Positions 1 through 64,000 of a DNA stretch of 64,000 bases are shown here, piece after piece (the first letter of the stretch is position 1; each line of letters opens with the position of its first letter). The notes below the pieces were generated by a model. That model ran no database searches. It saw only the letters and a list, made by a program, of their open reading frames with translations, and was not told the DNA's origin. The translations under genes and the position numbers were made by a program. This stretch comes from an uncultured Candidatus Saccharibacteria bacterium (GTDB taxonomy: Bacteria > Patescibacteriota > Minisyncoccia > Phycocordibacterales > UBA12088), in contig CAZLUD010000001.1 in the NCBI GenBank assembly GCA_964562615.1, positions 38,937 to 102,936 of the forward strand, read 5' to 3'.

Positions 1-628
1 TGCATGACAGGACCTGGTCACCTATAACATGAACACGAAGCTCATATCTCTTAGGGATGTATTTTTGAAAAAGACAAGGGCTGCCGTTTAGAATATTTGG
101 ATCAATGGTACCTGCATTAATTTGGGAAGTGAGAATGCACTTATTCTCTAGGTGCACTCCGAGATTCCCTTGCTTAATTACAACGAGATCATTGCAAGCG
201 AAAGATAAGAGTTCTTCTTTACTGTTGGTAAAAATTGTATCAGGTGTCTTGAAGCCAATTGTTGTAGCAAGTTGTAACTGACCCAAGATGTTTTTGTTTC
301 TTAAAGTTGCCGATGGACGATTGATCCATCTAGCACCAGAGAATGCTGACTCCATCCACTCTTTAAGTGAGTCCCACGATGCTAAGAATAGTTTACGTTC
401 GTTTTCATCTTTGAACCAATCTTGTTTATAACTGATTCTAGGATGATGCACAAATACTGCGTTTGGCACTCGTTCAAAACGCTTACCAATAGCAACCCTT
501 GGAAAACATCCCAATTTCTGTGTATCAAAATTGAAATTGATACGTTCAACTGATGTGTGTAATTTGCAATTGGTCTCAATCACATCTGCATGAGTATTCT
601 CACTACGAGATAGCACCATGATAGACAT
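1..628 (-). CDS. ATP-grasp ligase of the MdnC/MvdD (graspetide/microviridin-type) family; N-terminal ~209 aa only, the gene runs off the window start
   Basis: Open minus-strand frame from ATG at 626-628 to position 1 with no stop, which is why the ORF track does not list it. AAGGAG lies 7 nt upstream of the ATG. Translation MSIMVLSRSENTHADVIETN...FNFDT...NKNILGQLQLATTIGFKTPDTIFTNSKEELLSF...LFQKYIPKRYELRVHVIGDQV matches motifs I recall from MdnC-type ATP-grasp enzymes (SRDNES..VI, FRFDTDRFP, KQLQLQVARQLGL.IP.T, FQENIPK..ELRI.IVGEQ). Confidence 0.6.
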   Translation of the reverse strand, partial: MSIMVLSRSENTHADVIETNCKLHTSVERINFNFDTQKLGCFPRVAIGKRFERVPNAVFVHHPRISYKQDWFKDENERKLFLASWDSLKEWMESAFSGARWINRPSATLRNKNILGQLQLATTIGFKTPDTIFTNSKEELLSFACNDLVVIKQGNLGVHLENKCILTSQINAGTIDPNILNGSPCLFQKYIPKRYELRVHVIGDQVLSC

Positions 629-645
629 TTTGACTCCTTTAAGGA

Positions 646-673
646 GTTGCCTACCTTGTTAAGGGTAGGCAAC
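646..673 (-). promoter_or_regulatory. Perfect 10 bp stem hairpin (gttgcctacc / ggtaggcaac) between the small upstream ORF and the ATP-grasp gene; candidate attenuator or partial terminator
   Basis: Inverted repeat read directly from the sequence. It lies 18 nt upstream of the ATP-grasp start codon and 12 nt downstream of the small ORF stop. Confidence 0.4.
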
Positions 674-684
674 CTACCTATTGG

Positions 685-777
685 TTACTCGTTGTTTTCG
701 TTACTTGAGTACTCGGTCGTTGGGCTTGCACCCTGAACGACAGGTGCTTCGGTGACGAAAAGGAACAGTAGACTCAT
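685..777 (-). CDS. Candidate graspetide precursor peptide, 30 aa (MSLLFLFVTEAPVVQGASPTTEYSSNENNE); a 34 aa form starts at the ATG at 787-789
   Basis: Hand-translated minus-strand ORF with stop TAA at 685-687 and GGAG 6 nt upstream of the ATG at 775-777. The C-terminus is rich in Thr/Ser and Glu/Asn, and the ORF sits immediately upstream of a graspetide-type ATP-grasp gene on the same strand. Below the 60 aa cutoff of the ORF track. Confidence 0.3.
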   Translation of the reverse strand: MSLLFLFVTEAPVVQGASPTTEYSSNENNE

Positions 778-1000
778 TTCAAACTCCATTGATTCGAGGT
801 TAAGCTTCCCAACACGTTTACACAACAGGGGTCATGCAAATGTTGGTCCAATTACAACCTAACATAATGCTTATTTATGTAAAGGATTAAGGAAACATTA
901 GGATTGCCAACAAACAATTATGCTATTGACTTTTCATAATAAAAACTTGTGATTGTTCAATCTCATCGGGGCATTTATTGATTTTGACCCATACAAAAAG

Positions 1001-1013
1001 TGGTGGACCATAG
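1001..1013 (-). repeat. 13 nt direct copy (12/13 matches) of the tRNA-Ala 3' end including the encoded CCA (tggtggaccatag versus tggtggaccctag at 1210-1222)
   Basis: Direct comparison of the two sequences; same orientation as the tRNA and about 200 bp downstream of its 3' end. Confidence 0.4.
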
Positions 1014-1209
1014 GTGACGCACACCTCAATACAAGCAATACCTGGTACTGCCCGTGGTGCGGCACAAAACAACTCCTAGAAGAAACTCCAAATTCAAGAA
1101 TTGCTACGCTCAGATAAGCGCTGTGACAAAAGCAGCAGCGTTTACTGCTGTTCAGTCCTTTGTAAGTAGACAAAAGAAAACCGCCAGACTGGTGACGGTT
1201 TATCAAATT

Positions 1210-1285
1210 TGGTGGACCCTAGCGGATTCGAACCGCTGACCTCCTGAGTGCAAAACAGGCGCTCTACCAACTGAGCTAAGGGCCC
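1210..1285 (-). tRNA. tRNA-Ala (anticodon UGC), CCA encoded
   Basis: Reverse complement GGGCCCTTAGCTCAGTTGGTAGAGCGCCTGTTTTGCACTCAGGAGGTCAGCGGTTCGAATCCGCTAGGGTCCACCA folds as a cloverleaf with anticodon loop TTTGCAC, G3:U70 in the acceptor stem (the Ala identity element) and T-loop GGTTCGAATCC. Confidence 0.9.
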
Positions 1286-1574
1286 GAGAAGTCGGCGCGA
1301 AAGTGCACCGACACGGATATATGAGCGAACTCACAAGAACAAAGTGCAAGGAATCACCTTCATAGAGACAAAACCCTCCAGCGACCCCTTGCGTAGATAC
1401 TGTAGCTGATTTTTGCCTAGAGTGCAATTGTGCAGGGGTAAAAAGGAAGACTATACTAGTAGAAGCAACCAGAAGGAGTGTCTCTTATGACTTGGTTTTT
1501 TGCGTTACTTCGCTGGCTATTTCCTGGGCTTTATAAGCCCATGTTCACCAAGAAGGAGTAGGCAGATTATTGTT

Positions 1575-1599
1575 AAGGCGTGCCCGCAGGGCACGCCTT
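1575..1599 (-). terminator. GC-rich hairpin (aaggcgtgccc..gggcacgcctt) just downstream of the ddl stop; putative terminator
   Basis: 11 bp perfect inverted repeat. No strong T-tract follows, so confidence is modest. Confidence 0.35.
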
Positions 1600-1604
1600 C
1601 TCAA

Positions 1605-2573
1605 CTATCTATGTAGCGCCAAGGTAAGTAAATGATCCAAAAAGTCTGGAAATTCGCACCCTACCGCTTTTAGCGCTTTTGGCACGAGGGATTCGCTGGT
1701 AAGTCCCGGGAGGGTATTAGTTTCTAGGTAAAAAATGCCTCGTTTTGAATGAATGATAAAATCGCTTCGTGAGTAATGTCTGAGTCCTAACGCTTCATGA
1801 ATGCTTTTGGCAAGACGTGATAATTCATAAGTTTCGTCTTTGGTGAAGTTGCCTGGACAACGCTCTTCACTATTACCTTTATATTTTGCATCATAGTCAA
1901 AAAAGCTACTTCCTGTCTTTGGGACTATTTCTATTGGCAACATGGCGTACAGTGGTTCAGAACGAAAATGTTCAAGCACCCCAACTGTTGCCTCCTTGCC
2001 TTGTATATATTCCTCAACTAACACCCTTGGGCTTATTTCAAACGCGGCGCGTACCGCATCTTCAAATGCAGCAAACGTACGTGGTAGTGACACCCCTACA
2101 CTAGAGCCGGAGTGTGCAGGCTTTACCACAAGTGGTGGTGCAAATGTTTTAAATGCACGAACCAAGTCTCCCGCGTGCGTACTTGAAACCACCAACTCAA
2201 CAGACCCTGGTGTTTTTAGCCCGGCTGTTTTTGCAATATCCTTTGCGCGTAGCTTATTCATTGCAAACGCACTCCCTAGTGCCTTTGAGCCAGTATAGCG
2301 GACCCCAACAGTATCCATAAGACGCTGTATCTGCCCATCCTCACCATATGTACCGTGAAGCGCATTAAATACTACATCTACTTGTCGTAGCACTGAGATT
2401 GGTTCTACAGGTCTTCCTTGATGGTGCCACACACCACTTGTATCAATAAAAATATCTTTTGCGTGATACTTTTCACTTGGGAGATGTTGTAGTACCTCGG
2501 CACCTGTACGCAAAGACACCTCATACTCATGTGAGGGTCCACCACGAACCACGCCTACTCGTACCCTATGCAT
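1605..2573 (-). CDS. ddl: D-alanine--D-alanine ligase
   Basis: ORF track 1605..2618. Start moved to the internal ATG giving MHRVRVGVVRGGPSHEYEVSL, the canonical Ddl N-terminus. ATP-grasp body with EEYIQGKEATVGVL and C-terminal LETNTLPGLT. Confidence 0.85.
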   Translation of the reverse strand: MHRVRVGVVRGGPSHEYEVSLRTGAEVLQHLPSEKYHAKDIFIDTSGVWHHQGRPVEPISVLRQVDVVFNALHGTYGEDGQIQRLMDTVGVRYTGSKALGSAFAMNKLRAKDIAKTAGLKTPGSVELVVSSTHAGDLVRAFKTFAPPLVVKPAHSGSSVGVSLPRTFAAFEDAVRAAFEISPRVLVEEYIQGKEATVGVLEHFRSEPLYAMLPIEIVPKTGSSFFDYDAKYKGNSEERCPGNFTKDETYELSRLAKSIHEALGLRHYSRSDFIIHSKRGIFYLETNTLPGLTSESLVPKALKAVGCEFPDFLDHLLTLALHR

Positions 2574-2607
2574 ACAATAATTATAGCACCAGGTGTCACT
2601 TCTCCTA

Positions 2608-3861
2608 TTACTCTCCAAATGATGCGCGTTGGCGCTTTTTTCTGTGCCACTCTATAGCAAATCGGTGTGCCTCGGCATTCGCTAAAATAATTGCTCGATC
2701 AATTGATGCTATTGCAGAGAGAGCAGGCGGCATGATGCCGATTATTTCTTTTGCTTTGTGATGCTCATCTTTTGTCACTGCAACAACAGGTATTTCATAG
2801 CCAAACGACGCAAGCACCTTTTGTGCCACACTCAGTTGTGCCTTAGCTCCATCTACAACCACCAATGTTGGGAGTCGCCACTCATGGTGAGTACATCGTC
2901 GCTCCAACACCTGCTTTAATGCACCCGTATCATCCGCACTTGTTATGCCGTTTATAATAAATTTTCTGTACTCAGTTTTTTGCACCTCCCCATTTTCAAC
3001 CACGGTCATAACTCCGACCATTTCCTTTCCTGAGGTGTGCGCAATGTCATACGCCTCAATGCGCACGGATGAGCCTGGCTCGTACAATGCTTCTCGCTTG
3101 ATAAGTGAAATGTCCCGTATGTGTTTAAGTGCGTATAGCTGGCGCTTTCGCTCCCCTGCTCGTTCAAACAACTCAGCATGTGCATACTCTTCCATCTCTT
3201 TGCTTAGTCTATCCAAGAGCTGTTTCTTCTTTCCTGAAAACAGAAGAATAATGTGTCGAATTGTTTTTGCATACTCACGCACACCATCGGCATCACTTTT
3301 TGGATATATACCTAATGATTGATAAAAGGCAATTTTGCCCTTTTCTGTCTTTGATGTAGCACTACCAACTGGATGCTTGGTATCAAAGAATGGAAAAATC
3401 TTTCTTATGAGTAGCAACGCTTCGGTTAGCTGATTTCCATACGGAAATGGTCCAAAAAGCTTTTTGATTTCTGATTTTTTAAATGCAGTAGACAAATCTT
3501 TTCCGCGTACCTTAAGCACTCGTGGAAATGCTTCATTGGTAATCACCACATAGTTATAGCTTTTATCATCCTTAAGGAGCGTGTTGTACTTTGGCTTATA
3601 GGTCTTAATTAAATTGGCTTCAAGGATAAGCGCTTCAAGCACTGAGTCTGTCGTACGATAATCTAGTATGTGTGCTTCTTCAACCATTTTTACAATGGTT
3701 GGACTTCTGCTTTCCACTAAATCCTTTGCGAAATAGCTTTTTGTTCGATCTTTTAGCGATGTTGCCTTACCTATGTACAACACCTTTTTTTGCTTATTAA
3801 GAAAAAAGTACACCCCTGGTGTTTGCGGTATATTTTTATTTTTTAGATATTCCTTTTGCAT
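2608..3861 (-). CDS. uvrC: Excinuclease ABC subunit C, short form (417 aa)
   Basis: N-terminal GIY-YIG motif (PGVYFFLNK...VLYIGKATSLKDRTKSYF) and a C-terminal RNase-H-like endonuclease region (LVVVDGAKAQL...). It lacks the long UvrB-interaction/HhH extension of canonical ~600 aa UvrC. Lies in an operon-like block with uvrA and uvrB. Confidence 0.8.
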   Translation of the reverse strand: MQKEYLKNKNIPQTPGVYFFLNKQKKVLYIGKATSLKDRTKSYFAKDLVESRSPTIVKMVEEAHILDYRTTDSVLEALILEANLIKTYKPKYNTLLKDDKSYNYVVITNEAFPRVLKVRGKDLSTAFKKSEIKKLFGPFPYGNQLTEALLLIRKIFPFFDTKHPVGSATSKTEKGKIAFYQSLGIYPKSDADGVREYAKTIRHIILLFSGKKKQLLDRLSKEMEEYAHAELFERAGERKRQLYALKHIRDISLIKREALYEPGSSVRIEAYDIAHTSGKEMVGVMTVVENGEVQKTEYRKFIINGITSADDTGALKQVLERRCTHHEWRLPTLVVVDGAKAQLSVAQKVLASFGYEIPVVAVTKDEHHKAKEIIGIMPPALSAIASIDRAIILANAEAHRFAIEWHRKKRQRASFGE

Positions 3862-3885
3862 ACGAGTAGTGAAAAGAAGTGCCCC

Positions 3886-4146
3886 CTAAGAGGGGGCGGG
3901 AACAAGCTTTACATAGAGCGCATCAAATTTTTGATGTAGATCAACGTGTGGGCAAGTTTTAAAGTATAGCGCTATTTGCTGTAAGCAAGGGATGCTAAGT
4001 TCTGCTTCTTGTAAGTGCACAAGCACCTGTTCATAGTACATTCTTGAGTCGGCACCTTCACTTGTAATGGACGCTTTATAGATAGCATCCAATATTGCTC
4101 CCACATGTTGGGAGGGTGTAAGTATATGCAACCCGTGACTTTGCAT
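3886..4146 (-). CDS. Hypothetical small protein between uvrC and uvrA
   Basis: ORF track 3886..4188. Start moved to MQSHGL because AAGGGGG lies 7 nt upstream. No recognisable motifs. Confidence 0.4.
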   Translation of the reverse strand: MQSHGLHILTPSQHVGAILDAIYKASITSEGADSRMYYEQVLVHLQEAELSIPCLQQIALYFKTCPHVDLHQKFDALYVKLVPAPS

Positions 4147-4187
4147 GACAAGCCCCCTTTTGACTTCCCTAAAAAATAATACTAGCA

Positions 4188-6770
4188 CTACTTTAAATAT
4201 CTTGCCAGATATGCGCCGGTGTGGCTTCCTTTGGTCTTTGCCACTTCTTCTGGGGTTCCCTTGGCTACCACCTTACCACCTCGCACTCCACCCTCTGGGC
4301 CAATATCAATAAGGTAGTCTGCGTTTTTAATAAGATCAAGATTGTGTTCAATAATAACCACCGAGTGACCTCTTCGCACTAGCTCTTGAAGGATATCAAT
4401 GAGTCGCTGTACGTCTTCATAATGAAGTCCCACAGTAGGCTCATCAAGAAGGTATATTGTTTTTGTTACACTAGATCTATATAGCTCTGATGCAATTTTT
4501 AACCGCTGCGCCTCGCCACCTGAGAGAGTGGTCGCACTTTGTCCAAGCTGAAGATATGAAAGACCGGTTTCTTCAAGAATACGTAGACGATCATATATCT
4601 GAGGGATATCTTCAAAAAAGACAATCGCCTCTTCAATGGTCATTTGCAGTATTTCGTGAATACTCTTCTTTTTATACTTAACCTCAAGTGTCTCCTTCAT
4701 AAACCTCTTTCCGTCGCACACATCGCAGGTTACATATACCGTAGGAAGAAAATGCATTTCAACCGCAATTAGTCCATTGCCTTGGCATGTTTCGCATCGC
4801 CCACCTTTTACATTGAAAGAAAATCTACTTGGCTTCCATCCACGTGCTCGTGCTTCATTTGTCTCCGCAAATAGCTCACGTATAAAGGTAAATGCGCCCG
4901 TATACGTAGCTGGGTTTGATCGAGGGGTACGCCCAATTGGCGATTGGTCAATAAGTACCGTACGCCCCAAGTATTCTGTACCGGTAAGACTCGCTATGTT
5001 GTATAGCTTTGTGGTTCTGTGACTTTTTTCAAGTCTTGCAAGAAGATTTCTATGCAGAATTTCGTACATAAATGATGACTTACCAGACCCCGAGACACCA
5101 GTGATGCATACCAGCTTTCCAAGCGGAACATCAACATTCATATTTTGGATATTAAATATTGATCCGCCACGGATTTTAAGCGAGCCTTTGTCTGTATCTC
5201 TCCTACTCTCTGGCACCGGTATTTTTTTGTCTCCTCGAAGGTACGCCACCGTGCTTGAGCCACTCACATCCTTCTTTGCCTTTAACAAGGTATCAACATA
5301 GTCGGCTACCATCACCTCACCACCGTGCCGTCCTGCCTTTGGTCCGATATCAATAAGGTAATCAGCAGATAGTATGGTGTCTTCATCGTGCTCTACTACT
5401 ATAATGGTGTTACCTAAGTCTCTAAGGTCTAGCAAGGTTTTGATAAGTCTGTCGTTATCACGTTGATGGAGTCCAATGGTAGGTTCATCAAGTACATAGA
5501 GTGCCCCGACAAGTCCACTACCAAGCTGGCTCGCTAGGCGTATGCGCTGTGCTTCGCCACCTGAGAGGGTGTTTGCTTTTCTATCGAGGGTAAGATACTC
5601 GATACCAACATTGATCATAAATTGCAGGCGATTGCTTATCTCTTTGAGTATCACACCAGCAATTTCTTTCTCTTTCTTTGTAAGTGAAAGAGTAGCAATA
5701 AACTTCATTGCATCTTCTATTGAAAGATTTACAAATTCAACGATGTTTTTACCCTCTCCTTTTTTATCTCCGCCCACATATACATTGAGCGCTTCTTTTC
5801 TTAGGCGGGCGCCATGACAAACATCACACACTTCGCTATTAAATATCCCCGCCATGCCAAGCCCATTACAGTTAGGACACGCGCCATACGGTGAGTTAAA
5901 AGAAAATAGTCGTGGCTCCACCTCCGGAAAGGGCGTACCGTCGGTAGGGCAAATAAACTTAGATGAGAGCATTTGCTCTGTGCCATCTGGAAATATGAGT
6001 TTAATAAGTCCATCGCTTTCATGCAGCGCTTGTTCGATTGCTTCTCCTAATCGCTCGTCTGAGCCTTTTTTATCTTCGGTAAATTCAGTAACAAAAATAT
6101 CATCCACCACCACATCAATGTGGTGACGCTTGTTTCTATCGAGCTCTATTTTGTCACGAAGGGATTTTGTTTCGCTGTCTATCACTACCTGCTCATACCC
6201 TTTACCCAAAAGGTCATAAAGCATTTGATAGTACTCGCCCTTGCGCCCCACAACAAGCGGTGCAAGTATGCGAAGTTTTAAATCATTAACCGCGACGCCC
6301 ATTACCTTCTTACTAGTCTTCTTTAGGTCAATTGCTTTAACTGCGTGTATAGCGACTGCCTTCATTTCTTCAATGGACATCTTAGTGATGCGTGCATCAC
6401 CCTCCATACAATACGCCTTTCCGACACGCGCATATAAAATACGAAGATAGTCGTATATTTCAGTAATGGTAGCTACAGTAGAGCGTGGGTTATTGGAGCG
6501 AGACTTTTGATCTATTGATATCGCAGGCGAGAGCCCCGTTATTTCTTCAACATCAGGCTTTTGCATCTGATTAAGAAATTGACGTGCATAGGAAGATAGC
6601 GACTCAACATAGCGTCGTTGTCCTTCTGCAAAAATGGTATCAAATGCAAGTGATGATTTTCCTGAGCCAGACATGCCTGTTATGGCAATCATTTTATTCC
6701 TTGGCATTTCTACCGTGATGTTTTTGAGATTATGTGTTTTTGCTCCTTTTACTATTATTTTGTCGTCCAT
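4188..6770 (-). CDS. uvrA: Excinuclease ABC subunit A
   Basis: N-terminus MDDKIIVKGAKTHNLKNITVEMP. Two ABC ATPase cassettes (GMSGSGKSSLAF and GVSGSGKSSF) with a Zn-finger CxxC insertion. Confidence 0.9.
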   Translation of the reverse strand: MDDKIIVKGAKTHNLKNITVEMPRNKMIAITGMSGSGKSSLAFDTIFAEGQRRYVESLSSYARQFLNQMQKPDVEEITGLSPAISIDQKSRSNNPRSTVATITEIYDYLRILYARVGKAYCMEGDARITKMSIEEMKAVAIHAVKAIDLKKTSKKVMGVAVNDLKLRILAPLVVGRKGEYYQMLYDLLGKGYEQVVIDSETKSLRDKIELDRNKRHHIDVVVDDIFVTEFTEDKKGSDERLGEAIEQALHESDGLIKLIFPDGTEQMLSSKFICPTDGTPFPEVEPRLFSFNSPYGACPNCNGLGMAGIFNSEVCDVCHGARLRKEALNVYVGGDKKGEGKNIVEFVNLSIEDAMKFIATLSLTKKEKEIAGVILKEISNRLQFMINVGIEYLTLDRKANTLSGGEAQRIRLASQLGSGLVGALYVLDEPTIGLHQRDNDRLIKTLLDLRDLGNTIIVVEHDEDTILSADYLIDIGPKAGRHGGEVMVADYVDTLLKAKKDVSGSSTVAYLRGDKKIPVPESRRDTDKGSLKIRGGSIFNIQNMNVDVPLGKLVCITGVSGSGKSSFMYEILHRNLLARLEKSHRTTKLYNIASLTGTEYLGRTVLIDQSPIGRTPRSNPATYTGAFTFIRELFAETNEARARGWKPSRFSFNVKGGRCETCQGNGLIAVEMHFLPTVYVTCDVCDGKRFMKETLEVKYKKKSIHEILQMTIEEAIVFFEDIPQIYDRLRILEETGLSYLQLGQSATTLSGGEAQRLKIASELYRSSVTKTIYLLDEPTVGLHYEDVQRLIDILQELVRRGHSVVIIEHNLDLIKNADYLIDIGPEGGVRGGKVVAKGTPEEVAKTKGSHTGAYLARYLK

Positions 6771-6818
6771 ATCAATTGATTGCTCAAAAGAGCACGTTAC
6801 GCGTGGTTCGAGTATACA

Positions 6819-8888
6819 CTATTTTCGCTTCCATCTCTTGCGCGCCTTTTTTGCTCCATCGTCTCCCATAAGCTCTGCAATTTCGTCTCGCAGAATGGCG
6901 GCAGTCTCAAAGTCTAGTAATTTTACCGCTTCTTCCATTTGTGTGCGTTTTTCAGCAATGGTTGCCTCTGGGTTGTTGTCGTATAGCGCTCGGTCTATTT
7001 CAAGTAATGCGCCGACCGCCTTTTTGTGTTCGGTTCGAAGGTGTTCTGTGATGTCATTAATAGATTTCTTGATACTGGTTGGTGTAATATTATGAGCAAC
7101 ATTGTATGCGTGTTGCACTTCACGTCTGCGACGTGTCTCGTTAATCGCTTTACTCATTGAGTCAGTCACCTCGTCCGCATACAGTATCACCTTACCTTCG
7201 ACATTTCGTGCAGCTCTTCCCATGGTTTGCATCAGGGATGTTTCTGAGCGCAAAAAGCCTTCTTTGTCAGCATCAAGTATCCCCACCAACGTTACTTCTG
7301 GTAGATCAAGACCCTCACGCAACAAGTTTACTCCTACCAGCACATCAAATGTCCCTTTTCTAAACTCAGTGAGTGTGGTGATTCGGTCAATGGTTTTTAC
7401 ATCGCTATGCAGATACTCTGCCTTAATATCTTTTTCTTTGAGAAATTCAGCAAAGTCTTCTGCCATTTTCTTGGTAAGAGTAGTCACAAGCACTCGTCCT
7501 CCCTTTTTTACTGCCGTACTTGTCTCGTGTATAAAATCTTTTACTTGTCCGCCGTACTTGCCTTTAGCAAGAATCGGACGAACCTCGATTTCGGGATCAA
7601 GTAGTCCTGTTGGGCGCACTATCTGCTCTGCAATGCCACCCATTGGCGGCACTGAATGTTCCTTTTCATAAACACCAGGAGTTGCCGAGGTATAGATTGT
7701 TTGCCCCACTCGAGCCTCAAATTCAGTAAAGGTAAGTGGTCGATTATCTTTTGCGCTTGGTAATCTAAATCCATGGTCAACCAGTGTCTGCTTTCGCGAT
7801 TGGTCACCAGCAAACATGGCCCTGAGTTGTGGCACCGTCACATGAGACTCATCAATAATGGTAATAAAGTCAGGTGAGCCGTCTTTATGATGTGGAAAAT
7901 AATCAATGAGCGTATACGGTGGATCACCAGCGTTTCTTCCATCAAAATGTCGTGAGTAGTTTTCTACCCCATTGCAATATCCAACCTCTCGTATCAGAGC
8001 AAGGTCATAGTTCGTTCTACGTTTGAGACGCTCTGCTTCTAGAATTTTTCCTTCTTTCTCAAACACCTTTAATTGCGCCGCAAGCTCAGCCTTAATATCT
8101 TTTGCAGCGCGCTCACGTTCTTCTTCAGGAGTTACGTAGTGCTTTGCAGGGAAAATAAAAATACTATCTACCTCTTTTACGAGCGCTCGAGAGACAGGGT
8201 CAATGATTGATATTGATGATATACCTGAACCCATAAATGCTACTCGATAAATAATCTTTTCATTGATGGGCATTATTTCAAGCACATTTCCTCTCCCTCT
8301 AAACTCCCCCGGCGAGAGGTCTGCGTTAGTACGGGTAAAATAAATCGCCACAAGCTTTCTTACCATTTCAGCCCTCGTTATTGTCACCCCTTTTGCCAAT
8401 TTGACATTAACCTTTTCATACTCACTTGGGGAGCCAAGTCCGTAAATACATGATACTGATGCCACCACAATGACATCGGTTCGAGTGAGGAGTGCTTGAG
8501 TTGCCGAGTGACGCAAGCGATCAATCTCTTCGTTTACCATTGCCTCCTTTTCAATATAGGTATCAGACGTGGGCATGTACGCCTCTGGTTGATAGTAATC
8601 GTAGTACGAAACAAAGTAGTGCACTGCCGCATCAGGAAAGAACTCTTTATATTCTTGCGCGAGCTGTGCTGCAAGTGTCTTGTTATGAGCAATAACAAGC
8701 GCAGGCTTGTTTACCGTTGCAATTACATTAGCGGCAGTAAATGTCTTGCCTGAACCAGTTACACCAATAAGGGTCTGGTGTCGAAGACCCTTTTCGTATC
8801 CTGATAGCAATGTCGAAATAGCCTTGGGTTGATCACCTGAGGGCTTATACTTTGATACCAGGGTAAATGGGTTGCGTGACTTTGCCAT
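6819..8888 (-). CDS. uvrB: Excinuclease ABC subunit B
   Basis: LIGVTGSGKTFT Walker A, YDYYQPEAY motif and C-terminal UVR domain (ILRDEIAELM). Confidence 0.95.
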   Translation of the reverse strand: MAKSRNPFTLVSKYKPSGDQPKAISTLLSGYEKGLRHQTLIGVTGSGKTFTAANVIATVNKPALVIAHNKTLAAQLAQEYKEFFPDAAVHYFVSYYDYYQPEAYMPTSDTYIEKEAMVNEEIDRLRHSATQALLTRTDVIVVASVSCIYGLGSPSEYEKVNVKLAKGVTITRAEMVRKLVAIYFTRTNADLSPGEFRGRGNVLEIMPINEKIIYRVAFMGSGISSISIIDPVSRALVKEVDSIFIFPAKHYVTPEEERERAAKDIKAELAAQLKVFEKEGKILEAERLKRRTNYDLALIREVGYCNGVENYSRHFDGRNAGDPPYTLIDYFPHHKDGSPDFITIIDESHVTVPQLRAMFAGDQSRKQTLVDHGFRLPSAKDNRPLTFTEFEARVGQTIYTSATPGVYEKEHSVPPMGGIAEQIVRPTGLLDPEIEVRPILAKGKYGGQVKDFIHETSTAVKKGGRVLVTTLTKKMAEDFAEFLKEKDIKAEYLHSDVKTIDRITTLTEFRKGTFDVLVGVNLLREGLDLPEVTLVGILDADKEGFLRSETSLMQTMGRAARNVEGKVILYADEVTDSMSKAINETRRRREVQHAYNVAHNITPTSIKKSINDITEHLRTEHKKAVGALLEIDRALYDNNPEATIAEKRTQMEEAVKLLDFETAAILRDEIAELMGDDGAKKARKRWKRK

Positions 8889-8910
8889 AGACTAAGACTA
8901 CACGATTTTC

Positions 8911-10101
8911 TTAAACTGACGAATCTAATTTTTCACGTTCAAGGCGAAGTAGCCGTTCAAGAAAAAATACATTCGACATACTACAGAGCACTCCGCCGAG
9001 CATCTCACCACTGCGTAGTAGATGCGCCACGTATGCTTTTGTATACCCCTTCAACCGTTCGCACTCGCCCGTCTCATCAAGTGGGCTCTCATCGTGTTTG
9101 TAGCGCTCGTTACAAAGATTGATTTTTTCACCCTGCGCGTTGTATATCATACCTGTCCTACCAAGCCGAGTTGGCTGCACACAATCAAATAAATCAATGC
9201 CTTTTTCTATACCGCTTATAACATCCTCCGGTTCTCCAATACCAAGCAAATGACGTGGTTTATCCTCAGGCAATATATCGGTCACCCATCCCACGGCGGT
9301 GTCCAAGTCCTCTTTTACATATGAGCCGCCAATGCCATACCCATCAAAATCCATATCTGCAAAAAATCGAGCACTTTCTTTCCTTAAATCCTCAAATCTT
9401 CCACCCTGCACAATACCAAAGAGTGCCTGCCGCTCTCCCATGGTGGTGTTTTGTCTATGTGCACTAAGAGAGCGCTTTGCCCAGCGGTGCGTTCTCTCCA
9501 TTGCTTCTAATTGATACGCATGATCTGCCGTAGCGCTAGTACATTCATCAAAAGCAAAAATTATGTCCGCGCCAATGTTGTGCTGTATTTCGATAGAACG
9601 CTCAGGAGTAAAGCGATGAAGAGTACCATCGATGTGTGAGGTAAAGGTCACCCCTTCATCATCTATTACTGCAAGCTTTCCGTGTTCAGAGAGTATATCA
9701 GGATCAAAAAACACTGGTCTTCTTTCATGCGCCACGCTGTCTATATCTGCTTTTGCCACCTTGGTAAGGTTCTTTCCAAACGCAGCACCAAGTGAGAATA
9801 CTTGAAATCCTCCCGAGTCAGTTGAGACTGGTCCATCCCAGTTCATAAATGAGTGAATCCCTCCCAATTTTTTTATTATTTCGTCTCCTACGGTGAGGTA
9901 TAGATGGTACGTATTTGCGATAACCGCATCAACACCTAGCGCTTTCCAATCATGTGCACCAATACCCTTTAACGTTGCCTTTGTGGCAACAGGAAGCAGT
10001 GTTGGTGTCTCGATAATACCGTGGGGGGTTATAAGCCTCCCCCGTCGCGCTTTACTATTTGTTTTCTTTTTAAGAATTTCAAATGTTATTGGCTTTTTCA
10101 T
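8911..10101 (-). CDS. tgt: Queuine tRNA-ribosyltransferase
   Basis: ARRGRLITPHGIIETPTLLPVATKATLKG, YHLYL and a zinc-site C-terminal region. Start set at MKKPITFEIL rather than the upstream in-frame ATG of the ORF track. Confidence 0.85.
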   Translation of the reverse strand: MKKPITFEILKKKTNSKARRGRLITPHGIIETPTLLPVATKATLKGIGAHDWKALGVDAVIANTYHLYLTVGDEIIKKLGGIHSFMNWDGPVSTDSGGFQVFSLGAAFGKNLTKVAKADIDSVAHERRPVFFDPDILSEHGKLAVIDDEGVTFTSHIDGTLHRFTPERSIEIQHNIGADIIFAFDECTSATADHAYQLEAMERTHRWAKRSLSAHRQNTTMGERQALFGIVQGGRFEDLRKESARFFADMDFDGYGIGGSYVKEDLDTAVGWVTDILPEDKPRHLLGIGEPEDVISGIEKGIDLFDCVQPTRLGRTGMIYNAQGEKINLCNERYKHDESPLDETGECERLKGYTKAYVAHLLRSGEMLGGVLCSMSNVFFLERLLRLEREKLDSSV

Positions 10102-10179
10102 AGATAGAAAAATACGCAACAATAACAAGCGCAACCGCGCAGGCGATTGCTCTTGTCATAGTACTAGGCATACTACGCA

Positions 10180-10542
10180 TTAGAGCGTGCAAGAAGTCTT
10201 CTCTGCAAGCGTTTCTAAGGTGACCACCCCGGTAAGGACTGAGCTGTCCTTAAATACCCACGTAGGATACCCTTCTACACCCGCATCTGTGCATACCGAC
10301 AACACTCCCTTTCCATCTGGGGTAGAGCATTCTACATACGGAAGAAGTGATGCTGATTTTCCAAAGAGAGCCTTTTGCTCTTTGCAATGAGGGCACCAAA
10401 AGGCACCATAAAATGTTGCCCCACTATCCGCAACACACTGTGCAAATGCGTCCTTTGGTCCTGGCATAAACATATTTGCCAAAAACAGACCAATGACAAT
10501 TATAAGTCCAATTACCCCCGTCCAAATTGTTTTTTTACTCAT
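10180..10542 (-). CDS. Membrane-anchored thioredoxin-like protein (VKOR-associated Trx-like type, WCPHC motif)
   Basis: N-terminal transmembrane helix. YGAFWCPHCKEQKALFG resembles the Trx-like domain fused to bacterial VKOR. Confidence 0.6.
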   Translation of the reverse strand: MSKKTIWTGVIGLIIVIGLFLANMFMPGPKDAFAQCVADSGATFYGAFWCPHCKEQKALFGKSASLLPYVECSTPDGKGVLSVCTDAGVEGYPTWVFKDSSVLTGVVTLETLAEKTSCTL

Positions 10543-10560
10543 AGTATGGTGACTATACCA

Positions 10561-11352
10561 CTATTTCCCACGAGGTGGGAGTGGTACAAAATAACTTGTA
10601 ATTGCAGCATATTTTCGATATGCAGGATCAGTCATAAACTTTCTTTCAAGCATTGGGCCAGTCACAAACAAAAGTATGTAGGTGATGGTGATTGGTGAAA
10701 TAAATACTAGATATGCCCACACCCCATCAAGCATACTTGCAGCCATACACGCCATACCCCACCATATCATTGACTCACCAAAATAATTTGGCCGTCTTGA
10801 ATATCTAAATAGCCCATGAGAAAGGATGCTTCCCTTATTTGCGGGGTCCTTGGTAAATCTATCAAGTTGATAATCTGCGAGCGCCTCAAAAAAGTAGCCA
10901 ATTGCAAAAAGACTAGTGCCGAGCATAAACACCCACGGCTCTGCCGCAGCAACGGATGACAATCCTAGTACTATTGGCAATGAGACAATGAGTATAATAA
11001 TCCCCTGGAGAACAAATACCTGAAACAGCGTGCGGAGATAAAAGTACGCAGTGCCGTGTAATAACCACTCCTCACGCCACGCGCAATATCTAAAATCTTC
11101 CCCTTTGCCGATTTTTCGTAAGTATATCCGTAATGACAAACGAATACCCCACGCAAACAAAAAGAGCATCAATAATTTTTGTGCAATAGATGCGTCAGGC
11201 GCCATGCCATAGAGTGCTGCGCCTATAATCATAAATACGATCCCGTACGCTATATCCATTATGCTATTGTCTTTCAGTAGTAGTGCTATTGCGTAAAGAC
11301 ACAATGCCACACTGGTTACTATTGCTATTGCAGTTATGAATGAGAATATCAT
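10561..11352 (-). CDS. DUF1295 / steroid 5-alpha-reductase-like polytopic membrane protein
   Basis: Multi-transmembrane protein with an SRRPNYFGE-type motif (LFRYSRRPNYFGESMIWWG). The start overlaps the stop of the upstream ABC ATPase gene in an ATGA arrangement. Confidence 0.6.
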   Translation of the reverse strand: MIFSFITAIAIVTSVALCLYAIALLLKDNSIMDIAYGIVFMIIGAALYGMAPDASIAQKLLMLFLFAWGIRLSLRIYLRKIGKGEDFRYCAWREEWLLHGTAYFYLRTLFQVFVLQGIIILIVSLPIVLGLSSVAAAEPWVFMLGTSLFAIGYFFEALADYQLDRFTKDPANKGSILSHGLFRYSRRPNYFGESMIWWGMACMAASMLDGVWAYLVFISPITITYILLFVTGPMLERKFMTDPAYRKYAAITSYFVPLPPRGK

Positions 11353-12047
11353 CGTTTTGATTTTAACACAGATGTTGGTGTACCATCATTAACTAATGCA
11401 CCATCAGATAGTTCAAGTACACGCTTTGCCATTCGCGCATACTCAAGTTCGTGCGTTACCATAATAATAGTCTGCCCAGCTTTATTTAGCTCTTCAAGAT
11501 AGGTGAGCAATAAGGTAGAAGTAGCGGTATCGAGATTTGCCGTAGGTTCATCTGCAAACAATACTAGTGGATTGTGGGCAATTGCTCTTGCGATTGATAC
11601 TCGTTGTTGCTCTCCTCCGGAGAGTTGGCTTGGTCGGTTATCAAGCCGCTCGTTAAGTCCCAATCGTGCTAGTACTTCATGCGCCCTTTTTCTTGAGGGA
11701 GTACTGGCAAAACCCTGCATAAGTAGTGGTACCATAACGTTTTCGGTCGCACTAAGCTCAGGAAGAAGCGCATAGTCTTGAAAGACATATCCTAGGTTAA
11801 ATAGCCTATATCGAGTACGTACCGCATTTGAAAACGTTGATGTGTCTTCACCATTTAGAAACAACTCACCACTTGTTGGAATATCAAGAAGTGATAACTG
11901 GTACATAAGTGTACTTTTACCTGCGCCTGACTTACCCACAATAGCGACAAACTCGCCTTCATTTATTTTGACATCAACACCTCGTAGCGCGTGTGTTTCG
12001 TGCCCTGCTTTGCCATATATTTTTTTTAATTGTTTTGCTTCTATCAT
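11349..12047 (-). CDS. ABC transporter ATP-binding protein (MacB/LolD-like)
   Basis: GKSGAGKSTL Walker A, LSGGEQQRVSIARA signature and a D-loop. Ends with a TGA stop that overlaps the next start codon. Confidence 0.85.
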   Translation of the reverse strand: MIEAKQLKKIYGKAGHETHALRGVDVKINEGEFVAIVGKSGAGKSTLMYQLSLLDIPTSGELFLNGEDTSTFSNAVRTRYRLFNLGYVFQDYALLPELSATENVMVPLLMQGFASTPSRKRAHEVLARLGLNERLDNRPSQLSGGEQQRVSIARAIAHNPLVLFADEPTANLDTATSTLLLTYLEELNKAGQTIIMVTHELEYARMAKRVLELSDGALVNDGTPTSVLKSKR

Positions 12048-12048
12048 G

Positions 12049-13329
12049 TTATCTACCTAAAATAGCATCGAGTGCATTCTTTCGTACAATAATTTTAGCA
12101 GGCATATACCCCGCAATGATAGTGGTTATCATAAGTATCGATGCTCGTATAAAGGTGCCATTTGCCGTAACTGACAACATGCCATCTGAAAATGGAAAAT
12201 CAATTGGGTTAGCATTAAAGTACGGCAAGATAAACACGTACAACATCGTGAGTCCTACCCCAATACCCACCACCGCATAAAAGAGCGACAACATAACATA
12301 CGACAACTCGATAGTCGCCCCTGTTACGCCAATTGCCTTCAAAATACCAATGTACTTTTGGCGAGTAATTGCGGTAATAAAGATGATAATAAAAATGGTA
12401 ATTGACGCCACAATAACTGAAATTGCACCGATGATATTTCCCAAAAATGAAAACGTATCTTTTATTTCATCAAGAAACTCTCCTACTGCTTCTTCGGTAG
12501 TTCGTACGAGTGCATAGTCACCTGCGCCTTGCGCTATGAGTGAACGTTTAACAAGATCGATATTTTCTCCTGGCAAAAGACGTACTGCAAACTCATCAAC
12601 ATTGTAATCACTTCTGTTAATGAGGCGACGAAGTTCGTTTGCTGGTAAAAATACACGTAAATCAGTTGCATCGGCTTTTGTTTTTACCACTCCTTTAAGA
12701 AGGTAATCCTTTGCTGCATTGCCAATAGTTATGCGCACCTTATCGCCAACATACACATCTGAAACTGTTTGTAGTCCTATTTCCGATGGAAAGTATCTAT
12801 CAAGTAAATTAGCTCCCATTACTATTTGATCATCATCAAAATCAGTAATAAATTCTCCTTCAACAAGGTAGTTTTCTATATTAGTTACCCTTGCCTCTTC
12901 ACGCACGGTAATACCAGCAATAGAAACACCAATCTTATCTGGAAGTACATTACTCTCTGCTACTGAGCGCTGAAAATTAGCCTCAAGCGAGCCTGATTCT
13001 ACAAGCCGCTCCGAGTACCCTGCTATCCCGGGCTCTCCTGCAAGAATTGCCCGTATCGCGGTGCTACGCTCTATATATTGCTTCTCAGGAAATTTTGAAA
13101 TCAATATATCTCCTGCATAGCGTTCGTTGTACCCTTTTAATGACCCGTCAATAAGCCCAACAAGGAGTCCTGTGACTACCACAAGATTAAGAAACGTGAG
13201 CATCATGACAAATACCACAAGCAGGGTTTGCCACAGACTTGTTCGCATGAGGTAGCGAACCGCGAGAAAAAATGCCACTTGTAGTGATGAAAGCATATTA
13301 CTCTTCAAATCGAGCCACAATGTCACCAT
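12049..13329 (-). CDS. ABC transporter permease, FtsX/MacB-type
   Basis: N-terminal transmembrane helix, a large periplasmic domain and three C-terminal transmembrane helices. The start may be the internal MLSSLQ. Confidence 0.75.
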   Translation of the reverse strand: MVTLWLDLKSNMLSSLQVAFFLAVRYLMRTSLWQTLLVVFVMMLTFLNLVVVTGLLVGLIDGSLKGYNERYAGDILISKFPEKQYIERSTAIRAILAGEPGIAGYSERLVESGSLEANFQRSVAESNVLPDKIGVSIAGITVREEARVTNIENYLVEGEFITDFDDDQIVMGANLLDRYFPSEIGLQTVSDVYVGDKVRITIGNAAKDYLLKGVVKTKADATDLRVFLPANELRRLINRSDYNVDEFAVRLLPGENIDLVKRSLIAQGAGDYALVRTTEEAVGEFLDEIKDTFSFLGNIIGAISVIVASITIFIIIFITAITRQKYIGILKAIGVTGATIELSYVMLSLFYAVVGIGVGLTMLYVFILPYFNANPIDFPFSDGMLSVTANGTFIRASILMITTIIAGYMPAKIIVRKNALDAILGR

Positions 13330-14977
13330 CGTTTAGTCCACTCACAATTTCAACCATTCCACCGTTTGTTTGTCTGCCAATGGTTACCGCGCGCTTTGTG
13401 TCTTTCGGCAAAGATGCGTCATGTACGTAGTAATCACCCCCTTCTTTTATCAAAAACCTTCTTGGAATTGAAAGTACATCCTCTGCCACCACCACCTGTG
13501 TACGTGCATTGGCAGTCATTCCAGAGTAAACACGATCATCGGGTATTTTAAGCTGTAGCGTAACGCCATACGCAGAAATACCATCAATTTTTTTCTCAGC
13601 AGGATCTATGTCGGTGATAACCGCCATAAATTCTTCTGTAGGGCCGTACGCATCAAGGGTGATAATTACTTCCATTCCTCGATTGAGTCCGACAATGTCT
13701 ATTTCTGATACATCAGCTTTAATTTCAAATGATGCATCTGATGCAATAGTTATCAGTGGGGTAAATGCTGAAACCAGTTCCCCTTCAGAAATTTCGATTG
13801 CCGTAACAGTTCCAGCGATTGGCGAAATGAGTGCATGCTTTGAAACCAATGACTCATACTTTTGTACTAGTGCTCGCTGTGCATCTACCCGCGCCTGCTG
13901 TTCACGAAGTTTCTCTGGTGTGGTACCCGCCTTTAGAAGTGCCACTTCTTCTTTGGCGACACTAATATTAGAAAGCGCGATATTTCTTTTCTCCTCTGCA
14001 ATAGAAAGTGCTGAAAGTTGTGCAACCACCTGCGTACGAGATGCAGAGACTGCAGCACGCCATGTGTCTATCTTTTCTTGACTGAGTGATGCACTGGTGG
14101 TCAGTGAGTTTACTAGCAGTGAAAGACTCTCTAGGTATAGTTTAATTTCGGTGAGATTGTTTCTCGTGAGCAAGCTGTACGCCTCGTAGTCTATATCACT
14201 TGAAATACTTGTTGATGCAGCGGCAAGTCCGCTTGTTTTAATAAATAATGAGAGATAACTAAATAATGTTGATTGGCTAGTTTCGGTAGGAGTAGAAAAT
14301 GCAGTGGTCATTTTGGAGCGAAGTCGTTCAGAATTTTCAGACCACCTAAGCAAAAGGTTTTCAAGCTCGATTCTTTTTTGCTCAATACCATTTGCGAGTT
14401 TGTAATCAACCGCGTCAAATTTTAATTGTGGATTTAGCCGTGGACTGTCAAATAGCTGATCAGTGCTATTTCTTACGGCATTTTCAGCAACCGTATACGC
14501 ATCGATATATTCATCAGATAGTGCTTGAAGCGCATCATTAAGGGACTGTTCGTATGAGGCAACCTTTTCAACTTTTACCTGTATTTCTTCTTCGCGTACA
14601 CCTTTTATAAGAGAATCAAGTGACGCAACCTCAGCAGAAAGAACCGCGCGTGCTTGCGCAACATCTGAGCGCGCATCCGCATCGCTCAGTGTAGCTATTA
14701 CCTGCCCCTTTCGTAGGGTATCACCAACATCAACAGAGAGTGTTTGTAATTTACCTTGAAGTTCAAAACCAAGAGAGACCTCATCGGCAGGTTCAACTGA
14801 ACCACTGAATCTCACCTCATTCTTTAGTGTGGATCGTTCAACAGTAAATACCTCGTCTGGTAATTCATTTGAAAAATAGCGATAGCTTGGATATGCAATC
14901 GCTACTACTACTAGTGAGCTACCAATAACAAACGTTATCAAATGTTGTGATATCCAATTTTTAAGTGCGACAATCAT
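13298..14977 (-). CDS. Periplasmic adaptor (HlyD/MacA-like membrane fusion protein)
   Basis: N-terminal transmembrane helix, biotin-lipoyl-like segments and a long coiled-coil region. Operon with the permease and ATPase. Start chosen at MIVALKNW. Confidence 0.65.
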   Translation of the reverse strand: MIVALKNWISQHLITFVIGSSLVVVAIAYPSYRYFSNELPDEVFTVERSTLKNEVRFSGSVEPADEVSLGFELQGKLQTLSVDVGDTLRKGQVIATLSDADARSDVAQARAVLSAEVASLDSLIKGVREEEIQVKVEKVASYEQSLNDALQALSDEYIDAYTVAENAVRNSTDQLFDSPRLNPQLKFDAVDYKLANGIEQKRIELENLLLRWSENSERLRSKMTTAFSTPTETSQSTLFSYLSLFIKTSGLAAASTSISSDIDYEAYSLLTRNNLTEIKLYLESLSLLVNSLTTSASLSQEKIDTWRAAVSASRTQVVAQLSALSIAEEKRNIALSNISVAKEEVALLKAGTTPEKLREQQARVDAQRALVQKYESLVSKHALISPIAGTVTAIEISEGELVSAFTPLITIASDASFEIKADVSEIDIVGLNRGMEVIITLDAYGPTEEFMAVITDIDPAEKKIDGISAYGVTLQLKIPDDRVYSGMTANARTQVVVAEDVLSIPRRFLIKEGGDYYVHDASLPKDTKRAVTIGRQTNGGMVEIVSGLNDGDIVARFEE

Positions 14978-15022
14978 GCAACAATTGTAGCATGTGACCA
15001 CAAGTATACAGAGTGGATATGT

Positions 15023-15052
15023 GAAAGGGGTCCCTCATGCAGGACCCCTTTC
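15023..15052. terminator. 11 bp perfect hairpin (gaaaggggtcc..ggacccctttc) between the small ORF and the adaptor gene start
   Basis: Inverted repeat read directly from the sequence. No clear T-tract follows. Confidence 0.3.
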
Positions 15053-15289
15053 GTAAATAGTGTTGAATGTTATCTTTCCATTCACTATAGAAACTTTTTG
15101 TATTTTGAAATTACGCTTTGTGACATACTTTTTTACGTACACAAGCGCTTTTGTTCTAGACCCAAAAATTTTGATTGACCCTACAGCTGCACATTCGGGA
15201 TGGTAAAAGCAAAACGACCCCACCGCTGCGCTAGTAGACAAAAAATAATTGCCCACTGAGACAGCATAGCCAAGACCTCTTTTAGACAT
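15035..15289 (-). CDS. Hypothetical 84 aa protein
   Basis: ORF-track frame only; no recognisable motifs. Confidence 0.3.
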   Translation of the reverse strand: MSKRGLGYAVSVGNYFLSTSAAVGSFCFYHPECAAVGSIKIFGSRTKALVYVKKYVTKRNFKIQKVSIVNGKITFNTIYERGPA

Positions 15290-15325
15290 CCAGCTTCTCC
15301 CGTAACTTTGAGGAGTGTAGCAAAA

Positions 15326-16492
15326 TTATAAATGCGTGGCTATATATGAGAGTCTGTTGTACTTTGCCACTCGTTCGCCTCGTGACGGAGCCCCAATTTT
15401 GAGTCCATCAGCACCAACTGCGTAGGCAAAATCGGCTATAAAGTCATCGTTTGTTTCTCCAGAGCGATGTGATACTACCACCTGCCATCCGTACACTCTT
15501 GCAAGGTGTACCGCCTCAATGGTTTCAGAAACAGTACCTATTTGGTTTGGCTTTATAATTATTGAATTGATACTCTGACTTTCGTGCGCCTTCTTCATTC
15601 TGTTTTTGTTTGTCACCGTGAGGTCGTCACCACTTATCATGGTGTTACCACCTATCTCTTTTGTAAGAGTTGCAAATGCCTCAAAGTCATCTTCAAAAAA
15701 TGGATCTTCAATGTAGCGTACATCATACTGCTCTTTCATTTCTTTATACTGTGAACGCAATTCTCCGGCATCCATAAATGTTGATGTTGCTGCTGCATCG
15801 ATACCTAAGTCGATACTACCCCACAAACCTTCCGCTTCTGAAACCAATCGTATAAAGCGAAGTGGTTCAAGGTTATCCAACATGTTTGGCGCATACCCTC
15901 CTTCATCACCGCAGTTTCCAGCGTTGGGACCTTTTTCAGCAACCAATGCTTCTTTGAGTGCGTGATATATTGATTGCCCTGTCTTCATTGCAGCAATCAC
16001 GTCATTTGTTTTAGGAATTATCATGTACTCCTGAAAATCAAGCTCATTACCCGCATGAAGCCCGCCGTTTATGACATTCATATATAGCCGAGGCATCGCA
16101 ACTCGCATGTCTGCAACATCACTTATGTATTGCCAGGTTTTGCGGCCAGATGAAATAGCACTTACTCTCGCATAGGCAATAGAGAGGGCAAGCAAGGTGT
16201 TGGCGCCGAGCTTTGATTTGTTTGGTGTACCATCAAGCACGATAAGCTCCTCATCAAATGATTTTTGCTTATTTGCTTCGTAATGATTGATACGTGGTCC
16301 AATGATGGTCTCGACTGATCGTATCGCGTCTGCTTCAGGAGCGTGGAATGCTTCGTTAGTGCCAACGCTCTTCCCTTGCGGTACTGAAGCCCAGGCACTT
16401 GTACCATCGTCAAGCACCATAGTCACTTCAAGAGTGTCGTTTCCTCTAGAGTCTAGTATTGTACGAGCTGAAACATCGCGTATACGTGCCAT
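15326..16492 (-). CDS. eno: Enolase (short form, 388 aa)
   Basis: MARIRDVSARTILDSRGNDTLEV N-terminus, SHRSGETND motif and KPNQIGT. Confidence 0.9.
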   Translation of the reverse strand: MARIRDVSARTILDSRGNDTLEVTMVLDDGTSAWASVPQGKSVGTNEAFHAPEADAIRSVETIIGPRINHYEANKQKSFDEELIVLDGTPNKSKLGANTLLALSIAYARVSAISSGRKTWQYISDVADMRVAMPRLYMNVINGGLHAGNELDFQEYMIIPKTNDVIAAMKTGQSIYHALKEALVAEKGPNAGNCGDEGGYAPNMLDNLEPLRFIRLVSEAEGLWGSIDLGIDAAATSTFMDAGELRSQYKEMKEQYDVRYIEDPFFEDDFEAFATLTKEIGGNTMISGDDLTVTNKNRMKKAHESQSINSIIIKPNQIGTVSETIEAVHLARVYGWQVVVSHRSGETNDDFIADFAYAVGADGLKIGAPSRGERVAKYNRLSYIATHL

Positions 16493-16497
16493 AATAA

Positions 16498-17514
16498 TTA
16501 TTTGATTACGTTATTTTGTGGGGTGCCCTTGAAATAACTAGTGATATTCTCAATGGTGGTTTGTAAAATGCGTTCAAGTGCCTCTTGTGTATTAAATGCA
16601 CTATGTGGCGTCATAATAACATTTGGCATATCAATGAGCTTGTGATTGATAAGCGCCACCTTGAGGTTATGTGTATCAAGCGCTCCCTCTGAAAGCAGAT
16701 GCATTTCGTCTTTAATGAAGCCTTCTTCCTCTACGACATCAAGTCCCGCTCCACGCAGATAACCATCGGTAAGCGCCGTAAACAGCGCCTCTGTCTCAAC
16801 CACTGCGCCTCTACTTGTGTTGATGAGTACTGCTCCCTTTTTTATCGTACCAATATTACCCGCATGTATCATGTGATGTGTCTCCTTTAGATACGGCACA
16901 TGGATGCTTATAACATCACTTGCAGCGAGTAGCTCATCAAGTGACTCTGCATAGGTAAATCCGTAGACACTCTCAAGTGCTTTATTAGGAAATGCGTCAT
17001 AGCCGATAACTTTCATACCAAAGCCATTTCCAATTTTGATGGCATGTTGACCAATCCTTCCGGTACCTATAACACCGAGCGTCTTACCATTAAGATCAAA
17101 ACCTCGTAATGCTCTTGGATCATAGCTGCCATTTTCACGCAATTGTTCATATCCATCAAAAATTCTTTTTGAAAGCGCCAGCAACAATCCAAATGCGTGT
17201 TCGGCAACGGTATTTGCGCCATACGCAGGCACCGATGAGACAGTGATGCCTCGCTCTTTTGCGGCATCAATTGCTATGTGATCAAATCCAGTTGATCGAG
17301 TTGCGATGAGTCGTAATGCTGGCATTGCATCAATCACCTCCTTTGTCACCACAGAATCAACAAATACAGAAATCGCCTCTGCCTGTGCTGCCTCTTGCGG
17401 TATTGTCTCTGGTGACAATATGCCATCAAAAAATACTACCTGATGGTCTTTGAGCGATGAAAGATATATATCTTTCTCCCATGGTTCGTAGGTAAATACT
17501 AGAATAGTGGCCAT
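16498..17514 (-). CDS. D-isomer-specific 2-hydroxyacid dehydrogenase (glycerate/hydroxypyruvate or lactate type)
   Basis: GVIGTGRIGQHAIKIGNGFGMKVIGYD NAD-binding fold and a catalytic His region (IMTPHSAFNT). Confidence 0.8.
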   Translation of the reverse strand: MATILVFTYEPWEKDIYLSSLKDHQVVFFDGILSPETIPQEAAQAEAISVFVDSVVTKEVIDAMPALRLIATRSTGFDHIAIDAAKERGITVSSVPAYGANTVAEHAFGLLLALSKRIFDGYEQLRENGSYDPRALRGFDLNGKTLGVIGTGRIGQHAIKIGNGFGMKVIGYDAFPNKALESVYGFTYAESLDELLAASDVISIHVPYLKETHHMIHAGNIGTIKKGAVLINTSRGAVVETEALFTALTDGYLRGAGLDVVEEEGFIKDEMHLLSEGALDTHNLKVALINHKLIDMPNVIMTPHSAFNTQEALERILQTTIENITSYFKGTPQNNVIK

Positions 17515-17520
17515 AGATAA

Positions 17521-19920
17521 TTAGTTACGCTCCTGCTCTGCAATAATAGGTAATGTTTTAATTACGGTATCAGGAGAAAGTGAGACCGTATCAATCCCCT
17601 CAGTAACAAGAAACTTGGTAAAGTCAGGAAAATCAGATGGTGCTTGTCCACAAATGCCGACGTACTTACCTCGAGCTTTGCAAGCATGTATCACCATACG
17701 AATAAGTGATTTTACCGTGTCGTTATTTTCGTTTGCAATATGCGAAATAATGTCAGAGTCTCTATCCATACCAAGCGCAAGCTGGGTAAGGTCATTAGAA
17801 CCAATAGACATACCGTCGAATATATCAAGAAATGCATCTGCTTGAAGTACATTTGATGGTATTTCGCACATGACATACACCTCAAGATTTGATCCTTCTC
17901 CTCGCACAAGTCCCGCATCTGCCATTACCTGTAGCACTTCTTTGCCTTCTTGTGGTGTTCTGCAAAATGGAATCATTACCATGACATTAGATAAACCCAT
18001 TTTTTCTCGAACACGCTTTATTGCCTCGCACTCAAGCATAAATGCCGCACGAAACTTTTCGTCATAGTAACGGCTGGCACCACGCCAACCTATCATTGGA
18101 TTTTGTTCTTCTGGTTCGTAGAGTTCACCACCAAGAAGTGTGCGGTACTCGTTTGTCTTAAAGTCAGAGAATCTGATGATTACTTTGTGAGGATAAAATG
18201 CAGCACCGATTTTTGCTATACCTTCTGCAAGTTCACTTACATAATACTCTCGCTTGTCACGATAGCCTCTAGTTAAGAGGGTTATCTTTTCAACCAGTGC
18301 GGCATGCTTACTATTTGATGCAAGTGAATCAAAATTAATAAGCGCATTAGGGTGTACGCCAATGTGTGAGTTGATAATAAACTCAAGTCTACCCAACCCC
18401 ACGCCTTTGACTGGAAGATAATGATTTTTAAATGCCTCATCCGGTGAGCCGATATTTACCGTAACGGCAGTTCTCGTCTCTGGGATATTAGCAAGATTAT
18501 GCTCAAGTATTTCAAACGGAATCACTCCTTCGTATATCGCTCCCTCTTTACTATTTGAGCAATCAACAGTAACCATCATGCCCGTACGAAGAACGGTTGT
18601 TGCGTTTTCTGTACCAACAATACACGGAATACCAAGCTCGCGAGAAACAATAGCAGCATGTGATGTTCTGCCTCCTTTGTCGGTAACAATAGCGCTTGCT
18701 ATCTTCATGATAGGTTCCCAATCAGGATCAGTGATTTGTGTCACCAGTACCTCACCCTCTTCAAAAGAGTTAATTTCGCTTACATCTTTAATGACTCTCA
18801 CCTTACCAGTGGCAATCTTTGCACCGACTGAAGAGCCACTTGCAAGTAGTGTTCCTTTTTTTGAAAGACGATATTCTTTATACAACGTTTTGTCACTCAT
18901 TGAGTGAATAGTCTCTGGTCGCGCTTGCACAATAAACAGCTCCCCGGTCTTTCCATCTTTTGCCCACTCCATATCCATTGGTTGATAGTGTCCGTGGTAT
19001 GCAGAGAAGTGCTTTTCAATGATGAGCGCCCACTTTGCAAGGGTACGAATATCATCATCTGAAATTGCGTACGTGTCTCTATCGGGTTGTGGTACAGGCA
19101 CAATCACGCCTCCTGTATCGCCATACACCATTTTTACGTCCTTACTTCCCATGTCTTTGGCGATTATTCCGTCAAATCCCGCTTCAAGACTTGGTTTAAA
19201 TACAATAAAACTGTCTGGGGTTACCTTACCTTGTACTACCATCTCGCCAAGACCATACGAGGCGTCTATAACCACCACCTTATCAAAACCGGTCTCGGTA
19301 TCAATCGAAAACATAACACCACTTGCCCCTACATCACTGCGTACCATCTTTTGTACACCGACAGATAGCGATACGTCATCGTGTGCAAACCCTTTATCAA
19401 CACGATAGGATATTGCTCTATCAGTAAACAATGACGCAAAACATCGCTTGGTCTTATCTATAACATCCTCAGGTCCTACTACGTTAAGAAATGTTTCTTG
19501 TTGTCCGGCAAATGACGCGCCAGGAAGGTCTTCTGCGGTGGCACTTGAGCGTACTGCGACATCAGTATTCTTTCCGTACCGCTTGCATAGAGTTTCGTAT
19601 GCATCAGTAATGGCTTTTGCTAAGTCATCTGGAAATGATGCCGAGACAATAAGCGCTCTAATTTCTTTTCCACATCGCTGTAACTCGGGTACATTTCTTG
19701 TATCCAACCCCTTGAGTATGTCTTGTATTTTTTCTGTAAGACCTGCCTCTGAAATAAAGTAATCATATGCCTTTGCGGTTACCGCAAACCCATCTGGCAC
19801 CGACACGCCAAGTGGTATGAGATTTGCCACCATTTCTCCTAGCGCAGCGTTTTTACCACCAACGGCAGTTACATCTTTTATAGTAAGATCCTTAAACCAA
19901 ATGATGTGTTCAGATTCCAT
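17521..19920 (-). CDS. ppsA: Phosphoenolpyruvate synthase
   Basis: VGGKNAALGEM ATP-grasp N-domain, a central phosphohistidine domain (GGRTSHAAIVSRELGIPCIVG) and a C-terminal PEP-utilising TIM barrel. Confidence 0.85.
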   Translation of the reverse strand: MESEHIIWFKDLTIKDVTAVGGKNAALGEMVANLIPLGVSVPDGFAVTAKAYDYFISEAGLTEKIQDILKGLDTRNVPELQRCGKEIRALIVSASFPDDLAKAITDAYETLCKRYGKNTDVAVRSSATAEDLPGASFAGQQETFLNVVGPEDVIDKTKRCFASLFTDRAISYRVDKGFAHDDVSLSVGVQKMVRSDVGASGVMFSIDTETGFDKVVVIDASYGLGEMVVQGKVTPDSFIVFKPSLEAGFDGIIAKDMGSKDVKMVYGDTGGVIVPVPQPDRDTYAISDDDIRTLAKWALIIEKHFSAYHGHYQPMDMEWAKDGKTGELFIVQARPETIHSMSDKTLYKEYRLSKKGTLLASGSSVGAKIATGKVRVIKDVSEINSFEEGEVLVTQITDPDWEPIMKIASAIVTDKGGRTSHAAIVSRELGIPCIVGTENATTVLRTGMMVTVDCSNSKEGAIYEGVIPFEILEHNLANIPETRTAVTVNIGSPDEAFKNHYLPVKGVGLGRLEFIINSHIGVHPNALINFDSLASNSKHAALVEKITLLTRGYRDKREYYVSELAEGIAKIGAAFYPHKVIIRFSDFKTNEYRTLLGGELYEPEEQNPMIGWRGASRYYDEKFRAAFMLECEAIKRVREKMGLSNVMVMIPFCRTPQEGKEVLQVMADAGLVRGEGSNLEVYVMCEIPSNVLQADAFLDIFDGMSIGSNDLTQLALGMDRDSDIISHIANENNDTVKSLIRMVIHACKARGKYVGICGQAPSDFPDFTKFLVTEGIDTVSLSPDTVIKTLPIIAEQERN

Positions 19921-21238
19921 AATGTGATTTTATTGCAATAACAACGTCCGCTGTATTACTGCCAGTATAGCCCGTATCGACATAATCCCCAATCTGTTTA
20001 TATGCAGTATATGAATTATTATCTTCAAGCATAGCGGCAATTGATACACCGGCATGCACGGCGGTATCTTTTGCGAGTGTATCCGCAATTGCTCCAGCAA
20101 CGGGTGAATTATCCTTCCCATCCGTAGCACACGCAAGAATGGTTTCTCCATCTCGAATATGCATAAGTGCAGCAAGTGCTAATTCTTGGTTGCGACCACC
20201 ACTGCCTGTGCCGTTTATTGTTACCGTTGATTCTCCACCAAACAAAAGTATATGTTTGGGCTTTGTACTATGGAGTCTCTCTGCTATTGCTTTACCCACA
20301 TCACGCGCCTCACCATATAAACAATGCGTACAAATCTCTGCCGTGTATCCAAGTTCGTGCGCACGCGCCGCCATCGCGCGCAACAACACGGTATTTGACA
20401 CCACCAGCAAGTGCTCCGCCTTTTCAAAGTACTTTTCTTCCTTTGGGGTATCGACAAGATTTACATATGCAACGTTGCAAGCCTCTTGTAGGTTATACTT
20501 TTCAAATATTCGTGCAGCGTCTTCTTTGGTGGTGGTATCACGCAGCGTAGGGCCAGAGGCAATACATGAGAGCTCATCACCCACCACATCAGAAAAAATA
20601 AGTGAGAGTGAACGGGCGGGATATGCCGCCTTAGCAAGGTTACCGCCCCGAACAAGTGATAAATGTTTTCGTACAGTGTTTAACTCCTGAATAGTAGCGC
20701 CTGCCTTAAAAAGCTCTTCCACCACCACTCGCTCGTCTTCGCATGTATGATTTTCAGGGTGACACAAGAGGGTTGATGCGCCGCCTGATATAATAAACAA
20801 CACCAGATCATCCTCATTTGTTTCTTCTAAGAGAGATATTATTTCTTTTGAATACTCAATATTTTGCGTAGAAGGATAGGGGTGTGTACCCACCCTAAGG
20901 GCAATAGTATGAAGACCTGCTGGCTCATCCCGCACATCTACAGCAATACCCTTATGTATATTTTTGCCAAATATGCGCTCAAGCGAGAGAGATGCATCAA
21001 TAGAACATTTACCTATTGCAACAACAAATAGTCGTTTATACGACTCATGCGCAATCATGATTTTTTTATTGTCACAACCAGTACATACAATATGATCACG
21101 CTCGATTGTTATAGCGCGATCAATCACCTCTTTGGTAGCAATTGCAGTAAGCCCCGCCTCAAGCAGTGCAAGTGCTACGGCACGCTCTGGTGTACGCGAA
21201 AGCTGCTTTGTATTTTTTACAAACAGTCTGTTACTCAC
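19910..21238 (-). CDS. Glycerate 2-kinase (MOFRL/GckA-TtuD family)
   Basis: DUF4147-like N-domain plus a MOFRL C-domain with TGSGGRNQELALAA. Confidence 0.7.
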   Translation of the reverse strand: MSNRLFVKNTKQLSRTPERAVALALLEAGLTAIATKEVIDRAITIERDHIVCTGCDNKKIMIAHESYKRLFVVAIGKCSIDASLSLERIFGKNIHKGIAVDVRDEPAGLHTIALRVGTHPYPSTQNIEYSKEIISLLEETNEDDLVLFIISGGASTLLCHPENHTCEDERVVVEELFKAGATIQELNTVRKHLSLVRGGNLAKAAYPARSLSLIFSDVVGDELSCIASGPTLRDTTTKEDAARIFEKYNLQEACNVAYVNLVDTPKEEKYFEKAEHLLVVSNTVLLRAMAARAHELGYTAEICTHCLYGEARDVGKAIAERLHSTKPKHILLFGGESTVTINGTGSGGRNQELALAALMHIRDGETILACATDGKDNSPVAGAIADTLAKDTAVHAGVSIAAMLEDNNSYTAYKQIGDYVDTGYTGSNTADVVIAIKSHYGI

Positions 21239-21288
21239 CTATACATACTACATCATGTACAGCCTACCGCTTATACATGTTATCTACA

Positions 21289-22497
21289 TCAGATAGCAAG
21301 TGAGGGGTCACATGCCGTCATGTCAGTTGCACTGCTATCACATACCGCTCCTACCTCCTTTGCGGTGTCAGACTGTTCTTGTAATAGAGCAGCGCCAAGT
21401 ACGTAATACAAGCCAAACAGTACAAGCACGATACCCGCAACCAGTGTTGACCACTTCACAAATCTGGTTGACGTCGCCCACACCTTCATTGAAACAACCG
21501 CGATAGCAAATACCACGATTTCATCCAACATATAAAAGAACATAAAAACAGCAATCGAGCTTAGATAACCAAATGTAGAAAGTTCGAGCGTAGAGAGAAA
21601 TCCAGCAAACGTTACCGGTATTGCCGCAGAACAAGGAAATTCAACCACGGTTATCACACCAGCAAAGACCATCACCGCGCCTAGTGTTGCCATAATCCCC
21701 TTCCCAGCAAACGCCTTTTCGAGTAACGCAGAAGTACTCGAGACCACCATACCTGTACCCGCATCGCACGTAAGACCTTGAGTACGAAAACGATAGTATT
21801 CGTGCAAAAAATACACACCTCCCGCAAATGAAATGGCACCTACTACAAGTTCAAGCGCGCCTACATATGGACCAATGGCAGTAAAGAGCGTATGCCACAG
21901 TACGATAAGCAATCCGTAGGTAAATGCAGTAATAGCAATAAATAATCCGCCATATAGTACTACCAACTTTCTTTCACGCAGCTTGAGTACCATACCAAGC
22001 ACCAACATAAGCGCTCCTAGTGAACACACATTAAATCCATCAAGGACGCCAAGGAGTGCTGAAAGTGTAGGCACTGAATACGAGGTTGGATCCACAGAAC
22101 CTATAAACGGAAGCGTAAAGACGTTTGGTACCGCTGCCTCTATATTCATTAGTTTGTTATAGATACGCTCCTTAACGCCCGCATCAAAGCCCACAAAATA
22201 ACTACCATCGTAAAAGATGAGCGGTACAAGACCCCGATAGCGTTGCGCCTCAGGATACTCTTGTAGTACCTCATTTAGTACCACAATGTTTTGTGCCTGT
22301 GTAATATCAAATCGCTTCACCACTAGCTCTGGTACTTCTAGATGCATCTCATCCAAAAATTGCTGAGCCGCCTGACAGTGTGGACAGGTTGGTGAATAAA
22401 AAATCAAAAGAGGTTCAGTGACTCCCTCGCTTGCCATTACTACAGAGAGCGGAGAAAACGACACCAACAATGACAGTATAAAATATAGTATTTTCAT
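21289..22497 (-). CDS. Thioredoxin-like domain fused to a CcdA/DsbD-family transmembrane thiol-disulfide transporter
   Basis: Signal peptide, CPHC-containing Trx-like domain, then a multi-transmembrane CcdA-like domain with conserved Cys residues in the membrane helices. Confidence 0.7.
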   Translation of the reverse strand: MKILYFILSLLVSFSPLSVVMASEGVTEPLLIFYSPTCPHCQAAQQFLDEMHLEVPELVVKRFDITQAQNIVVLNEVLQEYPEAQRYRGLVPLIFYDGSYFVGFDAGVKERIYNKLMNIEAAVPNVFTLPFIGSVDPTSYSVPTLSALLGVLDGFNVCSLGALMLVLGMVLKLRERKLVVLYGGLFIAITAFTYGLLIVLWHTLFTAIGPYVGALELVVGAISFAGGVYFLHEYYRFRTQGLTCDAGTGMVVSSTSALLEKAFAGKGIMATLGAVMVFAGVITVVEFPCSAAIPVTFAGFLSTLELSTFGYLSSIAVFMFFYMLDEIVVFAIAVVSMKVWATSTRFVKWSTLVAGIVLVLFGLYYVLGAALLQEQSDTAKEVGAVCDSSATDMTACDPSLAI

Positions 22498-22503
22498 GTA
22501 GCA

Positions 22504-22944
22504 CTATGATACTTCACTGAGCCAACGTTTAGCCTTTTGCACGTCGGTAAACCATTTGATCTTATCATCACCAACACGCACTAAAGAGAGCACATGAAGC
22601 ACTCCGAGCGCTAAACTTTCTATATGTGATGAGGAACCTAGTACCGCAACTCTTTTTAATTGTGGTTGATTGAGTATTCGTGCGTATATTTCTTTAGTTA
22701 GAGGTGTGAGCACTTCTGTTGCACTGTCACCAAATTGTATTAAATCTACAATAGCGGTATACGACTTCTCTGGACTCATTCGTAAAATCTTTCTAAAGTC
22801 ATCCTCTATAAGCTCAGCGGTTCTCGCATTATCCTCCTCATGTGGTTCATTCCAAAAAAATATGAGCACAAGGAGATTCGACTCAGGATTGTTCTCTGAA
22901 TGAAATAACCTATAGCCCTCCCTAAGGAGTTCATCTGTCTTCAT
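22504..22944 (-). CDS. Hypothetical protein, possibly STAS/SpoIIAA-like fold
   Basis: Weak pattern only (…RVAVLGSSS…KIKWFTDVQKAKRWL). No firm motif. Confidence 0.3.
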   Translation of the reverse strand: MKTDELLREGYRLFHSENNPESNLLVLIFFWNEPHEEDNARTAELIEDDFRKILRMSPEKSYTAIVDLIQFGDSATEVLTPLTKEIYARILNQPQLKRVAVLGSSSHIESLALGVLHVLSLVRVGDDKIKWFTDVQKAKRWLSEVS

Positions 22945-22980
22945 ACCAACAGTATAAATTAAATTACCCTACCCGTTAAG

Positions 22981-23223
22981 CTAGTACCGCTTAAGCAGCA
23001 AAATAAACATGAGCGCCGCCGCGCCGAGTGATACCAGATTAACTGCAAAATTATAGGTCAGTACGCCAAAGCTAGCTTCATTAAGCAACAACATGAGGAC
23101 GCCTGCACCAAAAAGGGCTGCAAATGAGGGGCGGATGTCGTTTCCGTACTTATACAACGAGTACACCTGAACTACCCACGCAAGCATGATAAGAAGCAAC
23201 CCACCGGAAACAAGATCAATCAT
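22981..23223 (-). CDS. Small hydrophobic membrane protein (80 aa)
   Basis: Two predicted transmembrane helices; ORF track. Confidence 0.35.
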   Translation of the reverse strand: MIDLVSGGLLLIMLAWVVQVYSLYKYGNDIRPSFAALFGAGVLMLLLNEASFGVLTYNFAVNLVSLGAAALMFILLLKRY

Positions 23224-23432
23224 GAATGACGTTCAATGGAGATAAAGTACCCCATGCAAATACCCATTACTGAAAGTGATCCAACCATAAACGGCAACAG
23301 TGGCGCGTGTTCACTAGCAAACAACAACACGACCGCAGTAAGTCCAACGGAGATAGCTGCGATAGAAACAGCAATAGTCACAAATGGGTTATCACGAGTT
23401 TCCTTTTTTTGTACTTGTCTTGGCATATACAA
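23220..23432 (-). CDS. Small hydrophobic membrane protein (70 aa)
   Basis: Two predicted transmembrane helices; overlaps the downstream gene by 4 nt. Confidence 0.35.
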   Translation of the reverse strand: MYMPRQVQKKETRDNPFVTIAVSIAAISVGLTAVVLLFASEHAPLLPFMVGSLSVMGICMGYFISIERHS

Positions 23433-23634
23433 ACATTACTTATTGTTTGTAGTATACCGCACATTGCAAGGTTGCGATGAAAGTAATCCACACATCACCA
23501 CACTGAGTGTTTGTTATCCAAAGATAAGAGTAAACACCGTCGCAATGATACCTAGTGACACCCCAAGTGAAAGACCAAAAAACCACTCGATACCATGCTT
23601 GTCTAAATTAAATCTTCGTTCAACTTCTCGTTCA

Positions 23635-25692
23635 CTAATTAAATAAAGCCTTGAGTATTCTTCTTGTAGTGTTTGTAAGGCGTCGCGACTCATACGCTCT
23701 ACAGAGGGATAGTATTGCGCGTGCAGGGATAGGATACGGGTACGTAGTGTCAAGTAAATCTTTGACTGTAAGACCTTTTGCAGTTGCGAGTATAAGTTCT
23801 CGTACAAGCTCACCAGCATAGTCGCTGACAAGCGTACCACCGTAGATTTCTCCATTTTTACCAATATAAAGCGAAATGTATCCATGGGTAGCGTGTTCTA
23901 TTATAGACCTATCGTCATCACGTAATGAAAATACTTCTTTAGTATAAAATTGCTTTCGTTCTTTGAGTTGATTCTCTTGTAATCCAAATGTCGCGAGTGC
24001 TGGAGATGTATACATCACATTTGCAAATGTGTCAAGAGATACCTTCTTCCACAATGGTCGTGGTGCAAAGAACGTACGCAACACCACTGCCGCATGGAGC
24101 TCGGTAAGGTGGGTAAACTGTGCCCCACCCGCTGCATCGCCAACCACATACACATGCTTGTTTGACGTGCGCATAAACTCATCATGAGTAATCCTATTAC
24201 CCGAGTAAGTAATGCCTGCTTTCTCTAGCAACAAACCCTCAACAGACAGTTCTCTACCGATTGCAACCAATACCTTGTCCGCTTTAATGCGCGTCGTTGA
24301 CGAACCAGAAGTCACAAATACTTCATGAGGAGTAATTTCAGTGACCGTGCTGTCCATGTAAAAATCAATCCCCTCTTTGGTCATTGTCGTATACAGCACC
24401 TCTCCCGCCTCCCTTTCATACATAGGAAGAAGGCTTCCTGTATTATTGACTATTGTTACCTTACTCCCTAAGCGTGCAAATGCCTGACCGAGCTCAAGCC
24501 CAATAGGACCAGCTCCAATTACCACCAAATTGGTAGGAAGATCATCTAAGGCAAATACTTCAGTGTTATATAGCACATGCGGAAGTGTCGCACCCGAAAC
24601 AGAGAGTTTTCGTGGCGAGCTACCTGTAGCTATCACTATTTTTCTTCCAGAATATATTTTTCCTTCTACGGACACTGAGTGTGAACCAGCAAAACACGCC
24701 GATCCTATAACAACCTCATGCCCAAGTGATCTAAGATATTCTGCGCTTTCTTTTTCTCTAAAAACTTCTTGTGCTTGTGTAAGCAACTCGCGCACCTTTT
24801 TTAATGACACCACACCCTTTGTGGTAATACCAAACTCTGAGAGTCCGCGAGCGGCATGAACTTGATTTGCAATATGTAGTAGTCCTTTACTTGGCACGCA
24901 TCCACTATTGAGACAATCACCGCCGATATTACCTTCATCCTTCTCAATAATAAGAGTTTTGCACCCCACTCTTCGCAAAAATCCAGCAATGTTAAGACCA
25001 CCAGCACCAGCGCCAATGACTATGACATCAAAATCATATGATGACCTATCCAGTATTCGTGGCAACAACGACGAAACAATAAAAAGGAGCACAAACCATA
25101 GCGCGGCAATCACCACACCAAGCACGGTCGGCATGGCAATTACATTACCAAAATACACATACGCAAACGTACCAGGGATAATACCTACCACGGTACCAAT
25201 CACGTAATCTTTTGCGCGCACTTGTGTAAGTCCAAGGACAAAATTAAGCGCATTAAATGGAAACAGCGGTACAAGACGCAAAAATAGCATGGTAATAAGT
25301 CCGTGCTGTTCTAGCTTTTTGTCGTACTCATATATGGTACGTGCATAGGTGTGAAGTACGGCATCAACTGCCTCTTTTCCAAAAAAGCGGGACAGTATGA
25401 ACGCAAGAAACGCCCCGACACTTGCCCCAACCACAACAACTGCGGTACCCGTAAACGTACCAAACAATACCCCCGCAAGTATGGTAAAAGGTGTCCCCGG
25501 AAGAAATAGCACCGTAGCTAAAGCATACAGCGCAGCAAACAGTATCAATGATTGTGCGGTTGGTTGTGCTGAAAGAAAACTCCTTAGTGCGTCAGGAGAG
25601 AGCACATCAAACAACATATAGTGATGCGATAGATACCCAATCACCATCACTACTATAAGCAATGCTGCTATCTTTAATAATGAAGCGCTCAT
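23635..25692 (-). CDS. DedA/TVP38 membrane domain fused to an FAD-dependent pyridine nucleotide-disulfide oxidoreductase (lipoamide/mercuric-reductase-like)
   Basis: N-terminal ~200 aa polytopic DedA-like region. Then VIVIGAGAGG FAD-binding fold, redox-active GGDCLNSGCVPSK, a second Rossmann fold (VVIGAGPIGLE) and a dimerisation domain. Confidence 0.75.
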   Translation of the reverse strand: MSASLLKIAALLIVVMVIGYLSHHYMLFDVLSPDALRSFLSAQPTAQSLILFAALYALATVLFLPGTPFTILAGVLFGTFTGTAVVVVGASVGAFLAFILSRFFGKEAVDAVLHTYARTIYEYDKKLEQHGLITMLFLRLVPLFPFNALNFVLGLTQVRAKDYVIGTVVGIIPGTFAYVYFGNVIAMPTVLGVVIAALWFVLLFIVSSLLPRILDRSSYDFDVIVIGAGAGGLNIAGFLRRVGCKTLIIEKDEGNIGGDCLNSGCVPSKGLLHIANQVHAARGLSEFGITTKGVVSLKKVRELLTQAQEVFREKESAEYLRSLGHEVVIGSACFAGSHSVSVEGKIYSGRKIVIATGSSPRKLSVSGATLPHVLYNTEVFALDDLPTNLVVIGAGPIGLELGQAFARLGSKVTIVNNTGSLLPMYEREAGEVLYTTMTKEGIDFYMDSTVTEITPHEVFVTSGSSTTRIKADKVLVAIGRELSVEGLLLEKAGITYSGNRITHDEFMRTSNKHVYVVGDAAGGAQFTHLTELHAAVVLRTFFAPRPLWKKVSLDTFANVMYTSPALATFGLQENQLKERKQFYTKEVFSLRDDDRSIIEHATHGYISLYIGKNGEIYGGTLVSDYAGELVRELILATAKGLTVKDLLDTTYPYPIPARAILSLCRAYESRRLTNTTRRILKALFN

Positions 25693-25693
25693 A

Positions 25694-25972
25694 CTAATTA
25701 AGTAGATACATGCCTACTGCCTCGATAGCAACCTCACCAAAATAGATGTTGTATACCACCACCGCAAGTAGTAGCAATAAGGTAAACGCAAGTACGATTT
25801 TTGTTTTATCCTCCACCCCATAAGTATCCCACACATAGTATCTATAAGAAAATTGGAGATGCTTATTCAGCACCTCCAAGATGCCACAATGGCATTTACA
25901 GCACGGTGACCGTGTGGTCAGGCAATCTAACTCCATCTTGATTTTTTCCTCCAACATGATGGAGGATCCCAT
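25694..25972 (-). CDS. Small Cys-rich membrane protein (CLTTRSPCCKCHC plus one transmembrane helix), tightly coupled to the DedA-reductase gene
   Basis: Its stop is 2 nt before the downstream start. Five Cys in 12 residues, followed by a hydrophobic helix. The N-terminal 77 nt overlap another ORF; the true start may be MELDC at 25936. Confidence 0.35.
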   Translation of the reverse strand: MGSSIMLEEKIKMELDCLTTRSPCCKCHCGILEVLNKHLQFSYRYYVWDTYGVEDKTKIVLAFTLLLLLAVVVYNIYFGEVAIEAVGMYLLN

Positions 25973-26432
25973 GCACTATTACTGCTGGGAATCTTTTTTT
26001 TGCTTGCCTAATAGCATCACGAAGGTGCCTCTCGGCATCTTCGCATCCATCAAGGCAAGGAGTATGTGCACTTAAGACAAGCACCGTAGGACTGCTGTTA
26101 ATTACTGCAAATGCAAATCCTACCATTTTCCACTGTTTTTCTATATCTACAGTTTCTCGAGAAAAATTTCCCGCTCTTACTAAAGACAACGCCCTGCCGG
26201 GTATGACGATTTTTGTCATCGGGACATGATTACCTTCCCTTAGACCGAGGATTTTGTTAACTTTTTTCGCCATCCATCTCGAATGAAGTGGATCGAAACA
26301 ACCTACCGTTACTACCTGTTTAATGTATGTTTGCTCATGCACCCCACCAAAACTTATTTGGCCTAATGTAGGAGAAAACATACCACCCTGTACAAGACTC
26401 GTCTGGTTCTCCTTTGTGACCCCGAAAGGCAA
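25896..26432 (-). CDS. Hypothetical 178 aa protein (TTG start in the ORF track; internal ATG starts possible)
   Basis: Long ORF with no family recognised (VGFAFAVINSS…LSAHTPCLDGCED…VIVHGILHHVGG). Overlaps the small Cys-rich ORF in another frame. Confidence 0.3.
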   Translation of the reverse strand: MPFGVTKENQTSLVQGGMFSPTLGQISFGGVHEQTYIKQVVTVGCFDPLHSRWMAKKVNKILGLREGNHVPMTKIVIPGRALSLVRAGNFSRETVDIEKQWKMVGFAFAVINSSPTVLVLSAHTPCLDGCEDAERHLRDAIRQAKKRFPAVIVHGILHHVGGKNQDGVRLPDHTVTVL

Positions 26433-26484
26433 TACTCCTCTGTCAGGAGGTTGTCTATAGAGTTATCAACATGTCATTTTTTGA

Positions 26485-27606
26485 CTATGATTTCCAGAAC
26501 TTTTTAGCAAAGCGCCAGCCGTATTTTGCGGCAACCAAAAGCACAAATAGGTATAAACACAGCACCACTCCGTAAGCAAGCATGGTCAAAAGTCCAAGTG
26601 TAGCTTTTTGGAATGAGTTGCTGATCTCATTTACAAATTGTTCAAATGAACCTCTCCACGCATCAGCAAGACGCTCTGTGTCAACCAGTGGTCGCTCGTA
26701 TACCGAGACGGTAAAGAAGGTGTACTCAACCCTATCTAATTCTCGGGTCTTTGCTCGCTCAAGCCTATCTATTTCTGCCTCTATCATTAGTTTCTCGTTT
26801 GTTAGGCGTTCGATAAGTTGAATCTTGCTATCAATGATAACCGCGAGACTATCTGGATCATTTGCTTTAGTAGCGATTGACTGTATCTCATTATATGAGG
26901 AGAGAGCACTCGAAAGCGTCTCATCAATAACCTCTAATTTATTAGTAAGTGTAGAAATTGCATCGGTAAAATCTTTTACCTGTTCTTGTATGGTATAGGT
27001 CGACTCTGTAACATCTTCTGGGGTATAGCTATCAAGCAACGCTTTTACTTCTAACGCCTTCTCTTTTTCTACCTTAAATCGATAGTCACATCCCCTATCT
27101 GATTCATTACTACTTTCAAAAATAACGCGAGTGTCACTCTTTAGCGCGTACACAGCATCACACAACACCCCTGATGATGTTGGCGTATACGAATAGAAAA
27201 AATCTTGCACTTCAAATGCTTCTGCGGTATTACCCACAGAAGCACCGTATGGCGGCATTGGTGGCATCACTTCAATCGCTTGTGTTGCATTTCTGGTAGA
27301 AAATGTCGCGTCGCCATATGCAGAAATGTTTACCGGTCTTGCTGATGATCCAGCCCACATTGGTGATTCGCTTTCTATACCATAACCACCGTCTTTGTAT
27401 GAAAATGAATTATCATAATCATCATGGAGAGCAAACGGCATAGATATACCTGCGGAGCGTGAGAAGGTACTCAGTGACGAAAGCACAAGTGACGTCATAA
27501 ATATACCTACTGCTAAAAATGCTACTCCAAGACCAACCACCTTAAGTACACCTATTGGTGTCTTTATCGCGTTTTTTAGAAATTGCATACGTTTGTAGTA
27601 TAGCAT
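26485..27606 (-). CDS. Membrane-anchored coiled-coil protein (N- and C-terminal transmembrane helices)
   Basis: Hydrophobic segments at both ends with a heptad-rich centre. Start uncertain: 27639 is GTG, and ATG codons lie at 27606 and 27588. Confidence 0.4.
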   Translation of the reverse strand: MLYYKRMQFLKNAIKTPIGVLKVVGLGVAFLAVGIFMTSLVLSSLSTFSRSAGISMPFALHDDYDNSFSYKDGGYGIESESPMWAGSSARPVNISAYGDATFSTRNATQAIEVMPPMPPYGASVGNTAEAFEVQDFFYSYTPTSSGVLCDAVYALKSDTRVIFESSNESDRGCDYRFKVEKEKALEVKALLDSYTPEDVTESTYTIQEQVKDFTDAISTLTNKLEVIDETLSSALSSYNEIQSIATKANDPDSLAVIIDSKIQLIERLTNEKLMIEAEIDRLERAKTRELDRVEYTFFTVSVYERPLVDTERLADAWRGSFEQFVNEISNSFQKATLGLLTMLAYGVVLCLYLFVLLVAAKYGWRFAKKFWKS

Positions 27607-27646
27607 TACTTGTTGTAGGCAATAGCAACGTATCCGCACCGAGTTA

Positions 27647-27675
27647 TTGACAAAGTTATTAAAGCGTTCTATTAT
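27647..27675 (+). promoter_or_regulatory. Sigma70-like promoter TTGACA-17 nt-TATTAT upstream of the DEAD-box helicase gene
   Basis: Consensus -35 and near-consensus -10 hexamers with a 17 nt spacer. The implied 5' UTR is about 110 nt. Confidence 0.5.
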
Positions 27676-27790
27676 ATACGCAAGCTTTTGACTAACGTGT
27701 AGGGCTCTCTAGCTTATGGAGTTGATTCTATATCGCTCCTCATTATACCTGCACAGCCCTAACACAACCCCATACGGGGATTAATCCATC

Positions 27791-29071
27791 ATGTATTCAC
27801 CATCATCTAGCAGCCACAGGGGTGGCAAGCCTCGCAGTAACGCTCATACCAGTCATCGTCGCGCGCCTCATGGTGCGGGCGCTCCATATCGTGGAGGCAA
27901 CTCATCACGACCCTCTCGAGGGCGCGGTGGTAACCGCGGTGGCGGAAGAAAAATGCCGACATTTGACCCAACACGATTTATAAATACCAACCCAGCAACA
28001 GTAGAAGAGGTGGTGTACACGCACACGCACACATTTAGCACCTTTGGTCTTGATACGCGCCTTTCTAGCATCATAGAAGCAAGTGGTATCACTATCCCTA
28101 CCCCAATTCAGGATCAAATAATTCCTCATATTATCAAGGGGCATGATGTAGTAGGTATAGCCGAAACAGGAACAGGCAAAACCGCTGCGTTTCTTGTGCC
28201 GCTTATTGAGCGAACTATCAAAAAAGAAATACGCCAAACACTTATTCTTGCACCAACACGCGAGCTTGCTGTACAAATAGAAACCGAGCTTCGTACCCTA
28301 TCGAAAGGCCTTCACGTGTACTCAACTATTGTGGTGGGCGGTATGAGCATTGGCCCACAGATTCGCTCACTACGTGGTATCAACCACTTTATCATTGGTA
28401 CACCAGGGCGAGTCCTTGATCTTATTGAAAGAGGCAATATACAACCACGACACATGTCGGCGGTAGTACTTGATGAAGCAGATCGAATGCTCGACATGGG
28501 CTTTATTAACGACATGAGAACAATCATTTCTGCAATGCCAAAGGAGCGCCAAACGCTATTCTTCTCGGCTACTATGTCTGACAAAACAGATTCACTCGTA
28601 AGAGAATTTTTGCACAAGCCAATTACTGTCTCTGTAAAGAAGCAAGATGTGATTAGCACCATCGAGCAAACCATAGTGAAGTATGACGCACACAGCAAAT
28701 TTGAAACCCTACGCGCACTCTTTAATGACGCATCATTTTCTCGAGTGATCATCTTCGGTTCTATGAAGCACAGTGTAGAAGCACTTTCAAAGCAACTCAC
28801 TGAAGTGGGGGTTCCTTCGGAGTCTATTCACGGCAACAAGAATCACACCCAACGCCAACGCGCACTCTCAAGCTTTAAAAATGGCACGGTAAAGGTATTG
28901 GTTGCAACTGATGTTGCAGCTCGTGGTATTCACGTTAATGATGTATCGCATGTTATTAACTACGACCTACCACAAACATTTGAGGACTATGTGCACCGCA
29001 TTGGACGCACCGGTAGAGGTAAAAAACGAGGTAAGGCAATATCATTTGTGCCGTTTACCCATCGGTACTAA
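27791..29071 (+). CDS. DEAD-box ATP-dependent RNA helicase with an N-terminal Arg/Gly-rich tail
   Basis: Q-motif region, AETGTGKT, PTRELA, DEAD (VLDEADRMLDMGF), SAT and HRIGRTGR. The first ~55 aa are rich in R, G and S. Confidence 0.85.
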   Translation: MYSPSSSSHRGGKPRSNAHTSHRRAPHGAGAPYRGGNSSRPSRGRGGNRGGGRKMPTFDPTRFINTNPATVEEVVYTHTHTFSTFGLDTRLSSIIEASGITIPTPIQDQIIPHIIKGHDVVGIAETGTGKTAAFLVPLIERTIKKEIRQTLILAPTRELAVQIETELRTLSKGLHVYSTIVVGGMSIGPQIRSLRGINHFIIGTPGRVLDLIERGNIQPRHMSAVVLDEADRMLDMGFINDMRTIISAMPKERQTLFFSATMSDKTDSLVREFLHKPITVSVKKQDVISTIEQTIVKYDAHSKFETLRALFNDASFSRVIIFGSMKHSVEALSKQLTEVGVPSESIHGNKNHTQRQRALSSFKNGTVKVLVATDVAARGIHVNDVSHVINYDLPQTFEDYVHRIGRTGRGKKRGKAISFVPFTHRY

Positions 29072-29092
29072 CGGATACTAATGCTACTATCA

Positions 29093-29126
29093 AAAAGCCC
29101 CGAGTCTTTATGACTCGGGGCTTTTT
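29093..29126. terminator. Bidirectional rho-independent terminator between the convergent helicase and typA genes
   Basis: aaaa-gccccgagtc-tttat-gactcggggc-ttttt: a 10 bp GC-rich stem flanked by an A-tract and a T-tract. Confidence 0.65.
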
Positions 29127-29155
29127 GATAACCATAACCACACCTAGCATTGCTC

Positions 29156-30955
29156 CTAGCTTTTAGATTTATTTTTTGATCGCTCACTCTCCTTCAAAAA
29201 TCTTTTTCGTAGACGAACTGACTTTGGTGTTACCTCTAGAAGCTCATCATCTGCCATTATTTCAAGACCGATTTCAATGGTAAGTGTTAGTGGTGGCACA
29301 AGATCAAGCGCTTCATCAGAACCTGATGCGCGTACGTTGGTAAGCTGCTTACCCTTAGTTGGATTTACTGCCATCTCTTCACCCTTTGAGGTGTTTCCGA
29401 TTACCATACCTTCATATACCTCGGTAGCAGGGCCAATGTAGAGCGTGCCTCTATCTTGTAGATTCCAAAGAGAAAATCCAAGTGCCTTTCCGGTAGCCAT
29501 AGAGATCATAGAGCCAACAAATCGCTTCTTTACTTCTCCTGCATATGGCTTAAAGCCAATAAATCGAGAACACAAAATACCCTCACCTTTAGTATCAACA
29601 ATAAATTGGTTTCGGTAACCAAGGATTCCACGAGTTGGTCCTTCAAATATAAGTCGCACGGTATTTCCCTCTGGGATCATGTTTTGCATGATAAACAATC
29701 GCTGAGAGAGCTTTTCGATAATTGCTCCTTGAAAGGCAACCGGAGTATCAACTATGACTTCTTCAAATGGTTCCTTTTTTCCATCAGCATCTTCATGGAA
29801 GATTACCTGGGGCTGCGACACCGCAAGCTCGTACCCTTCACGGCGCATGTTTTCAAGCAAAATCGAAATATGCATTTCTCCGCGTCCATATACCTTGAAA
29901 AAGTTTCCATCTGAAAAATCAACTTGTAGTCCTACGTTTATCTCAAGCTCTCGTTCTAGTCGAGCCTTTATCTCTCTACTGGTAACAAATTTGCCTTCCT
30001 TACCGGCAAATGGTGAGGCGTTAGGCATAAACTCAAGTGCAATGGTAGGTTCATCAATAGCAATTGCTGGGAGTGGCTCAGCTCGCTCGTCTGTGGTAAG
30101 CGTGTCGCCAATGTTGATATCAGGAAAGCCGGCAACAAGAACAATGTCGCCCGCATATGCTTCGGTTACTACCTCTTTTGAAAGACCAACAAAGGTAGAG
30201 AGCTTAATTACTTTTCCACGTCGTGGCGCGCTTCCTTGTTGTAGCAAAAAGAGGTTAGCCCCATCTTTAATACATCCCTCATACACACGAGCAATCGCAA
30301 GTCTGCCGGTAAAGTTATCGTATCCAAGGTTAAATACCTGCGCACGAAGCACGTCACCCTCTGTGTATGCCTTTGCAGGTGGTACCTCTTCAAGAATAGT
30401 ATCAAGGAGAGGAGTTAGGTCAGTCGCAGTGTCTTCAAGTTTTCGCTTTGCGACGCCCTCTCTACCAATTGCATATACCACTTTAAAATTTGCCTGTTCA
30501 TCACTAGCGCCTAGTTCAAGAAACAACTCAAGCACCTGCTCCTCACATCGATGTGGGTCTGCGGCAGGTTTGTCGATTTTGTTAATTACTACGATAGGCT
30601 TGAGTCCTAGCTCAAGAGATTTTTTTAGCACAAAACGAGTTTGTGGCATTGGGCCTTCCTGCGCATCTACCACAAGAAGAACAGAGTCAATCGAGCGTAG
30701 CACTCGCTCTACTTCTGATCCAAAGTCGGCGTGTCCAGGCGTGTCTACGATATTAAGCTTTGTACCCTTGTATGAAAGAGAGGCATTTTTAGCATAGATA
30801 GTAATACCCCGCTCTTGTTCGAGCGCATTAGAATCCATGGTGATTGTGTCATCAGTCACCGCACCCGTTTGACGCATAAGCGCATCGGTAAGGGTGGTTT
30901 TGCCGTGGTCTACGTGTGCGATTATAGCTATGTTGCGTGTTTCTGTGTGTTGCAT
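29156..30955 (-). CDS. typA: Translational GTPase TypA/BipA
   Basis: IIAHVDHGKTTL G1 motif, DTPGHADF, NKIDK, and EF-G-like domains III-V plus a C-terminal domain. Confidence 0.9.
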   Translation of the reverse strand: MQHTETRNIAIIAHVDHGKTTLTDALMRQTGAVTDDTITMDSNALEQERGITIYAKNASLSYKGTKLNIVDTPGHADFGSEVERVLRSIDSVLLVVDAQEGPMPQTRFVLKKSLELGLKPIVVINKIDKPAADPHRCEEQVLELFLELGASDEQANFKVVYAIGREGVAKRKLEDTATDLTPLLDTILEEVPPAKAYTEGDVLRAQVFNLGYDNFTGRLAIARVYEGCIKDGANLFLLQQGSAPRRGKVIKLSTFVGLSKEVVTEAYAGDIVLVAGFPDINIGDTLTTDERAEPLPAIAIDEPTIALEFMPNASPFAGKEGKFVTSREIKARLERELEINVGLQVDFSDGNFFKVYGRGEMHISILLENMRREGYELAVSQPQVIFHEDADGKKEPFEEVIVDTPVAFQGAIIEKLSQRLFIMQNMIPEGNTVRLIFEGPTRGILGYRNQFIVDTKGEGILCSRFIGFKPYAGEVKKRFVGSMISMATGKALGFSLWNLQDRGTLYIGPATEVYEGMVIGNTSKGEEMAVNPTKGKQLTNVRASGSDEALDLVPPLTLTIEIGLEIMADDELLEVTPKSVRLRKRFLKESERSKNKSKS

Positions 30956-31033
30956 AAAAAAATGCGCGCATTCGCGCCACCAAACAATACATTACTTTTG
31001 CGAGTTTATCAATAGTATGCGCCGAGGTGTAAA

Positions 31034-31064
31034 TGCAAAAGGCCGCGAGCTTACGCTCGCGGCC
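31034..31064 (-). terminator. Rho-independent terminator downstream of the 31080..31610 gene
   Basis: 10 bp GC stem ggccgcgagc/gctcgcggcc with a 4 nt loop, followed on the minus strand by TTTTGCATTT. Confidence 0.5.
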
Positions 31065-31079
31065 TTCGGTGAGAGATAC

Positions 31080-31610
31080 TCACCTGGGGAGGTAATTCCC
31101 CGTAGTGTTGATCAGGTGATCGAATTGTGTATATTCTCTTTCGGGCCCTATACAGTCACACAACCTTTTGACCCCCTGAACGAGAGTTTTTTTCTCCTCA
31201 GCAGAAAAATCGTTGTACTTAATATAGTCGCAAACTCGATTCAGAATATTCTGAATCGATCCTCTTATATTCGACGGCTCACTTATGTGAGCCTCCCCGT
31301 CATGACCCTCCAATGAGGGGTGCGACACGTATGTCCCACCCAATGGAAGGAAGACCTTGACCCATATTTGAACGTACTTTGTGTGCGGCGAGACCCTCGC
31401 CTTTACCCTCACCTTACCATAATCCCCAGACAACTCATGCACGACATGGTGCAAAAAATCGAAGGGGCAGGAATTCTCATCGCAAAAGTCGAACTTTCGT
31501 GATGAGAACAGCTTCTGGGAAGGAAGGGTCGCGTTGATCATAGACATGATTCTTCTCCACCCCAATCTCGCATCAGCGTAGACGGGGTACCGGTTAGGCA
31601 AAGGCACCAT
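31080..31610 (-). CDS. Hypothetical protein (176 aa)
   Basis: ORF track; no family recognised. The start codon lies in the loop of a small hairpin. Possibly the C-terminal half of a gene split by the upstream 321 bp insert (see findings). Confidence 0.4.
   Translation of the reverse strand: MVPLPNRYPVYADARLGWRRIMSMINATLPSQKLFSSRKFDFCDENSCPFDFLHHVVHELSGDYGKVRVKARVSPHTKYVQIWVKVFLPLGGTYVSHPSLEGHDGEAHISEPSNIRGSIQNILNRVCDYIKYNDFSAEEKKTLVQGVKRLCDCIGPEREYTQFDHLINTTGNYLPR
31237..31258. repeat. 22 bp perfect palindrome cgattcagaatattctgaatcg inside the 31080..31610 CDS
   Basis: Read directly. It produces mirrored peptides (SIQNILNR) in ORFs on both strands. Confidence 0.6.
31579..31591. repeat. 13 bp direct repeat tagacggggtacc, copy 1 (second copy at 31913-31925)
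   Basis: Exact match read from the sequence. Both copies encode YPV in the flanking ORFs. Confidence 0.6.
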
Positions 31611-31714
31611 GCTCTTTGCCTTTCATCAAGGTCAAGGCCCTGATATCCGCTTCCAAACATTGCGGCGAGAGAGGGCCGAGGGAGACGCGCCGCAGCGCAC
31701 AAATGAAGGTATCC

Positions 31715-31767
31715 CTCACCACCTTCTATCAAAGGACTTATTAAGCCATCTCATAGAAGGTGGTGAG
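31715..31767 (-). promoter_or_regulatory. Long hairpin (15 bp perfect stem ctcaccaccttctat/atagaaggtggtgag, 23 nt loop) in the putative leader of the 31080..31610 gene
   Basis: Perfect inverted repeat read from the sequence, downstream of the minus-strand promoter-like element. Confidence 0.4.
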
Positions 31768-31802
31768 TATGTAGTTGTCGAGTAGCAACCTAAACTAGAT
31801 AT

Positions 31803-31831
31803 ATAATAGCACATTATATGCTCTATGTCAA
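31803..31831 (-). promoter_or_regulatory. Sigma70-like promoter (TTGACA-17 nt-TATTAT on the minus strand)
   Basis: Reverse complement reads aagcTTGACAtagagcatataatgtgcTATTATatatc. It would yield a ~185 nt structured leader before the 31610 start. Confidence 0.45.
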
Positions 31832-31872
31832 GCTTACCAGGAATGTTCAAATGCCCTGCAGGTTGGGTTTGT

Positions 31873-31903
31873 AAAAAAATACCCGCTAGTCGAAACTAGC
31901 GGG
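31873..31903 (-). terminator. Rho-independent terminator of the 31912..32673 gene
   Basis: 9 bp stem cccgctagt/actagcggg with a 4 nt loop, followed on the minus strand by TATTTTTTT. Confidence 0.55.
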
Positions 31904-31911
31904 CGGCTCGA

Positions 31912-32673
31912 TTAGACGGGGTACCCTAAGCTCTTCCGAGCAGCAATAAGAACGTTGTATATTTTTTCTTCCAATTCTGGCGATAGGTTGATGACATGGT
32001 TAGAACATAGTTGCAGTTTGTCATTAAGCATAACAAGTCTGTACGTAATGCGAAGTGTTCCATTATTAAACTCGAGAAGAACGACAGGGTGAAAAAACCC
32101 GTTATTTACGTCCACTCCATACAAGACTTTTGTTCCCAGCCCAAAAGGATCTTCCTGTGCACCATTTTCTTTTGTTGCATTTTCAAAAACACTACGCAAA
32201 TTGTCGAGTATTTTCTGTCTTGTACCATTCAATTTGCCTTCGGCGCATTGTCTGGTATACCAATGCAGGTCCCCCAAATCCAATACGTTACGTAATGCAT
32301 TGAAGACATTAACAAGTTCTGTAGTATTACTTGGATCTTCAACGAACCCTTCCAGGTGCTTGGTTATGTTATCCACTGATATGCGTACCGCACGTCTGCA
32401 AAAGAGACTTTCAAGGTACAAAGCCGGAATAAGTATTCCCGGAAGTAGTAGTGTTTTCAAATCACCTAAATAATTGTAGATAGCGATTCCACCTATAGAA
32501 AGCATAATGATTGCAAGAATCAATAGACCTCTTGCTAGAGGCCTGTCCCGTAGATGCATGGTTTCTACTTTGTGCATTTGCTCATCAAGTTCTAAGAGAC
32601 GGGTGATTTGTTTAGAGTCAAACATCTTCCACACTCCACTCACACCTCCCCATGAGGTGTTTTCTGGTAGCAA
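31912..32673 (-). CDS. Hypothetical membrane-anchored protein (253 aa)
   Basis: ORF track. One N-terminal transmembrane helix (LLILAIIMLSIGGIAIYNYL). The last codons overlap the second copy of the 13 bp repeat. Confidence 0.45.
   Translation of the reverse strand: MLPENTSWGGVSGVWKMFDSKQITRLLELDEQMHKVETMHLRDRPLARGLLILAIIMLSIGGIAIYNYLGDLKTLLLPGILIPALYLESLFCRRAVRISVDNITKHLEGFVEDPSNTTELVNVFNALRNVLDLGDLHWYTRQCAEGKLNGTRQKILDNLRSVFENATKENGAQEDPFGLGTKVLYGVDVNNGFFHPVVLLEFNNGTLRITYRLVMLNDKLQLCSNHVINLSPELEEKIYNVLIAARKSLGYPV
31913..31925. repeat. 13 bp direct repeat tagacggggtacc, copy 2
   Basis: Exact match to 31579-31591. Confidence 0.6.
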
Positions 32674-32695
32674 TGTACATTGATTACTTGCCTAG

Positions 32696-33961
32696 TCAAG
32701 ATTGCTGAGGCGTAGCCACCTGACTCCCTGCAACATAACCCGTAGTCCAACATAGCTGTAGCGAATAGCCACCCGATGGGCGGTTAATATGAAGCAAATC
32801 GCCAGTAACAAAAAGATTTTCTACCTTTTTTGACTGCATGGTTCGCATGTCTATTTCAGACAATACTACTCCCCCATCTGCAATTACTGCCCTATCAAAA
32901 CCCATAAGTCCATGGATACTCATTGGTAGCGCCTTGAGTAAACGAGTAATGGTTTTTCTATCTTCTTTACTTACAGAATGCACTCTGTTGCTTATATCAA
33001 CCACACCTTCAAGAAGTATTTCAATCCCCTTCACGGTACCTGCTGGTACAATATCTTTGAGTACGGTTCGTAGTGTTTTGTTTTTATTTGCATCGAAGAC
33101 ACTGATTATTCGCTTCTCAAGCGCTCCTAAGTCAGTATCTGGATACGCATCAATAGTAGCGGTTACCGCACCGGTGTGGAGTAGGTCTGCAACAGCAACC
33201 GCACTATTTAAAATGAGTGGACCTGATATTCCAAAATGGGTAAACAACAATTTTCCTGTTTTACTGAATGCCTTTTTGCCTTCAATAAAAAAGGTGATTT
33301 TCATAAAAGAAAGCGACACCCCTGCAAGCTTTTTACTCCATGGCTCCTTTGTCGCAAGCGGTACTATGGTGGGGGTTGGCTTTTGTACGGTGTGCCCAAG
33401 TGCTTTTAAAAATGCATATCCGTCTCCCGTTGATCCAGTCTCAGGATGCGATACCCCACCGGTAGCAAGGATATACTGTGATGCGGTATAGGTCGCCTTT
33501 CCGGCAACCACATGGGTAATACGTCCGTTCTCGTGCGCAATACTAGTTATTGGAGTACCAGTCTGTATCTCTACATTGCCCTTTTTTGCATACGCCGCAA
33601 GCACCTCAACCACATCATGTGCCTTTTGTGATTTAGGAAAAGCTCTCTTTCTTGCCTCAACCACAATCGGAAGTCCCTGTGACTCAAAAAAGTGGCACGT
33701 ATCCTTCATGCCAAATTGTGAAAATGGTGAATACAAAAATTGCTCTGCAGCACCATAGTGAGAAAGGAGGATTCGTTCATCTTCTTCTGCATTTGTGATA
33801 TTGCACCTACCCCCACCGGTAATACTAAGTTTCTCACCTACTTTTTTGTTTTTTTCTAAGAGAAGCACCGAGAGTCCTCGCTCGCCGGCGCGCCCTGCTG
33901 CCATAAGACCAGACGCGCCTCCCCCGATTACAATCACGTCGTACTTCTTACTCATCGTCAT
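32696..33961 (-). CDS. HI0933-family flavoprotein (BaiN/aminoacetone-oxidase-like NAD(FAD) dehydrogenase)
   Basis: YDVIVIGGGASGLMAAGRAGERGLSVLLLEKN dinucleotide-binding fold and the GGGRCNITN motif typical of HI0933-like proteins. Confidence 0.75.
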   Translation of the reverse strand: MTMSKKYDVIVIGGGASGLMAAGRAGERGLSVLLLEKNKKVGEKLSITGGGRCNITNAEEDERILLSHYGAAEQFLYSPFSQFGMKDTCHFFESQGLPIVVEARKRAFPKSQKAHDVVEVLAAYAKKGNVEIQTGTPITSIAHENGRITHVVAGKATYTASQYILATGGVSHPETGSTGDGYAFLKALGHTVQKPTPTIVPLATKEPWSKKLAGVSLSFMKITFFIEGKKAFSKTGKLLFTHFGISGPLILNSAVAVADLLHTGAVTATIDAYPDTDLGALEKRIISVFDANKNKTLRTVLKDIVPAGTVKGIEILLEGVVDISNRVHSVSKEDRKTITRLLKALPMSIHGLMGFDRAVIADGGVVLSEIDMRTMQSKKVENLFVTGDLLHINRPSGGYSLQLCWTTGYVAGSQVATPQQS

Positions 33962-33981
33962 ACAATAATTCTAACAGATTG

Positions 33982-35442
33982 CTACTTAGAAAGATCAAGT
34001 ATTTCATCAATACGTATCTGCTCTACAAATTCTGGTACGTGCGATACCAGTATCATCGCTCCCTTGTATGCATCAAGCGCCTTAGCAATAACCGGTAGAT
34101 GTCTAAAGTTTATGTGGTTTGTTGGCTCATCAAGAATAAGTAGCCCCGGCTTTTCAAGTACAAGCCGAGCAAATGCCACTAGCCCCTTTTGCCCTTCAGA
34201 GAGGCGTCCAATCTTAGTCTTGATCATCTCTGCATCAATCAAAAATCCTGCCGCGGTAGCACGCAGGCGCTCTTCAATCTTTTGATCCATCACTTCAAGG
34301 AGAGATTCAAGTACGGTATGTTCAAAATTAAGCGTAGAAAAATCCTGCCGATAGTAACCAATGCGCAGATCTCGCTCTAGCTCTACACCTTTTGCGGTGC
34401 CATTTGCAATACTCTCAAGCAAGGTACTCTTACCTATACCATTAGGACCACTAAGCAGTAGGTGTTTGTTTTTATTGAGTGATATATCAACGTTGTGCGT
34501 CACCACTTTGTGGTTTTTCATGGTACTTAGTGAGGTGATGTGTACCAACTTTCCTGAAAGCTCTTCTTGATGCGGGATGGTAAAAGGGCGAATAGTCTTA
34601 TCCTCCTTTCGTACCTCAACCATATCCTCTTCCATCTGCTCGGCCTTTTCGCGCATGCGCTTGGCTAGTAGTCGCATCTGTCCTCCTTTATTTGCAAAAA
34701 AGTTTGCTTTATCTTTATTTTCTTGCGCGGCCTTTGCAAGCTGGGCATTTTTTCTATTTTCTTTTTCGATTCGTGCGCTAATGTCTCTAAGTACATCTGT
34801 ATAGTTACCCGCGTATTGCTCTATCTTTTTGGTGCGTACATCAAGATACAAGACGCCTTCAGTAAAGGCATTAAGAAACTCAGTATCGTGCGAGATAACA
34901 ATAATCGATTTTTTATAGTTTTTGAGAAAGTCAGTGAGATGCGCAATACCCGCCTTATCAAGATTGTTAGTTGGCTCATCAAGAAGAAGAAGGTCTGGTT
35001 CTTGAATAAGCGCTGATGCCAAGAGTAAGCGTGCTTGCTGTCCACCAGAAAAGGTATTCATGATTCTGTCATGCACCTTTTCGTGCCCCTTCAGGTGTAC
35101 TACCTCAAGTACCTCATCGATTCGGGGATCAATGTCATGTACTTTCTTAGGAAAACATTTCTGAAAAAACTCTCTCACCGAGAGGGTAAGCTCATCTCGA
35201 GGTATCACCTGTCGCGATAGTGCTATAGATAATCCGTGAGAAATATTTATTTTACCCTCTTCAGGAGTGTGGGTACCCATCATAAGGGAGAAGATGGTAC
35301 TCTTTCCTGCGCCGTTTTGCCCCATGAGCGCAAGCTTTATACCTCTTCGCACTGAAAAATCCACCACATCTAAAATGGGCTTGTTGTGTCCAAACTCAAA
35401 TGACACTTTTTCAAATGAAAGAATTGCTTCTGCTTTCGACAT
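33982..35442 (-). CDS. ABC-F family ATPase (tandem ABC cassettes, no transmembrane domain; Uup/EttA-like)
   Basis: Two Walker A motifs (GQNGAGKST and GPNGIGKST) and two LSGG signatures (FSGGQQARL and LSEGQKGLV), with a charged linker between them. Confidence 0.8.
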   Translation of the reverse strand: MSKAEAILSFEKVSFEFGHNKPILDVVDFSVRRGIKLALMGQNGAGKSTIFSLMMGTHTPEEGKINISHGLSIALSRQVIPRDELTLSVREFFQKCFPKKVHDIDPRIDEVLEVVHLKGHEKVHDRIMNTFSGGQQARLLLASALIQEPDLLLLDEPTNNLDKAGIAHLTDFLKNYKKSIIVISHDTEFLNAFTEGVLYLDVRTKKIEQYAGNYTDVLRDISARIEKENRKNAQLAKAAQENKDKANFFANKGGQMRLLAKRMREKAEQMEEDMVEVRKEDKTIRPFTIPHQEELSGKLVHITSLSTMKNHKVVTHNVDISLNKNKHLLLSGPNGIGKSTLLESIANGTAKGVELERDLRIGYYRQDFSTLNFEHTVLESLLEVMDQKIEERLRATAAGFLIDAEMIKTKIGRLSEGQKGLVAFARLVLEKPGLLILDEPTNHINFRHLPVIAKALDAYKGAMILVSHVPEFVEQIRIDEILDLSK

Positions 35443-35472
35443 ATATGTGTACCCTAGCTACGCCGTTGCGAT

Positions 35473-35970
35473 TTACTTTTTTGCTGCCTTTTTTGCAACC
35501 GTTGCTTTTACCTTTTTAGGCGGAGCGACTTCTTCTGTTTCTGGAGCGTCATCCGCAATAAGTAGCCCTTCCACGGCGCGAATCAGTCTTTCTAGTTTTT
35601 GATTTACTGCCTTTAGTTCTGTGGTAAGTGCATCAACACCACCCACAGACACCGAGCTTGTGTGTGTAGATTCTGGCACTTGTCGCTTTGCGACAAAAGA
35701 TTGTTTTGCTTCTCTATCACCATATCTTCCTTCTGTAGATCCAAAGCACTCTTTGCAGTACACAGGCTTTCCAGCAGATGGTCTAAATGGTACCTCGCAC
35801 GCCTTTCCACACACTGAGCATGTTGCTTTAAATAGCTCTAGTCGTTCAGTACGCGCAGGTCGCATCTTTGAACCAAATACCGCTCTCTGAGATTTTGGTG
35901 CGCCAAACACAGGCTTTCCACCCTTTCCGGCAAATGGCTTTTTCCCTCCTCTATTCATGTATGCTGACAT
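35473..35970 (-). CDS. Zinc-ribbon protein (CxxC…CxxC) with a Lys/Ala-rich histone-H1-like C-terminal tail
   Basis: CSVCGKACEVPFRPSAGKPVYCKECF is a four-Cys ribbon. The C-terminus is PPKKVKATVAKKAAKK, and the N-terminus is glycine- and lysine-rich. Confidence 0.5.
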   Translation of the reverse strand: MSAYMNRGGKKPFAGKGGKPVFGAPKSQRAVFGSKMRPARTERLELFKATCSVCGKACEVPFRPSAGKPVYCKECFGSTEGRYGDREAKQSFVAKRQVPESTHTSSVSVGGVDALTTELKAVNQKLERLIRAVEGLLIADDAPETEEVAPPKKVKATVAKKAAKK

Positions 35971-36027
35971 AATGAATAGAGTGTGGTCTATTTTTGGCTA
36001 AATAGCAAGCGCCCCAATAAATGCTTG

Positions 36028-36432
36028 CTACGCCTGCGGCATGGCAAGTGCCTGATGAATCCCGAAGATATTATTCTCGGTGTCATAAAAGTATGCCTGA
36101 TGTGCCATTCCTGCTATCTCAAACTTTGGTGTTTGTACTGAGCCACCAGCAGCAAGTATCTTTTCTGACATAGCATCTATATCATCAACTACTACCGTAC
36201 AGACAAATGCATTTACACCTTTCCCCTTTTCTAACACAGGGCCATGTCGCTTTAACAAGCCGCCACTAATACCAGCTTCTGTGCTCCCTTGCGGTGCGGT
36301 CATGACCATATAGTAGTCGTAGCCCAGCCCCTTCCACTCTTCTATCACCCACCCAAATACACTGGTATAAAAGGCAATTGCCCGTGGTATATCATCAACT
36401 TGTATTTCAAAATGTAGTACTCGATTACTCAT
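36028..36432 (-). CDS. Glyoxalase/bleomycin-resistance/dioxygenase (VOC) family protein
   Basis: HFEIQVDDIPRAIAFYTSVFGW and a second beta-alpha-beta-beta-beta module (VVVDDIDAMSEKILAAGG). Confidence 0.7.
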   Translation of the reverse strand: MSNRVLHFEIQVDDIPRAIAFYTSVFGWVIEEWKGLGYDYYMVMTAPQGSTEAGISGGLLKRHGPVLEKGKGVNAFVCTVVVDDIDAMSEKILAAGGSVQTPKFEIAGMAHQAYFYDTENNIFGIHQALAMPQA

Positions 36433-36562
36433 GAATGTATGGTTACACTAATACAACCACTCTACCAGTATTCTGTGTAATTTGTAAGCAGCAATCAACT
36501 TCTCACCTCATACCTAGTCCCTCTTGCAACGATCTCAACAGCTATCCATCTACTAGAGTAGA

Positions 36563-36994
36563 CTACCAATTTAAATACGTAATAGTGAGCTGAAGACACG
36601 TAGCAAAGGTGCCCCACAAAAGGTACGGAATATTTATGTAGACCGCCCAGCGCATATCTGGCACTGCATACCACAGCGCAAGAAGCGCCCACACCAAAGT
36701 AACCACCACAAGCAAGATATCGATAGATGCAAGAAGATTATTTTGTAAGCCAAACTGTATCGGCGTAAACGCAAAGTTAAAGATTAGGTTAAGTGCAAAT
36801 GGCAGTGCAACCATCCACGAAATCACTCCCGTGTAGGCTTTATAAAATACCATGCTAAAGGTAACCGCGATTATGGCATACAGCACTGTCCAGACAGGAC
36901 CAAATAGCCACGCAGGAGGCGACCACCACGGTTTAACAAGAGCAAGATAGTACGTAGGTTCATTCATAGAGACAGTATACCATTTGACAATCAA
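36563..36994 (-). CDS. tspO: TspO/MBR (tryptophan-rich sensory protein) family membrane protein; apparently lacks TM1 (see findings)
   Basis: LVKPWWSPPAWLFGPVWTVLYAIIAV is the hallmark TspO motif, followed by four transmembrane helices. The ORF-track start is TTG; the first ATG gives MNEPTYY at 36967. An in-frame TGA lies 9 codons upstream. Confidence 0.65.
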   Translation of the reverse strand: MIVKWYTVSMNEPTYYLALVKPWWSPPAWLFGPVWTVLYAIIAVTFSMVFYKAYTGVISWMVALPFALNLIFNFAFTPIQFGLQNNLLASIDILLVVVTLVWALLALWYAVPDMRWAVYINIPYLLWGTFATCLQLTITYLNW

Positions 36995-37012
36995 TGCTGT
37001 GCTATATATATT
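36984..37012 (+). promoter_or_regulatory. Sigma70-like promoter TTGACA-17 nt-TATATT driving plus-strand transcription into the TspO-LUD spacer
   Basis: Consensus -35 and a good -10. The predicted transcription start (~37019) coincides with the first base of a 10 bp closing stem. Confidence 0.45.
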
Positions 37013-37018
37013 CGACGT

Positions 37019-37210
37019 GGTTCAGGCAAACACCGGCTTGGAATGCACGCAGGTGCCGCTTGCGTTTAGGGTTCGAAGCCCTTTCGGTGGGGTCAACGAC
37101 TTATCCTTCCTGCGAAGCATAAGTGGGAGACAGAGAAACCAGTGCTCAGCACATAGGCGTACAAGACCTGCCTGAACCACCACGCCACCCATTATTATGA
37201 GTGGCGTTTT
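37019..37210 (+). ncRNA. Candidate small RNA (~190 nt): promoter, a 160 nt body closed by a 10 bp terminal stem (GGTTCAGGCA…TGCCTGAACC), then a hairpin and T-tract terminator
   Basis: All elements read from the sequence. No plus-strand CDS lies downstream. Several internal helices are possible. The architecture (5' and 3' ends paired, irregular long hairpin) is 6S-like but unverified. Confidence 0.4.
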
Positions 37211-37243
37211 GCATACTATATATAATAAGACGATAAGCTTCAC

Positions 37244-37861
37244 CTAGAAACCAAGTTTCTCTTTCACAATAATCACCATTACCTTTCTTCCCATAAAGGC
37301 AGGTTCACATTCAATCGTAAGCACTTTTGATAGTACCGTACCGCCCATCCCCACTTCTTTCATACGTACATCTTCAAGCGGAACCACATACTCGCGGATA
37401 CGCTGCATGGCATCAGCGTGGGTTGGCGTTATCTTTTGTGCTCCCACCACAAAAATAATATTCTTTGAAGTAAATACGATAGGTGGCAACTGACTCCCTG
37501 ATGCAGAAGCTATTATCAGCTCACCAGTTTGTGCAAGCGCATGAACGCTACCAAGATAGTACTCAGCAAACAACGATGCATTTCGTAGCTCTTGCTTTTT
37601 TGCAGGATCACTCTCTGCAACCACGCTCGCATGGAGATTATTCCATCCATGCGTATCTGATTTTAGGTAGTCTACTAGCCCAATCTCTTCAAGGGTTCGA
37701 GATGAACCGTTGTTTACAGAGGCTCCCTGAGGGATAAGCTCGATCACTTTTGCTAGCGCCTCTTCTTTGGTGGCAACCACCACCGCTTCAATATTACGCT
37801 CGGTAAGTGCTTTGGTGGCTTGTTCAATAATGTTGTCATCCGGTAGTAGATCGTAACTCAT
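37244..37861 (-). CDS. LUD-domain protein (LutC/YkgG-like, DUF162)
   Basis: Size and pattern consistent with the LUD domain (…IIFVVGAQKI…). Moderate confidence. Confidence 0.55.
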   Translation of the reverse strand: MSYDLLPDDNIIEQATKALTERNIEAVVVATKEEALAKVIELIPQGASVNNGSSRTLEEIGLVDYLKSDTHGWNNLHASVVAESDPAKKQELRNASLFAEYYLGSVHALAQTGELIIASASGSQLPPIVFTSKNIIFVVGAQKITPTHADAMQRIREYVVPLEDVRMKEVGMGGTVLSKVLTIECEPAFMGRKVMVIIVKEKLGF

Positions 37862-37930
37862 ACAATAGTTATGTTACTGATTAAAGGTGAATACTCCACA
37901 ATAGTGCACTATACCACGCTCCCTACGTTC

Positions 37931-38293
37931 CTATTGCTTTGATTTTTCTTCTTTGAGGCGGTATGAAATTATTTTTTTAATAAGCGACACTGGCAATGGC
38001 TCGTAGTATGAAAAGCGAATGCACCCTTTAGAAAAAGATATATTTCGTTTTGTTAGCTCATCAGCATACGCAACAACGCCAGAAGGTGCAGGATAAAACC
38101 CTAGGTGTCCTTTCATCGCTGCAAAATGAACAACATTTTTTCCATATAGCTGTATGGTAGGCATACCGTACCTAATCACCTCCTCACCCTTAGGAACAAG
38201 CGAATTAATAAGCGCTCTCATTTCTTTTACCTTAGGCAAAAACTCTGGTGCCACCCCTTTCATATACTCTTGTATCGTAGAATAATCTTTCAT
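37931..38293 (-). CDS. DUF1801 (YdhG-like) domain protein
   Basis: VVHFAAMKGHLGFYP pattern typical of DUF1801. Confidence 0.5.
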   Translation of the reverse strand: MKDYSTIQEYMKGVAPEFLPKVKEMRALINSLVPKGEEVIRYGMPTIQLYGKNVVHFAAMKGHLGFYPAPSGVVAYADELTKRNISFSKGCIRFSYYEPLPVSLIKKIISYRLKEEKSKQ

Positions 38294-38326
38294 GTGTAGT
38301 GTTGCTACTCTCTACTATTATCATTC

Positions 38327-38743
38327 CTATAATCCATACAACCCAATAAGCGCTGCCGCTATCCATGAGCACACCGACACTCCTCCTGATACCAGTAGTA
38401 CATGCTGTTCATCTTTTCCTAGAGACGCATACGTCGCTGCCGACGCTTTATGCATCAGTGCATTAATAAAGAAGCTATTTATTAATAGTGTAGTTACGCA
38501 AGCAAGCTTTGCATAAAAGAGCGGTTTCTCAAGTAATATCTCCCACATTGGTAGCGCGGTAGCTACACCAGTAGCAATAAGCAGCAACAAACCCGCCATG
38601 ACTGCCCGATGTGTCCAAACGATCTTTTTTTGAGGTATGGTTGCTGATCTACCCGTAACATAGGCGACACCAAGATGATCACCGTACAATACCGCAGGTA
38701 CAGTGATGAGTAGTGCAAGAAAGTGAAGTGATACGGTGTCCAT
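38327..38743 (-). CDS. Hypothetical polytopic membrane protein (138 aa)
   Basis: Four predicted transmembrane helices; no motif recognised. Confidence 0.4.
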   Translation of the reverse strand: MDTVSLHFLALLITVPAVLYGDHLGVAYVTGRSATIPQKKIVWTHRAVMAGLLLLIATGVATALPMWEILLEKPLFYAKLACVTTLLINSFFINALMHKASAATYASLGKDEQHVLLVSGGVSVCSWIAAALIGLYGL

Positions 38744-39231
38744 TATTTGATGATACCTATCTCATAACCAGTAATAGTTTCTTGCGGGCGTGCATCACCA
38801 CTGTGTTGTCCGGTAAAGGCAGCAGTACCATCAATACCGCAAATACCAAGTATTCGCTTAGCGCCACCAGGGTGTTTTGTGATAAACGAAGTAAGGTCGT
38901 ACACCTTACCCTCAACGATAGTCCAACATGAACTTTGATTATTATGAAGCGCAACGTCGGCAGTAGTGTAGCTAGCAACAGTAGTTGGCTTGGTGGTTGG
39001 CTCAGTGGTTGGTGTTGATGATGGGGCGGTTGTTGGAGTTGATACTGATGCTTCTGAAGAAGCACCTTCTGTTTGTGTTGGTGCACTTGGCGTTACAGTT
39101 ATATCTGCTGAAGTGGTTTCTGATACAGAGGTATCTACAGTGCGATTATCAGCAGGCGACATAACAATATATGCCCCAATAAAAATGATAAAAACGCCGG
39201 CAACAATGCCAAGTAATGTTTTTGTTGTCAT
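38743..39231 (-). CDS. Membrane-anchored cytochrome b5-like heme/steroid-binding domain protein with a Ser/Thr/Pro-rich linker
   Basis: C-terminal domain with a pattern typical of cyt b5-like domains (HNNQSSCWTIVEGKVYDLTSFITKHPGG…CGIDGTAAFTGQHS). N-terminal transmembrane helix. ATG at 39231 chosen; a TATAAT box 6 nt upstream suggests a leaderless transcript. The ORF-track start at 39270 is TTG. Confidence 0.55.
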   Translation of the reverse strand: MTTKTLLGIVAGVFIIFIGAYIVMSPADNRTVDTSVSETTSADITVTPSAPTQTEGASSEASVSTPTTAPSSTPTTEPTTKPTTVASYTTADVALHNNQSSCWTIVEGKVYDLTSFITKHPGGAKRILGICGIDGTAAFTGQHSGDARPQETITGYEIGIIK

Positions 39232-39365
39232 GTGCCGATTATATACCAATCTCCCCCTTTTGTTTATCAAAAGGTGATTACTAATCTAGTCATGACAGTA
39301 AGTGCAAATCATAACTATCCCGATTTCCGATTTTTATGGAGTAGATTGTGACTTACTCTAGCTTT

Positions 39366-40118
39366 CTACTTCTTTGAAAATCCTTCAAGTGCGCGAAGTG
39401 CTTCAACCGGAATCATATATACCACCGTGTTACTTTGGTCTGAGGAAATATCATTAATTGATTGCAGTGTGCGTAAATGAAGCGCTCCGGGCATACTTGA
39501 AAGCATCTCTGCAGCTTTGGCGAGATTTTGTGACGCTGCAAGTTCACCTTCTGAGTTAATGATCACCGCTCTTTTCTCACGCTCTGCTTCAGCTTGCTTT
39601 CCTATGGTGCGCTCCATATCTGCTGGCAGACTCACATCTTTGAGTTCAACATTTTGCACCTTAAGTCCCCAGGCATCTGTTTCTTTGTCTACTATCTCAC
39701 GAATACGCTCTGCAATTTTATCCCTACTTGAAAGGAGCTCATCAAGGGTTACTTCGCCCACAATATTTCGCATCGTTGTTTGTGCGTATTGCGATATAGC
39801 ATACTGATAGTCCTCAACCTCTATCACTGCCTTGTTTGCATCTACTACTTTGTAGTAGATAACGGCATTTACCCGTACGACTACGTTATCCCGTGTGATG
39901 GCATTTTGATCTGGTACGTCTACCGCTTTTGTACGGATATCTACTTTTTGATACCCCTGCACAATAGGAAACACGAGGCGCCACCCAGGCTCCATAATGC
40001 TCGTAAATTTACCAAGGGTGAACTTCACCCCTCGCTCATACTGATTTATTTGGCGGATACTTACCACCACAAGCGTGATAAGTGCTATGACTATAATGTA
40101 CAAAAGTGATGTGGTCAT
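39366..40118 (-). CDS. SPFH/band-7 (stomatin-like) membrane protein
   Basis: N-terminal transmembrane helix, SPFH domain and a C-terminal coiled coil (ERTIGKQAEAEREKRAVIINSEGELAASQNLAKAAE). Confidence 0.75.
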   Translation of the reverse strand: MTTSLLYIIVIALITLVVVSIRQINQYERGVKFTLGKFTSIMEPGWRLVFPIVQGYQKVDIRTKAVDVPDQNAITRDNVVVRVNAVIYYKVVDANKAVIEVEDYQYAISQYAQTTMRNIVGEVTLDELLSSRDKIAERIREIVDKETDAWGLKVQNVELKDVSLPADMERTIGKQAEAEREKRAVIINSEGELAASQNLAKAAEMLSSMPGALHLRTLQSINDISSDQSNTVVYMIPVEALRALEGFSKK

Positions 40119-40201
40119 AGCGGTGCATTAGATACTGATATGTATGCAGTATACCACTCACCAACACACGCGTGAATAACTCCTTGGCTTTGAGAAAATA
40201 C

Positions 40202-40221
40202 TAATCGTGGCTGTCCCTATT
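40202..40221. repeat. 20 bp direct repeat taatcgtgGctgtccctatt, copy 1 (copy 2 at 42204-42223 with one mismatch)
   Basis: Read directly. Both copies are intergenic and flank a ~2 kb three-gene segment. Confidence 0.55.
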
Positions 40222-40318
40222 TTCTACCCTATTCGCTACTGGTCGTCTGATGCAAAGAATAACTGGGTATGTTTAAAGAAGAGACCCCATCCTACGATGG
40301 GGTTTAAGTTAGCCGTGA

Positions 40319-40768
40319 TCATTCGCTAGATGCATGAGTAACGATGGCATCATAAATATTGTCCTCCTTCAAAACAATTTGTTGCGCATATACTATACCC
40401 CTTGGGAGATAGTTGGGGTGATAGAAACGTAGCTGACCTTGATCAGCGCTCAGATCCTCCGGAATACTTGAGAGAATTCGAATATCGATAGTCGATTGAG
40501 GTGACTCGGATACATCATTCCCTTGGCCTACAATTCGTTTTGTTCGCTGTATTGCTACAATCTTATCTGTACTCAACATTTTATTGAGAACACTAATCAG
40601 ATCGGAACTGTCTTTGAACCTTCGAGTGAAGTGAGTCTCTAACTCTTTCATAGTGACCCCTAGATGGCCATTGCCACCACAGGTCTGGTGATTCCGCTGT
40701 CGACGCTCTTTGTAAACGATAATTACTGCCGAAAGAAACTTCTGTTTCGAGGCAAGTGTACCAGTCAT
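40319..40768 (-). CDS. Hypothetical protein (149 aa), compositionally distinct (GC-richer codons)
   Basis: ORF track; no family recognised. Confidence 0.4.
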   Translation of the reverse strand: MTGTLASKQKFLSAVIIVYKERRQRNHQTCGGNGHLGVTMKELETHFTRRFKDSSDLISVLNKMLSTDKIVAIQRTKRIVGQGNDVSESPQSTIDIRILSSIPEDLSADQGQLRFYHPNYLPRGIVYAQQIVLKEDNIYDAIVTHASSE

Positions 40769-41022
40769 CCAACGCTCCTCCAGTTGGTCTACTTACAGTA
40801 AATACAATTTAGGCAATTAATTCAAGGTGTGTATGTCGCAAGGTGCTGAATCATGACTATCAGCATTTTTCATTTCCGAAGAAATAATAGTGCCTGTCCA
40901 TACAATTTCTGCCTTGGTGAAGAGCTTGATTTAATACATTTCTATATATATCCTATATAGTGGTTGTGAACTAAAAACTACTCACAGTTTGCAACAACCT
41001 AACCAGTCTGGGAGAAACGTCA

Positions 41023-41556
41023 ATGCATCTACAAGTGTCTAACCCCGACCCCCACAAGGTCACACGACTCAGCGAAGACACAATCCCCTCAGTAAAGGGA
41101 GAGTGGTATAACTACCGCTCTGTATTCACACCAATGCGACCGCTTGGCTACCTCATGAAGTGCAAGGCGAACAAGGACAGGCCATTGTGTTTCGTTGAGG
41201 AGAACGATGGTGTCGACATAACCTTTGTGTTCGACGAGGAGGTTGTTCAGGTTTGCTCACCAGACTCGGAGCACTCCCTGAAGATGATGGCTGGCCGAGT
41301 TGACCCTAAAACTCTCAAGAAGGTCAACTTCGTTCAAACATCTCTAACCAAAGTGCAGTTTGACGCTATTCGAATAGGTAAAGATGTTGTCAGTCTACTC
41401 ACGGTGTGCCAGAGCGGATCGGTGGCAAATTGTTTGCTAGTAACGAAGGGTATAATTCTGGCTATCAAAACGCAAGCAGGGATATACTGCTTGATGCGAG
41501 CTACAGAGGTAAACCCTCACAAGGTATGCTTTGATGCATGCCACATACTTCTCTAG
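41023..41556 (+). CDS. Hypothetical protein (177 aa), GC-richer codon usage than its surroundings
   Basis: ORF track. Third-position G/C-rich codons (ccc, gac, aag, gtc) contrast with neighbouring AT-rich genes. No family recognised. Confidence 0.45.
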   Translation: MHLQVSNPDPHKVTRLSEDTIPSVKGEWYNYRSVFTPMRPLGYLMKCKANKDRPLCFVEENDGVDITFVFDEEVVQVCSPDSEHSLKMMAGRVDPKTLKKVNFVQTSLTKVQFDAIRIGKDVVSLLTVCQSGSVANCLLVTKGIILAIKTQAGIYCLMRATEVNPHKVCFDACHILL

Positions 41557-41582
41557 AATTACTTTCAGCACACAGCTCTGCC

Positions 41583-41614
41583 GAGAAATCTCTCGGCAGA
41601 GCTGCAAGTCTTTA
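41583..41614 (+). terminator. 14 bp perfect hairpin cagctctgccgaga/tctcggcagagctg downstream of the 41023..41556 gene
   Basis: Perfect inverted repeat with a 4 nt loop. No T-tract follows. Confidence 0.45.
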
Positions 41615-41687
41615 GAATAATTGTTGAGTAATAGCAATAAAGTTATACTCAGTAATACTTTTTTAAACTAAATTAAGTAAATAAATT

Positions 41688-42158
41688 ATGCATATACGAG
41701 AATTTGAAAAAAATGACCAGGAAGCTGTAGAAAAAATATTTGCCTTATATTGGACAGACCCAGAGTTTCTTAAAGAGCTTTCAGATGAATTGGAATCGTA
41801 TATCCAAATACACCAACATAGTGAGTCTGGTTTCTTTGTTGCTGAAAAAAATGCGGAGATTTTAGGAATAGTCGGTTTTAAGAAATTGCCTGATTACCTA
41901 AAACCATTTGCAAAAACCAGTAGGCCTGTTGAGTTTTATATTATTGCTGTGAAGAATAAAAGAGCTGGCGTAGGAAAGATCTTGAAATCAAGACTAATTG
42001 AAGAAGCGTATAAATCTGGTTTTAGTGAGATTCTTCTGTATAGTCCAGGTTCTCACAATGAATCCTGGAAATTTCATGACATTCTAGGTTTTGAAAGAGT
42101 TGGAGAGGTGACTCCCCCAGAAGATGATATTGGACACGTCTGGCGAAAGATTCTGTAG
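41688..42158 (+). CDS. GNAT-family N-acetyltransferase
   Basis: FYIIAVKNKRAGVGKILKSRLIEEAYKSGFSEILLY matches the acetyl-CoA-binding motif A of GNATs. The gene and its upstream region are very AT-rich. Confidence 0.7.
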   Translation: MHIREFEKNDQEAVEKIFALYWTDPEFLKELSDELESYIQIHQHSESGFFVAEKNAEILGIVGFKKLPDYLKPFAKTSRPVEFYIIAVKNKRAGVGKILKSRLIEEAYKSGFSEILLYSPGSHNESWKFHDILGFERVGEVTPPEDDIGHVWRKIL

Positions 42159-42202
42159 ATGCTTTCTATGGGCAGGTCAGGACCCATTCTTCACTTGTAT
42201 AT

Positions 42203-42757
42203 TTAATCGTGACTGTCCCTATTCCCTCTCTTCTGAATCTTTTTTCCAATTTCTTTTAAATCCCTCAAGAAAACATTCTTATTGTTTACCATCCTATAGG
42301 AGTTTGGATGTTTGATGCAGAATACGTGTTTGAAACTTGGAAATGTGGGGAGGAAAAGTTTCTCTGTATTTTTTCCAATACATAGAATCGAAGTAGTTTC
42401 CTTCACCCCGAGAATTTTAAATTGCTTTTCCAAACTCTTAATATTATCTCTCATAAATTTTCCATCCTTCTCTTTCCATTTCCGAATTACAATCCCAGAT
42501 TTTGGTTCAGGACAAAATATAAGATCGGTCATGTATGAACCTAGAAATGGCGACCTTGAAAATCCTTCTAAATACCATTTGTCAAAACGATGTCCAACTT
42601 TGTGATAATTCTCTCCAAACTTAATCACCGCAGCGGGATTGAGACCAATTATGACAATTCGGCAATGCAATAATTTTGTAGTTTTCCTGGGATCAAATGG
42701 CCAAATCGCAAACGATGCCGTTGTAAATTGTTTCAGTTTTTTAAGTTTTTCTTTCAT
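42203..42757 (-). CDS. Uracil-DNA-glycosylase-superfamily-like protein (Mug/TDG-like motifs)
   Basis: HCRIVIIGLNPA resembles UDG motif 1 (GINPG), and CIKHPNSY resembles motif 2 (HPSP). Low-moderate confidence. Confidence 0.35.
   Translation of the reverse strand: MKEKLKKLKQFTTASFAIWPFDPRKTTKLLHCRIVIIGLNPAAVIKFGENYHKVGHRFDKWYLEGFSRSPFLGSYMTDLIFCPEPKSGIVIRKWKEKDGKFMRDNIKSLEKQFKILGVKETTSILCIGKNTEKLFLPTFPSFKHVFCIKHPNSYRMVNNKNVFLRDLKEIGKKIQKRGNRDSHD
42204..42223. repeat. 20 bp direct repeat taatcgtgActgtccctatt, copy 2
   Basis: 19/20 identity to 40202-40221. Confidence 0.55.
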
Positions 42758-42808
42758 ATAAAATTTGGGTCATGGAGGAAACAGGGACGACATCCGAACT
42801 ACACTTTT

Positions 42809-43450
42809 TTAGTTATTCAATACTTCTCTTAAGGCCATGTCTACTCGTTTAAACGTAAAGTAAAATCCTTTTACAAAATCATCCTTTGCAAAATCTTCAA
42901 GGCCTGGAATACATCTTTTTTCAGCAGATAGCTTTGGATCAAGCTGGACGTTTATATCAAAAGGATGACATCCACCTTCATAGAGACTATATCCTAAATT
43001 GTAATAATATTCAGCTCCAGTAGCCATTGTATTCAAGTCCTCACGAATTTCCTCGCCAAGAACCACTTCAATGCGAGGTATAACGTTATAGTAGTTATCA
43101 AGTGCGAGTCTTAATTTTTCTAACCGACTTCTAAAGGCACTATCAGTCCAGTGCCTCTTATCCGGGAATTTGGGTTCGCCTTCTGAATCCCAAACAATCC
43201 CCCCTCTTAGTGCCGTCTCTTCAACGTTAATATCGGTTGTTTTAACTAAAGCTAGAACGTCACGAAGGTCGTATATTGCAACAAGCGCATCTCTTGCAAC
43301 ATTGTATTTATCTAAACCTCTTGTTTCTTCATACCAAACATTTAGAGCCAGAAAGGCTATAGCAACTAGTATCCCTTGGAGAAATACATTTATCCATACT
43401 GCAATTGAGTCGGTCTTTATTGCTTTTAGTTTTCTTAAAAAATTTCTCAT
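42809..43450 (-). CDS. Hypothetical membrane-anchored protein (213 aa)
   Basis: ORF track; one N-terminal transmembrane helix; no family recognised. Confidence 0.4.
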   Translation of the reverse strand: MRNFLRKLKAIKTDSIAVWINVFLQGILVAIAFLALNVWYEETRGLDKYNVARDALVAIYDLRDVLALVKTTDINVEETALRGGIVWDSEGEPKFPDKRHWTDSAFRSRLEKLRLALDNYYNVIPRIEVVLGEEIREDLNTMATGAEYYYNLGYSLYEGGCHPFDINVQLDPKLSAEKRCIPGLEDFAKDDFVKGFYFTFKRVDMALREVLNN

Positions 43451-43696
43451 TACTAGGTGTTATTCTTACCAACCATGCAGGGATAATGGGGACTGGGACA
43501 ATATTCAAGCAAATATCGTGTCCTAATTACTCTTCGGTCTTCCCACTCCCAGCTACTGCAACTCGAGCTGTTCTTGGCATAAATATATTAATATCACACT
43601 TTATTTGATTTTATTGTCCTTGTCCTTATTTCTATCTTAAGGCTCCTTTTTGTTTTGCTTCCTTCGCTTTGTCTAAGAGTTTTTGCAAATCCATAT

Positions 43697-43945
43697 TTAC
43701 TTGAATTTAAGCTTGTCTCCGAAGAACCACAAAAAGAAAGCTGCGCCAGCAAAAAAGTAGGCGGCTTCAGTATATCCTAAAACTTCCGCACCTATGGCTA
43801 AAAATAAACTTACTATCCAATAGAAACCAAGGTCTTTGTGAGCGTTGTGTGCTCCGCCAGAATAAATACTGATAATAATTATGCCTAAAATTCCAAGAAC
43901 TATGTAGTTAAGAATCATGGTGTAAATTATAACCCCTCCAATCAA
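43697..43945 (-). CDS. Small membrane protein (82 aa, three predicted transmembrane helices)
   Basis: ORF track; hydrophobic throughout. Confidence 0.35.
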   Translation of the reverse strand: MIGGVIIYTMILNYIVLGILGIIIISIYSGGAHNAHKDLGFYWIVSLFLAIGAEVLGYTEAAYFFAGAAFFLWFFGDKLKFK

Positions 43946-44378
43946 GTTGTCCCTTGTAAGACGCTGCCGGGAAGTTATTTGAACTGGAGTTGATCTGTAC
44001 GATTATTTGAGCAATTCCAACAATTATTGAAATAATGATTGCCGCAATAGCTATTCGAGTAGCACGTTTACCACCTTCTTGTGCCATTTTTAGCTCCAAA
44101 TAGTCGACCGCAGCGGCAATACCTTGAGCGCTTAAATAATATACTTCCCGAAGCTTGCGGCCTTTAGGAAGAAATTCTTCGGAAATGATCCAGATTAGTG
44201 GAGCATTTCCATTTAGTCCGTTGAAAAACATCCAATGAATCCACGTCCATTCCTCATCAGACAAATTAAGAGCGTCTTTCATTTCTGCTTCTGTAAAGCC
44301 TGTATGTTGTTTTTCATACGCCCACAGTAGCGTACGTACGTAGATAGATTTTTCTGGTTTTACATCCATAATCCCCAT
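43908..44378 (-). CDS. Hypothetical protein with a C-terminal transmembrane helix
   Basis: ORF track 43908..44489. Start moved to the internal MGIMDV because the upstream part overlaps the inverted tRNA-fragment hairpin. Uncertain. Confidence 0.3.
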   Translation of the reverse strand: MGIMDVKPEKSIYVRTLLWAYEKQHTGFTEAEMKDALNLSDEEWTWIHWMFFNGLNGNAPLIWIISEEFLPKGRKLREVYYLSAQGIAAAVDYLELKMAQEGGKRATRIAIAAIIISIIVGIAQIIVQINSSSNNFPAASYKGQLDWRGYNLHHDS

Positions 44379-44535
44379 TGTATCGTTTTGGACAGATTTG
44401 CTAAGCGACGCGACTTGAGCGCGAGAACCTATCACGACTTGGCTGCCGAACCTCAAATCTTCACTCCTTGGAAACCCACGGTTTTCCATAGCCTTCCTTC
44501 ACGGGAAAACAGCTGTTTTCCCGACCCCTTTCGCG

Positions 44536-44552
44536 TTCGAATCCAAGTCCGA
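44536..44552 (+). repeat. Inverted 17 nt copy of the tRNA-Gln 3' end (gttcgaatccaagtccg) 26 nt beyond the tRNA 3' terminus
   Basis: The reverse complement is identical to tRNA positions 51-67 (T-loop to acceptor). It forms a long hairpin with the tRNA 3' half. Confidence 0.55.
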
Positions 44553-44574
44553 CATCGCTCATTTCATTCGCTAG

Positions 44575-44645
44575 CTGCCGGACTTGGATTCGAACCAAGA
44601 TACACGCCTCCAAAGGGCGTAGTCCTACCATTAGACGATCCGGCA
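44575..44645 (-). tRNA. tRNA-Gln (anticodon UUG)
   Basis: Reverse complement TGCCGGATCGTCTAATGGTAGGACTACGCCCTTTGGAGGCGTGTATCTTGGTTCGAATCCAAGTCCGGCAG folds as a cloverleaf with anticodon loop CTTTGGA, U1:A72 and G73 (Gln identity). CCA is not encoded. Confidence 0.85.
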
Positions 44646-44686
44646 ATGGCTACATCAGGCACTTTAGCACAAGAAATTATATGATT

Positions 44687-45316
44687 CTAGCTGAAAAAGC
44701 TTTTGCGTATGGGGGTAAATCTTTCTACGCGCCACTTCCCTTCTGTTGTGCTGGTTGCATGAAAGCCTGCACAATGCGCAAGCTCGGCAATTACCGCAAG
44801 GGGGCGGCGAAAAAATGGCACAAATCTGTTACCCTTTAGCACATCCGCCATCTCTAAAATAATAGCATTGTGCGCAATAATAAGTAGCCTCTCTTGCGGT
44901 GCCGCACCTGCGTGTATACGCGCGAGCGCCTTAGTGGTTCTTGCTCTAAATTCATACGGATTTTCTTCATCACTGTGGTGCGCGCGACTTGCGCCAAGCA
45001 AAAAAAGTAGTGAGGCGATATAGAGTGAGCGTGGATGAAAGTATGAAAGATCAGCAAGCACTGATGGGCGGCGCTCTTCACGCAAATCTTCATGACATGA
45101 GAGTGGTACACCAAGTGCCTTAGCAACAATGGTTGCGGTTTGCATGGCTCGTGTTGCGGTACTTGTCTCTATGTGGGTAATACCGTGTGTGGAGAGTGCT
45201 GCTGCTAGTGCGCGTGCCTGCTCCTCCCCTTTTGGCGATAGTGGAGTGTGGTGCCTTTGGTGTGCAAGACGAGCGTTGTGCCCTGTTATCCCATGTCGCA
45301 CGATAAACAATTCCAT
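44687..45316 (-). CDS. Histidine phosphatase (phosphoglycerate-mutase-like) family protein
   Basis: LFIVRHGITGHN RHG motif. Start set at MELFIVRHG to avoid overlap with dnaX. Confidence 0.65.
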   Translation of the reverse strand: MELFIVRHGITGHNARLAHQRHHTPLSPKGEEQARALAAALSTHGITHIETSTATRAMQTATIVAKALGVPLSCHEDLREERRPSVLADLSYFHPRSLYIASLLFLLGASRAHHSDEENPYEFRARTTKALARIHAGAAPQERLLIIAHNAIILEMADVLKGNRFVPFFRRPLAVIAELAHCAGFHATSTTEGKWRVERFTPIRKSFFS

Positions 45317-45317
45317 A

Positions 45318-46331
45318 CTAGGAGAGTACCTCAAGAAGAGAAAGCTCAAGCACAATGTATGGGTCGTATGCCTTTGGCATAGTGCCAAGCGCGCTCAGGA
45401 GCCCAATTAATGCCTTTTTTGCTAGCGCCTCATCAATACTGCTAAGAAGTAGTACATCCGCTTCAGAAAATCCTTCTTCGTATTTCTTAGCAAGAAGAGG
45501 TGCCACCGTATAGAGTAGTGCTTGTCTAAATTTTCGTACTAAAAGCTCAGCAAGTAGTACTGGGTGCATGCCATCGCGTGAGGCTTTTGCTAACTCGGCA
45601 AATACCGCCTCTTTATCTCCACTTTTTATTGCAGATAAAAGAGCGTGTACTAATGCTCCCTTTGGGGCGCCGGTCATGCTCTCTACTACTTCTCTTGTGA
45701 TGGCGGTTCCATCGGTTGCGCTCATTGCCTTTTGCAATATGCCATGCGCATCACGAAAGGAACCTTCTGCGATAAGCGCGATAAGTTCTGTTGCTTCTTT
45801 TTCTATGCTATACCCCTCCTTTTTGGTTACCGCCTCAAGCATTGCCACAAGCGTAGTGGGTGATGGTTGTTTGAAATGAAGCGTCTGACAACGCGAAATA
45901 ATTGTCTCAGGAAGGCGGTCAATCTCGGTGGTTGCAAGAATAAACATGACATGAGCAGGTGGCTCTTCGAGCGTTTTGAGGAGTGCATTAAATGCTTCTT
46001 TAGTGAGCATGTGCACCTCGTCAATGATGTATACCTTTTTTGGAGATTCAAAGGGCAATACGGCAATGGCGCTTTTTAGCTCTCGCACATCATCAATACC
46101 TCTGTTTGATGCAGCGTCTATCTCTACCAAATCATTGTGCGTGCAGCCAACCGCATCCGCGAGGATACGCGCAATGGTGGTCTTGCCGGTGCCGCGGGGG
46201 CCAGCAAATAGGTATGCATGGGCAACGGCGTTATCTTTGAGGGCGCCTTTAAGTGTTTGTACTATGTGGTCTTGCCCTAAGACTTCACTGAAGGATTTTG
46301 GACGGTATTTTCTGTATAGTGCCTCGCTCAT
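45318..46331 (-). CDS. dnaX: DNA polymerase III subunit gamma/tau, short form
   Basis: LYRKYRPKSFSEVLGQDHIV…YLFAGPRGTGKTTIARILA, DEVHML and SRCQTLHF sensor motifs. Start chosen at MSEALYRKYRP. Confidence 0.8.
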   Translation of the reverse strand: MSEALYRKYRPKSFSEVLGQDHIVQTLKGALKDNAVAHAYLFAGPRGTGKTTIARILADAVGCTHNDLVEIDAASNRGIDDVRELKSAIAVLPFESPKKVYIIDEVHMLTKEAFNALLKTLEEPPAHVMFILATTEIDRLPETIISRCQTLHFKQPSPTTLVAMLEAVTKKEGYSIEKEATELIALIAEGSFRDAHGILQKAMSATDGTAITREVVESMTGAPKGALVHALLSAIKSGDKEAVFAELAKASRDGMHPVLLAELLVRKFRQALLYTVAPLLAKKYEEGFSEADVLLLSSIDEALAKKALIGLLSALGTMPKAYDPYIVLELSLLEVLS

Positions 46332-46425
46332 GTATGGCTTAGTATAGCAGAGGTTTATGGTAGCCAAAACTCCACACAAAAAGCGCCCATAGACGGCGCT
46401 TTTTGTGTGGAGTTTTGTTGAGTGA

Positions 46426-46800
46426 TTACTTCTTTTCTACTTTCTTTGCTGTCTTTGTTGCTTTTGGTTTTGGGGCAAGTTCTTTCTCTATTTCTTTCCA
46501 ATGCTTCTTTAGTTCTGCGCCAAGTTTTTTTGCTTCTACCTCTCCTACTGATGCTGCCTTTTCGTACTTGGCAGTAACGGTATCTACCACCTTCATAAAC
46601 TTATCCTTGTCTACTTCTTTAAGTTTTTCTACCTGCTCAAGAACCTCACCCTTTGCCTTTAGCATCCAACCCTTTGCCTTCTTTCGGTTCTTTGCTGCTT
46701 CTTTAGTGCCATATAAAAAGTATGCGCTTGCAATTCCGGCGACGGCAGCTGCTGCTATCCCTAGCTTTACCCCAGCGCCCGATGCTTGTTTCTTAGCCAT
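46426..46800 (-). CDS. Lys-rich protein with an N-terminal transmembrane helix (124 aa)
   Basis: ORF track; low-complexity K/E/A-rich. Confidence 0.4.
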   Translation of the reverse strand: MAKKQASGAGVKLGIAAAAVAGIASAYFLYGTKEAAKNRKKAKGWMLKAKGEVLEQVEKLKEVDKDKFMKVVDTVTAKYEKAASVGEVEAKKLGAELKKHWKEIEKELAPKPKATKTAKKVEKK

Positions 46801-46824
46801 GCAGTATGATTAACACAATAATAA

Positions 46825-47148
46825 TTACGCTGATTCATCATCTTCTCGCTTTGTACGCTTTGCCCTCTTTGGCTTTGCGCCCGATCCAAATCGTTCTGCC
46901 TGATGAGCGACAAACGACATAATCGGCATTATTTTTGACTCACCTTCTTCTACCATCTTTTTCACGGTATCTACTCCGTCAGATACTGAACGCACTCCCT
47001 TTCTTACCGTATCTGTTATCTCTGCGATGGTACGTACTATTTTTAGTACATAATAAAGAACTACGATAACCATCACGGTTACAAGCACCACCGCAACGGA
47101 GGTGATATAGAAAAAAATATTCGTCTGAAGAATGAGCTCGCTTTCCAC
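46825..47148 (-). CDS. Small membrane protein (DUF948-like architecture)
   Basis: One N-terminal transmembrane helix plus a charged tail; ORF track. Confidence 0.35.
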   Translation of the reverse strand: MESELILQTNIFFYITSVAVVLVTVMVIVVLYYVLKIVRTIAEITDTVRKGVRSVSDGVDTVKKMVEEGESKIMPIMSFVAHQAERFGSGAKPKRAKRTKREDDESA

Positions 47149-47198
47149 CTCTATAGTATCCCTCTCATATGCATGGGGCGCAATGTGTATAACAGTGC

Positions 47199-48179
47199 CT
47201 AGTCGTGAGTGGCAAGAAACTGGGTAATTACCTCCTTCACCTCAAGAGCGGTTTGCACATTCATGAGGCGCTCGCGCAAGTCTTTGGCGCCGTCAAAGCC
47301 AGAAACATAGGATTTATACATGCGGCGCACTTTTATAAAATGTTTATGAGGCAACAATTCTTCATATAGGGCGGTATGCGCAAGTAGCGCGCTGAGTCTA
47401 TCGCGTAGCGATAGGGTTGCTTCGTTTACTCGCTCATCAAAGAGCCATGGTCTACCAAACACCGCTCGCCCAATCATAGCCCCATCAGCTCCTGTTGCGG
47501 CTATTTTAGCTCGGGCATCGTCAAGACTTTGAACATCACCATTACCCAGTATGCGCGCGCTACTACCGCACTCGTCTCGTATTTCTACGGCGCGCGCTAC
47601 TCTCTCCCACCGCGCTGGGACAAGGGATAATTCTTTTTTAGTACGTGCATGAATAGTCACCGCAGATGGCTCTCCCCTAAGGAGGGTAGGGAGCCACGTC
47701 TCAAGCTCGTCTTTGTTATACCCTAATCGTGTTTTTACCGATACTGGGAGGCCGCTCTTTTTTGCAGCATGGATAAGGGCAACTGCCTGCTCGGGATACC
47801 GTATGAGCTCTGCACCAGCTTTTTGCTTCATCACACTTCTGTCGGGGCATCCCATGTTGATATCTACTCCATCAAATCCAAGTGATGCTACCAGCCTTGC
47901 TGCATACTCCATCATGTCGGGAGAGTGCGTAAATAGCTGCGCTACAATAGGTCGCTCTGCTGCATCATACTGCAAATCAAGCATGAGGGGATTTTCAGCG
48001 TCGGGTATTTTTTGCACTTCTCTGGTGTGATACAGACCATCAGCAGAGACAAACTCTGTCCACATCACATCCGCGCTTTTGTATGAGGCGATAAGTTTTC
48101 TAAATGCAGGATCAGTGGCATCCGCCATTGGCGCAAGGGCAAAAAAGGGCTTTTTGAGATTGTTCCAAAATGAGTCCAT
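47199..48179 (-). CDS. tRNA-dihydrouridine synthase
   Basis: FFALAPMADATDPAFR N-terminus and a TIM-barrel flavoenzyme pattern (…MGCPDRSVMKQKAGAEL…). Confidence 0.8.
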   Translation of the reverse strand: MDSFWNNLKKPFFALAPMADATDPAFRKLIASYKSADVMWTEFVSADGLYHTREVQKIPDAENPLMLDLQYDAAERPIVAQLFTHSPDMMEYAARLVASLGFDGVDINMGCPDRSVMKQKAGAELIRYPEQAVALIHAAKKSGLPVSVKTRLGYNKDELETWLPTLLRGEPSAVTIHARTKKELSLVPARWERVARAVEIRDECGSSARILGNGDVQSLDDARAKIAATGADGAMIGRAVFGRPWLFDERVNEATLSLRDRLSALLAHTALYEELLPHKHFIKVRRMYKSYVSGFDGAKDLRERLMNVQTALEVKEVITQFLATHD

Positions 48180-48249
48180 ACCTGAAGCCTAGCAATTGAC
48201 TAATTACTGTCAAATGTGCAAAGTATTAGTAGCAACAACGGAGGTGCAA

Positions 48250-48549
48250 ATGAGTGACGGGAGATCGCAAGAAATATATATTGCCGGTGTTGGGTACTTA
48301 ACAATAACCAAGTCCCCGGAGGTGTTGGCAAAAATACCCGACTCAGAAGGAGCGTGGGTTGTTTGTAATCATGAGCATCTATTTGTCCCTTTCTATAGAG
48401 ATATGGCATCAATTATCAACCCAGAGATAGCTACTGCGAATAATCTTGCATTTGTTTGCTTGTCCAGAACAATTACTGAAGAAGAAATTTTGTTGTTGAA
48501 AAAAAGATTAAGTCAAAAGAAAGGTCAGAGAGTAGTAGCAAACAATTGA
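48250..48549 (+). CDS. Hypothetical protein (~100 aa)
   Basis: ORF track 48196..48549. Start moved to the ATG preceded by GGAGGTG. No family recognised. Confidence 0.35.
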   Translation: MSDGRSQEIYIAGVGYLTITKSPEVLAKIPDSEGAWVVCNHEHLFVPFYRDMASIINPEIATANNLAFVCLSRTITEEEILLLKKRLSQKKGQRVVANN

Positions 48550-48551
48550 TA

Positions 48552-48582
48552 GGGGGGCGTTCAACATATTTGAACGCCCCTC
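48552..48582. terminator. Bidirectional rho-independent terminator (13 bp stem, 5 nt loop, T-rich tail) between convergent genes
   Basis: aggggggcgttcaa-catat-ttgaacgcccct, followed by cccttattta. Confidence 0.6.
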
Positions 48583-48588
48583 CCTTAT

Positions 48589-51018
48589 TTATATAGTTAT
48601 CGTCTGTCCTCTTTTAACCTCTCCTGCTATTAGCTTGTCTGCCACCTTTTGTTCTATATGTTCTTGTATTGCCCTATTCATTGGGCGAGCACCAAATTGT
48701 GGGTCGTATCCCTCTTTTACTATCATCTCAAGCATTGCATCTGATACCTCAAGGTTTACCCCTTGCTCTCTTAGTCGCTTTTTTAACTTTAGGAGCATAA
48801 GACCGGCGATTTTTTTAATATGCTCAACAGAAAGTGGGTGAAAGACAATAACACCATCAAAGCGGTTAAGTAGCTCGGGTTTAAAAATCCCTCGCTTGAT
48901 GATTTCATTGGTAAGGTCATCAGCATGTAATGATGGGTCAATGTCACTTTTTGCGTACTCCCATATTTTATCGCTTGCCGCATTTGATGTTGCTATCACA
49001 ATAACGTTGCGTGCGTTTACCCGCTTGCCGTGAGCGTCAGAAAATTGCCCCTCATCAAGAATCTGAAGAAATAGATCATGAACGTCTGGATTTGTTTTTT
49101 CAAACTCATCCAAAAGCACAATGCCGTACTGCCCCTCTCTTAGTGCGCTTGATAGCGTTCCGGCTTTTCCAGATTGAAATGAGCCAATGAGTCTATCAAG
49201 GGCATCAGCACCTCGATACTCGCTCATGTCAAAGCGCATGATTTTTTCTTTGTTTCCAAAAAACACCTCAGCAAGCGCCTTTGTGGTTTCGGTCTTTCCT
49301 ACACCAGTAGGTCCTAAGAACAAAAACGATCCCATCGGTCGCTCCATAGTACGTACTCCCGCCCGAGACCTTCGCATGGCCTTTGCTATAGCGGTTACCG
49401 CTTCGTCTTGCCCAATGATTTTTTCATGTAGTCGCTTTTCCAAATCGATAAGCATTTTTTGTTCTTCTTTGGTTGGGGCGCTAAGGGGTATGCCTGTTTT
49501 TCCTTCTACAAGCGTGAGTACGTCTTTTTGTACAATATATCCCTGCTTGTGTGCTACTGCAGTAGTTACCAATTCTCGCATAAGGTCAAATCCCTTGTCT
49601 GGCATCACCCCATTTGCAAAGTATCTGTCTGCGCTTCGTATGACTTCCAATATTGCTTGGTAGGTAAAAAACACACCATGTCGCTCTTCAAGCATGAGCG
49701 ACTCACGCCCCAAGACACGCACCAACATGTACTCGTCTAAATCTTCAACAAATACTGTATCAAAATACTGCATGATGGTTCCGTGCTTTTCTAGCGTGTG
49801 GTGATACGCCTGTGGGTCATCGGTAAAGATGATTTGCAAATCTTTCGATGAAAAGTACGGCGTCATCAAATCAATCACATCTACTCCTATTGCCTTGGTC
49901 GCCTCTATAAATGAGGTGACATTTTGTACCACCAAAATAATATTGCCTGCATATGCAGACTGGTCGAGTATCTTTATAAATTCATGCTCAAATGCGCCAG
50001 ATGCCTTACCGGTCTCTACCATAGCGGTAGGGTTGAAAATAAACACCGTCTTATCCATAAGGGGAGGAAGTGCGCTCCCTTCTTTAATACGGCGAGCAAT
50101 GCGAGCAATGATTTCCATTTCTCCTATTCCAGGCTCTCCTACCAATAGCACATTGGATTGTCGGTTTCGCGACAAAATAGTTTCAAGTTTGTCTACCTCT
50201 TCACGTTCACGCCACGCAAATTGCGATGACTCGTACACTGCATCCGTTACAATGTCGTGACCGTACTTGTCCAAAAAGTATGTTTGTCCATAGCCAAGTG
50301 ATCTGCCTATTGCAGGGAATCTTCCCAAGTTATCTCTTCCCCACCAGCGTTGACGCAATCTACGTTCTCTGAAAATTTCTTCTACCCATAGCGAGGTACC
50401 GACAAAATCACTTTCTTGAACTTCTACAGAAAACAAAAATTCTTGCAGTGACGTATCCGCACGATAGATTGCAGATGCATACTTAGAGATGGTTACCGGA
50501 CCCTCTCCATAAAAGCTAACGGCACCACCACTTAGGTGTGCCCGCTGACTTTGCAAAAATTGCTCGCGTGCATCATCACTCACTCCTAATCGGGTAAGAA
50601 TAACGCCACCAAAGTATGAGGTAAGAAACCCCTCGGTAACATCATACGGATTGGTCGAGTACACAATAGAACTAACTTCAAAACTTACCGAAGTAGACCC
50701 GTGACTTTCTAGTTCTGCAAGGACAAAATCAAGTCCGCGATAGTAGTATGATCTTCTAAACCACTCAAGCAGGGCAAACGAAGTCCATAGTGAAAATAGT
50801 ATAAGCGAGCTTCCTGCCCAGAGAGTCTCGAAGCTGGTGATAAAGGGAGATGCTTGTGGCACAACAATAGCCGCTGCAAAAAGGATCACCATTGCAAAAA
50901 ATGCCGCTGCAATAACACGAGAAATTCTTCTGCGCACCGGCGTGTCGATAGTAGCCTCAAGAACAAAGATGGGTGCAAAGTGCTTATATACGTATTCTTG
51001 TAGGTCAGCAAAGCTCAT
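48589..51018 (-). CDS. Membrane-anchored Clp/Hsp100-type AAA+ ATPase with a degenerate D1 Walker A
   Basis: The C-terminal D2 is canonical (GPTGVGKTE, GARPMNRAIQ). D1 reads VGEPGIGEMEIIARIA instead of GEPGVGKTAIV. Two N-terminal transmembrane helices and no ClpB N-domain. Start set at MSFADLQEY. Confidence 0.7.
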   Translation of the reverse strand: MSFADLQEYVYKHFAPIFVLEATIDTPVRRRISRVIAAAFFAMVILFAAAIVVPQASPFITSFETLWAGSSLILFSLWTSFALLEWFRRSYYYRGLDFVLAELESHGSTSVSFEVSSIVYSTNPYDVTEGFLTSYFGGVILTRLGVSDDAREQFLQSQRAHLSGGAVSFYGEGPVTISKYASAIYRADTSLQEFLFSVEVQESDFVGTSLWVEEIFRERRLRQRWWGRDNLGRFPAIGRSLGYGQTYFLDKYGHDIVTDAVYESSQFAWREREEVDKLETILSRNRQSNVLLVGEPGIGEMEIIARIARRIKEGSALPPLMDKTVFIFNPTAMVETGKASGAFEHEFIKILDQSAYAGNIILVVQNVTSFIEATKAIGVDVIDLMTPYFSSKDLQIIFTDDPQAYHHTLEKHGTIMQYFDTVFVEDLDEYMLVRVLGRESLMLEERHGVFFTYQAILEVIRSADRYFANGVMPDKGFDLMRELVTTAVAHKQGYIVQKDVLTLVEGKTGIPLSAPTKEEQKMLIDLEKRLHEKIIGQDEAVTAIAKAMRRSRAGVRTMERPMGSFLFLGPTGVGKTETTKALAEVFFGNKEKIMRFDMSEYRGADALDRLIGSFQSGKAGTLSSALREGQYGIVLLDEFEKTNPDVHDLFLQILDEGQFSDAHGKRVNARNVIVIATSNAASDKIWEYAKSDIDPSLHADDLTNEIIKRGIFKPELLNRFDGVIVFHPLSVEHIKKIAGLMLLKLKKRLREQGVNLEVSDAMLEMIVKEGYDPQFGARPMNRAIQEHIEQKVADKLIAGEVKRGQTITI

Positions 51019-51019
51019 A

Positions 51020-51397
51020 TTACATAACACTTATAGCCACCCCAAGCGCGACAAGTCCAGGAATAATAATTGGTATAAAAAACCACACGACAAATAATAG
51101 TAGCCCGAGACTAAAGGTAAGGATAAGAAAAACAAGTCCAATTATTATTAGGATACTGCGTATGCAAAATCCAACGATACGCATAATAAGACTGACGATA
51201 ATCACCTCTGCTAGTTTGTCGAGGTGCAAGCCGCCACTGTACCGCTCGCTTAATCGTTGAAAGGGGTCAAATAATGTACGTAGCAAGATAGGTATCGAAA
51301 ACACATGGAGTACAAACCACATAAAGTTTACCCACACACCAAGATATTCTTTTGGTGCGCGCGTATAATGCCAAAGCGTGTAGTAATACAACAGCAT
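51020..51397 (-). CDS. Hypothetical polytopic membrane protein (125 aa)
   Basis: ORF track; about four transmembrane helices. Confidence 0.4.
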   Translation of the reverse strand: MLLYYYTLWHYTRAPKEYLGVWVNFMWFVLHVFSIPILLRTLFDPFQRLSERYSGGLHLDKLAEVIIVSLIMRIVGFCIRSILIIIGLVFLILTFSLGLLLFVVWFFIPIIIPGLVALGVAISVM

Positions 51398-51417
51398 TAG
51401 AAATAGTATACCGCGAC

Positions 51418-52272
51418 TTACCCGTCTATGGGGAGAGTTGCTGTTCCCTGCGGGGTATCCTCACCAACAAATCGATAATACAGTTTCTTTCCAAATCGCA
51501 TATCAATGTAGTCAATACTTGAAATAGCAATATCACGCAGTGGCTCCTCATTAAAGATGGTAATAATCATATCTGCCCGTGCAGAAAGTTCATCCTCAAT
51601 ATTAATACGAATTTCAGGACCGTTTTTGATAGTCAAAAATGCTTCTTGCTCATCTTCACTAATAGCAACCTGCGTAATTGGATACTCATGCGCTGTCAAA
51701 AACGACACCAGCTCGCTTAGGTGGGTATAGTGCGCTGGAGCTATCAATGTCTTTCCAAGTGGCGCTTCTGTACTACCCTCTTTTGAGTATTTTACATACA
51801 CCGAGTCCGAAAAGATGGGGGCAAGAGCGTATCCAATAGCAGTCTCATCTATGTAGTAACACGATGCATCTGCCATGCACCATAGCGCGTGCGGCTCTCG
51901 CTCAACCACTGCTATCTCAAGTGCGGTTAGTCCCGCTCGTGTTACAGCGACCTCTTTCATTCTTGGGAGAGAATTCAAAATTTGTGCCGCAATCACATCA
52001 AGAGGAACAAGGAGTATGTTATTTTGCGGAAAAATAAAAAAAGATTTTTTGTTGAGTACCTCATTTGCTTGCGCTTGTATGGTTGCCACTTCCTCTACGG
52101 CATTACCATGCACAACAATGGTAGAAATTCGCCAAAATGCCATATGGAGGGAATACACCATGGCTACCACCGCAACAATTACACACAAAGAAATCACTCC
52201 TGTTCGTATGAGTAGCTTTTTTCTGTATCTCGCTTTACGTTCTAGTGAGGAAAATGTATGCGGCCTCGGCAT
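51418..52272 (-). CDS. FtsQ/DivIB-like cell-division protein (transmembrane anchor plus POTRA-like domain)
   Basis: N-terminal transmembrane helix, then ISTIVVHGNAVEEV…ILLVPLDVIAAQILNSLPRMKEVAVTRAGLTALEIAVVEREPHALW, resembling the FtsQ POTRA/beta domain. Confidence 0.5.
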   Translation of the reverse strand: MPRPHTFSSLERKARYRKKLLIRTGVISLCVIVAVVAMVYSLHMAFWRISTIVVHGNAVEEVATIQAQANEVLNKKSFFIFPQNNILLVPLDVIAAQILNSLPRMKEVAVTRAGLTALEIAVVEREPHALWCMADASCYYIDETAIGYALAPIFSDSVYVKYSKEGSTEAPLGKTLIAPAHYTHLSELVSFLTAHEYPITQVAISEDEQEAFLTIKNGPEIRINIEDELSARADMIITIFNEEPLRDIAISSIDYIDMRFGKKLYYRFVGEDTPQGTATLPIDG

Positions 52273-52276
52273 ATAC

Positions 52277-53548
52277 CTATAAGCGTATCACGTCTTTGCC
52301 CATGTAGGGACGAAGCACCTCAGGAATAACAATCGAGCCATCTTCTTGCTGATTGTTTTCAATGATTGAGATCAAAATACGTGGGGTAGCGATAGCCGTA
52401 TTATTGAGCGAGTGCGCAAAACGCATTTTTCCACTTTCATCTTTGTATCGAATATTCAATCGACGTGTCTGAAAATCATGGAAGTATGAAGCGCTGTGTG
52501 TCTCGCGATAAGTCTGCTCGCTTGGGACCCACGCTTCAATGTCGTACTTCTTTACCTGTCCAAGACCAATGTCTGCTCCACAGTTAAGCACCACGTGGTA
52601 TGGCACATTAAGAAGCTGTAGTAGTTTTTCAGAATTGCTGGTGAGCTCTTCATGAAAGGCAACTGATGTCTCGTGTGATGCCTCGCATAGTATGACTTGC
52701 TCAAACTTGAAGAATTCATGCACACGCATAATACCCTTGGTGTCTTTTCCGTGGCTTCCTGCTTCTCGTCTAAAACATGGTGAAAAAGCAAAGTACTTCA
52801 TCGGGAGTGATGCCCCATCGAGCACCTCATCCATAAAGTATCCCATCATCGAAACCTCTGCCGTTCCCGCTAGGTAGTCACCATCTTGTGTCTTATACAA
52901 ATCTTCTTCTGACTGTGGTAGATAGCCGGTGCCCAAAAATGGTTCGCGGCGTACCATACTAGGGACAATCATTGGCACATACTCTGGCTTTTGTTTAAGA
53001 AAATGATCCATCACAAATTGCCATACCGCAAAATTAAGCCGAGCGCCGTCACCCTTTAAAAAGTATCCTCTAAACCCAGCAACCTTTGTACCACGTTCAA
53101 GATCAAGCATGTTAAGCGCCAACATCAAGTCAACGTGACTCTTTGGGGTAAATGAAAATGTTGGAATAGTACCCCATGTTCGCACTTCTTTATTATCTTT
53201 ATCACTCTCACCATCTGGTACCGTCATGTCTGGTACGTTGGGTACCTGCACCATAAGCAGCTGCCACTCTTGCATTACCTGCTTCAATTTTTCTTCTTCT
53301 TTTTGTAGCTCATCCTTATGGACACGCATTTTACTAATGAGTATCTCTCTTTCGCTTGCATTTGCTGCCTTGGTAATGCCGTCTGATGCAGCGTTTTGCA
53401 TCGCTCGCAATTCATCCACCTTTTGCTGAAGTTGCTTTCGCTCGTCATCAAGAGACACAAGTCTATCCAAATCAACGGTGACGTGCTTTTTTCTTGCCGC
53501 ATCCTTTACTACGTCCAAATTTTCGCGAATGAATTTAATATCGAGCAT
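52277..53548 (-). CDS. serS: Seryl-tRNA synthetase
   Basis: N-terminal coiled-coil arm (MLDIKFIRENLDVV…) and a class II catalytic core (motif 2 FRREAGS, motif 3 GLGQ). Confidence 0.9.
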   Translation of the reverse strand: MLDIKFIRENLDVVKDAARKKHVTVDLDRLVSLDDERKQLQQKVDELRAMQNAASDGITKAANASEREILISKMRVHKDELQKEEEKLKQVMQEWQLLMVQVPNVPDMTVPDGESDKDNKEVRTWGTIPTFSFTPKSHVDLMLALNMLDLERGTKVAGFRGYFLKGDGARLNFAVWQFVMDHFLKQKPEYVPMIVPSMVRREPFLGTGYLPQSEEDLYKTQDGDYLAGTAEVSMMGYFMDEVLDGASLPMKYFAFSPCFRREAGSHGKDTKGIMRVHEFFKFEQVILCEASHETSVAFHEELTSNSEKLLQLLNVPYHVVLNCGADIGLGQVKKYDIEAWVPSEQTYRETHSASYFHDFQTRRLNIRYKDESGKMRFAHSLNNTAIATPRILISIIENNQQEDGSIVIPEVLRPYMGKDVIRL

Positions 53549-53654
53549 ACTAGTGATTATTTTCCCGTATATCCATAACGGTAGCAGTACACGGGAAAGA
53601 GGTCAAACACCTCTACCCTATTGCACGCGCAGGTACCTAGACTACAATAGTGAC

Positions 53655-54527
53655 ATGGACACAATATACACCTGTGCCACCGATACTACCTTTCCTCTTT
53701 TAGCTACCATTTCTGATGCACCAAAGTCCCTCTACGCAATCGGCACTCTCCCTCAAAAAGAATACAAGTACCTGTGTGTCGTAGGGACACGCTCTCCTAC
53801 TGCATATGGCGCTATGGTCGTAGAAAAGTTACTCGCAGGATTAACGCAGTATCCAATATGTATCGTCTCTGGACTTGCGCTTGGTATTGATGGCATTGCG
53901 CACGAACAAGCACTTGCGCTTGGTTTACCAACTATCGCGGTTCCAGGTTCAGGACTCCGCGAAGATGTGCTGTATCCACGTCGCCATCGAATCCTCGCAA
54001 AAAAAATCGTGAGTAGCGGTGGATTGTTACTCTCTGAGTTTGAACCTGATTTCACCGCACAAATGTGGAGCTTCCCAAAGCGCAACCGCATTATGGCGGG
54101 ACTCTCTCATGCAACACTTATAATAGAAGCAACTGAAAAATCCGGCACGCTTATTACTGCCCGATTAGCACTCGAGTACGGCAGAGAAGTCCTTGCGGTA
54201 CCTGGGTCAATATATAGCGCCACCTCGCAACTACCCCATGCCCTAATAAGAGACGGGGCAACACCAATTCGCACACCAGAGGATATCCTTGAAGCGCTAG
54301 GTATTAGCACATACGCTGATACCCCTCCTCAACCACGCATACTCTCGGCTGCTGAGCGGGCGGTACTCTCTATTATAAGTAGAGAGCCAATGGAACGAGA
54401 TGTGTTGTTGCGCGAATTGCGTATGCCACCCCATGAAGCCATTACCCTTTTTAGCGCAATGGAATTGCGCGGACTACTACACGAGCAAGGAGGGTATATG
54501 TATCCAAGCATCACGTACACACCGTAG
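53655..54527 (+). CDS. dprA: DNA-processing protein DprA (Smf)
   Basis: Rossmann-like DprA core (VVGTRSPTAYG…VSGLALGIDGIAHEQAL…TIAVPGSGL…EFEP) and a C-terminal winged-helix-like region. Start at MDTIYTC to avoid overlap with serS. Confidence 0.8.
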   Translation: MDTIYTCATDTTFPLLATISDAPKSLYAIGTLPQKEYKYLCVVGTRSPTAYGAMVVEKLLAGLTQYPICIVSGLALGIDGIAHEQALALGLPTIAVPGSGLREDVLYPRRHRILAKKIVSSGGLLLSEFEPDFTAQMWSFPKRNRIMAGLSHATLIIEATEKSGTLITARLALEYGREVLAVPGSIYSATSQLPHALIRDGATPIRTPEDILEALGISTYADTPPQPRILSAAERAVLSIISREPMERDVLLRELRMPPHEAITLFSAMELRGLLHEQGGYMYPSITYTP

Positions 54528-54661
54528 TGTTGCTGTACATAGTTGATACCATTAGTACAACACGTGCATTGGTTGTACACAGTGCTGTTATTTGCACTCT
54601 TTGTACTGCTGTGGTATTGATTGCCCTGCACGAGCGTGTAGAGAACAATACATAACTATCC

Positions 54662-57022
54662 ATGAAATTAATTATCGTTGAGTCGCCTGCAAAGGCAAAG
54701 ACAATTTCAAAATATGTATCTGCCATGCCAGAATTTAAAGACGAGCGTGTAGAAGTGCGCGCGTCTATTGGGCATGTACGTGACCTTCCTAAGAGCAATA
54801 AGCATGCTATTGACATAGAGGCGGGATTTGTTCCCCACTATGAAATTGCAAAGGGTAAAGACAAAGTGATTTCTGATCTCTCCGCACTTTCAAAAAAAGC
54901 AGACGGCATTATCCTCGCAACCGACCCGGACAGAGAGGGCGAGGCAATTGCGTGGCATTTATATGAGGCCCTATCGCTCCCAGCATCAAAAACCAAACGA
55001 GTTACCTTTAACGAAATTACCAAAGAGGCAATACAGGAGGCGATACGATCTCCTCGTGATATAGATCAAAATCTCAGAAAGGCGCAAGAGGCACGAAGGG
55101 TGCTTGATAGACTAGTGGGCTATGATCTTTCTGGTCTTATCTGGAAAAAAGTGCGGTACGGACTATCCGCAGGAAGAGTACAGTCTCCAGCACTGCGCAT
55201 CATCATGGAGCGTGAGCGTGAGATACGCGCATTTATCCCTGAAGACTATTTTGTTATTGAGGCAATACTCAAGGCTCATGAAGGTACTGAATTTACCGCT
55301 ATATGCTCAGAAGAGCCCAAAACAAGTGCTGAAGCTGATGACATACTCACCAAGGGTAACAACGGCGCCTGGTACGTAAAAGAAATAAAAGAGACAGACA
55401 CCGCCCGCTCACCAAAACCTCCCTTTACTACATCCACCCTGCAACAGGTGGCTAGTACCCGTCTTGGCTTTTCACCAAGCCGCACTATGGGTGCAGCGCA
55501 AAAGCTATATGAAGCGGGACATATTACCTATATGCGTACCGACTCACCTGCACTATCTACACAGGCACGCAATGCAATTAGTGAGTATGTGACGGATACC
55601 TTTGGAAAAAAGTACCACACAGGAAGAGAGTACAGTGCTAAATCAAAAAACGCTCAGGAAGCACACGAAGCAGTACGCCCGACTACCATATCAGTACGAA
55701 GCGCAGGTGATAACGAAGATCAAACACGTCTCTACGACCTTATATGGAAGCGTACCGTTGCTTCACAAATGACCGACGCACTTATGAAGAAAACCCGTCT
55801 TGCGGTTACTATTAGCAATCATACTATTCCAGATTTTGTTGTTAATGGTTCTAGAATTCTTTTTGATGGATGGATGATGGTTGATCCTGCGGCGCGTACC
55901 GAAGAAGTTGAAATACCGCCAGTAAAAGAAGGCGAGGCGCTATCCCTTATTGCTATACACAAAGAAGCAAAGCAAACACAGCCACCTGGTCGCTACTCAG
56001 AAGCGGGACTTATTAAAGAGCTTGAAAAGCGCGGTATCGGACGACCATCTACCTATGCCTCAATCATAAAGACACTTGGTGACCGAGGGTATGTCGAGAA
56101 GCAGGGTCGCACACTGTTACCCACCATTACCGGTGACGTGGTGTCCTCGTTTTTAGAAACACACTTCCCTACTTATATTAGCGATACCTTTACGGCAGAA
56201 ATGGAAGACGAGCTGGATGATATTGCCGATGGAAAACGCTCGTATGAAAAAACCCTCAAGGATTTTTATACCCCATTTACTAAAGAAGTATTGTCAAAAG
56301 CAGACATAGAAAAGCAGACATCATTAGGAAAGGCGCCTGAAGAATTTCCTTGCCCAAAGTGCGGCGCTGCTATGGAGTACAAACTTTCTAAGAATGGAAC
56401 ATTTATGAGTTGTACGAAATTTCCTGAATGTGACGGTGCCCGCACTGAAGCAGGAAAAGAAATTTCACTCAATGAACCAATTGGTATATACCCAGAAACC
56501 GGTGAGCCAATTTATCTTATGGAAGGAAGATTTGGTGCATACGTACAAGTTGGCGATGGTGCCAAAAAGGAGGGTAAGAAAAAGATAAAGCCAAAACGAG
56601 CAAGTGTACCAGCGGGGTATGACCTTGCAACAATCACTCTTGCCGATGCACTAAAGTTTTTGAGCTTGCCGCGAGTGCTTGGAAACCACCCAGAAACTGG
56701 TGAAGCAATATCTGCTAGTGTTGGTAAATTTGGACCATTTATAGTCCACCAAAGTGATTTTAGATCTCTAAAGGAGGACGATGTATACACCATAGAACTT
56801 CCCCGTGCTCTTGAAATATTAAGCGAGCCAAAGCAACGCCGAGGCGCAAAAATAGCTCGAGAAGTAGGCGCGCATCCAAAGACGGGTAAACAGATAAAAG
56901 TATTCACCTCAAAACAAGGGTACTTTCTTAAGCGCGGATTTACCAATGTGTATCTCCCTAAAGAGATTGATATTGAGGCACTCACCGTAGAGCAGGCTCT
57001 TGAATACCTCAAGAAAAAATAG
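54662..57022 (+). CDS. topA: DNA topoisomerase I
   Basis: TOPRIM (MKLIIVESPAKAKTI…), catalytic Tyr region (ITYMRTDS), C-terminal Zn-ribbon (CPKCGAAMEYKL…CTKFPECDG) and a basic tail. Confidence 0.9.
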   Translation: MKLIIVESPAKAKTISKYVSAMPEFKDERVEVRASIGHVRDLPKSNKHAIDIEAGFVPHYEIAKGKDKVISDLSALSKKADGIILATDPDREGEAIAWHLYEALSLPASKTKRVTFNEITKEAIQEAIRSPRDIDQNLRKAQEARRVLDRLVGYDLSGLIWKKVRYGLSAGRVQSPALRIIMEREREIRAFIPEDYFVIEAILKAHEGTEFTAICSEEPKTSAEADDILTKGNNGAWYVKEIKETDTARSPKPPFTTSTLQQVASTRLGFSPSRTMGAAQKLYEAGHITYMRTDSPALSTQARNAISEYVTDTFGKKYHTGREYSAKSKNAQEAHEAVRPTTISVRSAGDNEDQTRLYDLIWKRTVASQMTDALMKKTRLAVTISNHTIPDFVVNGSRILFDGWMMVDPAARTEEVEIPPVKEGEALSLIAIHKEAKQTQPPGRYSEAGLIKELEKRGIGRPSTYASIIKTLGDRGYVEKQGRTLLPTITGDVVSSFLETHFPTYISDTFTAEMEDELDDIADGKRSYEKTLKDFYTPFTKEVLSKADIEKQTSLGKAPEEFPCPKCGAAMEYKLSKNGTFMSCTKFPECDGARTEAGKEISLNEPIGIYPETGEPIYLMEGRFGAYVQVGDGAKKEGKKKIKPKRASVPAGYDLATITLADALKFLSLPRVLGNHPETGEAISASVGKFGPFIVHQSDFRSLKEDDVYTIELPRALEILSEPKQRRGAKIAREVGAHPKTGKQIKVFTSKQGYFLKRGFTNVYLPKEIDIEALTVEQALEYLKKK

Positions 57023-57173
57023 AGCACCCAAGACTTGCTTGGGCGCCACTACATGTTGATGCTATTTTTTATTTTTCTTTTCTACCTTCTCTAACCTTTC
57101 TCTTGCGTCTCTTTTCCTTATTTCTTTCTGCTTTTCTGGACAAGAAAGTCTATTTCCATCAACGTGAATATTT

Positions 57174-57201
57174 CCACACAACATGCATGTATGTTGTGGA
57201 T
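57174..57201 (+). promoter_or_regulatory. Imperfect hairpin (tccacacaacat/atgttgtgga) immediately upstream of the RelA/SpoT homolog start region
   Basis: Inverted repeat with one 2 nt bulge. Function unknown. Confidence 0.25.
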
Positions 57202-57271
57202 TTAGATGCAACACGTAGGTCAACACACTTCCTCCCATTGCCTTTACCGCACAAGACTATACAATCTTTAT

Positions 57272-58795
57272 ATGGAAATGCAATCATCTAAAGAACTTGT
57301 CACCCTCATGCACTCCCCAAGCAAGGAGGATATTGCCTTGGTTGAAAAGGCATACACCTTTGCCATGGATGCACACAAAGATCACAAGCGACTTAGCGGC
57401 GAGCCGTACTTTATCCACACCTACGCCACCGCAAAAAAGCTTGCAGAAATAGGCATGGGCGCACAAACCATTGCCGCAGGACTACTTCATGACACCATTG
57501 AAGACGTGGGGGTCTCTCCTGAGGATATTCGTCGTGAATTTGGTGATGAAATACTCTTTCTTGTAGATGGGGTAACCAAGCTAGGGAAGCTTAGGTACCA
57601 AGGACTAGAGCGACATGTTGAGTCACTCCGAAAATTGTTTGTGGCAACTAGCCAAGACGTTCGTATTCTTATCATCCGCCTCATGGATAGACTGCATAAT
57701 CTTGAGACACTTGAGCATGTGCGTGAAGACAAGCGCAAACGCATCGCGCTAGAGACACTAGAGATTTATGCCCCTATTGCAGACAGGCTTGGTATGGGCT
57801 TCCTCAAACGTTCACTTGAGGATCTGTCGTTTGCGTATGTATACCCTGAGGATTACAAAACCATCAGTGACCTTCTTAATGACAAGGAGAAGAAGATGGA
57901 GATGGCACTTAACGAAGTACAGCACACACTTAAGCGTGAGCTAGCAAAGGCGGGACTTCGTGATTTTCATACTAGCTCTCGAATCAAGGGTTTATATAGT
58001 CTATGGCGCAAGCTTGCTCGCAAAGACAATGATATCGAAAAGATTTTTGATATTGCCGCGATACGAGTAGTAGTTACCTCGATAGATGACTGTTATAGAG
58101 CGCTTGGTATCGTACATGCGCAATGGAGACCGCTTCCTGGTCGTATCAAAGACTTTATTGCATTTCCTAAACCTAATGGCTACCAATCACTCCATACGAC
58201 AATTTTTGCAGGTGATGGCTCTATCATTGAGGTACAAATCAGAACACCTGACATGCAAAAGGAGTCTGAGTGGGGTATTGCTAATCACCTCTCGTACAAA
58301 GAGCAAGGGAGAGGTGAGGGGCGCTTTTTGTGGGTGTGGCAAATGCTTCCAGGATTTGGAAAAAAGAAACTAGCAACACCAGCAGATACCACAAAGCCAA
58401 GTAGTGAGATACCCGAATGGATAGAAGAAATAGCACACGCGCAACGCTCTGTACTAGAGGGTGAGGAATTTTTAGATGAACTCAAGGGTGACTTTTTTAG
58501 TCATCGTGTATTTGTCTTTACGCCAAAGGGAGATGTGATTGATCTACCTATTGATTCTAGCCCAGTTGATTTTGCCTATACCATCCATTCAGACATTGGT
58601 GATCATCTCTCTGGTGCAAAGGTAAATGGCAAGCTTGTCTCGCTAGATACTAAACTAAAAAACGGCGACATCGTTGAAATTGAAACAAAAAAGTCAAACA
58701 AGCCATCAAAGAAATGGCTTGAACATGCAAAGACCTCAATTGCAAAGCGTCACATACGAAATGCGCTGGGGCTCACCCCTATCGTTAAAAAATAA
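57272..58795 (+). CDS. Short RelA/SpoT homolog (HD hydrolase + synthetase + TGS, ~510 aa, no ACT/C-terminal regulatory region)
   Basis: HD motif (AAGLLHDTIEDVG), synthetase domain (…GRIKDFIAFPKPNGYQSLHTTI…) and TGS (VFVFTPKGDVIDLP…GAKVNGKLVSL). Start taken at MEMQSS. Confidence 0.8.
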   Translation: MEMQSSKELVTLMHSPSKEDIALVEKAYTFAMDAHKDHKRLSGEPYFIHTYATAKKLAEIGMGAQTIAAGLLHDTIEDVGVSPEDIRREFGDEILFLVDGVTKLGKLRYQGLERHVESLRKLFVATSQDVRILIIRLMDRLHNLETLEHVREDKRKRIALETLEIYAPIADRLGMGFLKRSLEDLSFAYVYPEDYKTISDLLNDKEKKMEMALNEVQHTLKRELAKAGLRDFHTSSRIKGLYSLWRKLARKDNDIEKIFDIAAIRVVVTSIDDCYRALGIVHAQWRPLPGRIKDFIAFPKPNGYQSLHTTIFAGDGSIIEVQIRTPDMQKESEWGIANHLSYKEQGRGEGRFLWVWQMLPGFGKKKLATPADTTKPSSEIPEWIEEIAHAQRSVLEGEEFLDELKGDFFSHRVFVFTPKGDVIDLPIDSSPVDFAYTIHSDIGDHLSGAKVNGKLVSLDTKLKNGDIVEIETKKSNKPSKKWLEHAKTSIAKRHIRNALGLTPIVKK

Positions 58796-58799
58796 AAGA

Positions 58800-59780
58800 C
58801 TAGATAGAAAAATTTCGAACAGAGTATAGCTCACTCTCCTCTTCTTCTTTCTTTGGCATGTCATCTGTGTATAGTGACGCCTCTTCAGGAGCTGGTTCAA
58901 TACCGGTAGCCTCAGCAAGGGTTATAGCGGGCGCGCCTAATGAGTGCTGCAATCTATCAAGAATACTCTTGATGTCACTGGTGTCATAAAAGTCTATGGT
59001 GACTTTTCCTCCTTGATCTTTTGGCTGAATGGTTACTCTTGTGCCGAGTGTCTCGGTGAGTGTGCGCTCAAGCTCAAGCATATCTGGTGGGAGTGGCTTT
59101 TTTCGAGCTCTGTCTTCTGCGATACGCCGTGCTATACCCTCAGCTTCACGTACGGTAAGGCGCTTGAGTAACATTTCTTTATAGAGCGTTCGCTGCTCCT
59201 CAGGTCTATCCACTAACATCATAAGTGGTCTGGTAAGTCCTTCGGTTATCTCCCCTTTTGCAAGACTATCAAGCATGTCTTGTGGCAACATGAGCATACG
59301 TATGGTGTTTGATACGTACTCTCTACTTTTACCAAGCTTTTTACCAATCTCTGTGTGCTTGTATCCATACGTATCTACAAGCTGCTTAAAGGCGAGTGCT
59401 CTATCTACCGCATTGAGATCTTCTCGATGCAGGTTTTCTATGATAGCAAGCTCTAGCTTCATTTTGTCACTCTGCTCACCCGCGCGGATTATAACCGGCA
59501 ACAGGGTAAGCCCTGCGAGTTTTGATGCACGTAATCTACGCTCTCCTGCGATAAGCTCATATTCAACCGTGATACCTACATCAGGTTTTTCTATTTCTTT
59601 TCGAGTTACTACGAGTGGCTGAAGCAAACCGTACTGTCTGATAGAGTCTGCGAGCTCTCGCATTTTTGCTTCATCAAACTCTTTTCGAGGCTGAAATGGG
59701 TTTGGCTTTATCTTGTCTAATTCAACCCAAAAGATTGATTCATAGTATTGCCTATCTGATTTTGCTTCTTGTGCGCTCAT
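58800..59780 (-). CDS. parB: ParB/Spo0J-family partition protein (no adjacent parA in the window)
   Basis: ParB N-domain (IAGERRLRASKLAGL, GLLQPLVV), HTH region and C-terminal dimerisation region. Confidence 0.85.
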   Translation of the reverse strand: MSAQEAKSDRQYYESIFWVELDKIKPNPFQPRKEFDEAKMRELADSIRQYGLLQPLVVTRKEIEKPDVGITVEYELIAGERRLRASKLAGLTLLPVIIRAGEQSDKMKLELAIIENLHREDLNAVDRALAFKQLVDTYGYKHTEIGKKLGKSREYVSNTIRMLMLPQDMLDSLAKGEITEGLTRPLMMLVDRPEEQRTLYKEMLLKRLTVREAEGIARRIAEDRARKKPLPPDMLELERTLTETLGTRVTIQPKDQGGKVTIDFYDTSDIKSILDRLQHSLGAPAITLAEATGIEPAPEEASLYTDDMPKKEEEESELYSVRNFSI

Positions 59781-59845
59781 GCAAAACAGTATAGCAAATA
59801 TTGTTATAGTGGAAAAATTTCAAAAAACCGTTATAGTTTGACCAT

Positions 59846-59928
59846 GCTGGGGTGGCGGAATGGTAGACGCGATTGACTCAAAATCAATTGCCCGAAAGGG
59901 TGTGAGGGTTCAAGTCCCTCCTCCAGCA
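59846..59928 (+). tRNA. tRNA-Leu (anticodon CAA), type II with a long variable arm
   Basis: GCTGGGGTGGCGGAATGGTAGACGCGATTGACTCAAAATCAATTGCCCGAAAGGGTGTGAGGGTTCAAGTCCCTCCTCCAGCA. Anticodon loop CTCAAAA, long variable stem-loop, discriminator A. CCA not encoded. Confidence 0.85.
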
Positions 59929-59951
59929 CAAACGAGTGAAGCGAGTGTAGT

Positions 59952-60053
59952 ACTGGAGGAGAACAGTACCTTCGTACTGTTCGTAGGGACTTGCACCACA
60001 AGAGTATTTCCATTTTACTAACTCACTTTGTTCGTAAGTAAAATTGGTCATGA
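59952..60053 (+). repeat. Repeat unit R1 of a tRNA-Leu-associated repeat family (~100 nt)
   Basis: The core (gggacttgcaccacaagagtatttccattttactaactcactttgttcgtaagtaaaattggtcatgacc) aligns with R2 and R3. It carries the hairpin aacagtaccttcgtactgtt, which is also present with compensatory changes in R3. Confidence 0.6.
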
Positions 60054-60115
60054 CCGGAGCCTTATCGAGCGAATGCGAGATGGCGAGGTCCGACCTAATT
60101 TTTACGACCGTAGGG

Positions 60116-60147
60116 AGATAAAAATGGAAGTACCCTTGTGGCCGACC
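60116..60147 (-). repeat. Partial inverted copy (R4) of the repeat core (agataaaaatggaagtacccttgtggccgacc)
   Basis: Reverse complement matches the ccacaagggcatttccattttt core of R1/R2. Confidence 0.45.
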
Positions 60148-60186
60148 AGCGTTCTTATGAGCGAAGCGAATTAGCAAAAGCGTGTC

Positions 60187-60202
60187 AGTCCCTCCTCCAG
60201 CA
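60187..60202 (+). repeat. 16 nt exact direct repeat of the tRNA-Leu 3' end (agtccctcctccagca)
   Basis: Identical to 59913-59928 in the same orientation, 259 bp downstream of the tRNA. Confidence 0.6.
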
Positions 60203-60250
60203 CCATGAACAAAGGAGTCAGAAGCGGAGCTTTTGACGACTATTGTGAAT

Positions 60251-60330
60251 TGCTGGAGGAGGGACTTGTACCACAAGGGCATTTCCATTTTTCTAACTCG
60301 CGTTGCTCGTAAGTAAAATTGGTCATCGCC
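60251..60330 (+). repeat. Repeat unit R2; it begins with an inverted 18 nt copy of the tRNA-Leu 3' end (tgctggaggagggacttg)
   Basis: About 85% identical to R1 and R3 over ~70 nt; 37 nt identical to R3. Confidence 0.6.
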
Positions 60331-60497
60331 GTAGGCGGTCTACGATTTTGCGAAATGAAGTGAAGCAAAATTGTCGCCGAGCTGGGGTCGAGAGTGCTTA
60401 GTGGTTTAGAACGTAGTGAATAAACTACTTAGCAACTCGTGACCAAGTCCTCCAACACTCAAGAAATATAGCCAAAAATCTCAACAAGTATATTTAC

Positions 60498-60803
60498 TTA
60501 TTTTGATTTATTTTGATTTTCTTCTCGTGCCAGGCGCGTAGATAGATCAGCAAGTTCTTTTTGCGCTTGTGCTGCCTTTCTTTTGAAATCTTCTATTTGC
60601 TTTTTAATTGTTTCTGCCTCTTGATCCTTGCGCTCAAGTATTCTTTTCATTCTTTCTATGTCACCTTCCTTTCTTTTTATTTCTTCCTCATCCTTTTTAA
60701 TTTCAGCTTCTTTTTTTGTTAATTCTGAATTCAGTCTTTCTTCTTGCTTTTCAAGATTTTCTATCTCTCTTTCTGTTTGTTGTATTAATTGTTCTATGGC
60801 CAT
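60498..60803 (-). CDS. Small coiled-coil protein (101 aa, E/K-rich)
   Basis: ORF track; heptad-rich with no transmembrane helix. Flanked by the repeat family. Confidence 0.45.
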   Translation of the reverse strand: MAIEQLIQQTEREIENLEKQEERLNSELTKKEAEIKKDEEEIKRKEGDIERMKRILERKDQEAETIKKQIEDFKRKAAQAQKELADLSTRLAREENQNKSK

Positions 60804-60873
60804 AGGTATATTGGTCTAAGTGTATATTTAATAGTATACAAGCATTGCCTAAGAAGAAAAGTATGGAATACTC

Positions 60874-61773
60874 ATGTCAATGAGTAAGCAAAAAGCAATT
60901 GCCGTAGTGGGTCCAACTGCCTCAGGTAAAAGTGCCCTAGCTATAACCCTTGCAAAAGAGATACACGGAGAAGTTATCTCTGCTGATTCACGTCAGGTAT
61001 ATGAAGGATTTGATACCACCACCGCAAAGGTGACGCCGGAAGAAATGTTAGGTATTCCTCATCACTTACTAGATATTGCCCCTATTGAAAGAGAGTACAC
61101 CGTCGCAGACTTTGTACACGATGGAAAGGCGGCAATTACTAGTATCGCCGCAAAAGGTGCTATTCCTATTATTGCAGGTGGTACTGGATTTTATATAGAT
61201 GCACTGCTGTTTGGACAATCTTTACCCCAAGTACCACCAAACCAAGTGCTTCGTGCATCACTTACTACAATGACCACCGATACCCTTTTTGCCATGCTAC
61301 AAGCAAAGGATCCTCACAGAGCCGCTACAATTGAACAACAAAATAAGCAGCGCCTCATCAGAGCTCTTGAAATAGTAGACACACTTGGAGTAGTGCCTCC
61401 TCAAGCAACTATGAGCGACGCACCGTACGACACGCTATGGATAGGTATCCTGTGGCAGCGAGATGAGTTAATCCAGCGAATACACGAAAGGGTTTTACAC
61501 CGTGTAGATAATATGATTACAGAAATCAGCAATGAGAGGAATCGCCTCACCCCTCAAATTGCCTCACGTCTTGGCTTTGATTTTACCCTCACCCTTTCAT
61601 ACGTAGAGGGCGCAATGACAAAAGACGCACTTATAGATGCTCTTACACAAAAGGATGCTGCCTATGCCCGCAGACAGATGACGTGGTTTAAACGAAACAA
61701 GCAAATCACCTGGCTTTCGCCAGAAACACTTCCATCGTCTGCCATTGATCTTGCGCGGCGATTTCTTGCGTAG
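60874..61773 (+). CDS. miaA: tRNA dimethylallyltransferase
   Basis: AIAVVGPTASGKSALAITLA P-loop, SADSRQVY, and IAGGTGFY. Confidence 0.9.
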   Translation: MSMSKQKAIAVVGPTASGKSALAITLAKEIHGEVISADSRQVYEGFDTTTAKVTPEEMLGIPHHLLDIAPIEREYTVADFVHDGKAAITSIAAKGAIPIIAGGTGFYIDALLFGQSLPQVPPNQVLRASLTTMTTDTLFAMLQAKDPHRAATIEQQNKQRLIRALEIVDTLGVVPPQATMSDAPYDTLWIGILWQRDELIQRIHERVLHRVDNMITEISNERNRLTPQIASRLGFDFTLTLSYVEGAMTKDALIDALTQKDAAYARRQMTWFKRNKQITWLSPETLPSSAIDLARRFLA

Positions 61774-61800
61774 CTCGGCTAAAGAGTATCGTATTAACAC

Positions 61801-61821
61801 GACGATAGTAATTCTATCGTC
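61801..61821 (+). terminator. 8 bp hairpin gacgatag/ctatcgtc just after the miaA stop
   Basis: Inverted repeat read from the sequence; no T-tract, so confidence is low. Confidence 0.25.
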
Positions 61822-62002
61822 ACTGAAGCTTTGGCATGGCAAAGCTCAGCATATGCGATATCTGTGGCGGGCATTGCCACGCCGTTGCGTATGCGAAGGC
61901 GGGCCCACTCCGATTGGCGTCAGCTCACTAAGCACGTTGTGCTAAGTGGCTCCTGCCCGACCTCGCCTGTCGTGCTCGCTATGCTCCGCGCGACATGGCT
62001 CC

Positions 62003-62115
62003 GGTGCTGACCAATTTTTGTTACGAGCACTGCGAGTTAGAAAAATGGAAATGCCCTTGTGGTACGAGTCGGAACAAACAGCACGAAGGTGCTGTTTTGT
62101 GTTCCCTTCACTCGC
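62003..62115 (-). repeat. Repeat unit R3 (inverted orientation relative to R1/R2)
   Basis: Reverse complement aligns with the R1/R2 core. It contains the hairpin aacagcaccttcgtgctgtt, covarying with the R1 hairpin. Confidence 0.6.
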
Positions 62116-62227
62116 TAGACGCTCGTTGCGGGCCCACTCCGACTCGAACGGAGGACGCTGGTTTTGGAGACCAGAATTTTACCTCTAAACTATAGGCCCG
62201 TTATATTTGATTCCCTCAGGTGGCGTA

Positions 62228-62252
62228 GAAAAGCGCCCATGAGGCGCTTTTC
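62228..62252 (-). terminator. Rho-independent terminator downstream of rpmG (bidirectional A/T-flanked hairpin)
   Basis: gaaaagcgcc-catga-ggcgcttttc. Confidence 0.55.
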
Positions 62253-62263
62253 ATACTACCCTA

Positions 62264-62416
62264 TTATTTAGCTTCTTTAAAGACTACGTGCTTTCTAAGT
62301 TTTGCTGAGTACTTTTTTAGCTCAATTTTTCGAGCTACTTTCTTCTTATTTTTACGGGTATAGTACGTCTCGCCCGTTTCTTTATTTTTGATTTTAATCA
62401 ATCTTTCATTGGCCAT
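62264..62416 (-). CDS. rpmG: 50S ribosomal protein L33
   Basis: Hand translation MANERLIKIKNKETGETYYTRKNKKKVARKIELKKYSAKLRKHVVFKEAK (50 aa) matches the L33 pattern (Y.T.KNK…KLELKKY…KH..FKE.K). Below the ORF-track size cutoff. Confidence 0.8.
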   Translation of the reverse strand: MANERLIKIKNKETGETYYTRKNKKKVARKIELKKYSAKLRKHVVFKEAK

Positions 62417-62482
62417 AATGAGAAACTATACATGGATAAACATAATTGGTCAAACAAGCTTTAGGTAGATATTTAAGATTGA

Positions 62483-63961
62483 CTACAGAGAGCATGAGGC
62501 AGTTCTCGCCTGATTGCAGTAGATTGAAAAGTGTGATTTTCCTGAACCAAGAGTAGGTACAACTCTAACATTATCATCTGGAATAGGTGTGCCAGCTAAC
62601 CTTGAAGCTGCTAGTAGATCGTCCTTTTCTTTTTGATTGTTAACCTCCCATTCTGCCTTCATTCCAGTACTATTTGCCGCATTTACTACCTTGTTAATGT
62701 TTTGAAGCTCAGATTGAGTGTAGTACGCATCATTATATGATGGATTTGTAAAATCAAAATCAGCGCAGGTACCATTACTATGACAGGCGTTAACATGATT
62801 TACCGTGTCGTAGGCAGATGTCATTACAATCGCTTCAGATCCTGAGCTATCCAAGTTACTTTTAAATGTAGACAGCTTGGAATTATATGCGGGATCTACA
62901 TAACACACACCACCTGTATACGAGCAACCACTATTTGGATACGCAGTAGATTGTTCCAACCCACTTGGTGGTGTCGTTGGAGTTGTAGGAGTGGTTGGGG
63001 TTGTAGGGGTTGTAGGTTGACTGCTTTCAAGCGCAGCTATTTCACCATCCAGCGCTGCTCGTCTTATTGCAATATTAACGCAGACTTCTCTAGATGAATT
63101 TGCTGCAATATCACACTGATTTCTAATTCCTTCTGAAATTAAGGATCTCCTTTCTGCGCGTAATCTCTCTAAATTTTCTCTATCATTTATAGTTGCAATA
63201 TTCTCCAAGATTTGTAATCTTTCTGCACGATACGCATCAAGTTTTGCCTGCGATTCTCTTATACAAGCCACTCTATCAGATTCATATGCAAAGTTTTCGC
63301 ACAATTCAATTTCTCTTTCTAATCTTTGAATTTCAGTTTCTGCATTGGTGAGCGCCTCTCTAGCTTTGGTTATTTCAGTTGCTACAGTAACTACTTGCCC
63401 TGCGTTAGGATTTGGTAACAAACCTGCATTTCTTCCATCGTTCTGACAAGCAATCTGACTAACATCGGCAAGCGATCTTCCTGCAAGGGTATTTAGTACA
63501 GTATTTACCACAACCCACGCACCAAGCACTGCAACAAATCCAAAGAGTACATTCCAAAATATACCCTTTGCCTTAGAAATATTTCCTGGATTAGTGCTGG
63601 AGGTAAGGTACAAAAATCCAGCATAGGTGAACATGATACTCGCAAGAAGTGCAGACGCGAGTATTATGAATCTAATTATTCTTTGGATAGTAGCAAGAAA
63701 TTCGCACGGCCCACAACTGCTTGTATCTCCCACGTGATAACCTCTATTACATGTTACTAATCCCGATGCGTTTTCATTTGCTCCAAACTGTGTATTGGTG
63801 ATATCAACCACCTGCGCACTCTGTGACGAATCAATATATGGCGAATCAGCTACCCCACGTACCGCTACTATCGATGAAGAAAGATCAAAAGCAGGTAACA
63901 CGCCACCATGTTCGCCTTTTTCAACAACCATCCCAGCTCCTATAAGCAAGAAGAATTGCAT
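62483..63961 (-). CDS. Large membrane/secreted protein with a TrbC/VirB2-like double transmembrane hairpin, coiled coil, (TPT)n linker and a Cys-containing C-terminal domain
   Basis: Signal-like N-terminus, then two adjacent transmembrane helices (RIIRFIILASALLASIMFTYAGFLYL…IFWNVLFGFVAVLGAWVVVNTVL). Coiled coil, TTPTTPTTPTTPTTPP linker and a C-terminal domain with seven Cys. Confidence 0.45.
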   Translation of the reverse strand: MQFFLLIGAGMVVEKGEHGGVLPAFDLSSSIVAVRGVADSPYIDSSQSAQVVDITNTQFGANENASGLVTCNRGYHVGDTSSCGPCEFLATIQRIIRFIILASALLASIMFTYAGFLYLTSSTNPGNISKAKGIFWNVLFGFVAVLGAWVVVNTVLNTLAGRSLADVSQIACQNDGRNAGLLPNPNAGQVVTVATEITKAREALTNAETEIQRLEREIELCENFAYESDRVACIRESQAKLDAYRAERLQILENIATINDRENLERLRAERRSLISEGIRNQCDIAANSSREVCVNIAIRRAALDGEIAALESSQPTTPTTPTTPTTPTTPPSGLEQSTAYPNSGCSYTGGVCYVDPAYNSKLSTFKSNLDSSGSEAIVMTSAYDTVNHVNACHSNGTCADFDFTNPSYNDAYYTQSELQNINKVVNAANSTGMKAEWEVNNQKEKDDLLAASRLAGTPIPDDNVRVVPTLGSGKSHFSIYCNQARTASCSL

Positions 63962-64000
63962 CGCAACTGCAGCAAAAATTATTTTAACTGATGGTGAGTG

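Follow-up and report, generated by a model that had tools for sequence, protein, structure and literature searches.

Organization of the locus

The left edge of the window, by which we mean the whole 64,000-nucleotide stretch analyzed here (positions 38,937 to 102,936 of contig CAZLUD010000001.1, from an uncultured Candidatus Saccharibacteria bacterium), is occupied by two minus-strand genes and a stem-loop that lies between them. The upstream gene encodes a peptide of 30 amino acids (positions 685-777), and the downstream gene (positions 1-628) encodes the N-terminal part of an ATP-grasp ligase that is cut by the window edge. The gene that follows lies off the window and is inferred, for this organism, from a 99%-identical contig of another sample, where it encodes a 200 aa alpha/beta-hydrolase in convergent orientation. 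The original prediction had placed any further tailoring or export genes past the edge; what is found there instead is this one convergent, esterase-like hydrolase. No fourth conserved gene was seen across the loci examined, and the conserved genes of the module include neither an exporter nor a canonical leader protease.

The ATP-grasp ligase

The ATP-grasp gene opens with the ATG at positions 626-628 and continues in a stop-free frame to base 1, its 209 codons representing the N-terminal part of a 305 aa protein. Both the frame and the motifs first noticed in its translation (VLSRSEN..ADVIE, FNFDT, KNILGQLQLATTIGFKTPDTIFTNSKEELLSF, and FQKYIPKRYELRVHVIGDQV) are present as originally described, and the fragment is 98% identical to the full-length protein P0001 of locus L003. 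The gene is preceded by an AAGGAG Shine-Dalgarno sequence (positions 634-639, minus strand), which had been noted before with a spacing of 7 nt, a minor slip for the 5 nt that separate it from the ATG.

Four NCBIfam models of graspetide maturases match the enzyme with E-values from 3e-40 to 2e-28 (TIGR04187, 3e-40; MvdC, 3e-39; MvdD, 1e-35), compared with 2e-8 for RimK and 0.03 for LysX. The scores of full-length P0001 fall far under the curated cutoffs of these models, with 138 bits against 350 for TIGR04187 (SAV_5884 subfamily), 135 against 425 for TIGR04185 (MvdC), 124 against 475 for TIGR04184 (MvdD), and 100 against 230 for TIGR04192 (grasp-with-spasm), and the enzyme is therefore a relative of these families rather than a member; for the RimK model, the score is 34 bits and the cutoff 143. 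When the PDB was searched with a profile, the hits were solely CdnC, MdnB, AMdnB, MdnC, PruB, and PsnB, with no RimK, LysX, or GshB chain at an E-value of 0.01 or better. The best of these matches, CdnC (1.6e-40), spans the full length and includes the DWR and ExN motifs.

The predicted structure gives the same picture. In a Foldseek search with the AF2 model (pLDDT 86.6), ranks 1-32 are all graspetide synthetases, MdnC among them (TM 0.81, E 1.7e-22), and ArgX, LysX, and RimK follow as the next group with E-values of 6e-15 and weaker. An alignment of 30 ATP-grasp members of the family contains 50 invariant columns. The Pfam model of the MvdD pre-ATP-grasp domain (PF21068) has no match in the protein, and the NCBIfam alignments begin only at residues 72-94, while the profile alignment to CdnC runs from residue 3 to residue 304 and the fold alignments to MdnC extend over ~323 columns for the 305-residue query. 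Pfam as a whole reports nothing at E-values up to 1-10 for either the 209 aa fragment or full-length P0001, and so would on its own miss the enzyme. HMM scores, the PDB profile search, and the predicted fold all place the ATP-grasp protein with the graspetide macrocyclases (CdnC, MdnB/C, PsnB, and PruB) and not with RimK, GshB, LysX, or Ddl. The original assignment to an MdnC/MvdD-type ligase has thus withstood the comparison with RimK- and glutathione-synthetase-type enzymes at the level of the clade, but not as membership in the MvdC or MvdD families.

The precursor peptide and the intergenic hairpin

The small open reading frame upstream ends with a TAA at positions 685-687 and has three candidate starts, namely ATG at 775-777 (30 aa), ATG at 787-789 (34 aa), and TTG at 823-825 (46 aa). 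Because homologues agree at 775-777, the start was set there (MSLLFLFVTEAPVVQGASPTTEYSSNENNE), 6 nt behind a GGAG ribosome-binding site at positions 784-787, and the reading frame of 30 to 34 aa proposed earlier can be accepted as a real gene in its 30 aa form. Its product is divided into a leader, MSLLFLFVTEAPVVQGA, and a core, SPTTEYSSNENNE, and contains no Cys, no His, and no Zn-finger or globular domain. A sigma-70 promoter scan of positions 1-1700 found no minus-strand promoter 5' of the precursor gene.

The core motif SPT[TA]EYS[ST]xExxE occurs closely upstream of an ATP-grasp gene in 17 unique loci whose enzymes are 37-66% identical, and the order of small open reading frame, hairpin, and ATP-grasp gene recurs in 17 unique loci, which is beyond chance. 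The precursor is kept on the same strand as the ATP-grasp gene in 25 loci (16 unique core DNAs), across a gap of 7-491 nt that is mostly 54-87 nt long. Over the 13-codon core, mean pairwise differences at codon positions 1, 2, and 3 are 0.19, 0.12, and 0.63, respectively, and every synonymous codon is in use for the invariant Pro, Thr, and Ser residues; judged by this pattern, the precursor peptide is under purifying selection. Residues S1, T3, S7, E5, E10, and E13 are invariant or almost so among the 14-16 unique sequences, and the expected conservation of the small frame with its Thr, Ser, and Glu residues was borne out in aligned loci with enzymes down to 37% identity. Glu is the C-terminal residue in 13 of the 14 thirteen-residue cores, and the cores of loci L011 and L027 end in another residue.

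Leaders vary from 17 to about 50 residues in front of a constant core, and an [LF]LRxF[VL] element is common to the short and the long leader classes; the long-leader class and the out-group locus L040 carry an additional WxWxP element. Neither the microviridin leader motif PFFARFL nor the core TxKYPSDx[DE][DE] is found in any of the 18 aligned precursors, and the cores are devoid of Lys. The absence of PFFARFL had been taken to place the peptide in another graspetide group, and this motif is indeed missing, although the leader has a recognizable element of its own.

The stem-loop between the two genes (positions 646-673, minus strand) has a perfect 10 bp stem, formed by GTTGCCTACC and GGTAGGCAAC, and a loop of 8 nt. 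It is present as first described, and lies 17 nt from the ATP-grasp ATG. Its folding energy in an 81 nt context is -22.3 kcal/mol (z = -3.5), and z is -6.7 for the isolated 56 nt spacer. In 14 of 16 unique loci, this place is taken by strong hairpins of unrelated sequence, several of them followed by a U-run, so that the hairpin is conserved as a structure and not as a sequence. Its probable role is that of a partial terminator or of a transcript-stabilizing element that sets the stoichiometry of precursor and enzyme.

The convergent hydrolase

In all loci with an SPTTEY core and enough flanking sequence, a hydrolase gene is present, convergent, and abutting the ATP-grasp gene, and it is missing from L025 and L037, the two loci whose core is of another type (in L037, the small open reading frame is putative). 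Across the loci compared, and with these two counter-examples as the contrast, the presence of the hydrolase follows the SPTTEY core rather than any particular leader class. The motifs HSxG and [DE]PS and a His residue are invariant across 22 unique hydrolase sequences, and the AF2 model (pLDDT 90.9) yields 92 Foldseek matches in the PDB at E <= 1e-3, the best 50 of which are all alpha/beta-hydrolases. Feruloyl and cinnamoyl esterases, YqiA, and a lipase are the nearest folds, a similarity that does not separate esterase from peptidase, and Pfam scores are at or under threshold. The protein is accordingly predicted, from alignment and model, to carry an intact Ser-His-Asp/Glu triad on an esterase-like fold.

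Only 99 relatives of the hydrolase were detected among 1.84 billion representative proteins. Its divergence is correlated with that of the ATP-grasp enzyme (r = 0.75), a mirror-tree correlation that would be expected for any genes sharing a genome history. The gene has its own promoter, separate from the convergent biosynthetic genes, and its orientation does not imply co-expression with the precursor and ATP-grasp genes. At two pairs of loci (L019/L020 and L034/L035), the hydrolase is intact beside decayed ATP-grasp genes.

Probable cassette boundaries and mobility, and extent of the family

A blastn comparison of the window with locus L003 showed that positions 1079-1108 are 100% identical to L003 2015-2044, which defines the window segment as the upstream member of a direct repeat that measures 30 nt or more (CGTAGCAATTCTTGAATTTGGAGTTTCTTC, minus strand); the second copy is placed past the hydrolase and off the window. 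The repeat likely marks the boundary of a cassette. Including analogous repeats at L005, L016, L027, L028, and L038, duplications of 30-192 nt of host sequence flank the ~2 kb module in six loci; 10 of the 16 loci tested have no flanking repeat, and no conserved terminal motif was seen at the junctions. These duplications suggest that the module moves as a unit, in the manner of an insertion cassette, and hint at the movement of small gene cassettes between CPR genomes.

Linkage to a HisKA_7TM kinase gene was seen at just 4 independent loci, which all belong to the short-leader class, and no such gene is found within 3 kb in the remaining loci or in the window. The kinase does not define the module. 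An origin in a defence system was rejected after a PADLOC search with four family proteins returned nothing at E <= 0.01, and so was a phage origin, for which only a generic RimK-annotated PHROG (2e-18) was obtained. For the genome of the window itself, an exact look-up of the UvrC-like protein gave L041 as the only contig; it ends at a tRNA-Ala and adds no sequence to the left of the window.

The family comprises about 90 sequence clusters, of which all named ones belong to Patescibacteria and are annotated as "hypothetical proteins". No published description of it was found in the literature. Within the accessible parts of the supplements of Makarova et al., 2022 (PMC8939145) and Carter et al., 2026 (PMC13097080), its core motif does not appear, and in those of the latter there is neither an NCBI accession of the family nor a mention of Patescibacteria; every accession of the NCBI members found postdates Makarova et al., 2022. 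Since that study had already predicted graspetide clusters in CPR bacteria, the locus is a new family within a known type. The original view that a RiPP locus would be unexpected in so streamlined a genome is to this extent qualified: a graspetide locus is supported, but it is not unprecedented. The undescribed family, together with its hydrolase companion, takes the form of an apparently mobile 2 kb cassette. The whole clade is missed by current RiPP miners and at current Pfam and NCBIfam thresholds. Patescibacteria have tiny genomes with almost no secondary metabolism, and a conserved peptide module in them therefore probably serves the episymbiotic or competitive lifestyle.

Proposed mechanism and alternative explanations

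The enzyme clade and the conserved precursor support the graspetide reading first proposed for the locus, with the crosslinks themselves being predicted. We estimate a probability of roughly three in four that the left edge of the window holds the initial two-thirds of a graspetide cassette, compact (~2 kb) and self-contained, that is typical of a Patescibacteria-specific family, namely a module for a ring-crosslinked RiPP consisting of a conserved 30 aa precursor, a structured spacer, an ATP-grasp enzyme, and a convergent hydrolase. According to this model, the [LF]LRxF[VL] leader element would be bound by the N-terminal domain of the ATP-grasp enzyme, which would then use ATP to phosphorylate the side-chain carboxylates of Glu residues. 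Attack by Ser and Thr hydroxyls could close as many as three rings, of the omega-ester (macrolactone) type, within SPTTEYSSNENNE, the number and topology of the rings being a guess, and the hairpin 3' of the precursor stop may keep the precursor transcript in excess of the enzyme transcript. The least certain step concerns the hydrolase, for which action on the ester bonds of the product, in self-protection or turnover, would be the most likely role; removal of the leader is nearly as likely. The former is favored because the gene has a promoter of its own, because its nearest folds are carboxyl-esterases, and because it persists as an orphan after decay of the biosynthetic genes. The hydrolase tracks the core type; it may serve in ring opening, in leader removal, or as the target of an inhibitor, and each of these would extend graspetide enzymology. 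The module packs a precursor of 30 aa, a single macrocyclase, and a single hydrolase into ~2 kb; it is unusually compact and could be directly synthesized and reconstituted.

A speculative and rather unlikely extension holds that the module is a new kind of selfish mobile cassette in Patescibacteria, which would insert with unusually long (30-192 nt) target duplications and encode a crosslinked peptide together with a serine hydrolase that is either inhibited by this peptide or able to destroy it, and that in some lineages the peptide may signal to the adjoining 7TM sensor kinases. If true, this would constitute a RiPP-based enzyme-inhibitor or immunity pair spreading among ultra-small episymbionts. 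Microviridins and marinostatin, which are characterized graspetides, are substrate-mimic inhibitors of Ser-His-Asp hydrolases, and this precedent counts toward a related and unlikely explanation, in which the peptide, crosslinked by the same chemistry, inhibits or regulates the co-encoded serine hydrolase as an enzyme-inhibitor or addiction-like pair on a selfish cassette, with no processing of the peptide. The strict co-occurrence of the hydrolase with the core type, the confinement of its tiny family essentially to graspetide modules, the mobility of the module, and the separate promoters of the convergent genes all fit such a pair, and serine proteases, possibly self-resistance copies, are mentioned in some graspetide clusters in the available part of a recent survey (Carter et al., 2026). 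Yet the hydrolase stays intact where both the ATP-grasp and precursor genes have decayed, which would be lethal for a toxin dependent on its antidote, and the folds nearest to it are benign carboxyl-esterases.

Two further explanations dispense with macrolactone rings. In LysW-type carriers and ribosomal protein S6, the C-terminal Glu is modified by ATP-grasp enzymes. The enzyme of the present locus might likewise be a RimK-, LysX-, or PGM1-like ligase that adds an amino acid or amine to a C-terminal or side-chain Glu, giving a carrier or a tail-extended product, and the prevalence of C-terminal Glu among the cores, the second rank of ArgX, LysX, and RimK in the fold comparison, and the label 'glutathione synthase/RimK-type ligase-like' that JGI attaches to some family members are in keeping with it. 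It is nonetheless very unlikely, as the profiles part the two groups by ~30 orders of magnitude and the PDB profile search is devoid of RimK, LysX, and GshB chains, the peptide offers no LysW-like Zn-finger or globular domain, C-terminal chemistry does not account for the invariant Ser, Thr, and Glu residues inside the peptide, and the L011 and L027 cores do not end in Glu. The small open reading frame could also be a regulatory leader peptide (uORF) that forms an attenuator with the hairpin and controls the ATP-grasp gene without being its substrate; a short frame with a strong hairpin no more than 11 nt behind it, at times with a U-run, immediately 5' of an enzyme gene has the right architecture. 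This reading is highly improbable given purifying selection at the amino-acid level over 13 residues (Pro, Tyr, and Glu among them) that leaves synonymous change free, a leader of variable length before a fixed core, and a partner enzyme from a peptide-modifying clade; fold analysis, moreover, found no alternative anti-terminator pairing that overlaps the precursor frame.

Comparison with known systems

The graspetide module resembles the microviridin (MdnA with MdnB and MdnC) and chryseoviridin (CdnA with CdnC) systems in placing a short precursor directly 5' of a macrocyclase from the same ATP-grasp clade, and in combining a short hydrophobic leader recognition element, whose binding is inferred, with a core that is rich in Thr, Ser, and acidic residues around a central aromatic. 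It differs from this type in the low identity of the enzyme (19-25%), which scores under the MvdC/MvdD cutoffs and lacks a match to the Pfam MvdD pre-ATP-grasp model, in the replacement of PFFARFL by [LF]LRxF[VL] within a precursor of just 30 aa, and in a core (SPTTEYSSxExxE) in which Glu is the sole acid and Lys is missing, so that an amide ring is not expected. It further has one ATP-grasp enzyme only, with neither GNAT nor ABC transporter, and an obligate esterase-like hydrolase partner.

The host group is shared with branches 1 and 2 of the CPR graspetides (Makarova et al., 2022), which likewise pair ATP-grasp enzymes with small, often unannotated precursors. Branch 2 is reported to have mostly missing precursors and co-expressed 'possibly alpha/beta hydrolase' genes, a likeness to the present family. 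Both branches are reported to include always a secreted 'cluster 23' protein and often SPASM or methyltransferase genes, whereas only three genes are conserved here (cluster 23 was compared by description only), and the core signature of branch 1, TxxxTx(6-10)Dx(1-4)D, is unlike SPTTEYSSxExxE. With plesiocin (PsnB) and the omega-ester-containing peptide groups (RODEO groups 2-43; Carter et al., 2026), the family shares the enzyme fold and clade, PsnB and PruB being top matches, and the exclusive use of ester-forming residues. In the available part of that survey, groups 27 and 42 also come from candidate phyla; identity with group 27 was rejected on its dissimilar representative precursors (e.g., ...SGGARITATKCTVLANKFADGDTGEC) and with group 42 on precursor sequence and co-occurring DUF6624, and no conserved esterase-like partner is reported there, unlike in the present family.

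The hydrolase itself is most similar to small cap-bearing carboxyl-esterases, such as the Lactobacillus cinnamoyl/feruloyl esterases (e.g., LJ0536), YqiA, and the Thermoanaerobacter lipase TTL (TM 0.60-0.75, E 2e-8 to 1e-6, identity 13-18%), with which it has in common a minimal alpha/beta-hydrolase fold that bears a small cap insertion, a nucleophile elbow of the form A/G-H-S-x-G, and a predicted C-terminal catalytic His. It is set apart from them by about 100 detectable relatives and a RiPP-module context, and by a putative catalytic acid that, according to model and alignment, resides in [DE]PS after the strand following the nucleophile strand, rather than after the canonical later strand.

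ATP-Grasp Enzyme and Precursor Peptide

The minus-strand reading frame at the left edge of the window opens, as the original prediction had it, with an ATG at 626-628 and remains open to base 1 (209 codons), and all of the ligase motifs quoted there are found in it; the AAGGAG SD sequence is likewise present (634-639), though separated from the ATG by 5 nt and not the 7 nt claimed. The 209 aa fragment has no match in Pfam, while four NCBIfam models of RiPP ATP-grasp maturases recognize it at 5.6e-16 to 1.1e-10, far above RimK (5e-4). Database searches placed a discrete family of proteins of ∼305 aa each around the window enzyme. One full-length member, P0001, matches the fragment at all but 4 of 209 residues; it is encoded on contig L003 from another sample, whose DNA is 99.0% identical to window 1-1042, and because of this near-identity L003 was used to extend the window leftward. 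Full-length P0001 is ranked by NCBIfam as TIGR04187 (3e-40), MvdC (3e-39), MvdD (1e-35), grasp-with-spasm (2e-28), RimK (2e-8), and LysX (0.03), with all scores well under the curated cutoffs and residues 1 to 70-90 unaligned. Membership of the MvdC/MvdD equivalog families was rejected on account of these low scores.

A profile built from 30 family members and searched against all PDB sequences matched six chains, all of them characterized graspetide synthetases, led by CdnC (1.6e-40 across residues 3-304) and followed by MdnB, AMdnB, MdnC, PruB, and PsnB. In a Foldseek search with the AlphaFold model of the enzyme (pLDDT 86.6, pTM 0.86), graspetide synthetases filled the first 32 ranks (MdnC, TM 0.81), followed by ArgX/LysX and RimK. 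In all three comparisons the enzyme sides with graspetide synthetases rather than RimK-type ligases; it is predicted, from sequence profile and modeled fold, to be a homologue of graspetide-type macrocyclases, and the graspetide interpretation originally put forward is supported with corrections.

The small upstream ORF described in that prediction was recovered with its stop TAA at 685-687 and possible starts at 775-777, 787-789, and 823-825, of which 775-777 is set by homologues and by a GGAG 6 nt upstream, giving a 30 aa precursor, MSLLFLFVTEAPVVQGASPTTEYSSNENNE. A genome scan of GTDB, exact-protein look-ups, and a metagenome scan yielded 25 loci (16 unique DNAs) in which a same-strand small ORF ending SPT[TA]EY[ST][ST]xExxE lies upstream of the gene encoding the ATP-grasp; addition of locus L038 brings these SPTTEY loci to 17 unique, with the window/L003 pair counted once. 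Their ATP-grasps share only 37-66% identity with the window enzyme. The precursors fall into a short leader class of 30 aa (M[VI]LLRxFVT[DE]xP...), to which the window belongs, and a long class of 49-63 aa that keeps [LF]LRxhVE..P and adds LG....WxWxP.

When the 13 core codons are compared pairwise, differences average 0.19, 0.12, and 0.63 at the first, second, and third codon positions, and residues S1, P2, T3, E5, Y6, and S7 are invariant, yet all synonymous codons are used, including both TCN and AGC types for Ser7. This third-position bias and free use of synonymous codons indicate a translated peptide under purifying selection, so that the small ORF is conserved in relatives in the manner expected of a gene. 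The conserved core residues comprise the candidate hydroxyl donors S1, T3, and S7 and the candidate Glu acceptors E5, E10, and E13; the ExxE spacing is constant, and the Tyr-to-Glu distance shifts by one residue in loci L018 and L027.

The perfect 10 bp hairpin noted between the two genes was confirmed (646-673, 8 nt loop), with folding z scores of -3.5 in an 81 nt context and -6.7 for the 56 nt spacer alone. In 14/16 unique loci the precursor stop is followed by a strong GC-rich stem (10-14 bp); the hairpins of different loci are unrelated in sequence, and several have a U-run after them. Conservation of position and structure without conservation of sequence lends support to the earlier suggestion that the hairpin may act as a partial terminator.

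An Esterase-Like Partner

Of what had been expected beyond the window edge, the ATP-grasp C-terminus was recovered through L003 together with one hydrolase gene, and a conserved exporter was not found in the module. The hydrolase, a protein of 200-245 aa, is encoded directly downstream of and convergent with the ATP-grasp gene, often overlapping its 3' end, in every SPTTEY locus with enough sequence. Pfam gives a weak Abhydrolase_1/6 signal; 22 unique sequences all keep the oxyanion-loop Gly, HSxG, [DE]PS, and a C-terminal His; and the structural model (pLDDT 90.9) shows a minimal alpha/beta-hydrolase fold bearing a small cap, closest in the PDB to cinnamoyl/feruloyl esterases, YqiA, and a thermophilic lipase, with no peptidase among the top 50 fold matches. 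These features point to an active, esterase-like hydrolase. Two results link the hydrolase to this module. First, scanning 1.84 billion representative proteins in full with HMMER returned 99 relatives (27 of them at 1e-30), remarkably few for this fold, in the same two length classes.

Second, ATP-grasp and hydrolase identities are correlated over 18 loci (r = 0.75; Mantel 0/2000), a correlation to which shared genome history alone could contribute. The hydrolase is missing from L025 and L037, the two loci whose candidate precursors carry another core. In L025 the long-class leader is kept (SLLRPLVRQVPQDVLGAEGNWNWTPEVEV; small ORF ∼200-370), the core gives way to ...TGYCPGSGSEGGED, and the ATP-grasp (386-1438) is not followed by a hydrolase gene, which suggests a tie between the hydrolase and the SPTTEY core. 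Conversely, an intact orphan hydrolase ORF persists without a precursor in L019/L020 (2995-3744 and 3728-4348), where the ATP-grasp is 5'-truncated, and in L034/L035 (2989-3491 and 3448-4182), where an ATP-grasp remnant is frameshifted into three frames.

Proposed Mechanism

Graspetide chemistry is known from the established enzymology of MdnC, CdnC, and PsnB. By analogy, the ATP-grasp would bind the precursor leader and phosphorylate Asp/Glu side-chain carboxylates in an ATP-dependent manner, and rings would then form through attack of Ser/Thr hydroxyls; as the SPTTEY core lacks Lys, these rings would be esters only. The favored role for the hydrolase is action on the ester bonds of the product, in self-protection or turnover, because its fold is esterase-like, it follows the core type and not the leader class, it is transcribed separately and convergently, and its persistence as an orphan resembles that of orphan immunity genes. 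Nearly as plausible is leader removal, with cleavage at the invariant S-P-T junction, while a third option is that the hydrolase is itself the target inhibited by the peptide. PADLOC returned no match for the family proteins, and the sole PHROGs match was a generic RimK-labeled family.

Relationship to Known Graspetide Systems

Graspetide loci of the CPR have already been reported, with two ATP-grasp branches, a "cluster 23" protein in all loci, and, in branch 2, mostly unidentified precursors and "possibly alpha/beta hydrolase" genes (Makarova et al., 2022; PMC8939145). More recently, 43 RODEO groups were defined, of which groups 27 and 42 derive partly from candidate phyla (Carter et al., 2026; PMC13097080); neither is the window family, as the group representatives do not match. 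Neither the core motif nor the NCBI accessions of the family turned up in the supplements of these two papers, some files of which are incomplete. Databases name the ATP-grasps only "hypothetical protein [Patescibacteria group]" or by a generic ATP-grasp label, and the family profile retrieves ∼90 clusters at 554-292 bits, followed by a gap, with PF21068-bearing ATP-grasps at ≤204 bits. We conclude that the SPTTEY family is an undescribed graspetide group within an already known kind, distinguished by its very short precursor, all-Glu SPTTEYSSxExxE core, and obligate esterase-like partner. A graspetide locus in the CPR will not surprise a RiPP specialist; the system is nonetheless clean, compact, CPR-specific, previously unannotated, and directly testable by heterologous expression, and it comes with a partner enzyme and cassette-like behavior.

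Possible Cassette Mobility

Past the hydrolase, the far end of L003 (2015-2044) is an exact 30 nt copy of window 1079-1108. In five further loci the module is flanked on both sides by direct repeats derived from the local host sequence: L005 (5697-5733/7577-7613; 37 nt, 92% identity), L016 (2498-2595/4555-4652; 98 nt, 86%), L027 (2096-2128/4722-4754; 33 nt, 85%), L028 (44-232/2398-2589; 192 nt, 80%), and L038 (3636-3688/5787-5839; 53 nt, 92%). The repeats thus span 30-192 nt at 80-100% identity and are unrelated from locus to locus, with a constant geometry in which the upstream copy ends 97-230 nt ahead of the precursor while the downstream one begins 53-102 nt past the hydrolase ATG. The module neighborhoods differ in every genome. 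In L016 the repeat comprises a TrmB-like gene's promoter and its first 24 codons; this gene is truncated before the module and intact after it. Together, the repeats and this gene suggest that the module is an insertion cassette of ∼2 kb whose target duplications are long; neither a conserved terminal motif nor a recombinase was found.

Upstream of the precursor lies a minus-strand tRNA-Ala(UGC) (1210-1285) with two terminator-like hairpins. The 43 kb contig L041, which comes from another sample and matches window 1210-13861 at 100% identity, stops exactly on the final base (3' end) of this tRNA, so the assembly graph branches there, which fits strain-variable DNA, cassette included, downstream of tRNA-Ala.

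Neighboring Genes and Related Loci

The genes beside the tRNA are ordinary housekeeping genes (1605-2618 and 2608-3861, both minus), namely a D-Ala-D-Ala ligase, also an ATP-grasp but unrelated to the graspetide finding, and a short UvrC-like GIY-YIG protein (417 aa), with an 11 nt overlap between the two genes; further along are UvrA and UvrB (Pfam labels via L041). The GC content of the window is 43.6%.

HisKA_7TM-type membrane sensor kinases occur 0-4 kb from the module in four independent short-leader loci: L004 (7527-9143, minus; co-directional with and directly upstream of the hydrolase), L001 (6682-7881 and 9920-11506, plus), L005 (2386-3969, plus), and L018 (5404-6876, minus). The remaining loci have no such kinase within 3 kb of the module, and the window has none at all. 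A peptide-signal/receptor link is conceivable.

The ATP-grasp of L037 (4001-4954), which at 37% identity diverges most within the family, is found without a hydrolase in the L2-S19 gap of the S10 ribosomal-protein operon, followed by an IS200/IS605-type Y1 transposase (5021-5701); its sole upstream small ORF is a candidate precursor of unrelated sequence (MAQLGGDFIASLLSRSAQKMSAGTNSELKSGYFVESGAVEG). In one genome (L007/L008; 3615-4601, 9712-10236, 10287-11414), another RiPP-like neighborhood lies within 2-5 kb of the module and encodes a PF21068 MvdD-type ATP-grasp (328 aa) as well as a radical-SAM/SPASM enzyme, an S41 peptidase, and a transglutaminase-core protein, along with several small ORFs. 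L002, from Ca. Zambryskibacteria (PFXE01000036.1), is a distinct graspetide-like locus of the CPR; it encodes in order its own small alpha/beta-hydrolase (3935-4513), an ATP-grasp much closer to TIGR04187 (4726-5682; 2e-71), a 57 aa ORF ending ...TTSQWISNPNSKEWDYDQD (5684-5857), and a 163 aa ORF (5937-6428), and may belong to the DUF6624-associated group 42. Finally, the first out-group ATP-grasp (P0096 of L040, 204 bits) is preceded by a 70-75 aa ORF (2607-2834) with a Thr/Asp/Glu-rich tail that differs from the SPTTEY core and a WNWKP leader element as in long-class precursors; the WxWxP element is therefore older than the SPTTEY family.

Follow-up and report, generated by a model that had tools for sequence, protein, structure and literature searches.

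The window analysed here is a stretch of 64,000 nucleotides of DNA. At the locus under study, a gene for a fusion of a DedA membrane domain with a flavoprotein disulfide reductase is preceded by a gene of only 40 codons and by the end of a further upstream gene with its terminator-like hairpin. The features are as follows, in the order in which the minus strand is read.

25896..26432 (-): upstream, fast-evolving hypothetical gene, 178 aa as listed (161 aa according to gene callers), recognized from homologues
25817..25972 (-): spurious 5′ extension of a 92-aa open reading frame, including the CCKCHC codons at 25886-25903, judged from overlap, frameshift and dN/dS
25843..25879 (-): intrinsic-terminator-like hairpin of the upstream gene with an 11-bp stem, a 5-nt loop and a TTTTCTTATA tail, the top match of the terminator scan
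25823..25831 (-): TGnGATACT, resembling an extended -10 element and placed ahead of the start codon of the small gene at a distance of exactly 6 nt, recognized from conservation
25694..25816 (-): small gene of 40 codons plus TAG with a GTG start; product M/VEDKTKIVLAFTLLLLLAVVVYNIYFGEVAIEAVGMYLLN with one transmembrane helix and no Cys, recognized from conservation and dN/dS
23635..25692 (-): DedA-flavoprotein disulfide reductase fusion gene, 685 aa, ATG at 25692, recognized from profiles and a structure model
25144..25503 (-): VTT/DedA domain of the fusion, aa 64-183 (PF09335, VTT_dom; 97.4 bits, cutoff 33.9)
24886..24924 (-): redox-active disulfide motif GGDCLNSGCVPSK, aa 257-269, with Cys260 and Cys265, recognized as CxxxxC and by alignment
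23719..23742 (-): YPYPIPAR, aa 651-658, the subfamily signature in place of the His-x4-Glu acid-base pair, recognized by alignment

An earlier note on this DNA described the fusion as a 685-aa frame with a DedA-like N-terminus and a complete class-I reductase body, which the Pfam matches confirm. The VTT domain covers profile positions 1-122/123, a last transmembrane helix (aa 190-213) lies between it and the reductase, and the latter comprises Pyr_redox_2 (aa 221-527, 207.9 bits), Pyr_redox (82.3 bits) and the C-terminal dimerization/interface domain Pyr_redox_dim (PF02852; aa 557-657, 55.6 bits against a cutoff of 25.3). The DedA half has the Pro/Gly/Arg motifs of both re-entrant regions (F/LPG..P and RL.P..PF..N), and P65, G74, R139, P142, P145, F146 and N150 are invariant among 14 aligned fusions. 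The AlphaFold2 model of the fusion has a mean pLDDT of 91.4 and a pTM of 0.73, with pLDDT values of 80-95 in the DedA helical segments. Public gene calls begin the protein at Met16 (670 aa); this start is rejected because the position is not conserved, being Gly in L009 and Leu in L010, two of the three closest relatives (L011, L009 and L010, with fusions 86, 77 and 65% identical to that of the window). The N-terminal 215 aa score 12.8 bits against a cutoff of 250 with the model for UptA-type undecaprenyl-phosphate flippases (COG0586 DedA; NF052604), and we infer from a published survey (PMC10127716) and from the RefSeq name of homologues with 31-32% identity that the DedA half belongs to the COG0398 / TVP38-TMEM64 subfamily. 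Among fusions of COG0398 DedA domains, the one to PF07992 and PF02852 is the most frequent (Todor et al., mBio 2023, PMC10127716). The architecture already has its own RefSeq product name and occurs in at least 598 species genomes, at least 573 metagenome contigs (among the matches listed, proteobacterial-type fusions only) and 90 plasmid records. The protein of the window is thus a CPR member of a catalogued yet functionally unexplained fusion type, with which it shares the domain order (N-terminal DedA/VTT, an extra transmembrane helix and a complete class-I reductase) at only 30-36% identity. The proteobacterial forms are longer (about 716 aa versus 685 aa), and in L088, the one representative checked, the His-Glu pair is retained (HTYPTLAE), where the window's protein has YPYP...R. 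Arsenosugar-type genes are frequent at the catalogued loci and missing from the window and from the CPR loci; none of the catalogued loci has the 40-aa upstream gene.

Both dinucleotide-binding motifs of the reductase half are intact, namely GAGAGG (aa 227-232) for FAD and GAGPIG (aa 393-398) for NAD(P)H, and G227, G229, G232, G393 and G395 are invariant in the 119 sequences of the reductase subfamily, as are G257, G258, D259, C260, L261, N262, G264, C265, P267, S268 and K269 around the redox disulfide. The earlier note had taken the protein for a membrane-tethered flavoprotein of the pyridine-nucleotide disulfide-reductase class and had named a lack of FAD/NAD motifs on careful alignment as evidence to the contrary; the alignment upholds the assignment, with both glycine motifs and the disulfide retained. 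Structure prediction, which had been proposed as a check, gives a reductase fold matching those of MerA and lipoamide dehydrogenase (LipDH) at target TM-scores of 0.90-0.91 (Foldseek; 5x1y and 2eq6). MerA 5x1y is the best solved relative both by sequence (E = 2.8e-60) and by fold (Foldseek E = 2.7e-41). The His-x4-Glu pair of class-I disulfide reductases is absent from the fusion, in which Tyr653 and Arg658 occupy these positions: YPYPIPAR aligns with HPHPTLSE of T. thermophilus LipDH and with APYLTMAE of MerA 5x1y, and within the subfamily Y653 and P654 are invariant and R658 is found in 118 of the 119 sequences. Y653 aligns with the MerA tyrosine that stands in for the catalytic His, and Y319 with the other tyrosine of 5x1y, a position that in the subfamily is Tyr in 67 sequences, His in 29 and Trp in 18; in the numbering of Tn501 MerA, the two active-site tyrosines are Y194 and Y535. 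The fusion ends in ...SLCRAYESRRLTNTTRRILKALFN, its single Cys664 is replaced by Ile, Ala or Val in most relatives, and the vicinal C-terminal Cys pair of MerA is not present in the fusion according to the subfamily alignment. Scores fall below the cutoffs of the models for dihydrolipoyl dehydrogenase (TIGR01350; 297.1, cutoff 408.8), mercuric reductase (TIGR02053; 274.7, cutoff 454.45) and the RclA and HOSCN reductases (NF040477 and NF041853; 164 against 740 and 174 against 650). The second Rossmann strand is followed by Asn rather than by Glu or Arg, from which no preference for NAD(H) or NADP(H) can be read. With Tyr653/Arg658 in place of His/Glu and no C-terminal Cys pair, the enzyme is therefore neither a lipoamide dehydrogenase nor MerA; as far as alignment can place it, the reductase half is a member of an uncharacterised subfamily that keeps CxxxxC, has Tyr/Arg (YPYP...R) for His-Glu and lacks the C-terminal cysteines of MerA. 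An ordinary soluble disulfide is unlikely to be its substrate.

The small gene directly upstream is kept at the same place, as a frame of 40-42 aa, in L011, L009 and L010. Its start codon column is conserved (GTG/GTG/ATG/GTG in the window and the three relatives), in-frame stops lie shortly upstream of the start in L011 and L009, and the hydrophobic core of the product is LAFTLLLLLAVVVY. For five of the six pairs among these four Paceibacteria genomes the NG86 dN/dS is 0.09-0.15, the sixth giving no value owing to saturated synonymous sites; purifying selection on the peptide (dN/dS 0.11) matches that on the enzyme (0.125) in strength. Between the TAG stop (25696-25694) and the ATG of the fusion at 25692 there is 1 nt, and across the four genomes the junction is a gap of 1 nt or 2 nt or an ATGA overlap, which supports the coupling in translation, proposed earlier, between the fusion and a small membrane protein. 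Among 1.84e9 representatives, searched exhaustively, the small protein has only two relatives, of 46 and 43 aa, and a search of 5.8e9 proteins with the full 92-aa frame returned nothing except the frame itself. Against NCBIfam the peptide gives only a sub-threshold SecE-like transmembrane match; the idea that it duplicates the first transmembrane helix of the fusion was rejected, BLASTP giving no alignment. The 40-codon gene is, on the strength of this conservation, real and unannotated, and is predicted to encode a single-pass membrane peptide. The same does not hold for the longer frame of which it forms the end. The 92-aa frame at 25694..25972 (-) reads CLTTRSPCCKCHC, followed by one hydrophobic helix, and is a composite of which solely the last 40 codons are conserved as protein. 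Since 39 frames of at least 50 aa are listed in 8 kb, a frame of 92 aa means nothing by its size alone. Candidate assignments of this frame to a SNAD4 deaminase or a SUZ12 zinc domain (Pfam E of about 1e-3, below the cutoffs) were dismissed as Cys/His composition noise.

The first 52 codons, in which the Cys motif lies, run over the 3′ end of the 178-aa frame upstream, the 'CK' codons TGT-AAA contain its TAA stop (25898-25896), and the codons that follow traverse the terminator hairpin (25879-25853) and T-tract. In L011 the Cys segment is thrown out of frame by a 1-nt indel in the hairpin loop, and a TGA stands ahead of the GTG of the small gene; L009 and L010 lack the segment. In its frame dN/dS is about 0.9, against 0.11 for the 40-aa part. 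The CCKCHC half is therefore non-coding, an out-of-frame tail of the upstream gene together with its terminator. Of the frame of about 80-92 aa with a Cys motif and a transmembrane helix that had been reported earlier, the openness and the transmembrane part are real and the Cys part is not coding; nor does the description of the partner as Cys-rich, metal-binding or electron-accepting survive, as the conserved 40-aa product has no Cys and therefore cannot be such a module. The upstream gene itself is represented in L011 by a homologue with 70% identity and in L009 by one with 29% (E = 8e-15); its dN/dS is 0.6, and it matches no Pfam or NCBIfam family. The RNA fold z at its terminator is -5.4 in the window and -4.2 in L011, and a hairpin of different sequence with a U-tract lies at the equivalent place in L009 (z = -3.6). 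A special RNA as the cause of the high nucleotide identity between the window and L011 in the terminator region was rejected, the identity profile being mosaic elsewhere too, and Rfam finds only tRNAs in the window. Between terminator and small gene, the TG..ATACT columns of the extended -10-like element are invariant in the window, L011, L009 and L010, where the surrounding intergenic DNA is unalignable; a two-hexamer promoter scan did not flag the element. Its placement would imply a leaderless transcript of the small gene, the basis being a single motif of 9 nt that three independent sequences conserve.

The pairing of small gene and fusion is confined to one genus-level group of Paceibacteria. 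L012, L044, L093-L095 and about 100 further fusion loci do not have the small gene, and being missing from all more distant fusions the peptide is not essential to the enzyme chemistry; the dedicated pairing postulated earlier accordingly fails for the Cys part, which is not kept beside homologous fusions, and narrows for the transmembrane part to this clade. In about 170 loci, none of the 68-, 80-, 146- and 402-aa neighbours is linked to fusions outside the clade. The gene neighbourhoods of relatives are heterogeneous. DedA and reductase are split, overlapping genes in L044 (Parcubacteria) and L176 (Moranbacteria) and adjacent genes on the plasmid L182, arrangements that argue for the two proteins working together. 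In both split operons the reductase belongs to the same subfamily as that of the window (YPYPTATR, basic C-terminal tail) and the DedA genes lie directly upstream of it with overlapping stops and starts; unlike in the window, the DedA and reductase genes are separate and DedA is present in two copies. The L176 operon (ArsR-Trx-CcdA-DedA-DedA-reductase) further differs in adding ArsR, a membrane thioredoxin with an N-terminal CPMSGCx7C tail and a CcdA-like protein, and in a reductase with a C-terminal transmembrane helix and external thioredoxin domain, a layout found in P0053 and P0060. The subfamily thus appears to have been tethered to the membrane repeatedly, by an N-terminal DedA domain in the window and by a C-terminal helix in P0053 and P0060; stand-alone members without DedA also exist. 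Elsewhere, the fusion of L094 follows the end of an ArsR-family gene at a distance of 3 nt, MsrAB is found in L093 and L182, and DoxX and glutaredoxin in L179 and L181, with the DoxX gene after a stand-alone subfamily member in L179 and before a fusion in L181. Distant fusions are linked to CDP-alcohol phosphatidyltransferase genes. Such operons with ArsR, thioredoxin, CcdA, MsrAB or DoxX suggest a membrane-level defence against thiol, oxidant or metal stress. None of ArsR, CcdA, MsrAB or DoxX adjoins the window's own fusion, and none of the ORFs on either side of it was identified as a MerT-, MerP- or MerR-type gene. A 402-aa neighbour in the window (21289-22497) is a thioredoxin-fold/polytopic Cys protein; as a CcdA homologue it was rejected (hhalign probability 0.3, membrane part without a Pfam match).

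Several other readings of the locus have to be weighed. That the whole 80-92-aa frame is translated, with a cytoplasmic CCKCHC acting as a metal-binding or thiol relay for the reductase, for example in place of the C-terminal Cys pair of MerA, is scarcely credible. Gene callers give an 87-aa product (P0001) on 11 contigs from the open frame, a GGAGG stands 11 nt before Met13, the reductase has no C-terminal Cys pair of its own and the thioredoxin of the distant L176 operon has a Cys-containing tail; the GGAGG, however, belongs to the GGK codons of the upstream gene, the segment overlaps that gene's end, stop and terminator, relatives lose it while retaining the 40-aa part, its dN/dS is that given above and the only database relatives, of 43-46 aa, lack it. 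No MerT/MerF-like Cys motif is present in the conserved, translated part of the small protein, CCKCHC being out of frame or absent in relatives. It is unlikely that the 40 codons form a regulatory upstream ORF or leader whose translation controls the fusion and whose peptide is functionless. The stop that abuts or overlaps the fusion start in all four genomes, with no GGAGG-type motif before the fusion ATG, and the absence of the ORF from more distant fusions would fit; selection on the peptide sequence as strong as that on the enzyme, and the conserved length and transmembrane helix, argue against it.

Two further explanations concern the enzyme. MerA (PDB 5x1y, 1zk7) shares with the fusion the FAD/NAD(P)H fold, the CxxxxC disulfide, the Tyr for the catalytic His and an N-terminal accessory domain (NmerA) fused to the core, and ArsR-type regulators adjoin relatives. 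A true mercuric reductase, with the DedA domain as an Hg(II) importer replacing MerT, is nevertheless very unlikely in view of the low TIGR02053 score, the missing Cys pair with its unconserved Cys664, the Arg for Glu, the variable position 319 and the lack of mer genes nearby. RclA/HOSCN reductases with the DoxX-type RclC likewise combine a class-I flavoprotein disulfide reductase with a small membrane partner in oxidant or copper stress, but no DoxX gene adjoins the gene of the window. The reductase domain might instead serve a DedA lipid scramblase or transporter as its redox sensor or regulator and have no separate substrate: a phospholipid scramblase role connected with aerobic metabolism has been discussed as a possibility for COG0398 DedA proteins (PMC10127716), and the phosphatidyltransferase genes near distant fusions point the same way. 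This is rather improbable, because the elements needed for turnover (both dinucleotide folds, the disulfide and the dimer interface) are all invariant and the subfamily includes stand-alone reductases.

CydX, KdpF and AcrZ are small single-pass accessory subunits encoded together with their membrane complexes. The 40-aa peptide has the properties of this class (fewer than 50 aa, one transmembrane helix, the same operon as a large membrane protein, a sequence under purifying selection) but no sequence relationship to these three, and as a predicted subunit it is limited to one genus-level clade. The explanation that we favour, with somewhat better than even confidence, is that the 40-codon gene and the fusion form one unit, that the Cys half is non-coding, and that an accessory peptide accompanies a membrane reductase serving thiol-stress defence. 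Transcription would proceed from the conserved extended -10-like element and start at or beside the small gene's start codon. The sequence ahead of the fusion ATG shows no GGAGG-type motif resembling a Shine-Dalgarno element, and ribosomes therefore probably re-initiate at this ATG after the peptide, so that both products are made together. The peptide, oriented N-in and C-out, is probably an accessory subunit packed on the DedA helices. The reductase half would be dimeric and face the cytoplasm, passing electrons from NAD(P)H via FAD to Cys260/Cys265, and the DedA half, from a family of lipid and ion translocators, would anchor the enzyme on the membrane and probably hands over a membrane-borne or translocated substrate. 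The ArsR, thioredoxin, CcdA, MsrAB, DoxX and glutaredoxin genes of relatives suggest that the process countered is thiol-oxidising or thiophilic stress at the membrane. A more specific version, which we consider quite unlikely, would make the DedA::YPYP-reductase and its 40-aa subunit the cytoplasmic entry of an undescribed envelope-reducing pathway in these CPR bacteria. NAD(P)H would reduce Cys260/Cys265, and these in turn would directly reduce a membrane thiol carrier, candidates being the CcdA-like protein of L176 and the 402-aa protein of the window; thioredoxin reductase and thioredoxin would be bypassed, with the DedA domain as the membrane docking site.

The locus illustrates how a false 'motif' can arise where an open frame continues through the stop codon and the terminator of a neighbouring gene, an error of extension shared by the public gene calls (87-aa product, 11 contigs). 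For the function of COG0398 DedA proteins, the leads come from the relatives rather than from the window: the split and fused forms, the ArsR/Trx/CcdA operons and the Tyr/Arg variant of the active site.

The earlier note read the large ORF as a DedA membrane part joined to a class-I disulfide reductase, and this reading holds. The features concerned are as follows.

23635-25692, minus strand: 685-aa ORF, the DedA-reductase fusion (ORF listing and Pfam)
25694-25972, minus strand: 92-aa ORF (ORF listing)
25694-25816, minus strand: real small gene, with a GTG start, for a Cys-free single-pass peptide (comparison with relatives)
25896-26432, minus strand: upstream hypothetical gene (178-aa ORF), fast-evolving

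Pfam assigns residues 64-183 of the fusion to VTT_dom (DedA; 97.4 bits), 221-527 to Pyr_redox_2 (207.9 bits) and 557-657 to Pyr_redox_dim (55.6 bits), with a further match to Pyr_redox (82.3 bits). Among solved structures, the fusion is closest to MerA (5x1y, E = 2.8e-60) and to lipoamide dehydrogenases. Structure prediction, suggested as a check, gave an AlphaFold2 model (alignment of 119 sequences) with a mean pLDDT of 91.4, the reductase half of which superposes on MerA and lipoamide dehydrogenase with a target TM-score of about 0.9. The dN/dS of the fusion is 0.125 (Nei-Gojobori). The 685-aa start appears to be the true one, because Met16 is replaced by Gly in L009 and by Leu in L010, two related loci. 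On most of the contigs L001-L006, public annotation for this species starts the fusion at Met16 (670 aa) and the small gene at Met6 (87 aa, with a 62-nt overlap with the upstream gene); both starts are probably wrong.

The small ORF was compared among loci whose fusions are 86% (L011), 77% (L009), 65% (L010) and 51% (L012) identical to that of the window. L011, L009 and L010 each carry, immediately 5' of the fusion, a 40-42-aa ORF (MKDKTKIVLAFALLLLLGVVVYNIYFGEVAIEAVGAYLLN, MKEHSKIILAFALLLLLAVVVYSIYFGEVAIDAVSAYLLN and MNERTKIILAFALLLLLLGVVYSIYFGEVTIDPLLMLFVDTQ, respectively), the counterpart of the last 40 residues of the 92-aa ORF. In L011 the nucleotides of the Cys half are present, shifted to another frame by a 1-nt indel, and a TGA lies immediately 5' of the GTG of the small gene; in L009 two TAA codons precede its ATG and the Cys-encoding stretch is replaced; from L010 the gene upstream of it is wholly missing. 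By the Nei-Gojobori method, dN/dS is 0.09-0.15 for the 40-codon part (five of the six pairs computable) and 0.9 for the Cys-frame segment. The window codons TGC-TGT-AAA-TGC-CAT-TGT (25903-25886) cover the TAA (25898-25896) at which the upstream 178-aa ORF stops, and those after CCKCHC ('GILEVLNKHLQFS') constitute an 11-bp hairpin and T-tract. This hairpin, over the 5' half of the small ORF, is the highest terminator-like site in the scan (fold z = -5.4), and a hairpin with an unrelated sequence occupies this position in L009 (z = -3.6). Among 5.8e9 proteins the 92-aa ORF has no homologue beyond its own 87-aa gene call, and when the 40-aa peptide was searched exhaustively with phmmer against 1.84e9 cluster representatives, only two relatives came up, of 46 and 43 aa, both without the Cys part. 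The 92-aa ORF is thus a composite, whose coding part is the Cys-free single-pass peptide starting at the GTG, and the CCKCHC motif is a frame artefact. The ORF adjoining the fusion exists, its TAG lying 1 nt from the fusion ATG; the Cys-rich partner that had been proposed, out of frame in L011 and replaced in L009, falls away.

The small-gene stop and fusion start are arranged as TAG-T-ATG in the window and L011, as TAG-TT-ATG in L009 and as an ATGA overlap in L010. Since no Shine-Dalgarno-like motif is visible 5' of the fusion ATG, we infer that the two genes are translationally coupled. Six nucleotides 5' of the start codon of the small gene, all four genomes carry TGnGATACT (CATACT in L009) within otherwise unalignable intergenic DNA. 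It looks like an extended -10 element set for a leaderless transcript; a two-hexamer promoter scan did not flag it.

The upstream 178-aa gene has a dN/dS of 0.6 against L011, is 29% identical in L009 and missing in L010, and matches no Pfam or NCBIfam family. Across 21300-26850, nucleotide identity to L011 alternates between 95-98% (26450-26850, 23640-24050) and 60-80%, which suggests recombination in the population. Two overlapping genes (22981-23432, minus strand) follow the fusion after about 200 nt and encode small membrane proteins of 68 aa (two TM helices) and 80 aa (three), without a Pfam or NCBIfam family. Their conservation far exceeds that of the fusion (dN/dS 0.045 and 0.008; 68-74% identity to L012, against 49-51% for the fusion). 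A protein of 402 aa, encoded at 21289-22497 (minus strand), combines a signal peptide with a thioredoxin/glutaredoxin-like CPHC domain and a polytopic membrane part that has no Pfam family and no detectable likeness to CcdA; Cys158, Cys244, Cys289, Cys386 and Cys396 are invariant, and its synteny with the fusion is confined to the close clade.

The 119 aligned reductases comprise the window protein, 18 other DedA fusions, two fusions with a C-terminal TM helix and thioredoxin, and stand-alone proteins, the named ones from DPANN archaea, CPR bacteria, Dadabacteria and Thermodesulfobacteriota. Both dinucleotide-binding motifs, a lack of which was to have told against the reductase, are (near-)invariant, as are GGDCLNxGCxPSK, QFTHxAELHA, K-x-YPYP-T-A-S-R-I-N-K and a basic C-terminal tail, KKLTxxxKKxLRxLY. 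Tyr653 and Arg658 occupy the positions of the catalytic His and Glu of lipoamide dehydrogenase, so that the enzyme lacks the acid-base pair that acts on ordinary disulfide substrates. Tyr653 aligns with a Tyr of MerA; unlike MerA, the fusion has no C-terminal Cys pair, and its Cys664 is not conserved. The protein missed every NCBIfam equivalog cutoff, including those for lipoamide dehydrogenase (297 versus 409), MerA (275 versus 454) and RclA (164 versus 740), and its DedA part did not match the UptA flippase model. It is therefore a class member by fold and cofactor sites that lies outside every characterised enzyme family.

In some relatives DedA and reductase are encoded separately, by genes that overlap in L044 (a tandem DedA of 427 aa and a reductase of 476 aa) and L176 and lie side by side on a Metabacillus plasmid (L182, NZ_OK052578), which supports a joint function. 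In L176 (Moranbacteria, 2089-6872) an apparent operon of abutting or overlapping genes encodes ArsR, a membrane thioredoxin (cytoplasmic CPMSGCx7C tail, TM helix, external WCPSC motif), a CcdA-like protein, two DedA proteins and a YPYP reductase (the subfamily signature around Tyr653) whose C-terminal end carries a TM helix and, outside the membrane, a WCSNC thioredoxin domain. Elsewhere, an ArsR-family gene stops 3 nt ahead of the L094 fusion, MsrA/MsrB lie near the L093 fusion and on the Metabacillus plasmid, DoxX occurs in L179/L180 and on a Klebsiella plasmid (L181, NZ_CP092394), and glutaredoxin in L179/L180. These neighbourhoods are heterogeneous, yet all point to stress at the membrane from thiol oxidation, oxidants or thiophilic metals; the window's own fusion is flanked by no such gene. 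The unrelated plasmids L181 and L182 have the same order, DoxX or MsrA/MsrB, DedA(-)reductase, ABC transporter and CDP-alcohol phosphatidyltransferase, and close to it L181 also has DUF2282/DUF692 genes and one for an ECF-type sigma factor.

Distant proteobacterial-type fusions (L013-L092 and L096-L175) are of about 716 aa, and the representative checked (L088) retains the His-Glu pair. Arsenosugar-type genes (ArsS radical SAM, TIGR04167; ArsM; TIGR04282/TIGR04283 glycosyltransferases) lie within 5 kb at 29 of the 80 loci from genomes and 20 of the 80 from metagenomes (for example L035:2949-3929, L089:1896-2942 and L015:6077-6793), and a DUF547-like protein, a TIGR03169 oxidoreductase and a CDP-alcohol phosphatidyltransferase are often near. 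COG0398 DedA fusions may be tied to arsenolipid or special-phospholipid metabolism; in the literature searched, no paper names 'arsenosugar' and 'DedA' together.

Beyond the observed gene structure, domains, cofactor and disulfide motifs and coupling geometry, the reductase half would face the cytoplasm, given its need for NAD(P)H and the linker, rich in Arg and Asp, that follows the last TM helix. The fusion would dimerise and pass electrons from NAD(P)H through FAD to Cys260/Cys265, the DedA half would deliver substrate, and the 40-aa peptide would act as an accessory subunit, synthesised together with the enzyme. Among candidate substrates, a membrane-associated oxidised thiol, oxidant or thiophilic species ranks ahead of a redox-regulated DedA, and both ahead of Hg(II) or lipoamide.

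A dedicated pairing with such fusions generally is contradicted by its distribution: L012, the CPR loci L093-L095 (fusions 40-43% identical), the split system L044 and about 100 proteobacterial-type fusion loci in genomes and metagenomes all lack the peptide gene. Because the loci that carry it are 70-82% identical to the window in nucleotide sequence and wider fusions lack it, the peptide is a genus-level orphan; the window TypA has 76-82% identity with proteins that bear the names Wolfebacteria, Kaiserbacteria and Paceibacterota. Relatives with a DedA domain and redox motif number at least 598 loci (one genome per species scanned), mostly Proteobacteria, with at least 573 in JGI metagenomes and 90 plasmids in PLSDB at ≥80% coverage. 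According to Todor et al. (mBio 2023, PMC10127716), COG0398 DedA proteins are fused most often to PF07992+PF02852, and the literature searched assigns the fusion no function. The architecture is thus already known, and the window protein is a new CPR member of an uncharacterised kind, whose genuine partner would be a narrow-range 40-aa membrane peptide.

Follow-up and report, generated by a model that had tools for sequence, protein, structure and literature searches.

A structured RNA gene between TspO and LUD genes of a CPR bacterium, probably a deletion allele of an RNA that joins a tRNA-like to an L1-stalk-like domain

The DNA analysed here (hereafter the window, a stretch of 64,000 nucleotides) very probably carries, between a TspO gene and a LUD-domain gene, a real RNA gene that is the deletion allele of a longer RNA in which a tRNA-like domain is combined with a domain resembling the L1 stalk of 23S rRNA. 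Sequence evidence supports the locus as a stand-alone, structured gene that is read from the plus strand and bounded by a promoter and a terminator of its own. When this gene status is blended with the mechanism proposed further below, we still lean, though only modestly, towards the explanation as a whole. The window copy alone would have been unidentifiable: the scan against Rfam that the preliminary description of this DNA had suggested for 6S RNA and other families assigned it to none of them, with only chance matches at the gathering threshold and at E<=10, and its identity came solely from the full-length alleles of close relatives.

Both neighbours of the RNA gene are encoded on the minus strand, TspO (PF03073; 36563-36967) being divergent from it and the LUD-domain gene (PF02589; 37244-37861) convergent with it. 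As had been noted before, no coding sequence follows the RNA gene on the plus strand; nor is there any open reading frame downstream on this strand, and a retron non-coding RNA was rejected on this ground. The sigma-70-type promoter already recognised in the preliminary description lies on the plus strand at 36984-37012 (-35 TTGACA, 36984-36989; 17-nt spacer; -10 TATATT, 37007-37012). It agrees with the consensus at 11 of 12 positions and is the top promoter-like site in the interval 36500-37700; in the related allele L011 both hexamers are identical, while the alignment reveals that the spacer differs at many positions. Transcription is predicted to start at G37019 (plus strand), 7 nt past the -10 hexamer, and the promoter is spaced correctly from the closing stem of the RNA. 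At the other end, a conserved ACCA (37179-37182, plus strand) directly precedes an intrinsic-terminator-like hairpin (CGCCACCCAT/ATGAGTGGCG; 37183-37206, plus strand) and a TTTT run (37207-37210, plus strand). The hairpin and T-run had been placed earlier at 37182-37210; the hairpin comprises 10 pairs with one C.A mismatch. Its stem is 100% conserved between the window allele and L011, its loop differs, and the C.A mismatch has become a C-G pair in L011. A consensus terminator scan missed this element because the T-run consists of only four T residues.

On the minus strand, TspO possesses an extended -10 promoter (TGGTATACT; 36974-36982) with the ATG 6 nt downstream, an arrangement that predicts a leaderless mRNA. 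The layout TGnTATACT-N6-ATG is conserved in L011, as read from the alignment, and among 55 related TspO loci many are arranged likewise. The TspO promoter stands back-to-back with the -35 hexamer of the RNA gene, only a few bases apart; since TspO thus appears to be leaderless and to have its own promoter, the RNA gene does not represent its 5' untranslated region. This candidate was rejected together with SRP RNA, RNase P RNA and a riboswitch, none of which had a match in Rfam. The close apposition of the two promoters (the -35 hexamer at 36984-36989 and the TspO element at 36974-36982) does lend some substance to a cis-acting role, in which promoter competition with TspO, antisense action on LUD-TspO read-through, or both, would tune the neighbouring genes. 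The convergent orientation towards LUD, with a common hairpin that could terminate both transcripts, and the invariant synteny of LUD and TspO in all alleles would fit such a role. However, a covarying, 233-nt fold built around an rRNA-like core would be superfluous for promoter interference, TspO appears to be driven separately and does not have the RNA gene as its leader, and the element is absent from more distant TspO and LUD loci. We therefore consider cis action rather improbable as the main explanation, but it could coexist with the one that we prefer. By Pfam, the neighbourhood encodes TspO, LUD, DUF1801, Cyt-b5, Band7, glyoxalase and zinc-finger proteins, and no ribosomal protein gene was found by Pfam in the 64-kb window. 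An ABCF ATPase is encoded 1.5 kb from the RNA gene.

The window copy is predicted to fold with a minimum free energy of -84.8 kcal/mol (z = -5.4), and none of 200 shuffled sequences folded equally well. Stronger evidence for a functional RNA comes from related assemblies, in which five allelic forms were recovered, always sited between LUD and TspO and each present in at least two independent assemblies. The intact, full-length form is represented by L012/L013 and by L011/L018. Between L011 and L012 the RNA is 78% identical, as against 56-57% identity at the third codon positions of LUD and TspO, and synonymous sites are near saturation between these two loci. We regard the locus as a genuine plus-strand RNA gene because its promoter, closing stem and terminator are conserved, because the RNA retains this 78% identity, and because compensatory changes occur in its helices. 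The orientation of the G.U pairs and of the T-loop likewise fits the plus strand. In the preliminary description, an independently transcribed, structured plus-strand RNA of ~190 nt had been proposed and likened to 6S RNA; promoter, conservation and compensatory changes uphold the first part of this proposal, and the second had to be abandoned for the reasons given below.

The comparison of related genomes that had likewise been suggested revealed compensatory changes in several helices of L011. Relative to L012, double compensatory changes number one each in the helices P1, P2 and P3 and four in P8; the lower H76-like stem exhibits three double changes and one single change, the upper H76-like stem two double changes, and P2 one further single change. 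The H78-like helix contains one G-C to G.U change, and the H77-like helix is invariant. These counts rest on essentially two full-length sequences; the five alleles represent three levels of divergence. No open reading frame is conserved across the alleles. A small protein-coding gene, or a MITE bounded by the 10-bp inverted repeats, is accordingly hardly credible. It is true that reading frames of 42-73 amino acids overlap the region, that a gene caller predicted a 56-amino-acid product on one contig, and that the 10-bp terminal inverted repeats are perfect. Frame and strand of these reading frames nevertheless vary between alleles, a search of 5.8 billion proteins with the 56-amino-acid product found nothing but the product itself, a second copy of the element exists neither in the 64-kb window nor in any of the loci, and its position is fixed in all relatives.

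As judged from the sequences of these relatives, the full-length, ancestral RNA is ~233 nt long, plus the terminator. Its layout consists of the closing stems P1 and P1b, the tRNA-like domain, the L1-stalk-like domain and the hairpin P8, with the 59-nt tRNA-like domain inserted between P1 and P1b. The outer closing stem P1 is formed by GGTTCAGGCA (37019-37028, plus strand) and TGCCTGAACC (37169-37178, plus strand) through 10 Watson-Crick pairs, exactly the perfect pairing reported previously; it contains one compensatory change (G-C to A-U) in L011, and L002 and L011 each have one broken pair in this stem. The inner closing stem P1b (GGTC, 37091-37094, paired with GACC, 37165-37168; plus strand) is predicted by RNAalifold, is invariant in the window allele, L012, L016 and L011, and is part of the minimum-free-energy structure of L011. 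A different continuation of the closing stem, GGCTTG/CAAG^CC, had been suggested, but these bases belong to P2 and P1b in the relatives and their pairing is not maintained in L011. P8 reads CTATGTG/CACATAG in L012 and TTGCTTG/CAAGCAA in L011, from which its four double compensatory changes follow; in the window copy, a remnant of its 3' strand and the joining segment are left (ATAGGCGTACAA; 37153-37164, plus strand).

This architecture also decides against an RNA polymerase regulator of the 6S type, which would imitate open promoter DNA with an irregular hairpin closed by its paired ends. The RNA does share with 6S RNA (RF00013) a length of ~160-190 nt, the pairing of its two ends, and an independent promoter and terminator. 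Yet cmscan found no 6S match in Rfam at E<=10, either for the window copy or for full-length L011 and L012. The helices supported by covariation build local hairpins and a three-way, L1-like junction, hence a multi-branched structure, rather than a rod with a central bubble, and the interior of the molecule is tRNA-like plus L1-stalk-like. One allele is, moreover, only ~120 nt long. We regard a 6S-like identity as highly improbable.

The tRNA-like domain (37031-37089, plus strand) lacks a D-arm. It is built from an acceptor-like stem P2 (CACCGG/TCGGTG; 37031-37036 / 37084-37089), an 11-nt linker with a conserved GG that takes the place of the D-arm (37037-37047), an anticodon-arm-like hairpin P3 (37048-37053 / 37059-37064), and a T-arm with its stem (37067-37071 / 37079-37083) and the loop TTCGAAG (37072-37078), all on the plus strand. 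In the full-length RNA, the acceptor-like stem stacks on the canonical T-arm. L011 has the canonical T-loop UUCGAAU, and in its T-stem U-A replaces a U.U pair. The anticodon-like loop, of 7 nt in the window copy, is one residue shorter (6 nt) in L011. The hairpin ACGCAGG/CTTGCGT (37047-37065), which had been described before, is maintained in L011 through a compensatory G-C to A-U change. When run in its permissive mitochondrial mode, ARAGORN returned exactly the tRNA-like fold with D-loop replacement for the window copy, a result that is not consistent across alleles; ARAGORN in bacterial mode and the Rfam models for tRNA and tmRNA had no match to this fold. L011 gave a weak match (14 bits) to the mascRNA-menRNA model.

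The second domain of the full-length RNA is an 86-nt segment that matches the core of the 23S rRNA L1 stalk (H76-H78). Against the Rfam model LSU_rRNA_bacteria, L012 aligns on the sense strand to positions 2128-2213 (42.3 bits, E=9.6e-12) and L011, likewise on the sense strand, to positions 2119-2249 (37.7 bits, E=3.2e-10). Every upper-case, that is highly conserved, consensus letter of this model is matched by the full-length forms, and 28 of 36 positions in three core blocks are identical to the actual E. coli 23S L1 stalk. The domain retains both T-loop pentamers, UGGGA and UGAGA, as well as the upper H76, H77 and H78. Our own covariance model of the L1 core, R1, scored the full-length forms at 85-87 bits and the window copy at 30.1 bits, with no other match in 342 kb. 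Similarity to the 23S model is confined to the stalk; its flanks are the tRNA-like domain, P8, P1, the promoter and the terminator. A second, degenerate L1-like repeat was also seen with R1. The repeated GGA motifs had raised the possibility of a CsrA sponge, which was discarded, as there is no CsrA motif in the window and the GGA motifs belong to the L1-stalk consensus.

In the window, the surviving 5' half of the L1-like domain extends over 37104-37152 (plus strand). It includes the H76-like 5' strands (TCCTTC, 37104-37109; AGTGG, 37122-37126), the conserved AGCATAAGTGGGAGAC (37116-37131) with the H77-like GAC (37129-37131), and the H78-like 5' strand CCAGTGC (37139-37145), which is followed by its loop and GCAC; all of these lie on the plus strand. 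The motif GUGGGAGAC is paired to GGAGUC in the full-length forms; in the window allele, GGGAGAC lies opposite GUCAAC in a local hairpin. Folded alone, the 5' half left in the window copy forms a local hairpin, ACTTAT/ATAAGT. For L012, the nearest-neighbour energy model favours local hairpins over the L1-like fold (-90.3 vs -78.0 kcal/mol). An early model of local GUC...GAC hairpins ('hairpin A/B') has been superseded in the full-length RNA by the L1-like fold that covariation supports, but it may describe the truncated window allele.

Full-length RNAs contain two copies of TCAGCAC 68 nt apart, of which the window allele keeps a single one at the deletion junction (37146-37152, plus strand); alignment of the alleles shows the loss of 68 nt by recombination between these repeats. 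Outside the deletion gap, the window allele and L012 are 98% identical. The lost segment comprised the 3' strand of H78, GGAGTC, TGAGATACCAC, the 3' strands of H76 and the 5' strand of P8. Promoter, P1/P1b, tRNA-like domain and terminator were kept, and the 3' half of the L1-like domain is gone. The RNA of the window allele is in all likelihood impaired or inactive, retaining at best the tRNA-mimic half and a minimal internal-loop hairpin with GGGAGAC. The L1-like domain has been partly lost in three of the five alleles (the window allele, L016 and L002), and it is therefore dispensable, at least in the short term.

These losses raise the question of whether the RNA is a functionless relic, a chimeric transcript put together from duplicated pieces of tRNA and 23S rRNA that is now decaying, with the window allele already dead. 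Three independent internal deletions within a small clade, the second and degenerate L1-like repeat with its hint of past duplication and decay, and the failure to find a homologue beyond this clade would be in keeping with decay. A relic, however, would not be expected to keep its full-length form across the deepest split of the clade, to show purifying selection (78% versus 56-57% identity) with at least 12 double compensatory changes, to conserve promoter hexamers and terminator stem, or to resemble 23S rRNA only in the stalk, unlike a random rRNA fragment. We consider a relic unlikely for the gene as such; loss of function in the window allele alone is quite possible.

The RNA appears, from the sequences searched, to be present in one narrow clade only. 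An exact-pattern scan of genome contigs with the longest conserved block, GGGAGACANAGAAACCAGTGC, led back to the known clade alone; this pattern had no match in metagenome or viral contigs, and a second exact pattern had none in viral contigs. No such RNA lies beside the LUD gene of more distant relatives, whose LUD proteins are 72-74% and 66% identical. Among 80 metagenome TspO loci (58-76% identity), nhmmer gave no match, and neither an orphan T-arm nor, with R1, an L1-like element was detected. Neither Rfam 15 nor the literature that we searched yielded a counterpart to the combination of a tRNA-like with an L1-stalk-like RNA. Within the window, a second exact occurrence of GGTTCAGGCAA at 8746 falls on the Walker A codons of UvrB and is hence a chance match.

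In the ribosome, uL1 is bound by the L1 stalk, whose double T-loop forms a stacking contact with the elbow of the tRNA in the E-site. Lehmann et al. (2013) reportedly described a double T-loop docking on the tRNA elbow as common to the L1 stalk, RNase P and T-box Stem I. Because the ribosomal stalk both binds uL1 and stacks on a tRNA elbow, we propose that the full-length RNA would fold as a mimic of the ribosomal E-site pair, an L1 stalk docked on a tRNA elbow. It would act in trans as a decoy or scaffold, binding uL1 if the genome encodes this protein, or alternatively another factor that recognises the E-site or tRNA elbows, or tRNA elbows themselves. Binding of uL1 to one and the same motif in its own mRNA and in 23S rRNA is known (PMC2175363, PMC3616713), as is contact of the whole L1 stalk with the E-site tRNA (PMC3602588). 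The decoy or scaffold mechanism is a tentative proposal, to which we give somewhat less than even chances.

The choice of partner is complicated by the biology of the lineage. Certain CPR lineages have an incomplete L1 stalk or none at all, and the Parcubacteria devoid of an anti-Shine-Dalgarno sequence overlap the group that is missing uL1 (bioRxiv 10.1101/2022.01.07.475337). No Shine-Dalgarno motifs were seen in the window of this Parcubacteria/Paceibacteria (CPR) genome; together with the overlap just mentioned, this suggests that the most obvious partner is perhaps gone, and the lineage may be without uL1 altogether. A bolder variant of our proposal, to which we assign a low probability, is that the RNA constitutes a trans-acting E-site in miniature, a complete L1-stalk elbow receptor tethered to its own tRNA mimic in a lineage that may lack uL1. 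The L1-like module would then capture the elbows of deacylated tRNAs or of E-site factors such as the ABCF ATPase encoded nearby, and the built-in tRNA mimic would serve as an autoinhibitory or competing ligand. If true, this would define a novel type of RNA regulator, one that controls translation or the traffic of tRNAs through mimicry of a functional site of the ribosome. Should the RNA as such be real and functional, it would provide a natural, compact model of the contact between L1 stalk and tRNA elbow, and a handle on translation in the CPR, in which the stalk is often incomplete and many members are without uL1 and anti-Shine-Dalgarno sequences.

With the L1 stalk of 23S rRNA (RF02541, ~2119-2249), the domain shares the three-way build, a 5-bp upper H76, the GA bulge, a 3-bp H77 and the H78 hairpin, and it keeps the blocks AG.AUA, GUGGGAG.C, GAA, GGAG.C and UGA.AUACCAC, both T-loop pentamers included. 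It differs from the stalk in lying outside any 23S gene under its own promoter and terminator, in a lower H76 of only 6 bp, in being joined to a tRNA-like domain, and in the retention of only the 5' half by the window allele. One may ask whether the RNA serves as the organism's actual L1 stalk and complements in trans a fragmented 23S rRNA without H76-H78. Every universally conserved L1-stalk nucleotide is kept, and some CPR bacteria have an absent or incomplete stalk (bioRxiv 10.1101/2022.01.07.475337); but the RNA is self-closed and offers no strand to rejoin the 23S rRNA, the tRNA-like domain does not belong in a ribosome, and natural alleles delete half of the L1-like domain. We rate a trans-supplied stalk as very improbable.

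Copies of rRNA protein-binding sites in bacteria are mainly short, cis-acting leaders of ribosomal protein operons. The best-known relatives in this respect are the uL1-binding mRNA leaders (rplK/rplA in bacteria, rplA in archaea), which are likewise non-ribosomal copies of the uL1 site of 23S rRNA. Their GGGAG-type motif, a stem whose internal bulge holds the G-A pair and an unpaired A, appears to have a counterpart in the RNA studied here; these sites are minimal stems of 37-41 nt in the 5' untranslated regions of ribosomal protein operons and act in cis (PMC3616713, PMC2175363). By contrast, the whole stalk core recurs in our RNA, together with the T-loops that dock on the elbow; binding of uL1 by this RNA is only putative, and it is a separate gene with its own terminator, far from ribosomal protein genes within the 64-kb window. 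Provided that it folds like the stalk, the L1-like domain is predicted to form the same interdigitated T-loop platform as double T-loop receptors. According to Lehmann et al. (2013), the platform of such receptors (distal region of T-box Stem I; RNase P J11/12-J12/13) reportedly stacks on the G19-C56 elbow. The T-box and RNase P modules bind a separate tRNA, whereas here the tRNA-like elbow is part of the same molecule, and the RNA has no specifier loop, T-box sequence or catalytic core and gives no Rfam match to these families.

Mimics of tRNA are known in tmRNA and Y RNAs. Like YrlA, tmRNA and mascRNA, the RNA is a small, end-closed non-coding RNA that mimics tRNA with a canonical T-arm module (PMC4201824). 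It is distinct from tmRNA in having no tag reading frame, no G3.U70 and no 3'-terminal T-arm. In YrlA, the Ro-binding motif GNCGAA(N0-1)G sits close to the 5' end, within the stem in which both ends pair (PMC4201824). Y RNAs of this kind imitate the T-arm and D-arm of tRNA with a permuted acceptor hairpin, and their genes lie on the same strand as an Rsr/Ro60 (TROVE) gene, no more than ~4 kb from it. Unlike YrlA, the RNA has no GNCGAA(N)G Ro-binding motif, and its tRNA-like module is in normal tRNA order, not permuted, and without a D-arm. No Rsr/TROVE gene lies near it, and no TROVE domain is encoded anywhere in the window. The 5' end of the RNA reads GGUUCAGGCAAAC, and its sole CGAA is located in the T-loop.

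The RNA gene lies in the spacer at 36968-37243 between two genes on the minus strand, a TspO gene (PF03073; 36563-36967) and a LUD-domain gene (PF02589; 37244-37861). The preliminary description had placed here a separately transcribed, structured RNA resembling 6S RNA, and all but one of the features listed for it were recovered: the promoter TTGACA-17-TATATT at 36984-37012 (11 of the 12 consensus positions match), a perfect closing stem of 10 bp between 37019-37028 and 37169-37178, the hairpin ACGCAGG/CTTGCGT, and a terminal hairpin (37183-37206) followed by TTTT. Only the extension of the closing stem by GGCTTG/CAAGCC fails, because related loci place those bases in other helices. Upon folding, the plus strand of the region reaches -84.8 kcal/mol (z = -5.4), with none of 200 shuffles as good; the minus strand is structured as well (z = -4.4). 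The TspO gene possesses its own minus-strand promoter, whose extended -10 element TGGTATACT (36974-36982) is positioned exactly 6 nt ahead of the ATG, and the RNA gene is therefore not a TspO leader; this layout is kept in L011, a related locus with the same RNA gene, and is common among related TspO loci.

Relatives were gathered from a LUD cluster at 90% identity (n = 5 members) and from one additional contig found by a genome scan; the LUD-RNA-TspO arrangement is the same on the contigs of all five cluster members. The LUD homologues of the host carry the names Patescibacteria, Yonathbacteria and Adlerbacteria, and the best named relatives of its BipA protein (29156-30955) belong to the Wolfebacteria (82%) and Kaiserbacteria (79%), and also to the Paceibacterota. 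By these sequence affinities the host is a Patescibacterium and, as judged by BipA, a Parcubacterium. The contig of the close relative L018 (CAYPBQ010000001.1) is labelled 'uncultured Candidatus Saccharibacteria bacterium', a label that looks wrong given the BipA affinities.

The RNA is known in five forms, two of full length and three shortened (all lengths include the terminator). The full-length forms, from which nothing is missing, measure 260 nt (L012, L013, L014) and 253 nt (L011, L018). The form present in the window and in L001 (192 nt) lacks 68 nt between two TCAGCAC repeats, that of L016 and L017 (193 nt) lacks about 67 nt between two GGGAGACA repeats, and that of L002 (148 nt) lacks about 112 nt of the 5' interior. 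Every form occurs in at least two independent assemblies, and they are therefore real alleles rather than assembly errors. The RNA was found in one narrow clade, with three of the five alleles deleted; no such RNA was detected at more distant LUD loci (66-74% identity) or at 80 TspO loci (58-76% identity). In a relative with 72% identity (L003), the spacer after the LUD gene (3119-3312) is rich in G+C and in stems, is unrelated in sequence to the RNA, and folds no better than its shuffles (z = -0.7).

Sequence comparison indicates that the locus is a functional plus-strand gene, and the proposal of a separately transcribed structured RNA is supported by the conserved promoter and terminator, by RNA conservation and by covariation in the relatives. 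The RNA shows 78% identity between L011 and L012, against only 56-57% at third codon positions in the LUD and TspO genes. Alignment with L011 revealed promoter hexamers that are unchanged between relatives despite a diverged spacer; in the terminator, the stem is fully conserved and the loop varies, and L011 has C-G where the stem in the window form has a C.A mismatch. Double compensatory changes were found once each in the closing stem P1, the acceptor-like stem P2 and the anticodon-arm-like hairpin P3, and four times in P8, a further hairpin near the 3' end. In the helix tables, P2, P3, P6/H78 and P8 contain G.U pairs when read on the plus strand, and the T-loop UUCGAA is readable on this strand only. 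Open reading frames over the region vary in frame and strand among the alleles, and no relative was found for the sole one called there.

A search of the whole window against Rfam 15 at the gathering threshold returned four tRNAs only, ARAGORN found neither a tRNA nor a tmRNA in the RNA region, and 6S RNA or other Rfam families gave nothing meaningful there at E<=10. The RNA does not display the features that define 6S RNA, YrlA, tRNA, tmRNA, a retron ncRNA or a MITE. Scanning the full-length relatives on their own, with the filters thereby relaxed, gave sense-strand matches of both to the L1 stalk in the bacterial LSU rRNA model: L012 at positions 2128-2213 (42.3 bits, E=9.6e-12) and L011 at positions 2119-2249 (37.7 bits, E=3.2e-10). 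All highly conserved LSU consensus letters are matched (AG.AUA, GUGGGAG.C, GAA, GGAG.C, UGA.AUACCAC), and alignment with E. coli 23S rRNA bears this out, with 28 of 36 positions identical across the three core blocks. Comparison of L011 with L012 yields three double changes and one single change in the lower H76-like stem (UCCUUC/GAGGGA versus ACCUCG/CGAGGU), two double changes in the upper one (AGUGG/CCACU versus GAUGG/CCAUC), none in the H77-like stem GAC/GUC, and an H78-like stem CCAGUGC/GCA(C/U)UGG; this covariation rests on two full-length sequences. In the nearest-neighbour model, the L1-like architecture lies above the MFE by 4.5 kcal/mol in L011 and 12 kcal/mol in L012, which is a caveat, though expected of a motif held by tertiary contacts.

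Upstream of the L1-like domain is a 59-nt tRNA-like domain in which a 6-bp acceptor-like stem directly abuts a T-arm (stem of 4-5 bp; loop UUCGAAG in the window copy and canonical UUCGAAU in L011). It also possesses an anticodon-arm-like hairpin, and its D-arm is replaced by a linker of 10-11 nt bearing a conserved GG; L011 gives a weak mascRNA match. The whole RNA is closed by P1 (10 bp) and P1b (GGUC/GACC), and the tRNA-like domain is inserted between the two.

The window copy keeps an intact promoter, P1/P1b, tRNA-like domain and terminator, and has lost the 3' half of its L1-like domain through a deletion that fuses the first of the two TCAGCAC copies, located in the H78-like loop, with the second, at the 3' strand of P8. 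With our own covariance model of the L1 core, L011 and L012 reach 85-87 bits, against only 30 bits for the window copy, whose weak alignment borrows the 3' strand of P1 and the ACCACC tail. The surviving 5' half folds locally, with ACUUAU/AUAAGU inside GUC..GAC. The last third of the full-length RNA, at its 3' side, comprises the second GGGAGACA, the P8 hairpin, GCGUACGAGACC and UGAACCACC and resembles a second L1-like module that has degenerated; the region so likened spans 37115-37187 in the window and 2652-2760 (minus strand) in L012. The weak alignment of the window copy with the L1-core model hints that the 3' part is such a repeat, which would explain the deletions between the TCAGCAC and GGGAGACA pairs, and that these deletions are recombination events between two tandem repeats.

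The double T-loop of the L1 stalk is a tRNA-elbow receptor that also occurs in T-box leaders and RNase P. An RNA with both an elbow receptor and a tRNA-like elbow would most simply be a mimic of the E-site pair of L1 stalk and tRNA, and might act as a decoy or scaffold. The E-site tRNA is contacted by the whole L1 stalk (PMC3602588), and the motif that ribosomal protein uL1 binds on the stalk is also the one it recognises in its own mRNA (PMC2175363, PMC3616713). Binding-site mimicry would be common to uL1 leaders and the RNA studied here; in contrast to these leaders, the latter is a separate gene that reproduces the stalk core in full and has a tRNA mimic joined to it. We suggest that it varies already known kinds of mimicry, its function being a candidate one. 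The 64-kb window contains no r-protein genes.

A Shine-Dalgarno-like 4-mer at -16 to -4 precedes none of 39 window genes (8% background). In 13 of the 39, a -10-like element (TAnnnT) begins 10-16 nt upstream of the start codon, an arrangement that would be predicted for leaderless mRNAs. Judging from these gene starts, translation in the lineage appears to be initiated on leaderless mRNAs and independently of Shine-Dalgarno sequences. Examples of the starts examined are 36968-36982 and 37862-37880; TGnTAnnnT-N6-ATG was seen at many related TspO loci. Parcubacteria without the anti-Shine-Dalgarno sequence overlap the uL1-missing OD1-L1 group (bioRxiv 10.1101/2022.01.07.475337; PMC5220378). Given this overlap and the count of zero among 39 genes, uL1 may be absent from the host lineage, which would favour a tRNA elbow or an E-site factor as partner. 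ABCF factors bind the ribosomal E site, and an ABCF-like ATPase gene (33982-35442; 486 aa, two ABC_tran domains, no membrane domain) is found 1.5 kb from the RNA gene, a linkage retained in L001 and L011. This linkage is not informative.

Elsewhere in the window, the 3' end of tRNA-Leu(CAA) (59846-59929) recurs in inverted orientation beyond the gene, at 60251-60272, and a 75-nt direct repeat lies at 59985-60059 and 60260-60334. Two inverted repeats of 110 nt with 80% complementarity (59962-60071 and 61987-62096) flank miaA (60874-61773), and tRNA-Trp (62128-62199) adjoins the end of this segment; the stretch 59846-62200 may have been rearranged or be invertible. Alongside tRNA-Gln (44574-44645) is an inverted duplicate of its 3' end (44535-44554 versus 44576-44595), adjoining a block at 40319-44489. 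Most genes of this block lack annotation and some lie on the plus strand, which is unusual in surroundings that are nearly all minus-strand; the block may be what is left of an integrated element. Between convergent genes, 46365-46417 holds a perfect inverted repeat (23 bp, 7-nt loop) that is probably a bidirectional terminator.
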